Shown here: one piece after another, positions 1 to 50,999 of the stretch
How the letters are laid out: each line of letters starts with the position of its first letter
Numbering within the stretch: the first letter of the stretch is position 1
Assembly (NCBI GenBank): GCA_002269645.1
Contig: NIVC01004308.1
Location: forward strand, 1 to 50,999
Reading direction: 5' to 3'
DNA from: Macrostomum lignano
Taxonomy: Eukaryota
Length of the DNA stretch: 50,999 nt
Notes under the pieces: model-generated
Seen by the model: the letters and a program-made list of their open reading frames with translations, nothing else
Told to the model about the DNA's origin: nothing
The model's database searches: none
Translations under genes and position numbers: made by a program

Positions 1-8357: not shown

Positions 8358-9830
8358 TTACAATGGTGCGTCCCGAACAATCGTGCCATCAGCTTTAGCA
8401 ATTGACATATATTCCTCTAGAAACAATACGTGGGCGTCAAGTGCCTGATTACCGGTTTTATTAATCTCTAACATATAATTAAGTCCAATATTGGCTACGT
8501 TTTCTTTCTGTGCCGTTAGATCATAAACAACCACTGGATGAATGTTTAGAAACTCTGTGGGTGTGTACTGAGGGACGGCATACGCTTCATTTTTGGCATA
8601 ATCTTGATAATATTTTATAAAATCATTAACATTATTATTTGCAATATTTAGATTAAGAGGATCTTTAACCGGATAATATTGATCATCAACCTGCAGGCGG
8701 ATATTCTGAACATTAAACTCGTTAATTGCAGCAACTGCGTTGTCTGTTGCGGTGGCTGCTTGTTCTGCTATGGCACCGGATTGAAGCCAATATAAATCCC
8801 CATTTGCTCTTTTACTCCTTCTATTTGTTATCTTAAACCAAACAAAAATATATCTCACCCGACGTTTTGATGTCAGTATTTGCCACTGGAATGAATCCTG
8901 ATTGTTATTAATGGTTCGCATAAAGTGTCTACGATTCAAATAAAATATTTCCTGATCATGCGTTAATTGATTATCGATGTGTTTTAAAAGCGGAGCTGTT
9001 ACCTCAATAGTTGGTACGACTAATTGAATTGAATCTATACGAACTGCTATATCGGTTGAAATTGAGGTTCCATAAAGTATCCTAGGCTGATATCCACCAG
9101 ATATTTGCAACTGTATCCCAAATTTTAATCCTTTCCATACCCGATTTGGTGAGAAGAACCCAAATAGCGGGAAGATTGAAAAGTCCTGCTCATATGCTGT
9201 TGCTGTGGTTAAAACCGCGACTGGGAATTTATTCTGACGAGCTATAAAACCTGTATTAATATCTTTTGTATTAGTCATGGTGGTTACAACTGGAACTATG
9301 TTTGTATTAAGGTAAACAATTAGCGCTGCAGTATCTGCACCGGCTGCGTTTTGTACATTAGGTAAAACTACTGCTTGCCCGTTACCTTTATCCGGCATCC
9401 ACCCAACATTATCACCAACTTGTTTTGATAAATAAGTATAATTTAAATGTTTCAAAACTCCATTAATCTCTGCGGGGTTTGATGATGTCTCAACCTCAGC
9501 ACCATTAACAGTTAGTTGAGCTTGGGAAAAACATTTATAAAACCAATCATTTTCAATTATTATTCCGGATCGATCTGCGATATCTCCGCCTGCAAGAGCA
9601 GTTCCATCATTTCTAGTATACAACCATCTAACGCGGAAAAACGCATTTTTCATATCCAATATAGTGTTGGTTGCGCCGATGTCAAAAGTTACCGTTCCAG
9701 TAGTAAAGTTATTTGAATTATCACTTGTTGGTAGGGTATAATTTAAATCGTTTGCTCTGACCTCATTAATATACTGTCGGTGCTTTTTGAAATGAAATTT
9801 ATCACTCCACATAGTTTTTGTTTCAGCCAT
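8358..9830 (-). CDS. Major capsid protein (double jelly-roll)
   Basis: 490 aa, adjacent to ATPase; AQLTVNGAEVE, RLQVDDQYYP, HPVVVYDLT motifs typical of Polinton MCP. Confidence 0.85.
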   Translation of the reverse strand: MAETKTMWSDKFHFKKHRQYINEVRANDLNYTLPTSDNSNNFTTGTVTFDIGATNTILDMKNAFFRVRWLYTRNDGTALAGGDIADRSGIIIENDWFYKCFSQAQLTVNGAEVETSSNPAEINGVLKHLNYTYLSKQVGDNVGWMPDKGNGQAVVLPNVQNAAGADTAALIVYLNTNIVPVVTTMTNTKDINTGFIARQNKFPVAVLTTATAYEQDFSIFPLFGFFSPNRVWKGLKFGIQLQISGGYQPRILYGTSISTDIAVRIDSIQLVVPTIEVTAPLLKHIDNQLTHDQEIFYLNRRHFMRTINNNQDSFQWQILTSKRRVRYIFVWFKITNRRSKRANGDLYWLQSGAIAEQAATATDNAVAAINEFNVQNIRLQVDDQYYPVKDPLNLNIANNNVNDFIKYYQDYAKNEAYAVPQYTPTEFLNIHPVVVYDLTAQKENVANIGLNYMLEINKTGNQALDAHVLFLEEYMSIAKADGTIVRDAPL

Positions 9831-9864
9831 TTTTTTAAGTTAAAAAAGTTTTTTATGTTAAAAA

Positions 9865-10535
9865 ATGAGTCAATTTATGGACGTTGATGGAGAGTTAGCG
9901 ATTTATAAAGAGAAGCAAAGATATTCTGATTTTGTTAGAAATTTACAAAAAAGAAAGTTAGGAATACAATTAGCGGGTGAAAGATTTGCTGCTCCTTTTG
10001 TTAATCCTATTACTGGGAAAATTAGTGAACTAGAAAAAACAGATAAAGATCTTCTGGAAAAAATTGCTAAAAATACTGAGCCAAAAGAGGATGAAATTTT
10101 GGATGAGCCGCCTGCTTATGATGTTGATCAAGCTCAATTGAGAGTTGCAGAGATTAGGGCTGCAGAAAGGGGTGGAGTTGATGAATATCCGAGAGCTGCA
10201 CCAACTAGTATTGCTGTGACAGATTTAGGTAATAATAATTATCGAATTGGTGGAGTTGATAAAAATCGAAATGAACTATATAGAGAATTGGGCGGAGCAT
10301 ATAATATTGTTATGAACCCTAGGGTAAAATTTAACCCTGAATTATATACTAGGGATGAATTAGTAAGTGCAAAAATTTTTTATGATGAGTTGGGAGTAAG
10401 AGCTGCTAAAAATACCAGCTTGTATAAAAGATTGTTAATTCTATAAATAACAAACCAGCTGTTGGAGAAGGATTTAAAACTCCTAGAAAACTTGTTTTAG
10501 CTGCCGCGAAAGCTGCTGGACATACTGGTGTTTAA
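9865..10535 (+). CDS. Conserved Polinton protein (putative core/PZ-like); -1 frameshift near 10440
   Basis: Intact 221-aa version in copy 2 (42210..42875); divergent from MCP; GxG-F putative protease site. Confidence 0.6.
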
Positions 10536-10562
10536 TTAATTGTTAAATTTATTTTTTATAAA

Positions 10563-11152
10563 ATGGAAACTAATAAGATTTGTACTAAGTGTAAACAAGA
10601 AAAACCGATGACGAAAGAATTTTATTTTTGGAGAAATGATTCAAAAAAATTTAGAAATGATTGTCGATCTTGTCATAATACCTCATCTGCTATTTGGATA
10701 AAAAACAATAAAGATAAATGGAATGAATATAGAAAAAATAAGTATCACACTGATGATAATTACAAACATATTGTTTTAATTAGAAATAGAATAAATTGGG
10801 CGTTGAAAAATTTTAATGACAAGGACTATATCTCATATCTTGGTTGCACAAAAGAATTCTTTTTTGATTGGTTAAATTTCACAAGAAATTATTATGTATC
10901 AAAAGATTATACTGGAAAGTTAGATATTGATCATTTCATTCCCGCTTCTTCGTTTAGTTACAAAGATGAAGATCAGATGAAAAAGTCTGAACATTGGACA
11001 AATAAAAGATACTTAACTAGCGTAGATAATAACTATAAAAAAGTTAAACAACCAACCATTGAAGAGTTTGCAAAACAATTGGTGCTTTCATGTATTTTTA
11101 AGGCTATTAAAAATGAGCAACCGAACGAAGTTCGCGTTCCTTCGGAACGATC
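10563..11152 (+). CDS. Free-standing HNH (NCLDV-type) endonuclease; ORF runs on to 11303 in this copy because of a 29-nt insert
   Basis: CTKC...CRSC zinc motif, YLGC, LDIDHFIP, HWTN...DNN HNH core. Confidence 0.8.
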
Positions 11153-12752
11153 GGGCGGAGCCGCGTGCCTTAGGCACGATCAAATAGTGTTTGAAGGAGG
11201 ATTGTTAGATGTTCAAAAAGGATTAACAAGCTTACCACCAATCTTTACTACTGGAAGGTATACTGGGGAACTACATTTACCATCAATGAACTTCACAGGT
11301 TAACCCGTGGCCTGAGTGAGGAAGGCAATGTCCTTGCTAGTCACTATTTGTGGCGACATCTCCAAATTGCGTGAAACCCGTCATACTGCTTCAAGTACCA
11401 CTTCAATTGAGAAATCTTTTGAAGGAACAGAGGTAACTCCTCTTCCCAAAGGTAAAAAGCTTGAAGACACGGTGGCAATGCGCAGCCAAGCTCCTAAGTA
11501 TTTTAAATATAAGGAGAAGGTTCAGAGAGCAGACGGAGATGGGCGGTAATTATCGCCGCTTAAGGTGTGCTCCAGCCTCTTTCGAAAGATTGAGGGTAAA
11601 CTACCCGGCACTCGCTTAGATTTGAGATTAAATCCTGATGACACCCCAAAAGCCGATTCAATTCCCATAAATGGAATTGATTGGTTAGCATACTATCATG
11701 ACTTAGCATACAGAGATGCTGATAAGAACACACCCGAGGAAGCATTAAGATTAAAACATGAAGCCGATCAAAAAATGATTCAAGGATTAGATAACTTGCA
11801 GGGATTATCGGTAGGTCAAAAATTAACTAGGTGGATGGTTAAAAAGATTCTACAATCTAAAGTTAAATTTGGTTTGGGAATTAATTATAATCAACATGGA
11901 AATAATTGTGTTGAGTGTTTGTTGTTAAGTGGCGGTGGGTTAAGTTCTGATGAGGCAAAGATTCTTCATAAAGAATATCGAAAACCTAAATTTTATAGAA
12001 AAATCATGAACTTCAAAAAGAACGAAATTTGGTATGCTGATTTAATGTCTATGCCGATCGATAAAGGATATAAATATATTTTAACCATATTAGATGGTTT
12101 TACTCGATACGCGTGGGCTGTTCCTTTGAAATCCAAAAAAGGAGAGGATGTTGCTGCTGCTTTTAGAAGTCTTGGAGAAAAAAGCGAAAGATTGTGTGTT
12201 GACGAAGGAAAAGAATTTTACAATCCTCATATGTATAAATTGTATCATTTTGAAAAAGGAAAAGAAAGGATGAAGGGCGCGAATGGGGAGTATATTAATA
12301 AAATTTATTCTATTTATGGAGAGAGTAAAAACGCATTAATAGAAAGATTTAATCGAACTTTAGGTAAGAAATTGTGGTTTCAGTTTAGTCTTAATGGAAA
12401 CCAAAAATGGGTAAAAATATTACCAGACGTTGTAAAAGATTATAACAATTCATATCATTCGGCCATAAAGATGGCTCCTCAACAAGCTTATAACAAACCT
12501 GAAAATGTTAAGGTTACTTTTGGAAAATTTGAAAAAAATAAAAAGAAATCTTTTAAGGTTGGTGATTCTGTTTATATCTATAAATGGAAAGATAAGTTTG
12601 AAAAAGGAAGAAAAGGATATTGGAAGATAAGTGAGAAATTTACTATCAGTAAAGTTTTAAATACCAATCCTACAACCTATATAATTGCTGATAAGGACGG
12701 TGAAGAAATATTGGGTTCGTTTTATGAGAACCAACTAATATCAGCGAACTAA
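11113..12752 (+). CDS. Phospholipase A2 (parvovirus-type) fused to rve integrase; exon 1 11113..11300 (frameshift at ~11160), exon 2 11604..12752
   Basis: Spliced ELHLPSMNFTG|PGTRL restores the PLA2 Ca-loop; HDLAY and D catalytic residues; integrase W.ADL, D-EGKEF, IERFNRTL (DDE). Confidence 0.9.
11301..11603 (+). ncRNA. Group I self-splicing intron, subgroup IC1-like, 303 nt, no internal homing ORF
   Basis: P1 with U-G at 5' splice site (CAGGT/GCCTG), P2, P2.1, P3 CATCTCC(11357-63)/GGAGATG(11535-41), P/Q elements AATTGCGTGAAA/AATGCGCAGC, P5abc, P6, P7 GAGAGCA(11525-31)/TGCTCC(11568-73), P8, P9 with GAAA loop, P9.0; removal restores reading frame. Confidence 0.93.
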
Positions 12753-12762
12753 GTTCGAACAA

Positions 12763-12987
12763 TTACTTGAGACAACATGGTAGTAAATTTTTTATAACAA
12801 ACAAAAACAATATTATTACAATAATTGTTACTAATATTATTATTGACATTTGTTCAACTGTTATCAAACTTAAATTTTCATTAAGTTCATTAATTGGAAC
12901 ATTTCCGATGTAGGAATAGTTTACCTTCATTTTTTTATATATATTTTTCACAATAAATGTCGTTTCTGTTATAGAATAATAGTTCAT
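12763..12987 (-). CDS. Small single-TM viral protein (74 aa)
   Basis: Hydrophobic C-terminal helix; identical in copy 2 (39788..40012). Confidence 0.6.
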   Translation of the reverse strand: MNYYSITETTFIVKNIYKKMKVNYSYIGNVPINELNENLSLITVEQMSIIILVTIIVIILFLFVIKNLLPCCLK

Positions 12988-13003
12988 TTTTTAAATATTT
13001 TTT

Positions 13004-13318
13004 TCACATAAAAATTTCACTTTCATTCTCTGAATCGCTGGTTTCATATGAACTATTTGTTGATTCGGAATCTGTTGATCTAACCTCCCAATCATCCGAA
13101 TTTAAATAATCTCCAAGTTGAAATATTAACTCACCCTCTTGTTCTAAATCAAACATCTCATCTAGCTCTAATGGATAAAGTTTTAGGTCGTGCTTGTCGT
13201 CATATTTTAAATAAACTTCATCAATTATTCCATTCAAAATATGTTGTTTTATTATCTCTGCATTTTTAGCAACAGTCTCAAAAGTATCACTAACAGAAAA
13301 GGTGTAAACTCGGGTCAT
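13004..13318 (-). CDS. Acidic hypothetical viral protein (104 aa), terminal gene
   Basis: Near-identical in copy 2 (39457..39771); AAAAATG start. Confidence 0.65.
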   Translation of the reverse strand: MTRVYTFSVSDTFETVAKNAEIIKQHILNGIIDEVYLKYDDKHDLKLYPLELDEMFDLEQEGELIFQLGDYLNSDDWEVRSTDSESTNSSYETSDSENESEIFM

Positions 13319-13372
13319 TTTTAGTAACAGAAAAAGACCCTTCGCGCCTGCGGCGCGGGCAAGGGGTTATAG

Positions 13373-13643
13373 AGTAGTAGTATAGAAAAAGACGCTTCTA
13401 GATCAGACCTTATTTTAATGGCCGTTTGTAAGGTCTTAAGAGGGGGGACGCGAGGGGGGTGTTGGGGAGTGTTTGGAAGTGTTTGGAAGTGATTTTTATT
13501 GTTAGGGGTGATTATGGGTGATTAGATGTATTAATGGTGTTTAGATGTGTTTTTTTATTTACCCCCCGTGTCCCCCCTCTAGACCCTTAAAACGGTCATT
13601 AAAAAAGTGCTCTGGGTCTAGAAGCGTCTTTTTATATACTACT
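13373..13643. repeat. Terminal region of copy 1 (TIR-side end) with internal inverted copy of the terminus
   Basis: AGTAGTAGTATAGAAAAAGACGCTTCTAGA at 13373 and TCTAGAAGCGTCTTTTTATATACTACT ending 13643; same segment at 39132..39402. Confidence 0.85.
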
Positions 13644-14000
13644 CAGATTCCCAACAATCTCACCCAGATTCCCAAAAATCTCAGCTAGATTCCGAACAAG
13701 CTCACCCAGATTCCCAACAAGCTCACCCAGATTCCCAAAAATCTCACCCAGATTCTCAACAACCTCACCCAGATTCCCAAAAATCTCACCCAGATTCTCA
13801 ACAACCTCACCCAGATTCCCAAAAATCTCACCCAGATTCCCACAAATCTCACCCAGATTCCCAAAAATCTCACCCAGATTCCCACAAATCTCACCCAGAT
13901 TCTCAACAACCTCACCCAGATTCCCAAAAATCTCACCCAGATTCTCAACAACCTCACCCAGATTCCCAACAATTTCACCCAGATTCCCAACAATCTCACC
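13644..14000. repeat. 21-bp minisatellite (CACCCAGATTCCCAACAATCT), insertion site of copy 1
   Basis: Direct tandem units visible. Confidence 0.9.
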
Positions 14001-14029
14001 AAGAGTATATCAATCTCATCAATCCGCAG

Positions 14030-15154
14030 AACCTCCTTGGCGGCGCGCTGTTCGGCCTTGCGCGCGGTTTTCCTCTGTGCTGCTTGCTGACAGCCTGCGG
14101 CGCCACCGGCTGCTACCTGATGTCGCGCCACTTCGGCAAGCGCCTGGTTGAGCGGGCTTTTCACAGGCGCCTGGAGCCGCTGCGCCGGCGAGTGCAGCAA
14201 AATCGGCGCTCCCTGTTCGCTATGCTGCTGTCCCTGCGCCTGTTCCCCATGTCGCCCAACTGGTTTCTCAACATGGCCTCGCCGCTACTGGGCGTACCGC
14301 TGCTCCACTTCTTCCCCTCCGTGTTTCTCGGTGAGAATTTTATTGCTGCATTCATTGAATGTAATCGAGTCATGCAGTGTCTAGAGCACTCCAGTCATGC
14401 AGTGTCTAGAGCACTCCAGTCATGCAGTGTCTAGAGCACTCCAGTCATGCAGTGTCTAGAGCACTCCAGTCATGCAGTGTCTAGAGCACTCCAGTCATGC
14501 AGTGTCTAGAGCACTCCAGTCATGCAGTGTCTAGAGCACTCCAGTCATGCAGTGTCTAGAGCACTCCAGTCATGCAGTGTCTAGAGCACTCCAGTCCTTC
14601 AGTGTCTAGAGCACTCCAGTCATTCAGTGTCTAGAGCACTCCAGTCATGCAGTGTCTAGAGCACTCCAGTCATGCAGTGTCTAGAGCACTCCAGTCCTTC
14701 AGTGTCTAGAGCACTCCAGTCATTCAGTGTCTAGAGCACTCCAGTCATGCAGTGTCTAGAGCACTCCAGTCATGCAGTGTCTAGAGCACTCCAATATTTA
14801 CAGTAAAATCAGTAAATGGGTCGTGGAAAGATTTCCACTACTGTGGAATGCGCTTATTAAGTCACTTATTAAACATGCATTTCGCAGTATTGATAGCAAT
14901 ATATACGAGTACAAATTACAAATCTCCCTTTGGCAGGCCTAATGCCATACAATTTCATCACGGTCGAAGCCGGCTGCATGCTCAGCAGTTTAACCTCAAT
15001 CAGCGACCTGTTCTCAACGGGCACCATGTTGAAACTCACCGTCTTGTCCGGCCTTGTGGCCGCGTTTGTCTTGCTAAAAAGGCGTTACGCCTCCCCTGAA
15101 ACCTTGAGGCAGTCGGAGTACAGCGACGGCCTCCTAAATGGAAAGGGGCTATGA
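14030..15154 (+). CDS. TMEM41A: TMEM41A-like (VTT/DedA family) gene, last two exons 14030..14330 and 14937..15154
   Basis: NLLGGALFG...GATGCYLMS...LRLFPMSPNWFLNMASPLLGVP...G|LMPYNFI matches TMEM41A; AG/GT sites with matching phase 1. Confidence 0.85.
14368..14792. repeat. 25-bp minisatellite (CCAGTCATGCAGTGTCTAGAGCACT, ~17 copies) in TMEM41A intron
   Basis: Direct tandem units with near-palindromic AGTGTCTAGAGCACT core. Confidence 0.92.
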
Positions 15155-16248
15155 AATAGTCAATTTTATATAGATGTTTACAGTTCCATTCGACCTGGGG
15201 ATTCGCTGACGGACGCAAATGAAAATACTCGCATTGTTGTGTCTGAATCAGATCTCCGTACTCGTGGCACTGTGCTTATAGTTATAGTTTGTTTTCTTCT
15301 GATAACCAGCTCCTGTTTTTGCACGTTATAAGCGCACGTTTTCACACAGCTGTTCCCTATAGGCAGCCTTTTGTTGTGGTTGCATTTTGCTTTAATGCAG
15401 TTCTGCTTCAGAAAACAAGCAAAAATAAATCGAACAAAGATTAGGTTGCTACCTTTTGCCGAGAATTCGTATGCATAATTAAACTGAATGCCTTCTGGTT
15501 TAGACTTTTCACCTGTGGTAGTGGTCTATAAAAGCCATTAAAAGGCAGGGTCTCTACTGGCGGGGTCTGGCATTAGCACCCACTATCTGTAGGGTCCGGT
15601 GGAAATGAGCAAAATTGATTTCGAGTAGGACATCTACAGGGTTGAAAATTGGATGACAAAAACTGAGGACTTGTTCACACCGCCGTCAAGTAGGCTATTA
15701 AATCGCATGACTGATGTACAAAGCGATGAAAAATGAAGTACAAATCGGTAATCGCATAAATTGGCCTCGTTTGATGGCGAGGTGTTCTGTCGGTCATCGA
15801 ATTGTCAAAGAAGTCGCCTGCTACATCAACCGTGTTTCAGAGAATCGAATACTTTGTGATGATGAGCACTGTTGACTTTGACTGCTGTCATTTCCCTGCT
15901 CCTTGTGTTAGGCATTGGCAGCTCCGGTGAGCGCTTATGCCAGTCCTACGAGTACATTGGATGACAGTCCCAGTGGCTTATTTCAAATGAGAACTACTGA
16001 GCAAAATCAGCTTTGAATGTTCAAAAAACAATTGTGTGAGATAAAATTCTTTGCACAAGTTTTATTTCTTTGTGACTATTATATTTCACAGTTTACAATG
16101 TAACTTTAAAAGATTTTTTACCTGGATGAATTGATTTTTCGGGGAGTAATAAAATACAACAATTGCTTTTGTAAGTAACTCTTCATGGGAGTTCGACACA
16201 ATACAGAAGTTTTTGCCTCAACAAAAAATGAGTGACGCTGACGAAAAA

Positions 16249-17823
16249 TTACTGCTGATCGAGCGACATTCGAGTCCGACTGCCGCTCAAACTGCTGTGG
16301 TATTTGGTAGCGCATTTATCGCACTCGTAGATCTTGGTCTTCAGTGACAGGGCCATGAACGGGCAGCTGAACAGGGTCTCGCGGTGGCTTCTGGTCTCTC
16401 GCATGCAGCCTCTGGCGCCATCGCAGCTAGGCTCTAGCTCTCGGGCTCGCTCATCTCTGCCGCACCTGTCCCGCACCCATTGCTGAGCCTTTTGAACTTG
16501 GAGCGGTCTCTCTTCCTGCTCACTTTTTTCGCTGGAGTCGCTGTCGTCTTCGCCGTAGAACGACGTCCACCTGTCCTCATTGTTGCACCGCACCAAGTTG
16601 CGGCTGCTTCGTCTCTGCGACTGCAGCCGTCGAAGTGAGTCGTTGAGCTTCCGATTGAGCAGCACATTGCTCTCCGCGTGATTGCCAGCGTAAATCTTGT
16701 TTGGTTGCTGCTCCTGGATCATTCGTCCATGCTTTTGCTGCTGCAGCAACTGCGGCTTGCAGGCCGTTCTTCTCTGCCGCTGCTGTCTCAACGTAAAGTC
16801 GTATATCTTGCTTTGGTTGGAAATGTTGTCGTTCCAACGCTGCGCTGGGCTGATCGAATCCTCATGCTGCCGCCCTGCGCTGCGACCGCGCCGGTACCTG
16901 TACGGGTTCGAAGTGGGCGACGAATACGCCGGCTGGATTGGCTGCGGCGACATCGAGTCATGTCGGCGACTCCGACGCCTGGTCGACTGCTGGCGGTTCG
17001 AAGAGTTAGCATCGCGCACTGCCAGTTTGATGAGGCGGTCGTAGTCACGTCCATGGTTCCCATTGTCTAGAATCCTTGAGTTGAAGCTGCAATCTGAGCT
17101 CGGGCTGCTTGTCTGGCTGTGTGTCCGAGTGGCTCCGATGTGACCAAGGGACAAGTACTTGCTGCTTCCGTTGCTGTCACTGCAGCTGGAATCGCTGCTG
17201 GCAGATGACTGAAAGCGATAGTGGCCTTTGGGGGCTTGGCCGAATGAAGTTCGGCGCCCAGCGGCAGCTTGGTAGCGGCTGCAATGGCTCGCCGTGGTCG
17301 AGGTTGCGCGAGTTCTCAACGGCATAATAGGAACTAGTCGGCTGCATAAACCAAACACCACCGACTTCTTACATTTGTATTTTTGAATTTCGATTGTAAC
17401 CTCGGGTTTCTGTAGTTTTCGTAGCTTAAATTTTTCGTGGGCCATAGACTCGTACAAGTGCTTCCTCTGTTTCGTAGTTGGCAAGCACGAAACAGAATCG
17501 TTAATTAATCGTATATATTAAGACGCAGAGGGGAGAACCCTTGCGCGCACGCGATCGCAGAACAGGCGGGAGGGGCAGGCAGCAGCAGCCTGAGGGGTCA
17601 GGTCAAGCGCCTGCAAGTCAGCGATGAGGCAGTCCGTTAGAGTGGCAGTGTGGGCCTGGCCGCGGCGCAATTGCTCGGTCGGCCGGTGCAGCATGGCCAG
17701 GGCCAGAGGGACGGGCCTACCGCGACCCAGGTCCGTAGGCAGTGGCCCAGCAGCATCTGGCGGCGCCGGCGCAGGGTAGCGCTCAGGGGCGGAGTTCCAG
17801 CGCGCCACCACTAGAATCACCAT
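16249..17823 (-). CDS. Probable host gene, low-complexity Ser/Arg/Gln-rich product (exon near 17518..17823 plus long exon in 16249..17484); product unknown
   Basis: GC-rich coding-like ORFs; no recognisable domain. Confidence 0.3.
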
Positions 17824-19950
17824 GGATTCTAGTAAATATTTTCAACCGCGTTAATCCCAAACATACATTGAACCAACCAAAACAAAGAGACTAAAACTAA
17901 CGTATGGCCGATGACTCGACAGGATGGAGTCTAGTTGTGACTAGTTGTGAGCCGCACAGTTCACTGTTGAAGAACGCAATAAGCAGTTTTTCCTCTCTTT
18001 CTGCAGTTCTTTTAGCAACTCCTGTATTGCCTACAGACAAGCTGCTCTTTCTTGCTTAACGAGTATTTACAGCTGTCAGATAATCTCAGTTCGCGATACC
18101 GATATTGGATGCTTAAGACCTGGACGGGTTCCAACGCAACAACATCTTCAGCAACGTATGGCTTTTGTTCTGCATCAGTAGATGCGCTTGCCACCTACTG
18201 CCATACCACATCCAACTAAATTCTGTCGGGTTTACTGGTCTATCGCCAACTACGGTATAGAAGAGGTTTGTTAAGTACAGCGACAGTGCAGTTTTACACT
18301 TAGTTTAAGTATAGTTTGCAAGGACTAGTAACATGCACGTCTTTACTAAATTGTAATTTAATTAATTCTTGCGTGATACGAGCCCTACGGGCCTAATTCG
18401 TGAAACATATGTTTGCACTGTTGACGACTGTACTCAATTAAGAAAAGAGGAAAAACAAAAACAGAAGTTATTTTATCAAGCAGTTTATAAGCACGGAACC
18501 GTTAGTCAGTCCTGAAAGCAAAAACAAAAAGCAGCGGCGATAGCGCAAGTGTACTGTGTTTATTTACATTTCCAATTTTTTTCAAACGCATTTTTAACAG
18601 ACTCCTGTTTGGCGAATAATCAATTACGTACATTACGACATTTGAAAGCTTTTTGACTCATACGGGTATTTCATAACCGAACAAGAGAAGAAACAGCGGA
18701 CTCGCTATAATGAGATGCTGACTGCGTTTGTGGAGTGCCAGTTTTGCGACGCAAGCAAATGTGGCATTGGGTGAATTGCTGAGTTAAAGAGGGGCCAGTC
18801 GTGACTTCTGGCATTGGAGCACAACACTTATTTAAGTTACAGTATATACATCTAGAATTGCAAAGTAATTTCGACTATTGTTACTTAGTAAGTAGTATAA
18901 AAATCGATAAGATTATCATTTTTAAATCAGCGGTATCCATGTGTGAATGCATGCAACTACAGCGTATTATATATGCATAATGGTCTGCTATGGTGCACTA
19001 CAAGAGAGCTGTGATTTGTGTGTGCGTGCTCTGCTGATTGCGGTCTCGCACAGTTGCCAAGGAGGCAGTCATTTACGAGTGCGAGTATTTTCTAGAACTG
19101 AGCCAATTCGGATACTTTAGTAGAAACGAAGGCTACTCCTAATAACGGAAGTTGATGAGAACTTCAGTGGAGACGGCAGTCAGGGGGACGCTTCGGACGT
19201 CAATAAATACAGACCGACCAACCAGCGTTTCCACCGCTATTGCTTGTCCCACCTGTGCGGAGACGGCGGCATCTCGCTGGCTTGCGCAACCGAGGATCTG
19301 CGGGATGGTGCAAAGGTCGTGGTTTAAGTGCGGGCGATGCTAGCGAAACAGAGAAATTTGCCGCAGAAACGAGTAATGGTGAAACGCTAAACGACACAAT
19401 CCCTGCCTCTGCAGTGGTATTGAGGCCTTAAAAATTTTGAACCGTCAGGGAGTGCAACCGCTTTAAATGCCTCGACGCAATAAAAAGACTACCAAAAGGC
19501 ATAGGAAACAGACTCATTACAGGACTCTAAGAGTGCATGCAGAGACCAACTGAAGGCTTCATTCCGATTGGTTATGAAAACCCATCTAACCGTACTCCTG
19601 GACACTCTAAAACACGAAATGAAGTTATTAATGCAAACAACACCCCCGATGTTTTATCCCGTACGCGGCCAAATCAATTCTAGTCTCTTGCACGAAAATT
19701 GGCCTGGGGCTTGTTGTATGATTCGTGACCGTGAGGGGCCAACCCCGAAGGCGGAGTGCGCACAGTACATGTCTGCCGACGCGGAAGTCAGGGCCACTGC
19801 ACATCTGCGTGCTCGTACATATCCGCGTGTGAGTGCCTGGGGGTCTTCAGAAGATCAGGCATGACTACATGCTGACTGACTGCAGGTCACCTATAGCCCA
19901 AAATCCCCCTGCAAACTGCATGACTACCATTGGAAACGTAGCAAAAGCAC

Positions 19951-27003
<7,053 letters not shown>

Positions 27004-27734
27004 GGTTCACTGTTTAGTTATAATGAGACTATTTGATACAACAGCCCAGATATCTTTTTGCGCTCTATATCTATATTGTATCTCTGCGTATTTTTCCTGG
27101 CTTTTTATTTAGCAAAAGAAGAAGAAAGCCGAGACTAGGAGAGGGGGGAGTCGATTCATTTTGAGAGCTGGGGCAGAGAGGAGAGAGAGCTGACGGAATT
27201 CTGGTTGGCTGGTGAATGCGTTCACTGACTGGGGTTGCTGGAAGGTCAGGCCAGAGCTCCACGAGGCCAACAGAGGGGGGAGGCCGCTGGACTCGCTGTT
27301 TGGGTTGGCTGGGGTGCTGGAGGCGGCAACTGACTAACAACCCCTCCCCAGCCGCTCCCTCGGTCTTCATGTACATTTGGCCCCGCCAGTGTGTGTTGTG
27401 TAATGCATGGGCCGGTCTGCCGTTGGAGGAGGAAACGGGGGGGTCGACCAGACGGAACCCGAGCTTTCCATATAGCTAAGCTAATGGCATGGCATGCTGG
27501 CTCTCGTGCCTGAATCGATTCGATATTCCCCCTAGCGTGTCCTGTCTGCCCGGTTCACAAGCAATCCCAAATCCCTGTCAGTTAAATTTTAGTGGCTCTT
27601 GCCTACGCTACTGGCGTTTCCTCTCCTATGCCAGGAATGCCTGAATGAAAATTGCTTTCGTGAATGAGCCAAGTAGCGGGCTGTCAGGTGATCATCAGCT
27701 GATCGCCACGTAACGCGACCCGTCCACATGATGC

Positions 27735-28060
27735 TGCCAAGGACTACTCAAGTAGAAGGACTGGAAACAACGTTTCTTAGAAAATGCTTATGAGGCTGGT
27801 TTTCGCAGAAAAATACACTACGGAGATAGGAAGTTTTCACTTTTTTTCAGCACAAAAATTGTTATTGCTTTCGATAGGAGGCAGACCCAATGTTCGTCTT
27901 TTGATATGTTGTGCCTTTCTTATAGCTCTATTGATATTCATAAAGCTTTTCGTTTAGAAAATTAGGATTCTATGTTAACTTTTTATTCTACGTACAATAG
28001 CACATCTCCTGTGCTTAAAAACCACTAAAATGGCGGGGCTCTATTTTATCATTCTTAGCT
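27735..28060. repeat. Dispersed ~300-bp repeat, also at ~33920-34690 (interrupted) and inverted at ~35160-35395
   Basis: Shared GGAGATAGGA.GTTTTCA...CAGCAC.AAAATTGTT...GACCCAATGTT...TTTAGAAAATTAGGATTCT; CCAAGGACTACTCAAGTAGA shared with the reverse complement at 35365-35390. Confidence 0.7.
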
Positions 28061-28656
28061 GACTGTGTAACAATATGTGTCAACAAAGATGATAAAAAAG
28101 ATTCATAAAACCATTTTCTTCAGTCCTTGGATGCTGCAAAATGGGTGACCTAAAACTTGAAATTAGAAATTTCACATGTAAACTTGTACCGTCTACCGTC
28201 CGTCTATCTATTGAATAGTTTACAATGATGGGCATCAGGAACGCAAGGACCACCAAAACACAACACACAAGGATTGCTAGGGACACAAGGACCCCTAAGA
28301 ACACAAAGATTGCTAGAGATGCAAGACCGCTAAAACGCAAGGATTGCTAGGCTCAAGGACCGCTAAGAACTAGATGATTATGTGAAACACAATCACAAGA
28401 ATATACAAGTATTCGCAAGAACTTCAAGAAGAGCGCCAGGAGTCAATGAGCAAGAGATCAGTTAAATTTCAGTATTTTAATATTAGCTACCTTATTTAAT
28501 TCTAAGTGCATAAAATTGGTTGTTAAGCGTTTAATAAGGCCATTAACTGTACAAGACCTTTTTTAGCTTCGTGTAATTGGTTAATTCAAGTTTCCTTTGT
28601 TCAAAATACTATTCACAGTTCTCCTGACATAGAAAAAGTTATAGTGCATGGCTGTG

Positions 28657-29362
28657 TTGGTAGGAAACAGGGAGTGACCTACCGGTGTATGGTGGCGTTG
28701 GTAGGAAACAGGGAGTGACCTACCGGTGTATGGTGGCGTTGGTAGCAAACAGGGAGTGACCTACCGGTGTATGGTGGCGTTGGTAGCAAACAGGGAGTGA
28801 CCTACCGGTGTATGGTGGCGTTGGTAGGAAACAAGGAGTGACCTACCGGTGTATGGTGGCGTTGGTAGGAAACAAGGAGTGACCTACCGGTGTATGGTGG
28901 CGTTGGTAGGAAACAAGGAGTGACCTACTGGTGTATGGTGGCGTTGGTAGGAAACAGGGAGTGACCTACCGCTGTATGGTGGAGTTGGTAGGAAACAGGG
29001 AGTGACCTACCGGTGTATGGTGGCGTTGGTAGGAAACAAGGAGTGACATACCGGTGTATGGTGGCGTTGGTAGGAAACAAGGAGTGACCTACCGGTGTAT
29101 GGTGGCGTTGGTAGGAAACAGGGAGTGACCTACCGGTGTATGGTGGCGTTGGTAGGAAACAGGGAGTGACCTACCGCTGTATGGTGGCGTTGGTAGGAAA
29201 CAAGGAGTGACCTACCGGTGTATGGTGGCGTTGGTAGGAAACAGGGAGTGACCTACCGGTGTATGGTGGCGTTGGTAGGAAACAGGGAGTGACCTACCGC
29301 TGTATGGTGGCGTTGGTAGGAAACAGGGAGTGACCTACCGGTGTATGGTGGCGTTGGTAGGA
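28657..29362. repeat. 41-bp minisatellite (GGTAGGAAACAGGGAGTGACCTACCGGTGTATGGTGGCGTT, ~17 copies)
   Basis: Head-to-tail units without spacers. Confidence 0.92.
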
Positions 29363-29745
29363 ATTAGGGACCACCCTGTGCAAGTGTTTTGGGATAACAG
29401 AAAACCATGATTAAACCACTTAATAGGCTTTTTCTCAGAAAAAAACATGATTGGCAATAAAACAACAGCGAGTGTTCCATACTACTATCTAAGCGCGAAA
29501 AAAGTAGTCAGACGAGAATGTGCAGCGTCAAGAAACAACTAACAATAGTAAATTCCTATTTTTGATTGTGTATGAGAAAAAGCATAGCGATGACGGCACT
29601 ATAAAGTACAAATAATAAGACGCAGGCTCCGGGCTCAGTTACCAAGTGAAAATCAACGATTTGGCGGCTCTCTATGATGCCGAATTCGAAGCATCTTGAA
29701 TCACTGGTTGAAGACATTGGAGTTTCACTGACGGGTGAGTCTGGC

Positions 29746-32675
<2,930 letters not shown>

Positions 32676-32680
<5 letters not shown>

Positions 32681-33130
32681 TGCTGTGACAGATGAGAATG
32701 GGTACTGTGACAGATGAGAATGGGTACTGTGACAGATGAGAATGGGTACTGTGACAGATGAGAATGGGTACTGTGACAGATGAGAATGGGTACTGTGACA
32801 GATGAGAATGGGTACTGTGACAGTTGAGAATGGGTACTGTGACAGTTGAGAATGGCTACTGTGACAGATGAGAATGGGTACTGTGACAGTTGAGAATGGG
32901 TACTGTGACAGATGAGAATGGGTACTGTGACAGATGAGAATGGGTACTGTGACAGATGAGAATGGGTACTGTGACAGATGAGAATGGGTACTGTGACAAA
33001 TGAGAATGGGTACTGTGACAAATGAGTATGGATACTGTGACAAATGAGAATGGGTACTGTGACAAATGAGAATGTCCAGTGTGAACGATGAGAATGTCCA
33101 GTGTGAACGATGAGAATGTCCAGTGTGAAC
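32676..33130. repeat. 22-bp minisatellite (TGAGAATGGGTACTGTGACAGA)
   Basis: Tandem units. Confidence 0.92.
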
Positions 33131-33964
33131 GACGAAAGCAGAAGCTGTCAGCCATAAAACAACTTAGGCCCAGGGTTATCGAGTATACTTCAACGGGTTT
33201 AAAAAGATAATGGATTATTCTGAGAAACCCTCACAGAAACGACCGGATGTCAAAGCACAGAGCACAGTTGCTTCCAAGCGTTACAGATGAAGCCTCTCTC
33301 TGTAGAGAGTTTGGAACAACCTTGCGTATTTCTTACCGAGAGCTTTGTGAGCCAGACCTCAGCCTCCCACTTGCAGGTAGCCAAGGTGTGGGTTTCTCAG
33401 CCTTTCAAGAACCCACACAGCCTACACGTTGCTAATGCCTTCCCTTTACTATTTTATGCGCTTGCAATTATAACAGGGAGAAGGGATGGAGAATGGGGGA
33501 TGAGGCCTGGAGCGGAGGCTGGGAGAGAAGAGTGAATGAGGCGCTTATAGATTGGAAAGGTAGAGACATGCGGAGAGGAGGGGGAGCTCAGAATGGCGAG
33601 AACGTCCGACTCATTCTTCACCGCGGGTGAACCGCCATGCCCTCCCCGCCCTCAGTGCTCTGCAACTGGAAATCTCCCCACTCCGCTCTTGTCCAAAAGA
33701 AGAAGTTTGGCGCCGCTCTGATCGTCAGCCGCCAAATTTAGATCAGCCAGCCCTCTATAGTGTTTTGTTTCTGACCGTTGCAGCGACTTGCACGGGGATT
33801 GTAGGGGTTGGGGACGGATTCTAGCTGAGCTGCCATATCTTCCCCTTGAGCCAACTGGGCTACTTCCCGTGGCCTAGTATTGAATTTGCACTATTCAATA
33901 ACAGAGCTGTTGCCTTTGCAGAAGTTTTAGGCGGCCGGTTTTACCGAAGAAATACATTTATGGA

Positions 33965-34428
33965 GGGTGGGTTTCACAAACGCGAAATTTCATAACCGCT
34001 AAAAGCACTTGCTTTCATAAACGCGAAACTTCACAAACGCGAAACTTCACAACCGCTAACTTTTTTGCAGTCACTTTCATGAACGCGAAACTTCACAACC
34101 GCGAAACTTCACAACCGCTAAATCACCTACTTTCATAAGCGCTAAATTTCATAAACGCGAAACTTCACAACCGCGAAACTTCACAAACGCGAAACTTCAC
34201 AACCGCTAAATGTCATCTACTTTCACAAACGCGAAACTTCACAACCGCTAAATGTCATCTACTTTCACAACCGCGAAACTTCACAACCGCTAAAAATTTT
34301 GCACATACTTTCAAATACTGCAGTCTTTTTAGCGGTTGTGAAGTTTCGCGTTTATGAAAGTGACTGCAAAAAAATCAGCGGTTGTGAAGTTTCGCGGTTG
34401 TGAAATTTCGCGTTTGTGAAAGCAACCC
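33965..34428. mobile_element. Non-autonomous foldback/MITE-like DNA transposon with internally repetitive arms
   Basis: ~35-bp TIR GGGT(G/T)G(G/C)TTTCACAAACGCGAAATTTCA; AACCGCGAAACTTCAC subrepeats on both arms; imperfect 8-bp TSD TTTATGGA/TCTTTGGA. Confidence 0.7.
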
Positions 34429-34754
34429 TCTTTGGAGATAGGAGGTTTTCATTTTTCAGCACCAAAATTGTTTTTGCTTTTGATAGTTCAAGGCGGACCC
34501 AATGTTAATCTTTTAAAATGTCTTGCCTTTGTTATAGTTATATTGATTTTCATAAAGCTATTTGTTTAGAAAATTAGGATTCTATGTTAATTTTACATCC
34601 TACGCACATGTCTTGTGTCTGAAAATCATAAAGAATGGCGCAACTCAACTCATTGGTTATATTATATAGGAATCTATTTTATCATTCTGTTACACATCTT
34701 GTTACACAGTCATTAAGCTAAGAATGATGAAATTTATTCATAAAACCAATGAGC

Positions 34755-35060
34755 CCAGCTTGACATCTCAGAATTGCTGAGCTGTCAAGGCTTACGGGGG
34801 GAATTGTTGAGCTGTCAGGGCTTACGGGGGGAATTACTGAGAGGTCAAGGCTTACGGGGGGAATTGCTGAGATGTCAGGGGGAATCGCTGAGATGTCAAG
34901 GCTTACGGGGGGAATTGCTGAGATGTCAGGGGGAATCACTGAGATGTCAAGGCTTACGGGGGGAATTGCTGAGATGTCAGGGAGAATCGCTGAGATGTCA
35001 AGGCTTACGGGGGGAATTGCTGAGATGTCAAGGCTTACTGGGTGAATTGCTGAGATGTGG
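34755..35060. repeat. 30/20-bp compound minisatellite (GAGATGTCAAGGCTTACGGGGGGAATTGCT)
   Basis: Tandem units. Confidence 0.85.
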
Positions 35061-36814
35061 AGGCTGAGGTCAGAAGCTTATTCTGACCTTATTTGAATAA
35101 ACACGTAGTTTATTCAAAAAAATTTATTCCATCTTTGTTGACTACCTAACGGGAGGGCGCAGATTCCTAGCAGAATCCTAATTTTCTAAACGAAAAGCTT
35201 TATTAATATCCATAGAGCTATAACAAAGGCAAGCCATATCAAAAGATGAACACTGGGTCTGTCTCCTATTTGTGCTAAAAATGAAACCTAGTATTTCCTT
35301 AATGTACTTTTACGGTAAAACCTGCCTGCTTAAAATTTCCCAAGAAACGTATTTTCCCGTCCATCTACTTGAGTAGTCCTTGGTTGCAGGCTGCCCAGGA
35401 GGAAGTGAAAGACTGTAGAAGCAAGTGATTGGCAGGGATATTCAGTTCAAAAACTAGCAATAGAAACAAGTAGTCTCTGTGTTCGTGTATGCTCAAGGCA
35501 AGACTTTTGAGAGGATGTATCGAGTTGCCAGGCACAGGTGAAATCTAGTTTTGTCCAATTCAAAACTCTCACAGGCATGATTCGCCACAGTCAGGCTGTC
35601 CCGAGCTCTCGAATATCGCGCTTCTGGTCTCGACTGGTCTTCTGATCGGTAGGGTCGCCTGGGAGCAGCTGATTTCCGAATTCGCTTTCCAACCGCATGC
35701 GCAGTGCGGCTCTCAGCTGCCTCCGTTCGCCCAATTGCTCTGCTGACTAGAGGGGGGAGGCCTGTGCTTTGCTATTCTTTCGCTTGGCTTCACATTTTTG
35801 TAGTGTGGATTTGACTGTCGGGCAGCTGCCCCAGCCCCTCCTGGCCCCATGTGCGCGTCTGTGCAGCTTGGGGCGGGAAGGCGAGTTCTTTATGCCCTGG
35901 CAGCTCTGCTCCCGCGGATTGGGCCGCGCGCCGCTCCGTGGATTAAGGCCAGCAGCCCCGGTCCTTGTTCCCTCACCCCTTCTTGTTCCAATTTCCGTGG
36001 GAACCCCGGCCCGGCCTTATGACTCACGGCTGCAGCCCCCCCCCCCCGAGCCCCACCCCTCACCGGCGGCTTGGGCGAATATGGGCATGGCGGCTGCAGG
36101 GATTTAGCGCGATGCGAGGAGTGGAGGGGAAAGGGGAGAGGAAACAAAACTAACTGGGAAGCAGGAGAATAATGATAATCATATTTGGCCAGCGGATCCG
36201 AAATTGGCTCAATCTATCCCCTCTCTCTCCGATCACTCTGTGTCGAATAGCTTTGTGACAGCACAAAAATAGGAGATTTATCCCACAACCCGCCCCAATT
36301 ATAAAATTGATTCGCAACTTTGAGCAGGTTGTCGGAGTATGGACTGGGGGCATGTTGCGGAACCAGCTTTGATTAATCAGATTATCTATCTATCTATCAA
36401 TCTATCTATCTATCTATCTATCATCGCAAAATGGTTGACATGCTACAGTCAGTCAGCTTACTGCTGGCCTCATTGCTGTCACCCCTGGGAGGAAGTACAT
36501 GATCGGGCAGCTGACTGATAAAGTAAAGTTGTGGCTTGCTACCTGAAAGTGTCAATCAAGCATCAAGCATATATTAGAAAAGCGAATGAGTCATCGCGGA
36601 GAGGCCTCCGTGCACTGGGATTTCGCCTCATTATCCTCAAGAAGTGTGCACAATCATGGCTGATAGTGGGGCCGGCTGTGTCACAGAAAGAGAAAGGAAG
36701 GCGCACATTCTTATTAGAGGGCCTGTGCTTCTGTCTAGGCTGTAGCTAATTAGTGGCATCGGTAGAATTCAGGGCAAGGGCAGAATCTTTTTTAGTTTTG
36801 TTGCTTCTACAGGC

Positions 36815-37110
36815 ACTGGATAGATTCCGATTCTCTACAGTCTATTGGATAGATTAGCAGTCCATTCCGATTCTCTACAGTCTATTGGATAGATTAGCAA
36901 TCCATTCCGATTCTCTACAGTCTATTGGATAGATTAGCAATCCATTCCGATTCTCTACAGTCTATTGGATAGATTAGCAATCCATTCCGATTCTCTACAG
37001 TCTATTGGATAGATTAGCAATCCATTCCAACTCTCTACAGTCTATTGGATAGATTAGCAATCCTTTCTAATTCTCTACAGTCTATTGGATAGATTAGCAA
37101 TCCATTCCAC
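36815..37110. repeat. 40-bp minisatellite (TCCATTCCGATTCTCTACAGTCTATTGGATAGATTAGCAA)
   Basis: About 7 tandem units. Confidence 0.9.
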
Positions 37111-37519
37111 CTTAAACACTGTGGGTTTGCTGTGTACAATTATTAGCCTTGGCTAAGATGATCCCCAATGCTATCTACCGGTCTGTCTAAGTGAAATACC
37201 TTCGCGTACTCCTGCTGCCGTATTGCAGAGAAAAGATCGGCTAGGGGTTGGAGAGAGGCGGCAGCGTGCGCGCCAAGTTCAAGGATCAGCCCAGCTTACG
37301 CGCATTCCTCCATTCCACTTTGTCAGGTCTGGTAAGTAAAATGCGCATTGGTACAGTTGATCCGAAGGCCGAGGCGCCCCTGTAGACACAAGACCAGACT
37401 ATATGCAGACTGTTTGCATGACATTTCTTGTAATTTTGGCTGCGGCTCTGGCTCTGACATTAAATTGAAGTGGGGATAAACCAAAATAAATCTGGGTGGA
37501 GTGACTGTAAAAGCTAGTT

Positions 37520-37825
37520 CAACTATTCTCATGTTTGACTAACCGATTCTCATAGTTGACTATTGATTTTTCATGTTTGACTAACCTATTCTCATAGTTG
37601 ACTATTGATTTCTCATGTTTGACTAACCGATTCTCATAGTTGACTATTGATTTCTCATGTTTGACTAACCGATTCTCATAGTTGATTATTGATTTCTCAT
37701 GTTTGACTAACCGATTCTCATAGTTGACTATTGATTTCTCATGTTTGACTAACCGATTCTCATAGTTGATTATTGATTTCTCATACTTGACTAACCGATT
37801 GTCATAGTTGACTAATCGATTTCTC
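37520..37825. repeat. 42-bp (2x21) minisatellite
   Basis: Tandem units; explains spurious IVNYENRLVKHEKS ORF. Confidence 0.88.
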
Positions 37826-38134
37826 ATATGATTTTTCAGCTGTTATATCAGCTGTTAACATCAAAAGACTCGGAAATCAGTTGTGTCAGAAAGAGCCGCG
37901 TGTTGGGATAGGTCTCCCAGTAGTATATTTATTTATTTGATTACTTTCGCCAGACAAAACAAGCATGCGGAAGCGGGCTAAAGCGGTGCATTGAAGAAGA
38001 AAAGCAGTTTCTATTATTTTAATTTTAATTGTCGCTTTAAGCAAGTAACTCATTTCACACGTGAATAAATTCGTTATTTCGAGTAGATAAATATCGAGTC
38101 TTAGAGAGGTGACAATGAGAGTTGCTGGATGGTG

Positions 38135-38314
38135 CTAATCCTCATCCGCTGCATCTTGAGTCTCCAACTCCGCCAGGCACTCCTTGATGGCTCGCATCGC
38201 GCCTGTCAGAAATCAATTGGCAAGTTGATCAATTCTTACTCAGTAATCTGCATGCACACCTCATAGATGTACTTAAAATTGACAGAGCACCTCAGACAGC
38301 TGAGTCAGTAAAGC

Positions 38315-38397
<83 letters not shown>

Positions 38398-39131
38398 GAT
38401 AGATAGACTAGTGTGCGGATAGATAGACTAGTGTGTGAATAGATGGACTAGTGCGTGAATAGATAGACTAGTGTGTGAATAGATGGACTAGTGTTCGTGG
38501 ATAGATAGACTAGTGTGTGAATAGATGGACTAGTGTTCGTGAATAGATGGACTAGTGTGTGAATAGATGGACTAGTGTTCGTGAATAGATGGACTAGTGT
38601 GTGAATAGATGGACTAGTGTTCGTGGATAGATAGACTAGTGTGTGAATAAATGGACTAGTGTGTGAATAGATGGACTAGTGTTCGTGAATAGATAGACTA
38701 GTGCGTGAATAGATGGACTAGTGTTCGTGAATAGATGGACTAGTGTGTGAATAGATGGACTAGTGTGTGAATAGATAGACTAGTGTGTGAATAGATGGAC
38801 TAGTGTGCGTGAATAGATAGACTAGTGTGTGAATAGATAGACTAGTGTGCGTGAATAGATGGACTAGTGTGCGTGAATAGATGGACTAGTGTGTGAATAG
38901 ATGGACTAGTGTACGTGAATAGATGGACTAGTGTGCGTGAATGGATAGACGAGTGTGCAGTGAGCTCTCAAATACCAGTACGTAGATCTTGGATAATAAA
39001 AGAGGTTCTCACCCGGAGAGTGCCGGAAGTAGGTCACGCAGGCCTGGGAGACGCTGTTCCGGCTTAACTCATCCGGGATCTCGCTGAGACGATTGAGCCT
39101 CAGGTTAAAGAAGTCCCGCTTAGTGTGCATG
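38135..39131 (-). CDS. 3' end of an unidentified host gene: exon 39131-39013 (cut by Polinton copy 2) and last exon 38202-38135
   Basis: G|GTGAG donor at 39012 and CAG|GC acceptor at 38203 are phase-matched, giving ...TYFRHSPGAMRAIKECLAELETQDAADED*. Confidence 0.65.
38318..38950. repeat. (CT)n(GT)n microsatellite followed by 20-24-bp minisatellite (GGACTAGTGTGTGAATAGAT) in host intron
   Basis: Direct. Confidence 0.9.
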
Positions 39132-39456
39132 AGTAGTATAGAAAAAGACGCTTCTAGACCCAGAGCACTTTTTTAATGACCGTTTTAAGGGTCTAGAGGG
39201 GGGACACGGGGGGTAAATAAAAAAACACATCTAAACACCCTTAACACATCTAATCACCCATAATCGCCCCTGACAATAAAAATCACTTCCCAACACTTCC
39301 AAACACTCCCCAACACCCCCCTCGCGTCCCCCCTCTTAAGACCTTACAAACGGCCATTAAAATAAGGTCTGATCTAGAAGCGTCTTTTTCTATACTACTA
39401 CTCTATAACCCCTTGCCCGCGCCGCAGGCGCGAAGGGTCTTTTTCTGTTACTAAAA

Positions 39457-39771
39457 ATGACCCGAGTTTACACCTTTTCTGTTAGTGATACTTTTGAGAC
39501 TGTTGCTAAAAATGCAGAGATAATAAAACAACATATTTTGAATGGAATAATTGATGAAGTTTATTTAAAATATGACGACAAGCACGACCTAAAACTTTAT
39601 CCATTAGAGCTAGATGAGATGTATGATTTAGAACAAGAGGGTGAGTTAATATTTCAACTTGGAGATTATTTAAATTCGGATGATTGGGAGGTTAGATCAA
39701 CAGATTCCGAATCAACAAATAGTTCATATGAAACCAGCGATTCAGAGAATGAAAGTGAAATTTTTATGTGA
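39457..39771 (+). CDS. Acidic terminal viral protein (copy 2)
   Basis: Homologue of 13004..13318. Confidence 0.65.
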   Translation: MTRVYTFSVSDTFETVAKNAEIIKQHILNGIIDEVYLKYDDKHDLKLYPLELDEMYDLEQEGELIFQLGDYLNSDDWEVRSTDSESTNSSYETSDSENESEIFM

Positions 39772-39787
39772 AAAAAATATTTAAAAA

Positions 39788-40012
39788 ATGAACTATTATT
39801 CTATAACAGAAACGACATTTATTGTGAAAAATATATATAAAAAAATGAAGGTAAATTACTCCTACATCGGAAATGTGCCGATTAATGAACTTAATGAAAA
39901 TTTAAGTTTGATAACAGTTGAACAAATGTCAATAATAATATTAGTAACAATAATAGTAATAATATTGTTTTTGTTTGTAATAAAAAATTTACTACCATGT
40001 TGTCTTAAGTAA
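39788..40012 (+). CDS. Small single-TM viral protein (copy 2)
   Basis: Homologue of 12763..12987. Confidence 0.6.
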   Translation: MNYYSITETTFIVKNIYKKMKVNYSYIGNVPINELNENLSLITVEQMSIIILVTIIVIILFLFVIKNLLPCCLK

Positions 40013-40022
40013 CTGTTTGAAC

Positions 40023-41633
40023 TTAGTTCGCAGACATTATCTGGTTCTCATAAAAAGAACCCAATATTTCTTCACCGTCCTTATCAGCAATTATATAGGT
40101 TGTAGGATTGGTATTTAAAACTTTACTGATAGTAAATTTCTCACTTATCTTCCAATATCCTTTTCTTCCTTTTTCAAACTTATCTTTCCATTTATAGATA
40201 TAAACAGAATCACCAACCTTAAAAGATTTCTTTTTATTTTTTTCAAATTTTCCAAAAGTAACTTTAACGTTTTCAGGATTGTTATAAGCTTGTTGAGGAG
40301 TCATCTTTATCGCCGAATGATATGAATTGTTATAATCTTTCACTACGTCTGGTAATATTTTTACCCACTTTTGGTTACCATTAAGACTAAACTGAAACCA
40401 TAATTTCTTACCTAAAGTTCTATTAAATCTTTCTATTAATGCGTTTTTACTCTCTCCATAAATAGAATAAATTTTATTAATATACTCCCCATTCGCGTCT
40501 TTTTTCCTTTCTTGTCCTTTTTCAAAATGATATAATTTATACATATGAGGATTGTAAAATTCTTTTCCTTCGTCAACACACAAACGTTCGCTTTTTTCTC
40601 CAAGACTTCTAAAAGCAGCAGCAACATCCTCTCCTTTTTTGGATTTCAAAGGAACAGCCCACGCGTATCGAGTAAAACCATCTAATATGGTTAAGATATA
40701 TTTATATCCTCTTTCGTTCGGCATCGACATTAAATCAGCATACCAAATTTCATTCTTTTTGAAGTTCATGATTTTTCTATAAAATTTCGGTTTTCGATAT
40801 TCTTTATGAAGAATCTTTGCCTCATCAGAACTTAACCCACCACCACTTAACAACAAACACTCAACACAATTATTTCCATGTTGATTATAATTAATTCCCA
40901 AACCAAATTTAACTTTAGACTGCAAGATCTTTTTAACCATCCACCTAGTTAATTTTTGACCTACCGATAATCCCTGCAAGTTATCTAATCCTTGAATCAT
41001 TTTTTGATCGGCTTCATGTTTTAATCTTAATGCTTCCTCGGGCGGGTTCTTGTCAGCATCTCTATATGCTAAGTCGTGATAGTATGCTAACCAATCAATC
41101 CCATTTATTGGAATTGAATCAGATTTTGGAGTATTGTCAGGATTTAATCTCAAATCTAAGCGAGTGCCGGGTAGTTTACCCTCAATCTTTCGAAAGAGGC
41201 TGGAGCACACCTTAAGCGGCGATAATTACCGCCCATCTCCGTCTGCTCTCTGAACCTTCTCCTTATATTTAAAATACTTAGGAGCTTGGCTGCGCATTGC
41301 CACCGTGTCTTCAAGCTTTTTACCTTTGGGAAGAGGAGTTACCTCTGTTCCTTCAAAAGATTTCTCAATTGAAGTGGTACTTGAAGCTGTATGACGGGTT
41401 TCACGCAATTTGGAGATGTCGCCACAAATAGTGACTAGCAAGGACATTGCCTTCCTCACTCAGGCCACGGGTTAACCTGTGAAGTTCATTGATGGTAGGT
41501 GTAGCTCACCCGTATACCTCCCAGTAGTAAATATTGGTGGTAAGCTTGTTAATCCTTTTTGAACATCTAAAAATCCTCCTTCAAATACTAATTGATCGAA
41601 CCTGCGGTTCGCGAACTTCGTTCGGTTGCTCAT
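40023..41633 (-). CDS. PLA2-rve integrase fusion (copy 2); exon 1 41633-41475, exon 2 41171-40023, open after splicing
   Basis: AAAAATG MSNRTKF...NFTG | PGTRL...HDLAY...DDE integrase. Confidence 0.9.
41172..41474 (-). ncRNA. Group I intron (IC1-like), copy 2, 303 nt
   Basis: Reverse complement differs from 11301..11603 at one position (CATACTGC vs CATACAGC) by manual comparison. Confidence 0.93.
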
Positions 41634-42182
41634 TTTTAATAGCCTTAAAAATACATGAAAGCACCAATTGTTTCGCAAATTCTTCAATTGTTGGTTGTTT
41701 AACTTTTTTATAGTTATTATCTACGCTAGTTAAGTATCTTTTATTTCTCCAATTTTCAGACTTTTTAATCTGATCATCGTCTTTGTAACTAAATGAAGAA
41801 GCGGGGATGAAATGATCAATATCTAACTTTCCAGTATAATCTTTTGATACATAATAATTTCTTGTGAAATTTAACCAATCAAAAAAGAATTCTTTTGTGC
41901 AACCAAGATATGAGATATAGTCCTTGTCATTAAAATTTTTCAACGCCCAATTTATTCTATTTCTAATTAAAACAATATGTTTGTAATTATCATCAGTGTG
42001 ATACTTATTTTTTCTATATTCATTCCATTTATCTTTATTGTTTTTATCCAAATAGCAGATGAGGTATTATGACAAGATCGACAATCATTTCTAAATTTTT
42101 TTGAATCATTTCTCCAAAAATAAAATTCTTTCGTCATCGGTTTTTCTTGTTTACACTTAGTACAAATCTTATTAGTTTCCAT
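41581..42182 (-). CDS. HNH endonuclease (copy 2), one frameshift near 42045
   Basis: Split over ORFs 41967..42182 and 41581..42051. Confidence 0.78.
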
Positions 42183-42209
42183 TTTATAAAAAATAAATTT
42201 AACAATTAA

Positions 42210-42875
42210 TTAAACACCAGTATGTCCAGCAGCTTTCGCAGCAGCTAAAACAAGTTTTCGTGGTGTTTTAAATCCATCACCAACAGCTGGTTTGTTATTT
42301 ATAGAATTAACAATCCTTTTATACAAGCTGGTATTTTTAACAGCTCCTCCTAACTCATCATAAAAAATTCTAGCACTTATTAATTCATCCCTAGTATATA
42401 AATCAGGGTTAAACTTTACCCTAGGGTTCATAACAATATTATATGCTCCACCCAATTCTCTATATAGTTCATTTCGATTTTTATCAACTCCACCAATTCG
42501 ATAATTATTATTACCTAAATCTGTCGCAGCAATACTAGCTGGTACTCTTGGATATTGTTCCCGATCGCCCCGCTCTGCACGTCTAATCTCTGCAATTCTC
42601 AATTGTGCTTGATCAACATCATAAGCAGGCGGCTCATCCAAAATTTCATCCTCTTTTGGCTCCGTATTTTTAGCAATTTTTTCCAGAAGATCTTTATCTG
42701 TTTTTTCTAGTTCACTAATTTTCCCAGTAATAGGATTAACAAAAGGAGCAGCAAATCTTTCACCCGCTAATTGTATTCCTAACTTTCTTTTTTGTAAATT
42801 TCTAACAAAATCAGAATATCTTTGCTTCTCTTTATAAATCGCTAACTCTCCATCAACGTCCATAAATTGACTCAT
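42210..42875 (-). CDS. Conserved Polinton core/PZ-like protein (copy 2, 221 aa)
   Basis: Homologue of 9865..10535. Confidence 0.6.
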   Translation of the reverse strand: MSQFMDVDGELAIYKEKQRYSDFVRNLQKRKLGIQLAGERFAAPFVNPITGKISELEKTDKDLLEKIAKNTEPKEDEILDEPPAYDVDQAQLRIAEIRRAERGDREQYPRVPASIAATDLGNNNYRIGGVDKNRNELYRELGGAYNIVMNPRVKFNPDLYTRDELISARIFYDELGGAVKNTSLYKRIVNSINNKPAVGDGFKTPRKLVLAAAKAAGHTGV

Positions 42876-42909
42876 TTTTTAACATAAAAAACTTTTTTAA
42901 CTTAAAAAA

Positions 42910-44382
42910 ATGGCTGAAACAAAAACTATGTGGAGTGATAAATTTCATTTCAAAAAGCACCGACAGTATATTAATGAGGTCAGAGCAAGAGATTTAAATT
43001 ATACCCTACCAACAAGTGATAATTCAAATAACTTTACTACTGGAACGGTAACTTTTGACATCGGCGCAACCAACACTATATTGGATATGAAAAATGCGTT
43101 TTTCCGCGTTAGATGGTTGTATACTAGAAATGATGGAACTGCTCTTGCAGCCGGAGATATCGCAGATCGATCCAGAATAATAATAGAAAATGATTGGTTT
43201 TATAAATGTTTTTCCCAAGCTCAACTAACTGTTAATGGTGCTGAGGTTGAGACATCATCAAACCCCGCAGAGATTAATGGAGTTTTGAAACATTTAAATT
43301 ATACTTATTTATCAAAACAAGTTGGTGATAATGTTGGGTGGATGCCGGATAAAGGTAACGGGCAAGCAGTAGTTTTCCCTAATGTACAAAACGCAGCCGG
43401 TGCAGATACTGCAGCGCTAATTGTTTACCTTAATACAAACATAGTTCCAGTTGTAACCACTATGACTAATACAAAAGATATTAATACTGGTTTTATAGAT
43501 CGTCAGAATAAATTCCCAGTCGCGGTTTTAACCACAGCAACAGCATATGAGCAGGACTTTTCAATCTTTCCACTATTTGGGTTTTTCTCACCAAATCGGG
43601 TATGGAAAGGATTAAAATTTGGGATACAGTTGCAAATATCTGGTGGATATCAGCCTAGGATACTTTATGGAACCTCAATTTCAACCGATATAGCAGTTCG
43701 TATAGATTCAATTCAATTAGTCGTACCAACTATTGAGGTAACAGCCCCACTTTTAAAACACATCGATAATCAGTTAACGCATGATCAGGAAATATTTTAT
43801 TTGAATCGTCGACATTTTATGCGAACCATTAATAATAACCAGGATTCATTCCAGTGGCAAATACTGACATCAAAACGTCGGGTGAGATATATTTTTGTTT
43901 GGTTTAAGATAACAAATAGAAGGAGTAAAAGAGCAAATGGGGATTTATATTGGCTTCAATCCGGTGCCATAGCAGAACAAGCAGCCACCGCAACAGACAA
44001 TGCGGCTGCAGCTATTAACGAGTTTAATGTTCAGAATATCCGCCTGCAGGTTGATGATCAATATTATCCGGTTAAAGACCCCCTAAATTTAAATATAGCA
44101 AATAATAATGTTAATGATTTTATAAAATATTATCAAGATTATGCTAAAAATGAAGCGTATGCCGTCCCTCAGTACACACCCACAGAGTTTCTAAACATTC
44201 ATCCAGTGGTTGTTTATGATCTAACGGCACAGAAAGAAAACGTAGCCAATATTGGACTTAATTATATGTTAGAGATTAATAAAACCGGTAATCAGGCACT
44301 TGACGCCCACGTATTGTTTCTAGAGGAATATATGTCAATTGCTAAAGCTGATGGCACGATTGTTCGGGACGCCCCGCTGTAA
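42910..44382 (+). CDS. Major capsid protein (copy 2)
   Basis: Near-identical to 8358..9830. Confidence 0.85.
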   Translation: MAETKTMWSDKFHFKKHRQYINEVRARDLNYTLPTSDNSNNFTTGTVTFDIGATNTILDMKNAFFRVRWLYTRNDGTALAAGDIADRSRIIIENDWFYKCFSQAQLTVNGAEVETSSNPAEINGVLKHLNYTYLSKQVGDNVGWMPDKGNGQAVVFPNVQNAAGADTAALIVYLNTNIVPVVTTMTNTKDINTGFIDRQNKFPVAVLTTATAYEQDFSIFPLFGFFSPNRVWKGLKFGIQLQISGGYQPRILYGTSISTDIAVRIDSIQLVVPTIEVTAPLLKHIDNQLTHDQEIFYLNRRHFMRTINNNQDSFQWQILTSKRRVRYIFVWFKITNRRSKRANGDLYWLQSGAIAEQAATATDNAAAAINEFNVQNIRLQVDDQYYPVKDPLNLNIANNNVNDFIKYYQDYAKNEAYAVPQYTPTEFLNIHPVVVYDLTAQKENVANIGLNYMLEINKTGNQALDAHVLFLEEYMSIAKADGTIVRDAPL

Positions 44383-44431
44383 GCGGCGCAGGTCTCCGAC
44401 CGTCGCGCCTATTTAAATTATTTCTTTAAAA

Positions 44432-45190
44432 ATGGTAAAGCAAAACACGATAAGATATTTCCAAATGATCCTTTTCTTTGTTTAGTAATCGGAGGATCAG
44501 GTAAAGGAAAAACACACTTTGTTTACGATTTATTAACAACAGATGGAATGTTAGACTATAATAATTTAATAATTTATACTAATAAACCTAGAATAAAATA
44601 TTATGAATTTCTTAAACATGGATTAAAAAACAAATTAAAAAAAGATGTCTTGTTTAGAATGTTAAGAGCATATGAGCAATATGAGGATGATGACGAACCG
44701 CGATTTAATCTAGCAGACATTGAGGATTTATGTAAAACAATGGCACAACAGCCAGAAAACATCACCGATCGCGCCCCAACTGTTAGAGTATCAACCCGAT
44801 TAGCCTATGATCAAATTCCAAAACATGATAAAACACTAATTATTTTTGATGATTGTATTAATGACGGTGATCAAGAATTGCAAAAGGAAATTTTTGTTAG
44901 TGGTAGAGGAGATGGAATCGGAGCTTTTTATCTAACACAGTCTTTTAGAGAATTAGAATCGATTATAAAAAAGAATGCAAGTTGTTGTGTAATGTTTGAT
45001 TTAGATAATTATGATTTACAAAATATTCACGCGAGATTTAATCCCGGATTGGATGCAAAACCATTTAAAAGTATGTGTAAAAAAATTTGGGATGATAGCC
45101 AATACAAACATATTTATATCAATCCGAGGTTAGAAAGGAAAAATCGAATTTAAAAGATTTATAAAAGAAGACGATGAGGAAGAAGAATAA
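44432..45190 (+). CDS. A32 packaging ATPase (copy 2), frameshifts near both ends
   Basis: GGSGKGKT, IIFDDC; lacks the 30-nt insert of copy 1. Confidence 0.88.
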
Positions 45191-45204
45191 TTCCCACTAT
45201 AAAA

Positions 45205-45990
45205 ATGGCTACAAATTTAAATACTATAAAACAATTGGTAGATCGAACTAATTCAAAATTTAGTACAACATTACAGTTTATAATGACAACCAGCGAGCAA
45301 CGGATTCAATTGCGCGATCCATTACAACTTGATCAAAGCCTAAGTTATCAAATAGGTTTAATACTATTTTCGGTTTTCAACATGCCTCAATTAATTAATG
45401 CAACAAATAATCAATTTAGATATTCTAAAGATTCCGGAGCCAATTGGACAACATTTAGCGTTAACCCAGGAGCGTATAGCTATACTGATTTGAATGCTTA
45501 TATAGAAGGAGAATTAACAACTAATGGTGATTGGGTAGCAGGAGCAATTGTTATAGGTGTTGATTTACCGTCTGGCAGATTCACACTATCACTAGGATCC
45601 GGATATCAGGTTGATTTCACAATTGCAAATTCACTCAGAACCATACTTGGATTTAATTCCCGAATAGTTACCACATCAAGCACCGGTGATACAGTTGGAA
45701 ATATAGAGGGTGGAGTAAATACAATTAATATAACAACCGACATTTCAAACGGTGGTTATATAACAGACGATAACGGAGTTTTGGTTCAACGTGGAATTAT
45801 TTATTCAATCCCATTTCTTGCTGTTCCAATTGGAGAGAAAATGATTGTATCACCTCAAACCCCAATATATTACCCATTAAATCAATATAATGTTCAATCA
45901 ATTTATATTAGGATTGTAGATGAAAGCGATAGATTAATAAGTTTTGGTGGGCAATCAATAACAATAATTTTACGTATAAAACAGGTTTGA
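45205..45990 (+). CDS. Minor capsid protein (copy 2)
   Basis: Homologue of 6621..7406. Confidence 0.85.
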   Translation: MATNLNTIKQLVDRTNSKFSTTLQFIMTTSEQRIQLRDPLQLDQSLSYQIGLILFSVFNMPQLINATNNQFRYSKDSGANWTTFSVNPGAYSYTDLNAYIEGELTTNGDWVAGAIVIGVDLPSGRFTLSLGSGYQVDFTIANSLRTILGFNSRIVTTSSTGDTVGNIEGGVNTINITTDISNGGYITDDNGVLVQRGIIYSIPFLAVPIGEKMIVSPQTPIYYPLNQYNVQSIYIRIVDESDRLISFGGQSITIILRIKQV

Positions 45991-46198
45991 TCGAACCTTT
46001 GGTGTCGTAAAAATGGGTAATAATAATAATAATAATAATTAATAAAAAAACAATCAGAAAAAGTTAAAAAAGCTGAAGATAATTACGAACTAGAACTAGC
46101 AAAATTAAGGCAGTTACAAGCTGATAAAATAAGAAAGGAATTGTTAAAACCCACACCTACGAAACTAACTAAAACCAAGAGTTTTTCAGGAACATAAA

Positions 46199-46660
46199 AT
46201 GACCATGACGTGGGATGATTTTAAACAAAGATATGGAACGGACACAACAAGCAATATCGAATTAACAAATTGGGCGAGGCAGTTAAAAATAAAACCATTC
46301 AGATGTGTTATGCGAGATGAGATAAAAGACTTACCAAATATGGATGTTTCATTGTTAATATTGAAACAACAAAAGAAAATGGTGTTCATTGGTCAGCAGT
46401 TTATTCAAAACCAAAACTTGTTTATTTTTTTGATTCATACGCGCTTCCTCCGTTACAGGAAATAAAAGATAAATTTAATCATACTAAAAATCGTTTATGT
46501 GGAGATCATCACGAACAATTTCAAACATTTGATAAAAGTTATTGCGGGCAAGCGCGTTGTATTTTTTATATAAAATTAATAACTCGAAGGAAACCCGAAG
46601 ATTTAGTATCATGCAAAGCATGCGTGCCGATGGCACGATTTTAGACTCTATAAAATAGAC
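46199..46660 (+). CDS. Adenain-like protease (copy 2), frameshifted at sites different from copy 1
   Basis: VHWSAV, YFFDSY, YCGQ in shifting frames. Confidence 0.8.
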
Positions 46661-46668
46661 AGTAAAAA

Positions 46669-48715
46669 ATGTTATTTTCTGGAACACCCTCATGGAACGG
46701 AACAACAAGTAGTGGTGGTGGTGGCACATCTGGTGGAATAAGTGTTACATTTGGAGATAATCGATATATTAATGAAGATGAAGGTTATAAAAAAACTGAA
46801 ATTGATAATAAATTAAATTTAAAAAGAAATGTTGCAGATTCCTATACTAAAACTCAAATAGATGATTCACTAAATCTGAAACGGAACGTAGCCGATTCCT
46901 ATACCAAAACCGAAGTTGATAATTCATTAAATTTAAAACGCAATACAGCCGATTCTATACCAAAACCGAAGTTGATAATTCATTAAATTTGAAACGGAAC
47001 GTAGCCGATTCTTATACAAAAACCGAAGTTGATAATTCATTAAATTTGAAACGGAACGTAGCCGATTCTTATACCAAAACCGAAGTTGATAATGGATTAA
47101 ATTTAAAAAGAGATGTAACTGATTCTTATTCTCGAACTGATTCTGATTCACGTTATGTTCAAACCACCGCAACCGGAAACCTAGATATGAGCAACAACCG
47201 AATTATAAATGTTTCAATTACAACTAGTGATTCAGTGGTTGATAAGAACTATGTCGATAATCAAGTTGCCACTCGTAGTGGTAATATTAATATGAATAAT
47301 TTTAAATTAACAAATTTATTATTTGGAACAGAGAACGCAGACTCGATAACTCTAGGCCAAGTAAACGAGCGAGCTAATGCAACCGACGCCGATATTTTTA
47401 CCACGCCGCTTACATCAAATACTTCAAATCCTGATGTTGTTCTTACAGCATCTGAAAATGGCAACACAGCTTTTCGAGTTGGAGATGGAAGCCTTGCGAC
47501 ACAATGGTCACCAAATACCGGAACCACAACCAATATGGAAATTCAATTTGAATTTTTAGGTTATAATAGAAGAATATTTGAATTAAGAATTACAGGCAGT
47601 GAAACAATTGAGATACCCTCGGGGTGGTCGGTTCGCGCAAAAAATGTTGCTACCGATTCATGGACGACATTAACTACGTCGGGATCACCAGTTCAAGCAA
47701 CATCATTTGCTCTATCTAATTTAACGACTAATTTTTGGAAATATTATAGCGTATTCTTCCCAACTGGTGGTACCGGTACACAACCTATCGAGGTTCGTCA
47801 AATACAATTATTTGAACACCGTGTTGAAATTCAAGATCTTAATTGGCCAACTCAAATACTTTCTGCAGTTCCGCGAGCGTACGTAGATCAGCTAGCTACT
47901 CCAACATCAAATGGTAGAATGTCTGGAAGCGATAAAAATAAATTGGATGGAATACCTGCTATTGATGCGGCCTTGTTCGAACCAGTAATTTGCAATTGGT
48001 CTGGATATCAAAATCCAACAACCGCCGGAGATATATATCCAGTCGGTTCTTTAATTGGTGACGCTTCTTATATCGATTATCAAAATGGAGCTAGAATTAC
48101 TCGTGAAACCGCAGGTGTAAGTGGGGCTTTACAATTTAATTTCACACATTTTCAAAATATATCTGCGTCTTTCTTTTCCGAGTTGCTAATTCTACAGGAG
48201 ATGGTGCAGATGCGGTTTGGTTTTATGCATATTGTCACGAACGTCCAACATCGGAATTTGGAACTGGATTATCAACCGACGCCGGGCTGATAGTGTTTGC
48301 TAGTGAGTGGACTGATAGGTTTGGAGTTGTTTGGAGTAATAAAAAATCAGACGGATCTACGGTTCGTAACGATGTTAGTAGTGATGCGGATCAAACTGTA
48401 GCCTATGCTAATATTGATAACGGCGATTGGCATTTATTTGAAGTTAATATTTTAAATCAAAGGGTTTGGTACCGATTACAGTCATACAATGTTGCTGGTG
48501 ATTCTTTTACCCTCATTGGACAGAACGTTTTCACATATGATAGTGGAACTTGGGGAACTTTAGATAAATCTGGAACCCTTATGGGTTTTGGTGCTCGAAC
48601 TGGTGGAGCGGATGCTGCACATTTTATTCGTGGTGCAGTTGTATGTGGTAGTACGTCGTTTGGTTATGTTTTTCCCTCTACTGCTTATTTGGAAAAACCT
48701 CCTACTCAAATATAA
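46669..48715 (+). CDS. Fibre/receptor-binding protein (copy 2), frameshifted
   Basis: Split over ORFs 46669..46986, 46989..48290, 48293..48715. Confidence 0.7.
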
Positions 48716-49058
48716 AATATTTATATATAAAATATTTCTATATAAAATGGCTTTTAGTAGAACTCCATCGATGCGGCAAAATAATGTTATTATTCCTATT
48801 CCTAAACAAGAATCAAATATAAAAACATTCAAATCTCATACCAAATTTTTATTTAGTACTGTAAATGTTCAGGATAATAAGAAGCTTCAAGAATTAATTA
48901 AGTTATTAAAAAATCATATTATACTTCAAGAGTTTTGGAAAATAGGATTTAAATGGGAGAAAAAAGAAAGAATAACTCCAATACAATACCTATTGAGCTC
49001 GGGACAAATCCCCAAAGAGCGCGGGAATTCATTTTGGTGCTATTAAAAATAGACGAGA

Positions 49059-49697
49059 ATGTCGGTATCTGAAGCAGATAAATGGGAACGCGACCGGTTC
49101 AACCAACGTAAAGGCCAGATGTTAAGTAATGTTGATCGTATTAACTATGATTATGATTTATATGCTAAAAAAGTAAGAAGAGTTTCAAACCATATAAGAA
49201 ATATGGACTTTTTCAATATTGGATTTGGAAGCTTATCAATGTTATGTGTAATCGTTTTAGGTATTTTACAATCTATTCCAACTCTTAATTTATCTCAATT
49301 ATTTTTAGGTATTTCAATTGGCTCAATATCAGGTTTTGAATTGATCAGGAACTTATCAATACTTTTAGCAATTAAATTATATCTTAAAAAAAGAAAGGAA
49401 AAATATAAATCTTTAAGAGATGTTGCAAAACAATATAAAAATCAATTATATTTATATGTGCAAAAAATATTGGATGACGGAGAGATAACGATTCATGAAT
49501 TATCAACCGCGGTTGAATTATATGAAAAATATTTAAAAGATAGAAATAGAATTTTAGATGTTGAAACTTTTACCGATATGGAATTAAAAGAGTTGAGACT
49601 CGATAAACCCAAAGCTCCACCGATAGAAACATTAGGTATTTACGAACCTGAAACTATTGCTACTGGGGCACAAAGCCCGCGGTCAGGAAGTGCGTAG
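49059..49697 (+). CDS. GasderminX-like 2-TM protein (copy 2, 212 aa)
   Basis: Homologue of 2746..3573. Confidence 0.55.
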   Translation: MSVSEADKWERDRFNQRKGQMLSNVDRINYDYDLYAKKVRRVSNHIRNMDFFNIGFGSLSMLCVIVLGILQSIPTLNLSQLFLGISIGSISGFELIRNLSILLAIKLYLKKRKEKYKSLRDVAKQYKNQLYLYVQKILDDGEITIHELSTAVELYEKYLKDRNRILDVETFTDMELKELRLDKPKAPPIETLGIYEPETIATGAQSPRSGSA

Positions 49698-50194
49698 AAC
49701 TTCAGGTTGTTTAGTTTTTCTAATGCATATGTTATATATTCTTCCCAAAGTGGTAACTCTCTTCTGATCCTAGGTTTAAATTTTTTATCAATACATAAAA
49801 ATTCCAATGACTTTTTCAATAACATTTCGTTAGGTATGTTACCTATCCTTATAAACTTTGTATTCTCTCGAATAAGAAAATTGAAATAATATCCAACTAA
49901 AATTAAAATCCTTTCAGAGTCTTTCGAACTTAATCCCTTTCCTTTATTTAAATGGAAAAAGTTATTATATAAATAAACATTATTTCCGGGAATTAAAATT
50001 GGATCAGAAATGTCTCTTGTAAGATTTCTTAAAATTGTGTTTTTAAAATAGTAATATGAGTTTTCAATCTTTTTTGTTTTTTCAAATTGATATATTTTAG
50101 AACATGAATAACACATATGATATATATCTCCGTTTGCTGTTTGCCCTCTGTGCATAGTCACATTACATTTATTACAAACATAAATGTCTTTCAT
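49640..50194 (-). CDS. Zinc-ribbon hypothetical protein (copy 2)
   Basis: Homologue of 2441..2992. Confidence 0.65.
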   Translation of the reverse strand: MKDIYVCNKCNVTMHRGQTANGDIYHMCYSCSKIYQFEKTKKIENSYYYFKNTILRNLTRDISDPILIPGNNVYLYNNFFHLNKGKGLSSKDSERILILVGYYFNFLIRENTKFIRIGNIPNEMLLKKSLEFLCIDKKFKPRIRRELPLWEEYITYALEKLNNLKFYALPDRGLCAPVAIVSGS

Positions 50195-50221
50195 TTTTTT
50201 TGTTATTTTTTTAGATTAAAA

Positions 50222-50554
50222 ATGGAGAGCTGGTTCAAAACCGATTCTAATGTGATTAATTATCTCACACCCAATATGTTGGAGAATAAAGAATATAATA
50301 TTATATGTTTGAGACAGGTTAAATTTATTGGGCTTCAATCAATATTTTTACAATTAGATGGGCAAAAAATTTTATGTCTAAGCGGAGATGATGTTAAAAA
50401 TTTTCCTGTTTTAGTTATTAATAAACCTAAAGCGTTTGTTATGAAATACTGCAACGAGGGTGGATTGCAATTTAAACTAAAACAAACAAATAATAAAAAG
50501 AGTGATAGGACTGTAAAATTGGCGGCTGTTTGGGAGGATGACGACGAAGACTAA
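50222..50554 (+). CDS. Hypothetical viral protein (copy 2)
   Basis: Homologue of 2082..2414. Confidence 0.65.
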   Translation: MESWFKTDSNVINYLTPNMLENKEYNIICLRQVKFIGLQSIFLQLDGQKILCLSGDDVKNFPVLVINKPKAFVMKYCNEGGLQFKLKQTNNKKSDRTVKLAAVWEDDDED

Positions 50555-50569
50555 ATTTTTTATAAGAAA

Positions 50570-50923
50570 ATGGATACGATAAAAATCCTTATCACTAAAG
50601 AGCGTGAACTTAATGATATTAATAAAAAAATAAATATAATTATATCTCAGAAATATCATGAGTATGGGGACGATATGTTTCCCATCCGATATGAGATAGA
50701 TAAAAGAAAACGTTTTTTAAGACAAGATATTGTTTATGCTGAAATAGTAATTGAAATTGAAATAGATAGATTGGTTAGAAAAATAAAAAAACTTAGGAAA
50801 AAAATAAAGGATTGTTTAAGTTACCCTGCCGACTGTGAGGATAATTGGTGCTCAATAATATATGAAATTGAAGTTAATGATTTGCTCAAACAATTACATG
50901 CTTATTTTTTACAGACCCGATAA
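50570..50923 (+). CDS. Hypothetical basic viral protein (copy 2)
   Basis: Homologue of 1773..2066. Confidence 0.6.
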   Translation: MDTIKILITKERELNDINKKINIIISQKYHEYGDDMFPIRYEIDKRKRFLRQDIVYAEIVIEIEIDRLVRKIKKLRKKIKDCLSYPADCEDNWCSIIYEIEVNDLLKQLHAYFLQTR

Positions 50924-50999
50924 GTAATTTTCTGTTAATCTCTTCCAGTTATTCAAGACTTTCCTTATTTAATTTTTTAAGTTCTTTTGGAAATGTTGA
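50902..50999 (-). CDS. C-terminal tail of pPolB (copy 2), runs out of window
   Basis: Reverse complement of copy-1 PolB end (STFPKELKKLN...KLLIG). Confidence 0.8.

Follow-up and report, generated by a model that had tools for sequence, protein, structure and literature searches.

Two inverted Polinton copies and their PLA2-integrase gene

The window (the whole stretch of DNA analysed, 50,999 nucleotides) comprises two inverted Polinton copies, A and B, which are about 95% alike and flank GC-richer host DNA. Domain searches of the window detected an rve integrase and an A32 ATPase in copy A; a jelly-roll domain was present in an element of a divergent sister family (family B), a protein of which is 24% identical to the window capsid. 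The PolB of copy A is presumptively named from its motifs, and its capsid, penton and protease likewise from their resemblance to family-B genes. The gene content of the window elements (rve integrase, PolB, A32 ATPase, double jelly-roll capsid) is that of Polintons and Adintovirus-type elements, and the PLA2-integrase gene set is presumably of the Adintovirus type, which would suggest an animal host. The features are:

1..13450 (end approximate), no strand given: Polinton copy A, beginning inside PolB at the contig edge, with capsid, penton, A32 ATPase, protease and fibre-like genes
9865..10446, plus strand: 193-aa gene, function not assigned, left neighbour of the nuclease slot
10563..11120, plus strand: HNH nuclease gene, its ORF continuing to 11303 in copy A; the slot elsewhere holds an Eco47II-like gene
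11113..11187, plus strand: PLA2 start codon and its own frame, overlapping the HNH end; the frame stops at 11187 in copy A
about 11117..11180 (joints 11116-11181), plus strand: small GC-rich hairpin inserts, missing from many copies
11181..11300, plus strand: PLA2-integrase exon 1, last codon Gly (11298-11300), with 11300 the U of the U.G splice-site pair
11301..11603, plus strand: group I intron (Rfam RF00028), 303 nt, ORF-less, ends taken from intron-less copies
11604..12752, plus strand: PLA2-integrase exon 2, first codon Pro, with the remaining PLA2-like domain and the rve integrase
39300..50999 (start approximate), no strand given: Polinton copy B, in inverted orientation relative to copy A and about 95% identical to it, with zero GGNCC sites
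40023..41171, minus strand: PLA2-integrase exon 2 of copy B
41172..41474, minus strand: group I intron of copy B, the same intron as in copy A and likewise A-ending
41581..42182, minus strand: HNH gene of copy B, disrupted after about 50 codons by a frameshift

The assembly (764 Mb) contained at least 150 PLA2-exon matches (150 scored among 480 candidates). Family A was defined as the 138 of loci L001-L146 with an exon 2 identity of at least 70%; the eight loci dropped were six divergent family-B loci and the decayed L142 and L145. Both of these decayed loci were HNH-positive and intron-bearing.

Exon 1 is apparently under purifying selection, with a pN/pS of 0.28 in copies whose intron ends in A and 0.32 in those ending in G (uncorrected pairwise values among recombining haplotypes). 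The HNH frame is in phase with exon 1 in copy A because the hairpin inserts shift the frames. An in-frame ATG at 11775 could offer a route to the integrase without splicing.

A group I intron between a Gly and a Pro codon

A local scan of positions 10900-11900 matched RF00028 at 62.1 bits (gathering cut-off 50, E 3.8e-15), while a whole-window Rfam scan at the gathering threshold missed the intron and returned zero matches. The exons abut precisely in the intron-less copies (L036-L041, L043 and L044), and because they do so in L036-L038 the intron ends are fixed at 11301 and 11603, between the Gly codon and the Pro codon of the PLA2-integrase gene. The group I fold includes these pairings on the plus strand:

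P1: 11296-11300 with 11310-11314
P3: 11357-63 with 11535-41
P7: 11527-31 with 11568-72
P9.0: 11574-75 with 11601-02

The P1 U.G pair occurred in 14/14 aligned copies. Core pairing held in 97.8% of cells, with seven pairs doubly changed, in an alignment of 14 related rows that leans to the window copy because the structure was drawn from it. Across 112 introns, the guanosine-binding pair of P7 (G11527 / C11572) was invariant (112/112) and the 5' strands of P7 and P9.0 were nearly so.

The last base of the window intron is A (11603) and not the terminal G. Among 111-112 type-1 introns (111 typed) the last base was A in 83 and G in 28; the terminal G was present in all 20 family-B introns examined and in a related intron on an independent metagenome contig (L189). 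The missing terminal G weakens the case for canonical splicing and leaves that for group I ancestry intact; a terminal A may impair splicing in type-1 introns. The exon 1 pN/pS of A-ending copies (0.28) and the conserved core can be taken as indirect support for splicing. Four contig-only runs, guessed to be RNA, span the region and contain no exon-exon joint, although runs of this kind cannot show absence. Among alternative boundaries, a 3' splice site at G11594 would preserve the frame, yet it falls inside P9 and is contradicted by the intron-less alleles, and a spliceosomal GT-AG reading of the intron yields a stop; both were rejected.

The HNH gene upstream of the intron

The HNH protein has a CxxC/CxxC zinc-finger N-terminus followed by the core residues D123-H124, N147, N156 and K159, which are invariant or nearly so in 82 aligned relatives. 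A HMMER library search returned 3756 HNH relatives at E <= 0.001; a word-seeded homologue search with the same protein returned none, and the Pfam HNH profile gave no match to it. Its predicted model (pLDDT 95.5) matched mimivirus L246 (E 3e-11) and an intron-encoded endonuclease of Bodo saltans virus (E 4e-9), whereas its PDB matches, all HNH domains, were weak (E >= 0.11). With its D-H...N...N core and its fold, the gene belongs to the HNH (beta-beta-alpha-metal) nucleases. A PHROG endonuclease VII match (E 2e-8) had an aligned span that includes the zinc finger. In the DHHRN (Endo VII) type the second His lies three residues past the Asp (D40, H43), with R and N in addition; we sought this motif in the HNH protein and found D123-H124-F-I-P in its place.

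Frames were intact in 69 of 100 HNH copies and broken in the other 31. The stop codon lay 106 nt before the intron site, overlapping the PLA2 start, in 58 of the 69 intact copies, and HNH was fused to exon 1 in four. A pN/pS of 0.29 for the catalytic half (uncorrected pairwise values, recombining haplotypes) indicates purifying selection there.

A preliminary description of this DNA had proposed that a free-standing HNH gene with an intact DH...N...N core mobilises the adjacent ORF-less intron of a PLA2 gene. The gene and its core are real, as the near-invariance of that core and the viral model matches attest, and this free-standing nuclease gene does stand next to an intron that encodes no nuclease. 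That the intron is ORF-less is correct for family A and does not extend to family B, in which 20 loci carry a nuclease gene inside it. The HNH gene overlaps the PLA2 start as described, but in copy A no gap of about 150 nt separates it from the insertion site: the ORF reads on through exon 1 to a stop formed by the first three bases of the intron (11301-11303). Domain searches identified the interrupted gene, which the preliminary description had called PLA2, as a fusion of a PLA2-like domain with an rve integrase.

Two alternative nuclease genes in one slot

Among the 138 family-A copies, the slot upstream of the PLA2-integrase gene held the HNH gene in 100, an Eco47II-like (restriction-like) gene in 37, neither in one and both in none, and the left and right slot junctions of the two genes are identical. 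The 100 HNH copies comprised 81 with a type-1 intron, 16 with a type-2 intron and three without an intron, and the 37 Eco47II-like copies, all lacking HNH, comprised 30 with type 1 and seven with type 2. All three intron-less family-A copies therefore carry HNH, two of them (L036 and L038) as an intact 189-aa frame with the DH/N/N/K motif beside the intron-less site, and the flanks of L038 resemble those of intron-bearing copies. The site in L036 and L038 may be resistant to HNH in an allele-specific manner. The intron-less share did not differ significantly between HNH and Eco47II-like copies (3/100 vs 0/37, p = 0.56), so HNH may yet be a second cutter of the site. Except at 11186, in the overlap, no flanking variant tracked the slot tenant.

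In an exon-2 tree of 101 haplotypes, read by eye and with rough supports (the bootstrap had not settled), slot tenant, intron type and last base were scattered and the intron-less copies were nested within intron-bearing ones. This scatter implies that the copies recombine and that the counts are not independent events. Some copies are identical to one another.

An Eco47II-like nuclease beside and inside the intron

The slot gene of family A encodes 167 aa and is 66% identical over 150 aa to an ORF within the intron of the family-B locus L042. This intron ORF passes the Pfam cut-off for RE_Eco47II (PF09553; 26.2 bits, cut-off 25.9), and the slot form scores below it (20.6 bits). A genome search with the nuclease gave 103 matches, and among 20 fetched, 19 were genes inside family-B introns. 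These 19 loci and L042, which were found via the nuclease itself, all have the gene inside the intron, at the Gly|Pro boundary, and all end in G. In seven further family-B loci the PLA2-integrase gene is intron-less and neither nuclease is present. The Eco47II-like gene was absent from all intron-less copies (0/3 in family A, 0/7 in family B), and no copy of it coincided with an unsplit site (0/37 slot copies, 0/20 intron-encoded copies). HNH was sought in the introns examined and in family B, and was absent from both.

A metagenome scan gave two loci: L189, an independent contig on which an intron at the identical site ends in G and contains the same gene, and L190, a weak 35-aa match. Scans of viral contigs with HNH, the restriction-like protein, its alignment and exon 2 gave zero loci. 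Tails that read through from an intron core were present in six of nine database homologues.

The nuclease model (pLDDT 89.6) had EcoO109I as its best structural match (Z 9.9, 166 residues aligned over the whole length; next Z 7.0) and AvaII among its top Foldseek matches, and it displays the E...D...ExK core expected of a PD-(D/E)XK enzyme of the Eco47II / EcoO109I type. Identity to EcoO109I is just 13%, so the fold alone does not fix the recognition site. A PDB sequence search with the restriction-like profile returned nothing significant. Frames of the slot gene were intact in 25 of 37 copies and broken in 12, and its pN/pS of 0.25 (uncorrected pairwise values, recombining haplotypes) suggests that it, too, is under purifying selection. 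A methyltransferase domain was absent from the 14 + 25 element ORFs at the domain level, at which a remote methylase in unannotated ORFs is possible; the 12 C5-methylase matches in the genome were all on contigs other than those of the elements. In terms of type II restriction-modification, the elements thus appear to have the endonuclease and to lack a recognisable cognate methyltransferase.

Loss of GGNCC from the elements

The recognition site AvaII cuts is GGWCC. EcoO109I cleaves RG^GNCCY (available text of PMC3089450), and GGNCC has been assigned to Eco47II homologues (PMC10305163, as excerpted). Gly-Pro codons always read GGN CCN, and the intron therefore splits a GGNCC. Loss of this word was predicted from the protein family before counting. 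Expectations came from an order-2 Markov model, and the limits of the elements were placed by eye with the help of gene hits and GC content. Copy A contains no GGNCC against 11.1 expected (Poisson p 1.5e-5) and copy B none against 10.1, making GGNCC the most depleted of 256 xxNxx patterns in the window elements; all 52 GGNCC sites of the window lie in the 24 kb of host DNA (84 expected). Two intron-bearing family-B elements (0 vs 16.5 and 0 vs 14.2 expected) and two partial family-A elements with the restriction-like gene (0 vs 7.3 and 0 vs 7.2) are likewise devoid of the word. The Gly-Pro dipeptide is absent from 3943 aa in 15 frames of copy A (6.8 expected), a count that is not independent of the DNA count.

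Four intron-less elements contained 1, 2, 1 and 2 GGNCC sites vs 10-13 expected, the insertion site always among them. The totals exclude the elements on contigs C219 and C1101 on account of the foreign DNA that interrupts them: the C219 element is not scorable, and the intron-less C1101 element has three further GGNCC in or near its capsid gene. As elements with neither nuclease nor intron are also nearly GGNCC-free, the avoidance may have some other origin.

Family-B intron-less alleles read GGCCC at the insertion site. For these alleles we considered a GGWCC-only, AvaII-like specificity; GGSCC is absent too from intron-bearing elements (0 vs 3.3, 5.6 and 4.4 expected), which weakly favours GGNCC over GGWCC.

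Proposed mechanism and alternative explanations

The two nuclease genes exclude each other from one slot, one nuclease family occurs both beside and inside the intron, the elements have lost GGNCC, and the intron lies between the Gly and Pro codons. The reading that we regard as probable is that the intron splits the sole GGNCC otherwise kept (Gly|Pro), that it was likely spread by the Eco47II-like protein as a predicted GGNCC cutter, and that HNH is an alternative tenant of the slot. The partnership of nuclease and intron envisaged in the preliminary description is well supported at this site, but the evidence points to the Eco47II-like protein as the partner and not to HNH.

In the proposed mechanism, the Eco47II-like PD-(D/E)XK protein would cut GGNCC, as suggested by its Pfam family, fold and the avoidance, and selection would have purged every other GGNCC from the elements. 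Site loss elsewhere would make a 5-bp enzyme a near-unique cutter for which a methylase is not needed. A conserved Gly-Pro of the PLA2 loop could not be recoded off GGNCC, so that only the intron could remove the site from the DNA, and splicing would restore the Gly-Pro site in the RNA. When elements meet in one cell, an intron-less one would be cut once, at the insertion site, and would either be lost or be repaired from an intron-bearing copy, by which the intron would be copied. Homing would be in trans in family A (free-standing gene) and in cis in family B (gene inside the intron). Both the free-standing and the intron-encoded stage appear to be present, and the direction between them could run either way.

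HNH may replace the restriction-like gene by recombination, perhaps via an intronless homing of its own, and HNH carriers would retain the intron as inherited protection. Competition for the slot is the most likely role of HNH; if it perhaps cuts the restriction-like gene, this would explain the exclusivity without flank variants. With 52 sites in 24 kb, host DNA would be at risk from a 5-bp cutter that has no methylase, and expression restricted to the productive phase, chromatin or cytoplasmic replication might account for tolerance by the host.

A broader claim, for and against which we see the balance as even, is that this is methylase-free restriction in which immunity consists of GGNCC erasure plus a self-splicing intron over the required site, that one genome holds every mobile-intron stage, and that most of the introns splice although A-ended, probably in an animal nucleus. 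The stages meant are intron-less; intron with free-standing nuclease; nuclease inside the intron; and nuclease displaced by the rival HNH.

It seems unlikely that cleavage of the intron-less PLA2 allele, and with it mobilisation of the intron, is the work of the HNH protein itself, whether alone or as a second, converged nuclease. Such a role would suit the 106-nt distance that separates its gene from the site in 58 of the 69 intact copies, a slot common to a nuclease likely targeting that site, the pN/pS of its catalytic half, and its close structural relative, the intron-encoded endonuclease of Bodo saltans virus; moreover, no flank variant tracks the tenant, so a polymorphic flank is not the HNH target. 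Co-occurrence, which the preliminary description had offered as a check, tells otherwise as far as these data reach: although 97 of 100 HNH copies bear an intron, so do 37 copies without HNH (37 of 138 in family A), and HNH is present in all three intron-less copies, intact in two, one of which has flanks like those of intron-bearing copies. An intact HNH gene thus stands beside the unsplit site in L036 and L038. The absence of HNH from the examined introns and from family B, and of the DHHRN motif from its sequence, also count against the idea.

Rather improbable, in our judgement, is that the restriction-like gene chiefly serves to attack rival elements, co-infecting viruses or the DNA of the host, with the intron a self-immunity patch spread by recombination and survival and not by break-repair homing. 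Genome-wide purging suits a short-site enzyme with many targets, copies that agree in slot tenant, intron type or last base are dispersed across the exon-2 tree, and restriction-type defence has been suggested in polinton-like viruses (10.64898/2026.10.13.758929, in the portion available). Nevertheless, the gene has moved into the intron, precisely where it would cut, which is the usual anatomy of a mobile intron, and intron-less elements would be cut once, where repair would copy the intron. Weapon and homing roles are mutually compatible. We consider it highly improbable that the avoidance of GGNCC stems from an external cause (a helper giant virus, a host enzyme or composition), with the nucleases as passengers and the A-ending introns as decaying relics. 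Avoidance in intron-less, nuclease-less elements, the broken genes (31/100 HNH, 12/37 restriction-like) and the lack of a spliced joint in the four contig-only runs, which cannot show absence, would fit such a cause. Yet the word found depleted had been predicted from the family of the encoded protein, the depletion recurs in two divergent families beyond the order-2 Markov expectation, and host DNA retains 52 of 84 expected sites; the near-invariance of the P7 and P9.0 5' strands in 112 introns and the apparent purifying selection on exon 1 likewise speak against relics.

Relation to known systems

Collaborative homing by F-CphI at the S-PM2 psbA intron reportedly goes back to Zeng and to Bonocora and Shub, both in 2009. 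F-CphI adjoins that cyanophage intron (PMC6083498), and for phage introns a passage from free-standing to intron-encoded nuclease has been proposed in two stages (PMC11296320, PMC6083498), according to the available parts of these articles. As in that system, a free-standing nuclease gene here neighbours one whose group I intron is ORF-less and interrupts the likely target; in Polintons, too, the nuclease is found both as a free-standing gene and encoded in the intron, which agrees with the proposed route. Unlike in S-PM2, the carrier is a eukaryotic Polinton, the likely partner is a relative of type II restriction enzymes, and the predicted site is 5 bp long and unique through genome-wide site loss. 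The analogy drawn in the preliminary description between F-CphI and the HNH protein is not supported: the latter is without DHHRN and present in intron-less copies.

The Eco47II-like nuclease shares with Eco47II (PF09553), EcoO109I (PDB 1wtd, 1wte) and AvaII (6s48) a predicted PD-(D/E)XK fold with an E...D...ExK core, a GGNCC-core site (predicted here) and strong avoidance of that site in the carrier genome. It differs from them in being a predicted nuclease of 167 aa whose gene lies within or next to a group I intron in a eukaryotic element, in which we found no cognate methyltransferase. Among mobile group I introns, I-Ssp6803I represents a PD-(D/E)XK type of homing endonuclease, and known homing enzymes use long sites. 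Family B and L189 resemble this type in having an intron-encoded PD-(D/E)XK ORF that reads into the ribozyme core; unlike its long sites, the genome signature here indicates 5 bp. The available text of PMC6083498 lists PD-(D/E)XK as a homing endonuclease family. A relative of a short-site restriction enzyme would thus seem equivalent to a long-site homing nuclease, reaching the same end because the carrier genome has purged the site elsewhere and the last copy, fixed by protein constraint, is masked by the intron. One system, with a named enzyme and a 5-bp target, would tie together the avoidance of restriction sites, the self-immunity that an intron confers and the way in which mobile introns arise.

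Protist polinton-like viruses are known to harbour group I introns and free-standing HNH genes; as in our case, the introns match RF00028, measure about 300-380 nt and belong to Polinton-like elements that have integrated. The gene that contains those protist introns is short, unannotated and located upstream of the capsid gene, and the parts of that report covered describe no partner nuclease, target or site avoidance (PMC12220804). In different contexts, collaborative homing has also been put forward for these viruses (PMC11296320; 10.64898/2026.10.13.758929), and an HNH domain in a nematode Polinton PolB was guessed to be of intron origin (PMC10748475), again going by the accessible portions. 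The HNH protein resembles mimivirus L246, the Bodo saltans virus endonuclease and phage HNHc in its zinc finger, long helix and DH...N...N core, but in the present elements an unrelated nuclease can take its place in the slot; we found no characterised member or known target among these viral zinc-finger relatives. The literature that we covered (incompletely, and exclusive of supplements such as tables S11-S12 of PMC12220804) held no report of a Polinton PLA2-integrase intron, of an Eco47II-like intron partner or of GGNCC purging.

In 2013, group I introns of the nucleus were described as confined to rRNA genes of microbial eukaryotes (PMC3679873, in the text available), those of protist polinton-like viruses having been reported since. 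The introns described here interrupt a protein-coding gene, and the elements that carry it number well over 100 copies in a large nuclear assembly of a eukaryote. The hexacoral mitochondrial ND5-717 intron also lacks a terminal G, and its exons are correctly ligated in vivo at low efficiency (PMC6545197, available part). Unlike ND5-717, the present intron has A- and G-ending alleles coexisting among more than 100 copies in one nuclear assembly, and these natural alleles of one intron provide a ready comparison for the terminal-G rule.

Allelic diversity of the HNH gene

Loci L001–L146 (138 of them family-A Polinton copies) carried 41 distinct intact HNH alleles, which were mosaic and shared as little as 52% identity, with variability greatest in the N-terminal half (pN/pS of 0.62 vs. 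0.29). The elements carrying them were nonetheless 90%–100% alike elsewhere. Given this diversity and mosaicism, its concentration in the N-terminal half, and the otherwise near-uniform elements, the sequences suggest that the DNA specificity of HNH is changing.

Word depletion offers a lead to an HNH target or some other target. In family A, CCNGG was partially depleted (window copy A had 5 where 16.7 were expected, and copy B had 6 where 15.5 were), but family B, the divergent sister family, showed no such shortage (20 vs. 18.4 expected). Copy A had no CCGTA at all, against 10.1 expected, an absence noticed post hoc.

Intron variants

Type-1 group I introns, the type found in the window, ended in A in 83 of 111 typed copies (L001–L146) and in G in the remaining 28 (window positions 11603 and 41172 for the last base in copies A and B). 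The G-binding pair was the same regardless of the terminal base, and A- and G-ending introns were intermixed across the exon-2 tree, as read by eye. In 23 of the 138 copies (L031–L035, L097–L103, and others) the intron was of another group I type, with an IE-like catalytic core unlike that of type 1; it shared with type 1 the 5' site, P2, and the P5 extension.

L033:1890-2220, second-type intron (RF00028, 42.9 bits)

Separately, the introns of L105 and L119 were broken up by insertions of other DNA (0.8 kb and 6.7 kb).

GC-rich hairpin inserts

A family of GC-rich hairpin inserts (~30 nt each, frequently with CGAT or CGAC at the end), possibly a mobile palindromic element, was present within genes, between them, and in intron loops. 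The 193-aa gene has one at its end, and 333-nt intron variants contain them. One insert added ~10 codons to the copy A ATPase gene with the frame kept.

Hairpin inserts in the window:
7448-7475
7900-7930
11117-11180
41590-41615

Element borders, rearranged loci, and family B

Copies A and B form an inverted pair facing each other, ~26 kb apart, and both border host DNA with 21-nt tandem repeats (13600-14434; ~38500-39300); a host exon with a VTT domain (TMEM41-like) comes next after copy A. Two further genes were disrupted (6157-6453, 46199-46644): the protease-like gene lay in two frames in both copies, and copy B had a split fibre-like gene.

Family-B elements carry the PLA2-integrase gene at the element end, where the nuclease slot is absent, and their gene set includes a primase-D5-type gene alongside a split PolB bearing an Endonuclease_7 domain.

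L174:650-3145, primase-D5-type gene of family B (PriCT-2, D5_N, Prim-Pol)
L043:1400-1570, family-B exon 1 and first part of the intron only, followed downstream by another PLA2 gene that has no intron

Three further loci, L147 and L148 (contig G000:C87) and L169 (G000:C1063), look like rearranged copies: the 193-aa gene is followed by an HNH or restriction-like gene, with the PLA2 gene missing downstream.

Follow-up and report, generated by a model that had tools for sequence, protein, structure and literature searches.

The window, a stretch of 50,999 nt forming one complete contig of a 764-Mb assembly, carries an AT-rich element in two inverted copies, which were 96–97% identical and spanned approximately positions 1–13643 and 39132–50999 in a self-BLAST comparison. 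Copy 1 (1–13643, no strand assigned), delimited with the use of ORFs, self-BLAST, Pfam and the terminus and cut by the contig start, contains the C-terminal part of pPolB, a fibre-like ORF, a protease, minor and major capsid genes, an A32-type ATPase, an endonuclease, a PLA2–integrase gene and an AGTAGT end; copy 2 (39132–50999, inverted, no strand assigned) is cut by the contig end. Pfam matches were obtained for the rve integrase and the Pox_A32 ATPase; the pPolB, capsid, protease and fibre labels, for which Pfam gave no match, are presumptive and come from motifs and gene order. The element is a Polinton/Maverick (adintovirus-like) integrated in an animal nuclear genome. A search found 86 Wnt-family matches in the host assembly and none in any of the 14 control genomes, which marks the host as an animal, and several contigs (e.g., C506, C952, C393 and C67) hold both Wnt matches and copies of the element. 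Individual Wnt exons lay on two to four contigs each; hence the assembly is redundant and the copy counts reported here overstate the number of independent insertions.

The AGTAGT terminus was present in both window copies and in 10 of the 11 other copies examined, and the opposite end was not reached in any of them. All 12 copies with an A-ending intron (see below) and a visible end, i.e., ten others and the two in the window, had distinct flanks, and target-site duplications were unreadable, chiefly because the copies run into contig ends. Neither of the two window copies has an intact protease frame. An internal inverted repeat of approximately 85 bp lies at the end of the element (13376–13643 and 39132–39400), and the terminus could fold back. 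The fibre-like ORF (3903–5951, reverse strand, 682 aa) consists in part of 19-residue repeats, whose number is unequal between the copies. The context TAT(T)AAAATG precedes four element ORFs per copy (window positions 10557, 11105, 7413 and 3892, and the copy-2 equivalents); it was matched seven times per copy, three times before short frames, and not at all in 25 kb of host DNA, and is possibly an element-specific promoter or start signal. The host DNA between the copies includes a VTT-domain exon (14030–14329), which we take to be of the TMEM41 type and which lies amid tandem repeats approximately 400 bp from the end of copy 1.

The PLA2–integrase gene is split. Exon 1 (11113–11300, forward strand) encodes the N-terminal PLA2 part and ends at the first Gly of the G-P-G loop, and exon 2 (11604–12752, forward strand) encodes the remainder of PLA2 with its His-Asp motif, a linker and the DDE integrase. 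Exon 2 is a single frame of 382 aa in which PLA2, KFGLG...LSGGGL and the rve integrase follow one another, in line with the fusion given in the preliminary description of this locus; the integrase residues D146, D200 and E247 were invariant among 34 aligned sequences. With the Phospholip_A2_4 profile (cut-off 23.9), an intron-free allele scored 31.5 bits over profile positions 2–72, compared with 16.1 bits over positions 21–72 for the split frame, and this difference in score and coverage shows that the intron cuts the G-P-G loop of PLA2.

The start proposed for exon 1 of copy 1 did not hold, as a reading from 11113 meets a TAG at 11185, 24 codons on. Exon 1 instead continues the frame of the endonuclease ORF upstream, the joint reading of 246 aa running to the TAA at 11301. 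Copy 1 is broken or mis-assembled between 11113 and 11185, possibly through indel errors of long reads; exon 1 of the sister copies is mostly 42–63 codons long. In copy 2, on the reverse strand, exon 1 (41475–41633) has 53 codons in frame from its own ATG, so the 53-aa peptide predicted earlier for the unspliced RNA was correct for this copy. It is followed by an intron of 303 nt that also ends in A (41172–41474) and by a PLA2–integrase exon 2 with an open frame (40023–41171).

The segment between the exons had been read as a ribozyme, and a narrow Rfam covariance scan bore this out: RF00028 matched positions 11291–11594 with 62.1 bits (cut-off 50, E 2.7e-15). The fast scan of the whole window gave no Rfam matches, the intron being missed by the fast filter. 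In three intron-free sister alleles of the same family (family A; L092–L094), exon 1 passes directly into exon 2 where 11300 and 11604 would lie, and therefore the intron is 11301–11603 (forward strand), 303 nt, ORF-less and with A as the last base. The splice junction put forward previously was thus right, the intron-free alleles joining the same two codon positions. G11594 and the Gs lying 4–5 nt into exon 2 were considered as alternative 3' ends and rejected, the boundary at 11603 being fixed by the empty alleles.

The expected parts of a group I intron could be assigned. An internal guide sequence (11310–11314, forward strand) would form a P1 of five base pairs in which U.G marks the 5' splice site; all five pairs are present in the window copies and most alleles, and in a set of alleles with a different insertion (the IE-like alleles described below) one exon/guide pair changes jointly from A-U to G-C. 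The bases just upstream of the guide can pair, in register, with four of the first five bases of exon 2 (P10). The RF00028 alignment places the catalytic core R-P3-P8-S, in which a variant P7 retains the G-C pair that binds guanosine, at 11519–11575 and the P9 hairpin with a GAAA loop at 11576–11595 (both forward strand), and P3, P4, P7 and P9 are intact. Judged by covariance and by its empty alleles, the feature is a real group I intron, a known kind of ribozyme.

Both window introns open with a TAA in frame with exon 1, as had been pointed out, but this is not a family trait: among 92 de-duplicated family-A introns, the first codon was TAA in 65, TAG in one and a Tyr codon in 26, and a stop was the first codon in none of the 26 introns of a second family, B. 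Every intron type does have an in-frame stop near its start, within eight codons in all copies except one degraded one. By the logic of the sequence, the claim that the full PLA2–integrase needs removal of the intron accordingly stands for the intron-bearing copies, with their in-frame stops.

Searches across the genome placed the window intron in a wider set of insertions. All 28 scored loci of a genome search with RF00028 belonged to the sister family B, the protein of which is approximately 60% identical to that of family A and is interrupted by a homologous intron at the same junction. The family-B intron is 836–895 nt long, has a terminal G in all 29 matches and contains an ORF for an Eco47II-like PD-(D/E)XK nuclease (31 bits, cut-off 25.9), which is absent from the 303-nt intron of the window. 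P7 differs between the families at three pairs and P4 at one, with both sides changed and pairing kept. Intron-free copies were found in both families: the three named above, among the 40 best-scored family-A matches, and 19 family-B matches. All 19 of the latter and L094 have C at the position of the splice-site U, and L092 and L093 keep U; the C-bearing alleles may resist homing or splicing.

In 21 matches, a third insertion, whose core is of another kind, begins at the same 5' position. By its motifs it is provisionally labelled "IE-like", as other introns are "IC-like". It gave no match in an Rfam scan of five loci and 30.4 bits with RF00028, below the cut-off, in a narrow scan. The insertion at L089:1690–2025 and its relatives combine the 5' site of the window intron and P2.1/P5-type periphery with a different catalytic core, which suggests that the IE-like intron arose by a core swap. 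Its first ten bases can be paired by eye with exon-2 codons peculiar to those alleles, and splicing at the most suitable 3' site with a final G would shorten the PLA2 loop by two residues. Over all intron types there were approximately 150 pattern matches in the (redundant) assembly, and family A was represented by 125 intron-bearing matches and three intron-free ones. Intron-bearing and empty alleles thus coexist at one site, as is characteristic of a mobile intron, and the three intron types at that site, one of them with a nuclease ORF, would fit a homing hot spot.

A free-standing endonuclease VII/HNH-type ORF lies directly upstream of exon 1 (10563–11112, forward strand; phrog_1035, E 1.5e-8). 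Such an ORF was seen beside most family-A copies and at none of the examined family-B loci, and in L001, L019 and L129 its frame enters PLA2 exon 1. It was present at 48 of the 67 A-ending loci, at 19 of the 20 G-ending ones, at 11 of the 15 IE-like ones and at all three without an intron. The free-standing nuclease does not track the presence of the intron, as it would in collaborative homing.

Contigs from four runs, presumably of RNA, gave no joint of 11300 to 11604 over window positions 10400–12900. On a family-B locus, four runs yielded one joint across the intron (X3), which was rejected as a spliced product because it has the sequence of the family-B allele that lacks the intron. As such contigs drop rare forms and may include DNA, both outcomes are neutral with regard to splicing.

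The terminal guanosine (omega-G) is a textbook requirement for group I introns; the window intron lacks it. A terminal G is normally required for the second splicing step (PMC3984707). The A ending marks a variant rather than a separate kind, the G-ending alleles being otherwise the same intron. With exact patterns, the last base was A in 80 of 104 family-A matches and G in the remaining 24. On a tree of the introns built with the last base removed, A and G ends were interspersed, A-ending introns stood on both deep branches, and eight A/G changes were needed, at least five of them forced by well-supported branches. Nine rows with shifted boundaries or degraded sequence (L109, three IC_T, three ICheg_T and two degraded family-A rows) were excluded from the tree and from the selection and core counts. 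In a set of 47 distinct A-ending introns, variation was seen at 17 of 98 positions in the core and at 67 of 205 outside it (p = 0.006), and the R element was invariant. The PLA2 part of exon 2 gave a pN/pS of 0.07 in A-ending and 0.10 in G-ending copies, and exon 1 gave 0.28 and 0.27, respectively. Shared codon variants private to A-ending copies were synonymous in 11 and non-synonymous in seven cases in exon 2 (p = 1.4e-4), and in six and six cases in exon 1 (p = 0.045). These values point to purifying selection on the core of the A-ending introns and on the PLA2 exons around them; given the mixture of A and G ends across the tree, the signal could also have been imported by recombination from G-ending or intron-free copies. 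An open exon-2 frame, present in 44 of the 66 copies that end in A and 14 of the 20 that end in G, does not separate the two.

These data bear on the reading, in our judgement unlikely, that the A-ending intron is dead or mis-splices and that such copies are non-autonomous for PLA2–integrase, depending for their mobility on G-ending, IE-like or intron-free copies acting in trans, which alone would splice or have no need to. Potential helpers of all three kinds occur in family A (24 G-ending matches, 21 IE-like matches and three intron-free copies), and the mosaic of A and G ends on the tree as well as the textbook role of the terminal G would suit such a scheme. It is at odds with the A-ending copies being the majority form, with their conserved core and with private PLA2 variants that are mostly synonymous. 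Two further introns ending in A speak against it as well. One interrupts an RPB1 gene on a giant-virus contig (L277, see below). The other is the 23S intron Cbu.L1917 of Coxiella burnetii, the last base of which is reportedly likewise A. Cbu.L1917 is spliced (PMC4990558); it is a single bacterial rRNA intron, whereas here A and G ends segregate among approximately 100 copies in a protein gene. A possible compensation was seen in the base triplet after the intron, which was CCC in 61 of 66 A-ending and CCG in 18 of 20 G-ending copies: CCC after A-ending introns adds one P10 pair. This association is only a hint, because adjacent bases are inherited together.

In a further reading, intron-bearing copies would make integrase by a bypass that damages or drops the PLA2 loop and keeps the integrase frame, through a start at 11775, ligation at G11594, or removal by the spliceosome of a segment between the GT at 11299 and an AG downstream. 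The internal ATG named as a caveat in the preliminary description does exist (11775–11777, forward strand) and lies within an A-run that precedes it in 123 of 123 alleles; the Met, however, is also a conserved residue of the PLA2 helix in homologues, the A-run includes a Lys codon, and the TAT(T)AAAATG context is absent there. G11594 is in frame and, 9 nt upstream of the intron end, falls inside the 10-nt range known from IStrons, the alternative 3' sites of which all end in G and lie within 10 nt (PMC13521648), but it is paired in P9. A donor-like GT at 11299 and in-frame AGs at 11619, 11652 and 11688 are also available. All these routes would leave the strong purifying selection on both PLA2 exons unexplained, and we regard them as quite improbable.

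The fusion itself is not special to the intron. A homologue search returned 451 proteins, and among the best 120 of these, which were analysed, the C-terminal PLA2 part was found in 88, with both PLA2 parts in one unbroken ORF in 63 of the 88. Among 89 viral and metagenome loci, 30 had the C-terminal part and 16 had both parts, of which 15 were contiguous and one was a mis-assigned match; no intron-sized gap was seen. The PLA2–integrase fusion is therefore common in databases and usually intron-free elsewhere. Cleavage of the fusion by the viral protease, which had also been proposed, finds partial support in the sequence. The linker motif L-S-G-G-G (11925–11939, forward strand) is a candidate adenain-type site; it fits the adenain consensus in 118 of 123 alleles in this genome but in only one of 41 distant homologues with a definable linker, and the protease frame in the window is broken. 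Cleavage at the linker is thus possible but would not be general. Exon 1 (window 11190–11215) and its homologues show a Gly-Gly before a conserved D-(I/V)-Q, and several homologues start at that Asp; the Gly-Gly may be an N-terminal maturation site that is better conserved than the linker site.

The anatomy given in the preliminary description was largely right, and the regulatory story attached to it was not supported. It held that the ribozyme had been domesticated as a regulated gate between the integrated and the infectious states of the element. Nearly all family-A copies bear some intron at this site, and a terminal A would plausibly slow splicing, as such a gate would have it. However, splicing turns on PLA2 and integrase together, so a single splice event leaves no choice between entry and integration. 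Both families also include copies that lack an intron and have open frames, most homologues have the fusion uninterrupted, the site has been taken by three different introns, and the TAA is not conserved. Among the known Rfam families, none except RF00028, and thus no riboswitch aptamer, scored above the cut-off in 11100–11800, in or beside the intron. We consider a regulated switch very improbable.

Altogether, the results are best explained by a selfish mobile group I intron lodged in the PLA2 loop codons of a nuclear Polinton fusion gene, which would self-splice, probably despite its terminal A; we put the probability of this reading at roughly 60%, from comparison of sequences. The intron lineage would be related to giant-virus introns and would have spread among Polinton copies by nuclease-driven homing and recombination, into the most conserved codons of PLA2, with the nuclease ORF being lost in family A. 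In the proposed reaction, exogenous G would attack at the U.G pair of position 11300, and P9.0 and P10 would guide the joining of the exons at 11603, the A replacing omega-G, probably at a slower rate. Any limit on PLA2–integrase output would then be a side effect and not a regulated switch.

A relationship with giant-virus introns is suggested by matches outside this genome. Searches of viral contigs with the P7 variant of the window intron gave seven matches, five of them in giant-virus RPB1 genes; the window protein, P0009 and the P9 motif, used as queries against viral contigs, gave no matches. The RPB1 introns end in G in three cases (L275, L276 and L278) and in A in one (L277), the end being ambiguous in L274. 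In L277, the group I intron with the same P7 variant lies after the codons for NADFDGD, and it would represent a second natural case of a terminal A, in an essential viral gene. At the level of protein sequences only, the distant homologue P0131, from a cluster whose representative shares 47% identity with the window protein, has translated core motifs of a group I intron immediately ahead of the Pro-Gly-Thr of the same site, and P0003, P0042 and P0124 read through the 3' end of the window intron.

The kind of ribozyme is known, and its setting is new to the literature searched, with an A-ending majority form. Group I introns are known from protist polinton-like viruses (PLVs), giant viruses and animal mitochondria. 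According to a review, nuclear group I introns are restricted to rRNA genes of microbial eukaryotes (PMC3679873), and a 2025 census lists animal group I introns only in placozoans, corals and sponges, mostly in mitochondria (PMC11835236). Our search, which extended mostly to papers outside subscription and to main texts, listed no group I intron from an animal Polinton or from any protein gene of an animal nucleus.

The nearest known system is that of cryptophyte and other protist polinton-like viruses (PMC12220804), in which RF00028 introns of approximately 300–380 nt likewise sit in a protein gene of a Polinton-like integrated element. As reported there, the hosts are protists only and the target is a short gene upstream of the MCP gene, whereas the present introns have an animal host and interrupt the PLA2 loop of a PLA2–integrase fusion, their ends are fixed by empty alleles and most of them end in A. 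In the polr2a and polr2b genes of Bodo saltans virus (PMC5871332), nuclease-bearing and ORF-less introns of one lineage likewise occupy conserved motifs of viral genes. That virus is a cytoplasmic giant virus with HNH and GIY-YIG nucleases, and its splicing was confirmed by RT-PCR; the element described here is integrated in the nucleus, the ORF is of the PD-(D/E)XK type and splicing is predicted from sequence. A parvovirus-like PLA2 in an animal Polinton, together with rve, a packaging ATPase and an adenain-like protease, has been described as PLA2X of adintoviruses/Polintons (PMC8502044), as a separate virion gene with a pX-like tail and, in the accessible text, with neither an intron nor an integrase fusion. 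IStrons (PMC13521648) similarly tie a group I intron to a mobile element, and their 3' site choice is shaped by omega-G and the 3' exon; there the whole element is the intron, whereas here the intron is a passenger in the element's own gene.

With approximately 150 matches, a count inflated by redundancy, in one animal assembly and in the protein gene of a nuclear element, where three intron types stand beside empty alleles, it becomes possible to test whether protein-coding transcripts in an animal nucleus can undergo group I splicing. Since A- and G-ending alleles of the same intron occur side by side, the cost of a natural A-for-G exchange at the 3' splice site can be tested as well. We tentatively suggest, as a possibility clearly less probable than its negation, that the Polintons of animal nuclei serve as a reservoir for active, homing group I ribozymes within protein-coding genes, and that the commonest form found here splices with a terminal A with the help of a stronger P10, its slow second step throttling PLA2–integrase output and tempering germ-line spread. 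Dense accumulation of such introns was encountered on one further viral contig (L273), where seven group I intron matches lie back to back in 2.3 kb.

Follow-up and report, generated by a model that had tools for sequence, protein, structure and literature searches.

The element and its host DNA

The window, meaning the whole 50,999-nucleotide stretch of Macrostomum lignano contig NIVC01004308.1 that was analysed, contains two inverted copies of a virus-like element, separated by host DNA. Its large-scale features are as follows.

1-13645, forward strand: element copy A; its right end, at 13645, abuts host DNA, and its left end was not found in the window
3906-5948, reverse strand: 681-codon open reading frame (ORF) with tandem repeats of about 57 nt (5487-5831) and weak matches to phage tail-fibre profiles
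7476-8270, reverse strand: A32-type packaging ATPase (Pox_A32, 28.9 bits, above the cut-off)
8358-9830, reverse strand: 490-codon ORF, a capsid candidate
13646-39129, no strand assigned: host DNA between the copies, with minisatellites, a MAP-kinase-family gene and a Macrostomum lignano-like ORF
21875-27003, reverse strand: multi-exon MAP-kinase-family gene, between the copies
30548-31579, reverse strand: host ORF matched only by Macrostomum lignano proteins (best identity 81%)
39130-50999, reverse strand: element copy B, inverted relative to copy A, cut by the end of the window and about 97% identical to copy A

The preliminary description of this DNA called the element a Polinton. The presence of an rve integrase and an A32-type ATPase agrees with that name, but the polymerase B gene does not appear: no family B DNA polymerase was matched among the ORFs of positions 1-13645, the 13.6 kb of the element that can be seen. 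As the element continues leftwards out of the window, this gene may lie beyond it. Similarly, no terminal inverted repeat was found within the window, which holds one end per copy. The 490-aa capsid candidate matched no profile, and its single-sequence structural model was unusable (pLDDT 29), while the product of the 681-codon ORF may serve the element as a fibre or spike. Positions 1-4000, on the left of copy A, are markedly AT-rich, with a GC content of 28%, and three ORFs in the left part of this copy (621-1715, 2746-3573 and 3560-4129) had no profile match. Eight proteins from the window were searched for in the protein collection, and none had an exact match there.

The two copies form a mosaic. 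When 1626-13645 is compared with 39130-50999, stretches with 5-9% divergence are interspersed with identical runs, the longest being 752 nt (4531-5282), a pattern that suggests recombination or gene conversion, either between lineages of the element or between the copies themselves.

The contig had been taken to be of animal origin, and this is borne out by the MAP-kinase-family gene and the M. lignano-like ORF that lie between the element copies; as Macrostomum is a flatworm, the host belongs to the Bilateria. The two copies share their terminal base, and the host sequence beyond it differs from one copy to the other. Therefore the window contains two separate element-host junctions, at 13645 and 39130. 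The alternative is that the element lies outside any animal genome, with the contig being a chimera or a contaminant that carries a virus of a symbiont, say, or of an organism eaten by the worm. Laboratory cultures of flatworms receive algae as food, ENA and Logan assemblies are the source of the nearest relatives, and the GC content is 28-37% in the element compared with 45-63% in its flanks, all of which would be compatible with such an origin. However, the shared end base in two different host contexts, the flatworm-like genes between the copies on the same contig, and the named relatives of the integrase in insect genome annotations each argue against it, making contamination or chimerism a very improbable explanation for an element that appears to be integrated in flatworm DNA.

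The host segment is packed with minisatellites with units of 20-42 nt (13644-14004, 14368-14793, 28656-29370 and 38391-38957, among others), one of which is directly abutted by copy A. A sub-threshold Rfam match to the plant microRNA MIR1878 (34260-34360, reverse strand; 43 bits, relative to a cut-off of 70) falls in this repeat-rich host DNA beside tandem arrays, and was taken to have arisen by chance.

A group I intron in the PLA2-integrase gene

Near the right end of copy A lies a gene for a protein with a phospholipase A2 (PLA2)-like domain and an integrase core, interrupted by an insert that recurs in copy B. The parts of this gene are listed below.

10563-11300, forward strand: exon 1 ORF, 246 codons in three parts
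10563-11114, forward strand: first part of exon 1, a complete HNH-type nuclease of 184 codons (PHROG 1035)
11120-11176, forward strand: second part of exon 1, a GC-rich palindromic stretch that joins the nuclease in frame to the N-terminus of the PLA2-integrase
11178-11300, forward strand: third part of exon 1, the N-terminal 41 codons of the PLA2-integrase
11301-11603, forward strand: group I intron of copy A, 303 nt, with bounds set by colinearity with intron-less relatives
11604-12752, forward strand: exon 2, carrying the remainder of the PLA2-like domain as well as the rve integrase core
about 11661-11825, forward strand: region of the PLA2-like H-D dyad, in exon 2
about 12015-12221, forward strand: rve integrase core (PF00665, 1.2e-7)
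40023-41171, reverse strand: exon 2 of copy B, intact, with 49 substitutions relative to copy A
41172-41474, reverse strand: group I intron of copy B (RF00028, 62.2 bits), with one substitution in 303 nt relative to copy A
41475-42182, reverse strand: exon 1 of copy B, with three frame-shifting indels that break it in comparison with copy A

Exon 2 has 828 relatives, mostly combining PF08398 with PF00665 and typically 380-500 aa in length. The PLA2 calcium loop is divided between the exons and the H-D dyad lies in exon 2; when exon 2 was considered alone, the match to PF08398 was partial, covering profile positions 21-72 of 80 with a score of 19 bits (cut-off 23.9). Parvovirus-type PLA2 domains are known from animal adintoviruses and Polintons (PMC8502044), which resemble this locus in that the domain occurs in an animal element with an rve integrase and a packaging ATPase. 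However, in that work the PLA2 domain is fused to a pX-like tail (PLA2X), with no intron reported, whereas here and in the 828 relatives it is mostly fused to the integrase.

Colinearity was judged exon by exon, with each exon searched separately against the relatives. The last 32 codons of exon 1 correspond to residues 1-32 of the relative P0273 (69% identity, E 3e-17), and exon 2, from 11604, aligns with this intron-less protein from residue 33 onwards. Hence the removal of exactly 11301-11603 restores colinearity, in agreement with the earlier proposal that the codons of the PLA2 calcium loop are split precisely by a 303-nt insert. That proposal had suggested looking for intron-less alleles among the Polinton PLA2 genes of related hosts, and intron-less relatives do exist: P0273, with P0001, is the closest relative of exon 2 (71% identity) and is uninterrupted, and the 54 relatives listed with a complete N-terminus all run through the insertion site without a break. 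The length of the insert is a multiple of three (303 = 3 x 101), both exons are in the same reading frame, and the first three bases of the insert are a stop codon, which ends the exon 1 ORF. The PLA2-integrase part has no ATG of its own in exon 1, and the fusion of the HNH nuclease to the PLA2-integrase was absent from the uninterrupted relatives. Between the copies, exon 2 differs by 49 substitutions without any indels or stop codons, with a pN/pS of about 0.10, and is therefore under purifying selection.

The covariance model for group I introns, RF00028, matches both inserts with scores above its gathering cut-off of 50 bits. In copy A, the match extends over 11291-11594 on the forward strand (62.1 bits, E 2.3e-15, in a 600-nt scan) and covers the whole model; in copy B, it extends over 41181-41484 on the reverse strand (62.2 bits, E 1.8e-13, in a whole-window scan with an E-value threshold). 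The covariance search that had been proposed as a check on the group I assignment is thus significant. The default whole-window Rfam scan at the gathering threshold missed both copies because of its speed filters, with laxer filters recovering both. This initial silence is what a chance resemblance, an unrelated structured sequence, or an ordinary spliceosomal intron would predict, but the E-values obtained with laxer filters, and the scores exceeding a curated cut-off, are contrary to it. Furthermore, no GT..AG pair would excise 303 nt and keep the phase, nor is there any freedom to shift the boundaries; neither GT..AG nor AT..AC spliceosomal boundaries would explain the colinearity with the relatives. 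The RF00028 matches to both copies refute this alternative, to which a negligible probability is attached, and the insert is a real group I intron: a known kind of intron in an unusual host. A search against a phage collection returned nothing beyond a 48-nt match of the core to Brochothrix phages.

The fold supports the same assignment. Helix pairing was checked base by base, on the basis of two near-identical copies (one difference in 303 nt), and every helix named in the preliminary description is present. P1 has all seven of its pairs, with a U.G wobble (U11300.G11310) at the 5' splice site; the conserved U-G of the RF00028 model aligns on this same pair, therefore the 5' splice site lies where it was originally placed. 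The core from P3 to P8 is present with the P3/P7 pseudoknot, in which P3 has seven of seven pairs and P7 six of six, with a bulged A at 11526 adjoining the G11527-C11572 pair, which is the established guanosine pocket of such introns. An unconstrained energy fold by itself yields P2, P2.1, P3, P4, P5, a three-way P5a/b/c, P6/6a, P8 and P9. P8 is very short, GAAA loops cap P5b and P9, and the P5abc-type extension carries an A-rich bulge.

Introns of the IC1 type are marked by having P2 together with P2.1, an A-rich bulge in P5abc, and GAAA caps to P5b and P9. The insert has the IC1-type peripheral helices P2.1 and P5abc, a fit that is one of architecture rather than of a score against a subgroup model. 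It shares with the IC1 introns of nuclear rDNA (the Tetrahymena type) P2 and P2.1, the three-way P5abc with its A-rich bulge, and GAAA on P5b and P9, but differs from them in lying in a protein-coding message rather than in rRNA, in lacking P9.1 and P9.2, in the very short P8, and in having no terminal G at the colinear boundary. The full reading is held with good confidence: this is probably an ORF-less group I intron of 303 nt, with P2/P2.1 and a three-way P5abc-type extension, inserted where a PLA2-integrase gene encodes the calcium loop of its PLA2-like domain, within a Maverick/Polinton-like (adintovirus-like) element that is present as two inverted copies in the genome of a Macrostomum flatworm.

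The 3' splice site

Three independent lines set the 3' splice site at 11603|11604. Firstly, this is the boundary at which exon 2 becomes colinear with uninterrupted relatives. Secondly, four of the first five pairs of P10 form between 11604-11608 and 11309-11305, which on a rough estimate has a probability of about 7% by chance. Thirdly, both pairs of P9.0 form for this boundary. The guide at 11305-11314 is complementary to the intron-less junction over ten bases, spanning both exon flanks, with one mismatch and one wobble.

However, base 11603, the last of the insert, is not a G in either copy, and the guanosine that the family has as its last intron base is consequently missing from this position in copies A and B. 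The terminal G of RF00028 instead aligns at 11594, nine nucleotides upstream of the insert end. The nearest guanosines, 11594-11596, have no support from P10 or P9.0. The absence of a terminal guanosine at the very boundary demanded by colinearity, P10 and P9.0 leaves the claim of a complete, self-splicing intron unproven, and in this respect the preliminary description went too far. A changed specificity of the ribozyme is not suggested, as the pocket pair in P7 is ordinary. Judging by sequence, it is doubtful that the second step, exon joining, occurs at the colinear site in these two copies, and both may no longer join their exons cleanly.

The missing guanosine could be accommodated if splicing occurred at G11594, with nine in-frame bases being kept and three extra residues being inserted in the calcium loop. 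The last position of the model aligns there with high posterior probability, an intron ending there would be 294 nt, again a multiple of three, and the three codons are conserved in length, with one residue changed, in the lineage of P0003 and P0026. Conversely, P10 is absent for this site (two wobble pairs of six), as is P9.0; the energy fold has G11594 paired within the P9 stem; it is the flank at 11604 that the guide matches; and none of the 54 uninterrupted relatives has extra residues at this position. Splicing at G11594 is therefore rated as improbable relative to the boundary at 11603|11604. A 3' site at 11596 was also considered and rejected, as it would lead to an immediate stop codon and leave the colinearity unexplained.

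If the intron were active, excision would be expected to proceed by the two usual transesterifications, started by a free guanosine bound in P7. After excision, the phospholipase loop and the integrase would be translated from one message.

Intron distribution and the upstream nuclease

The insertion site differs in its occupancy between related elements. The N-termini of P0003 and P0026 are a reading of the last 13 codons of the intron, of which 12 are identical to those in the window, with the exon 2 of these proteins being only 58% identical to that in the window. The nine-base tail of the intron is read in both proteins with one residue changed, and is therefore part of the inserted unit. 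Yet P0275, a member of the same 90% cluster as P0003 with 88% identity to it beginning at the junction, has no interruption. Hence some lineages carry an insert at this site while their near relatives do not, as would be expected of a mobile intron, and the intron may spread among related elements by homing.

Two further observations concern the same site. In a third lineage, the start of the predicted proteins P0024 and P0055 falls exactly one codon ahead of the junction, a hint of an insert in this position. In the protein P0037, a short additional segment directly precedes the junction motif and resembles the residues read over the 3' tail of the intron and the junction; this may be a footprint or a coincidence. 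Such N-terminal truncations and odd starts, found in many PLA2-integrase predictions (P0003, P0026, P0024 and P0055), may be artefacts of introns, and call for caution in annotation.

Between the two copies in the window, the intron differs at one of 303 bases, compared with about 3.5% in its flanks (P 2.8e-4). This near-identity was rejected as a signal of homing, as the copies form a mosaic with identical runs reaching 752 nt, and many runs of 300-750 nt are identical elsewhere.

The HNH gene, which ends about 190 nt upstream of the intron, is complete and fused in frame to the PLA2-integrase. This part matches the PHROG 1035 profile for endonuclease VII/HNH (3.5e-8), and an exhaustive search found 3487 relatives, of which the best has 49% identity over its full length and most are free-standing proteins with 170-230 aa; a word-based search with exon 1 and a PDB sequence search returned nothing. 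The residues D123, H124, N147 and N156, together with four zinc cysteines in a CxxC..CxxC arrangement, are present here and kept in at least 90% of 38 sequences. The predicted structure of the HNH domain has a pLDDT of 95, and its best viral fold matches are mimivirus L246, a Bodo saltans virus 'intron encoded endonuclease' and phage HNH proteins; its matches to PDB folds are weak (best E 0.07), though mostly to HNH domains. The nuclease is likely to be the homing enzyme of the intron, acting in trans in the manner of the free-standing homing nucleases beside ORF-less introns of phages and giant viruses. It is accordingly named here as a candidate by analogy, with the link between nuclease and intron resting on their being neighbours in one element. 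Three frameshifting indels disrupt the HNH frame of copy B.

Two viral systems offer parallels for this arrangement. Bodo saltans virus has group I introns with HNH or GIY-YIG homing nucleases, as well as ORF-less 'offspring' introns in essential genes, which are thought to need a nuclease provided in trans (PMC5871332). The HNH fold is similar to that found here, but in the giant virus the parental nuclease lies inside an intron, whereas the HNH gene of this locus stands apart from the intron and is joined in frame to the exon before it, in an element about 100 times smaller. In phage collaborative homing, as far as it is described in a later paper that cites the 2009 work (PMC11296320), an ORF-less intron likewise accompanies an adjacent nuclease gene, with intron-plus and intron-less alleles in close relatives. 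This locus differs in being a eukaryotic virus-like element, in which the cleavage of the intron-less site by HNH is putative.

The closest parallels among small viruses come from protists. RF00028 matches were published in 2025 from polinton-like viruses integrated in Paulinella micropora, Desmodesmus armatus and Rhodomonas lacustris (PMC12220804), which leaves the earlier statement that group I introns are not described from Polintons without support. As here, a group I intron of about 300-380 nt, matched by the same Rfam model, lies in a gene of a small integrated virus; this likeness is one of description, and the hosts are protists, whereas the present intron interrupts a PLA2-integrase gene in a bilaterian animal. 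The introns in Rhodomonas are found in a short gene beside the capsid gene, rather than in a PLA2-integrase. According to a 2024 review, group I introns are absent from metazoans, save for non-bilaterian lineages and a few sharks (PMC10964413), and the literature search found no report of group I introns in animal Polintons or in Macrostomum, nor of Polintons in Macrostomum.

The significance of this locus is therefore that it represents a well-formed group I intron in flatworm nuclear DNA, where it arrived as part of an integrated virus-like element. The preliminary description proposed that a DNA virus had carried a protist-type ribozyme into the animal genome, which is one possible origin of the intron. 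Self-splicing introns and HNH nucleases are known as partners in phages, giant viruses and the polinton-like viruses of protists, and this locus, in which the nuclease is a candidate partner, adds animal Polinton-like viruses to that range. A much stronger proposition would be that viruses of this type infecting animals harbour a group I intron that is active and mobile, is served by an HNH homing nuclease acting in trans, and is spliced from a polymerase II message in animal nuclei. This is regarded as rather unlikely. If true, it would be the first group I intron working in bilaterian nuclear gene expression, and homing would serve competition between co-infecting viruses, as has been proposed for giant viruses. 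The locus is a concrete place at which host RNA can show whether a group I ribozyme acts in an animal nucleus.

The palindromic stretch that separates the nuclease from the PLA2-integrase (11120-11176) stands out in its base composition, with 63% GC in surrounding DNA of 30-37% GC, and folds into small hairpins; copy B differs from copy A by indels in this stretch. A look-alike of this palindrome, matching over 15-19 nt, occurs at 7425-7474, in the gap between two other genes.

What the first reader, a model, noticed from the sequence alone, without database searches (positions are those of the whole stretch)
11574..11604. The intron appears to end in omega-A instead of the near-universal omega-G
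Seen: three lines of evidence put the 3' splice site at ...AAACTA|CCC. These are the frame and the GPG motif, P9.0 (A11574-G11575 pairing with C11601-T11602 immediately before the last base), and a plausible P10 (IGS CCGTG against exon CCCGG with one mismatch). The last base is A in both copies, so it is not a single sequencing error, and the G-binding G-C pair in P7 is canonical. Established: omega-A is very rare; I recall it from scleractinian mitochondrial ND5 introns. Inference: the second step may be slow, protein-assisted, or switched on by host A-to-I editing of A11603 (speculative), which would put splicing under host control.
Basis: partly seen in the sequence, partly recalled or inferred. 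Interest (0 to 1): 0.82.

Follow-up and report, generated by a model that had tools for sequence, protein, structure and literature searches.

The report
Group I intron ending in A
A self-splicing group I intron inside the integrase gene of a virus-like element really does end in A instead of the almost universal G; this is a rare single-base change in an otherwise intact ribozyme, and whether it still splices cannot be told from sequence.

Summary
A 303-nt group I intron lies at 11301-11603 (+), with a second copy at 41474-41172 (-). Rfam RF00028 scores it 62.1 bits, E 7.6e-15. It splits the Gly|Pro junction of the FTG|PGT calcium-loop motif in a phospholipase-A2-like/rve integrase gene. The gene belongs to a polinton-like virus (PLV) present as two inverted copies, about 96.5% identical.

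The 3' splice site A11603|C11604 is fixed by four lines of evidence:
- 70 of 71 homologues read straight through the motif, with the same spacing to the HD catalytic motif.
- Pfam PF08398 scores 32.0 bits for the NFTG|PGT product against 22.9 bits with a GKL insertion.
- P9.0 and P10 fit, and P10 shows one compensatory change.
- Three other intron lineages at the same codon junction (L001/L002, L021, L023) carry G at the homologous last position.

So omega-A is a derived G-to-A change. The rest of the ribozyme is intact, with 11 compensatory pairs against L001 and a canonical G-binding pair, G11527-C11572. G11594 and G11595 are buried in the P9 stem.

Function is unresolved. It may splice accurately but slowly, as the coral mitochondrial ND5-717 omega-A intron does, or it may be a dead allele in an endogenous copy. 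Nothing supports A-to-I editing.

The parts
10563..11132 (+). HNH/endonuclease-VII-like ORF immediately upstream of the intron-bearing gene. In copy 1 it is fused in frame to exon 1.
   Evidence: phrog_1035 endonuclease VII, E 3e-8; phrog_2255 HNH endonuclease, E 3.7e-5. ORF 10563-11303.
11178..11300 (+). 3' part of exon 1 of the PLA2-like/rve integrase gene, ending ...HLPSMNFTG. The last base, U11300, forms the U.G wobble at the 5' splice site.
   Evidence: Translation. Homologues align as ...GELH.P..NFTG. Between the two copies dS is 0.35 and dN/dS 0.06.
11296..11314 (+). P1 hairpin: 11296-11302 (CAGGUUA) pairs with 11308-11314 (UGGCCUG). U11300.G11310 marks the 5' splice site.
   Evidence: Rfam alignment. 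Pair table, identical in L001.
11305..11309 (+). 5' part of the internal guide sequence, which pairs with the first bases of exon 2 to form P10.
   Evidence: Window pairs: C11604-G11309, C11606-G11307, G11607-C11306, G11608-C11305, with one mismatch C11605/U11308. L001 has CCAGGU against AACCUUG, with A-U where the window has C-G, a compensatory change.
11301..11603 (+). Group I intron, copy 1 (303 nt). It has P1-P10 with a P5abc-type extension and no internal ORF.
   Evidence: RF00028, 62.1 bits, E 7.6e-15. Eleven base pairs show both-side compensatory changes against L001, in P3, P4, P5, P5a, P5b, P5c and P6b.
11525..11531 (+). P7 5' strand: G11525, bulged A11526, and G11527 (the G-binding pair with C11572), followed by A-G-C-A.
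   Evidence: Pairs G25-C73, G27-C72, A28-U71, G29-C70, C30-G69 and A31-U68 are identical in L001 and L002.
11568..11573 (+). P7 3' strand (UGCUCC).
11574..11575 (+). P9.0 5' strand (AG).
   Evidence: Pairs with C11601 and U11602. L021 has AC/GU in the equivalent places.
11576..11595 (+). P9 hairpin (CCUC...GAGG). G11594 and G11595 are paired within it.
   Evidence: Pair table. Pairing probability 0.996-0.997 in a local fold. The Rfam model ends here, 9 nt short of the real 3' end, as it also does in L001 and L023.
11601..11602 (+). P9.0 3' strand (CU).
11603..11603 (+). Omega position, the last intron base. It is A here and G at the homologous base of L001:1528, L002, L021 and L023:2500.
11604..12752 (+). 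Exon 2: PGTRLDL..., the rest of the PLA2-like domain (HDLAY), the rve integrase core and a C-terminal domain.
   Evidence: PF00665 rve and PF08398. Between the two copies dN/dS is 0.088, and neither copy has a stop.
41172..41474 (-). Group I intron, copy 2. It differs from copy 1 at one base (equivalent to 11387). Omega-A is at 41172.
41475..41633 (-). Exon 1 of copy 2 with its own in-frame ATG (53 codons).
   Evidence: Read. ORF 41472-41687.
40023..41171 (-). Exon 2 of copy 2.

Best explanation
A11603 is the true last base of a structurally intact 303-nt group I intron. The intron sits in phase 0 between the Gly and Pro codons of the F-T-G|P-G-T calcium-loop motif. The host gene encodes a phospholipase-A2-like/rve integrase of an endogenous polinton-like virus.

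Shown: the A is a derived G-to-A substitution of the normal omega-G.

Inferred mechanism:
- Step 1, attack of exogenous G after U11300, which is held in P1 by the U11300.G11310 wobble, should be normal. The guanosine pocket (G11527-C11572 in P7) is canonical.
- In step 2 an adenine cannot make the base triple with that G-C pair. The 3' splice site therefore has to be held mainly by P9.0 (AG/CU) and P10.
- I expect accurate but slow or inefficient exon ligation giving ...NFTG|PGTRLDL..., possibly helped by a protein. This is what is seen for the natural omega-A intron ND5-717 of hexacoral mitochondria.

The result would be a hypomorphic integrase gene rather than an edited or host-switched one.
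For: Junction:
- 70 of 71 homologues have a contiguous [FYH]xGxxT motif. The modal spacing to HD is 34 aa, which equals the window product with NFTG|PGT.
- PF08398 scores 32.0 bits with NFTG|PGT. With the GKL insertion it scores 22.9, below the cut-off of 23.9.
- The closest intron-less gene, L022, reads AATTTTACTGGC|CCAGGAACT.

Homologous omega-G in same-site introns:
- L001 and L002...GAGGGAGAACTG|CCAGGT.
- L021...ACTAAGTG|CCAGGA.
- L023...GTGTGAAAAG|CCTTTC, RF00028 52 bits.

Intact ribozyme:
- 62.1 bits.
- Eleven compensatory pairs against L001; P7, P9.0 and P9 are invariant.
- P10 has one compensatory change.

Gene under selection on both sides of the intron: dN/dS is 0.088 for exon 2 and 0.06 for the exon 1 tail, with dS 0.18-0.35.

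Bound on post-integration decay:
- The lowest gene dN between copies is about 0.005. Neutral divergence since integration is therefore at most about 0.5%.
- That predicts about 1.5 changes in 303 nt. A change hitting exactly omega and then being shared by both copies is improbable a priori.
- This favours an omega-A allele that already circulated in replicating elements which still managed to integrate.

Precedent: ND5-717 lacks omega-G yet gives perfectly ligated exons in vivo, at reduced efficiency (PMC6545197; omega-A also in PMC8146996).
Against: - There are no RNA data, so splicing is not shown.
- The G-binding pair has not co-changed to A-U, so by established biochemistry omega-A should bind very poorly. 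The base-triple basis is in PMC2588497; the Tetrahymena G414A and G264:C311 work is from my own knowledge.
- The two copies are not independent. Their intron tract is one shared segment (1 difference in 361 nt) within a mosaic alignment that has many other identical runs of 150-750 nt. Purifying selection measured on the exons therefore cannot be tied to the omega-A period.
- Both copies show possible decay. A 29-nt insertion puts copy 1's own ATG out of frame. Copy 2 has 1-nt indels in the HNH-like, ATPase and fibre-like ORFs, though these lie mostly in homopolymers and could be read errors.
- No other omega-A relative was found.
Confidence: 0.45

Rival explanations
1. Dead allele. The G-to-A change at omega abolishes exon ligation, so these two endogenous copies carry an inactivated integrase gene. 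The change is shared because one tract was copied between the copies or their ancestors. That copying could be gene conversion, recombination, or DNA-level homing, none of which needs splicing. Integration, if it came after the mutation, used integrase supplied in trans by other elements.
For: - The canonical G-C pocket has no compensating change.
- The intron tract is nearly identical within about 20% diverged flanks, in a mosaic alignment.
- Other lesions are present in both copies.
- An HNH/EndoVII-like gene next to the intron could drive DNA-level spread whatever the splicing status.
- PLVs occur in hundreds of copies in some protist genomes, so trans-complementation is plausible (PMC12220804).
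Against: - Apart from omega the ribozyme has no defect.
- Exon 2 is open in both copies, with dN/dS 0.088.
- Neutral post-integration divergence is bounded at about 0.5%, so a random hit on this one base that was then shared is unlikely.
- ND5-717 shows that omega-A need not be lethal to splicing (PMC6545197).
Confidence: 0.38
2. Cryptic omega-G. Splicing uses a nearby G instead. One option is G11594 with the 5' site after U11300, giving NFTG-GKL-PGT. The other is G11595 with the 5' site after U11301, giving NFTG-CKL-PGT. Either leaves three extra residues in the calcium loop.
For: - Both combinations are in frame (read).
- The Rfam model's last consensus G aligns to G11594.
- U11301 also faces a G (G11309) in P1.
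Against: - G11594 and G11595 are paired in the conserved P9 stem, with pairing probability 0.996.
- P10 with exon GGUAA or GUAAA would be at most two wobble pairs (read).
- None of 70 homologues has an insertion there.
- PF08398 drops below its cut-off with GKL.
- The Rfam model also stops 9 nt short of the proven omega-G in L001 and L023, so its end point is an alignment artefact of this intron class.
Confidence: 0.07
3. Host A-to-I editing of A11603 turns omega into inosine, which acts as a G analogue, and so licenses the second step.
For: None from sequence. The only support is the chemical argument that inosine keeps O6 and N1-H and is a weak G substitute (ITP effects in PMC2588497).
Against: - A11603 is flanked by a 2-bp P9.0 and a 4-of-5 P10, not by the long duplex that ADARs need.
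- The element is a polinton-like virus embedded in GC-richer, tandem-repeat-rich DNA. Intron-bearing PLVs have been reported from protists (PMC12220804), and ADARs are confined to animals (my own knowledge).
- The host itself was not identified.
Confidence: 0.02
4. Sequencing or assembly error at the last intron base.
For: Many 1-nt indels between the copies lie in homopolymers, which suggests some read error in the assembly.
Against: It is a substitution, not an indel. It is present in two separate copies that differ elsewhere by about 3.5%.
Confidence: 0.01

Closest known systems
ND5-717 group I intron of hexacoral (sea anemone, corallimorph, stony coral) mitochondria
   Same: [quoted passage not shown] It has an otherwise recognisable core and ligated exons are observed in vivo, at reduced efficiency (PMC6545197, PMC8146996).
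   Different: ND5-717 is mitochondrial, obligatory, vertically inherited and often giant, with genes in P8 and back-splicing. The intron here is a compact 303 nt in a virus-like nuclear-integrated element. Its close same-site relatives still have omega-G, and no RNA evidence exists for it.
Group I introns catalogued in polinton-like viruses of protists (Paulinella micropora, Desmodesmus armatus, Rhodomonas lacustris cluster C3/GKS1; PMC12220804)
   Same: RF00028 hits of about 300-380 bp inside PLVs that carry an rve integrase. In R. lacustris they lie in 'genes encoding a short ~50 aa protein' near the MCP gene. That fits the 53-codon exon 1 seen here, about 1.3 kb from the MCP gene.
   Different: That survey did not assign the host gene, the splice sites or the terminal base. 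I could not establish whether the window comes from one of those genomes.
Same-site introns in metagenomic PLA2-integrase genes (L001/L002, L021, L023)
   Same: The insertion point is identical (...ACAGGT|CC...). L001 and L002 share the core, the P9 hairpin and a 9-nt tail between P9 and omega. L023 has the same 9-nt tail.
   Different: All of them end in G. L001 carries a 233-aa internal ORF. L021 and L023 have different P7 and P9 sequences.
Engineered Tetrahymena ribozyme specificity switch (G264:C311 to A:U paired with G414A; Michel 1989, Been and Perrotta 1991; from my own knowledge)
   Same: It shows that omega and the P7 pair form one nucleoside-binding site, and that A at omega works well only if the pocket is changed.
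   Different: Here the pocket is unchanged (G11527-C11572), so this is not a natural specificity switch.
Free-standing homing endonuclease next to an ORF-less intron ('collaborative homing' in T-even phages; my own knowledge)
   Same: An HNH/EndoVII-like ORF lies directly upstream of a gene that carries an ORF-less group I intron.
   Different: No cleavage-site or mobility evidence exists. The ORF is frameshifted in copy 2 and fused to exon 1 in copy 1.

Membership tests
Group I intron (Rfam RF00028) | Covariance-model score at or above the gathering threshold | tested here: met
   62.1 bits against 50, E 7.6e-15. The hit appears only in the focused scan; the whole-window scan missed it.
Group I intron (Rfam RF00028) | Conserved helices P3-P8 supported by covariation | tested here: met
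   Eleven pairs show both-side changes against L001 and 40 pairs are unchanged. The only breaks are in the non-homologous P8 and P6b tips.
Group I intron (Rfam RF00028) | U.G wobble at the 5' splice site in P1 | tested here: met
   U11300.G11310, the same as in L001.
Group I intron (Rfam RF00028) | G-C guanosine-binding pair in P7 with a bulged A | tested here: met
   G11527-C11572, bulged A11526, G11525-C11573.
Group I intron (Rfam RF00028) | Terminal guanosine (omega-G) | tested here: not met
   A11603 and A41172. The homologous base is G in L001, L002, L021 and L023.
Group I intron (Rfam RF00028) | Self-splicing activity | not testable with these tools
   Needs RNA data or in vitro transcription.
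Natural omega-A group I introns (ND5-717 type) | Last intron base is A, with the 3' splice site fixed independently | tested here: met
   Protein homology, Pfam score, P9.0, P10 and homologous introns.
Natural omega-A group I introns (ND5-717 type) | Correctly ligated exons observed in vivo | not testable with these tools
   No transcript data. No protein with the spliced sequence is in the protein collection; the best hit is 70% identical.
Natural omega-A group I introns (ND5-717 type) | Omega-A conserved across a lineage | tested here: inconclusive
   It occurs only in the two window copies, which share one near-identical tract. All other relatives have G.
PLA2-like domain (PF08398) fused to rve integrase (PF00665) | Pfam hits above cut-off on the spliced product | tested here: met
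   PF08398 scores 32.0 against 23.9. rve scores 32.3 against 32.6, which is marginal, but more than 100 homologues carry precomputed PF00665.
Polinton-like virus / Maverick-type element | Capsid module, packaging ATPase, PolB and rve integrase in an AT-rich block inside GC-richer DNA | tested here: inconclusive
   - Pox_A32-type ATPase scores 28.9 against 22.8.
- The rve integrase is present.
- A PolB-like ORF with YADTDS is present.
- The MCP and penton assignments rest on size and position only; Pfam and PHROGs gave nothing.
- GC is 28-37% in the element against 45-63% in the surrounding DNA.
- TIRs and TSDs lie outside the window.

The most novel reading that the evidence does not exclude
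The omega-A intron is splicing-competent and was maintained in replicating polinton-like viruses. Its slow or factor-dependent second step then acts as a throttle on production of the PLA2-integrase, and so on integration versus replication. It would be the second natural class of functional omega-A group I intron and the first outside organelles.
Probability: 0.3. Interest if true: 0.65.

Novelty: new member of a known kind. Interest (0 to 1): 0.45.

Why it matters
Omega-G is the most conserved single nucleotide of group I introns, because it occupies the same pocket as the guanosine cofactor. Natural exceptions are nearly confined to one coral mitochondrial intron.

A second, compact (303 nt) example with omega-G sister introns at the same site would be a convenient system. 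It could show how a ribozyme ligates exons without omega-G, relying on P9.0 and P10 alone or with a protein helper.

It also matters for annotation of polinton-like viruses. The 'short ~50-aa gene with an intron' may in fact be exon 1 of the integrase. Splicing efficiency would then set how much integrase such elements can make.

If the allele is simply dead, the finding is an ordinary loss-of-function mutation in an endogenous copy.

Tried and rejected
- The whole-window Rfam scan at gathering threshold found nothing. The intron appears only in a focused scan. Multi-locus gathering scans likewise missed L023.
- I first took the Rfam end point, G11594, as a sign that the intron ends in G. I rejected this because the model stops 9 nt short of the proven omega-G in L001 and L023 too.
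- An exact look-up of the window's MCP gave no record, so the source was not identified.
- A protein search with the 53-aa exon 1 peptide, meant to find other ORFs ending in NFTG-stop, found no candidates.
- Core-pattern scans of IMG/VR and the JGI metagenomes returned only same-class introns in giant-virus RNA-polymerase genes (FDGDEMN motif), none at this site.
- P0016 and P0029 looked like intron-truncated homologues. They are frameshifted or deleted long-read contigs.
- I considered reading the very low divergence of the intron between copies (1 in 303) as purifying selection on the ribozyme. I rejected this because the alignment is mosaic, with many other identical runs of up to 753 nt.
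- I considered shifted splice sites. U11301 with C11604 would give G-S-G with omega-C. U11292 or U11293 with G11595 or G11596 are also possible on paper. I rejected them all because they lack a U.G wobble, or conflict with omega-G in L001 and with the conserved Pro.

Full report
**What is in the window**

Positions 1626-13645 and 50999-39130 are inverted copies of one element, about 96.5% identical.
- The element is AT-rich (28-37% GC). It flanks a 25-kb GC-richer stretch (45-63% GC) full of tandem repeats.
- Each copy encodes a PolB-like ORF with YADTDS, a Pox_A32-type packaging ATPase, capsid-sized ORFs, an HNH/endonuclease-VII-like ORF and an rve integrase.
- This is the gene set of a polinton-like virus (PLV) or Maverick-type element integrated in a eukaryotic genome.
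- Neither the source genome nor the host was identified.

**Is there an intron?**

Yes.
- A focused Rfam scan gives RF00028 at 11291-11594 with 62.1 bits (gathering score 50) and E 7.6e-15. The whole-window scan at gathering threshold missed it.
- The upstream ORF ends ...HLPSMNFTG followed by TAA at 11301-11303.
- The downstream ORF reads ...KIEGKL-PGTRLDLRLNPD...HDLAY... followed by an rve core.

**Where is the 3' splice site?**

Three in-frame options exist on paper:
- (a) U11300| with A11603|C11604, giving NFTG|PGT.
- (b) U11300| with G11594|, giving NFTG-GKL-PGT.
- (c) U11301| with G11595|, giving NFTG-CKL-PGT.

Five independent lines point to (a).

1. Protein homology. A search returned 156 homologues, most with PF08398 (PLA2-like) plus PF00665 (rve).
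 - Of 71 with enough N-terminal sequence, 70 have a contiguous [FYH]xGxxT motif, most often FTGPGT.
 - The modal distance to the HD catalytic motif is 34 residues, exactly what option (a) gives.
2. Pfam score. PF08398 scores 32.0 bits for product (a). With the GKL insertion it scores 22.9, below the 23.9 cut-off.
3. Homologous introns at the same codon junction all end in G at the aligned base:
 - L001 and L002...ATTGAGGGAGAACTG|CCAGGTACA, against the window's ...ATTGAGGGTAAACTA|CCCGGCACT, with no indel.
 - L021...ATAGTCCACTAAGTG|CCAGGAACA.
 - L023...GTGTGAAAAG|CCTTTCACT, itself RF00028 at 52 bits.
 - The closest intron-less gene, L022, reads ACTGGC|CCAGGA.
4. Helices. P9.0 (A11574-U11602, G11575-C11601) directly follows P7 and directly precedes position 11603. 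L021 has AC/GU in the same places.
5. P10. It pairs exon CCCGG with C11305-G11309, with one mismatch. L001 keeps the same scheme with A-U where the window has C-G, a compensatory change.

Against options (b) and (c):
- G11594 and G11595 are paired in the conserved P9 stem, with pairing probability 0.996.
- Their P10 would be negligible.
- The Rfam model ends at G11594 only because this intron class has a 9-nt tail after P9. The model stops 9 nt short of the proven omega-G in L001 (1519 against 1528) and in L023 (2491 against 2500) as well.

**State of the ribozyme**

Aligned to L001 (about 75% identity), the window intron keeps every core helix.
- Eleven pairs changed on both sides: one each in P3, P4, P5 and P5b, three in P5a, and two each in P5c and P6b.
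- P7, P9.0 and P9 are invariant.
- The guanosine pocket is canonical: G11525-C11573, bulged A11526, G11527-C11572.
- Nothing has co-changed with omega.
- The terminal A is the only departure from consensus that I could find.

**Is the gene alive?**

Evidence for selection between the two copies:

| Gene or segment | dS | dN | dN/dS |
|---|---|---|---|
| Integrase exon 2 | 0.179 | 0.016 | 0.088 |
| Exon 1 tail | 0.35 | 0.0215 | 0.06 |
| MCP | 0.0854 | 0.0061 | 0.07 |
| Penton | 0.1019 | 0.005 | 0.05 |

- Most divergence therefore arose under selection, that is, in replicating elements.
- The lowest dN, about 0.005, bounds neutral post-integration change at roughly 0.5%.

Complications:
- The alignment is mosaic, with more than 20 identical runs of 150-750 nt between segments up to 13% diverged.
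- The intron lies in one such tract, 11278-11638, with a single difference at 11387. Its flanks are about 20% diverged, mostly at synonymous sites.
- So 'A in both copies' excludes a read error but amounts to one evolutionary event. The exon selection cannot be dated to the omega-A period.

Lesions in both copies:
- A 29-nt GC-rich hairpin cassette at 11133-11161 puts copy 1's own ATG (11114) out of frame. It also fuses the HNH-like ORF to exon 1.
- Copy 2 has 1-nt indels in the HNH-like, ATPase and fibre-like ORFs. Most sit in homopolymers and could be long-read errors.

**Mechanism**

Shown: an intact core, a canonical pocket, a U.G wobble at the 5' site, P9.0 and P10 at the 3' site, and A at omega.

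Inferred:
- Step 1 should proceed.
- Step 2 lacks the G.G-C base triple (basis in PMC2588497) and must be slow.
- Whether it is slow-but-sufficient or effectively dead cannot be decided here.

Two pieces of background bear on this:
- The hexacoral ND5-717 intron shows that a natural omega-A intron can still give perfectly ligated exons, at reduced efficiency (PMC6545197, PMC8146996).
- PLVs are known to carry group I introns. In Rhodomonas lacustris these lie in an unannotated '~50 aa' gene near the MCP gene, which resembles exon 1 here (PMC12220804).

| Reading | Probability |
|---|---|
| Leaky, accurate splicing | about 0.45 |
| Dead allele | about 0.38 |
| Cryptic G | about 0.07 |
| A-to-I editing | about 0.02 |
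| Sequence error | about 0.01 |

The editing idea has no support. There is no long duplex at A11603. The element type points to a protist host, and ADARs are animal enzymes (my own knowledge).

**Verdict**

This is a correct and careful observation of a rare feature, and the 3' end is now firmly placed. It is a new member of a known but very small kind, not a new mechanism. Its functional meaning awaits RNA data.

Noticed in passing
window 7420-7477, 7899-7928, 11133-11161 (copy 1 only); compare copy 2 around 41614: The larger indels between the two copies are GC-rich (52-70% GC) cassettes of short hairpins. Examples are CGTACCGAAGGTACG, CGTTCCGAAGGAACG, GGACGAAGTCC, CCCTTCGGG and CGTTCCTTCGGAACG, flanked by CGATC(G). 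They sit in intergenic DNA, in frame inside the ATPase ORF, and in the integrase leader. They look like a family of tiny mobile GC-hairpin modules. The 29-nt one shifts the integrase start out of frame in copy 1.
   Followed up: partly
window 10563-11132 (+); copy 2 about 42182-41581 (-): An HNH/endonuclease-VII-like ORF (phrog_1035, E 3e-8) lies directly upstream of the ORF-less intron. It is a possible free-standing homing endonuclease serving the intron. It is fused in frame to exon 1 in copy 1. In copy 2 it is frameshifted by a 1-nt deletion in an A-run.
   Followed up: partly
L001:694-1528, L002:1-145, L021:1-53, L023:2200-2500: The Gly|Pro junction of the PLA2 calcium-loop motif (...ACAGGT|CC...) is an insertion hot spot. 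At least four different group I intron lineages occupy exactly this site in metagenomic PLA2-integrase genes. The L001 intron carries a 233-aa ORF with a weak Eco47II-type restriction-endonuclease hit (E 6e-4, below the cut-off).
   Followed up: partly
window 11594 vs 11603; L001 1519 vs 1528; L023 2491 vs 2500: The Rfam RF00028 alignment ends 9 nt before the real 3' splice site in all three lineages, at the G that closes P9. Scans at gathering threshold over long inputs missed two of the introns altogether. Automated intron boundaries for this class are therefore unreliable.
   Followed up: yes
window 1626-13645 vs 50999-39130: Identity between the two inverted copies is mosaic. Runs of 150-753 identical bases alternate with segments up to 13% diverged (for example 4004-4400). 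This indicates recombination among related elements or gene conversion between the copies.
   Followed up: partly
L004:4384, L008/L018, L012/L016, L017, L015: Introns with a nearly identical catalytic core (AATCCGCAGCCAAGCTCCTAA ... GGTTCAGAGAGCAGACGG ... AAGGTGTGCTCCA) sit in giant-virus-type RNA polymerase genes around the FDGDEMN motif. This suggests exchange of this intron class between giant viruses and PLVs.
   Followed up: no
window 13644-39000: The DNA between the two copies is GC-richer and holds at least a dozen unrelated tandem arrays. Their periods are 4, 20-25, 40-42, 46, 51, 62 and 70-158 nt, with up to 28 copies. Arrays directly abut both inner ends of the elements, at 13644-14004 and 38391-38957.
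   Followed up: no
window 3903-5948 (-); copy 2 46669-48715 (+): A 681-aa fibre-like ORF has six or more tandem repeats of about 19 aa (DSYTKTEVDNSLNLKRN...). In copy 2 it is split into three ORFs by two 1-nt indels in homopolymers.
   Followed up: no
window 11114-11303 / 41633-41472: The '~50 aa protein gene containing a group I intron' reported for Rhodomonas lacustris cluster-C3 PLVs (PMC12220804) resembles the 53-codon exon 1 here. If it is the same locus, that short gene is the first exon of the PLA2-like/rve integrase.
   Followed up: no
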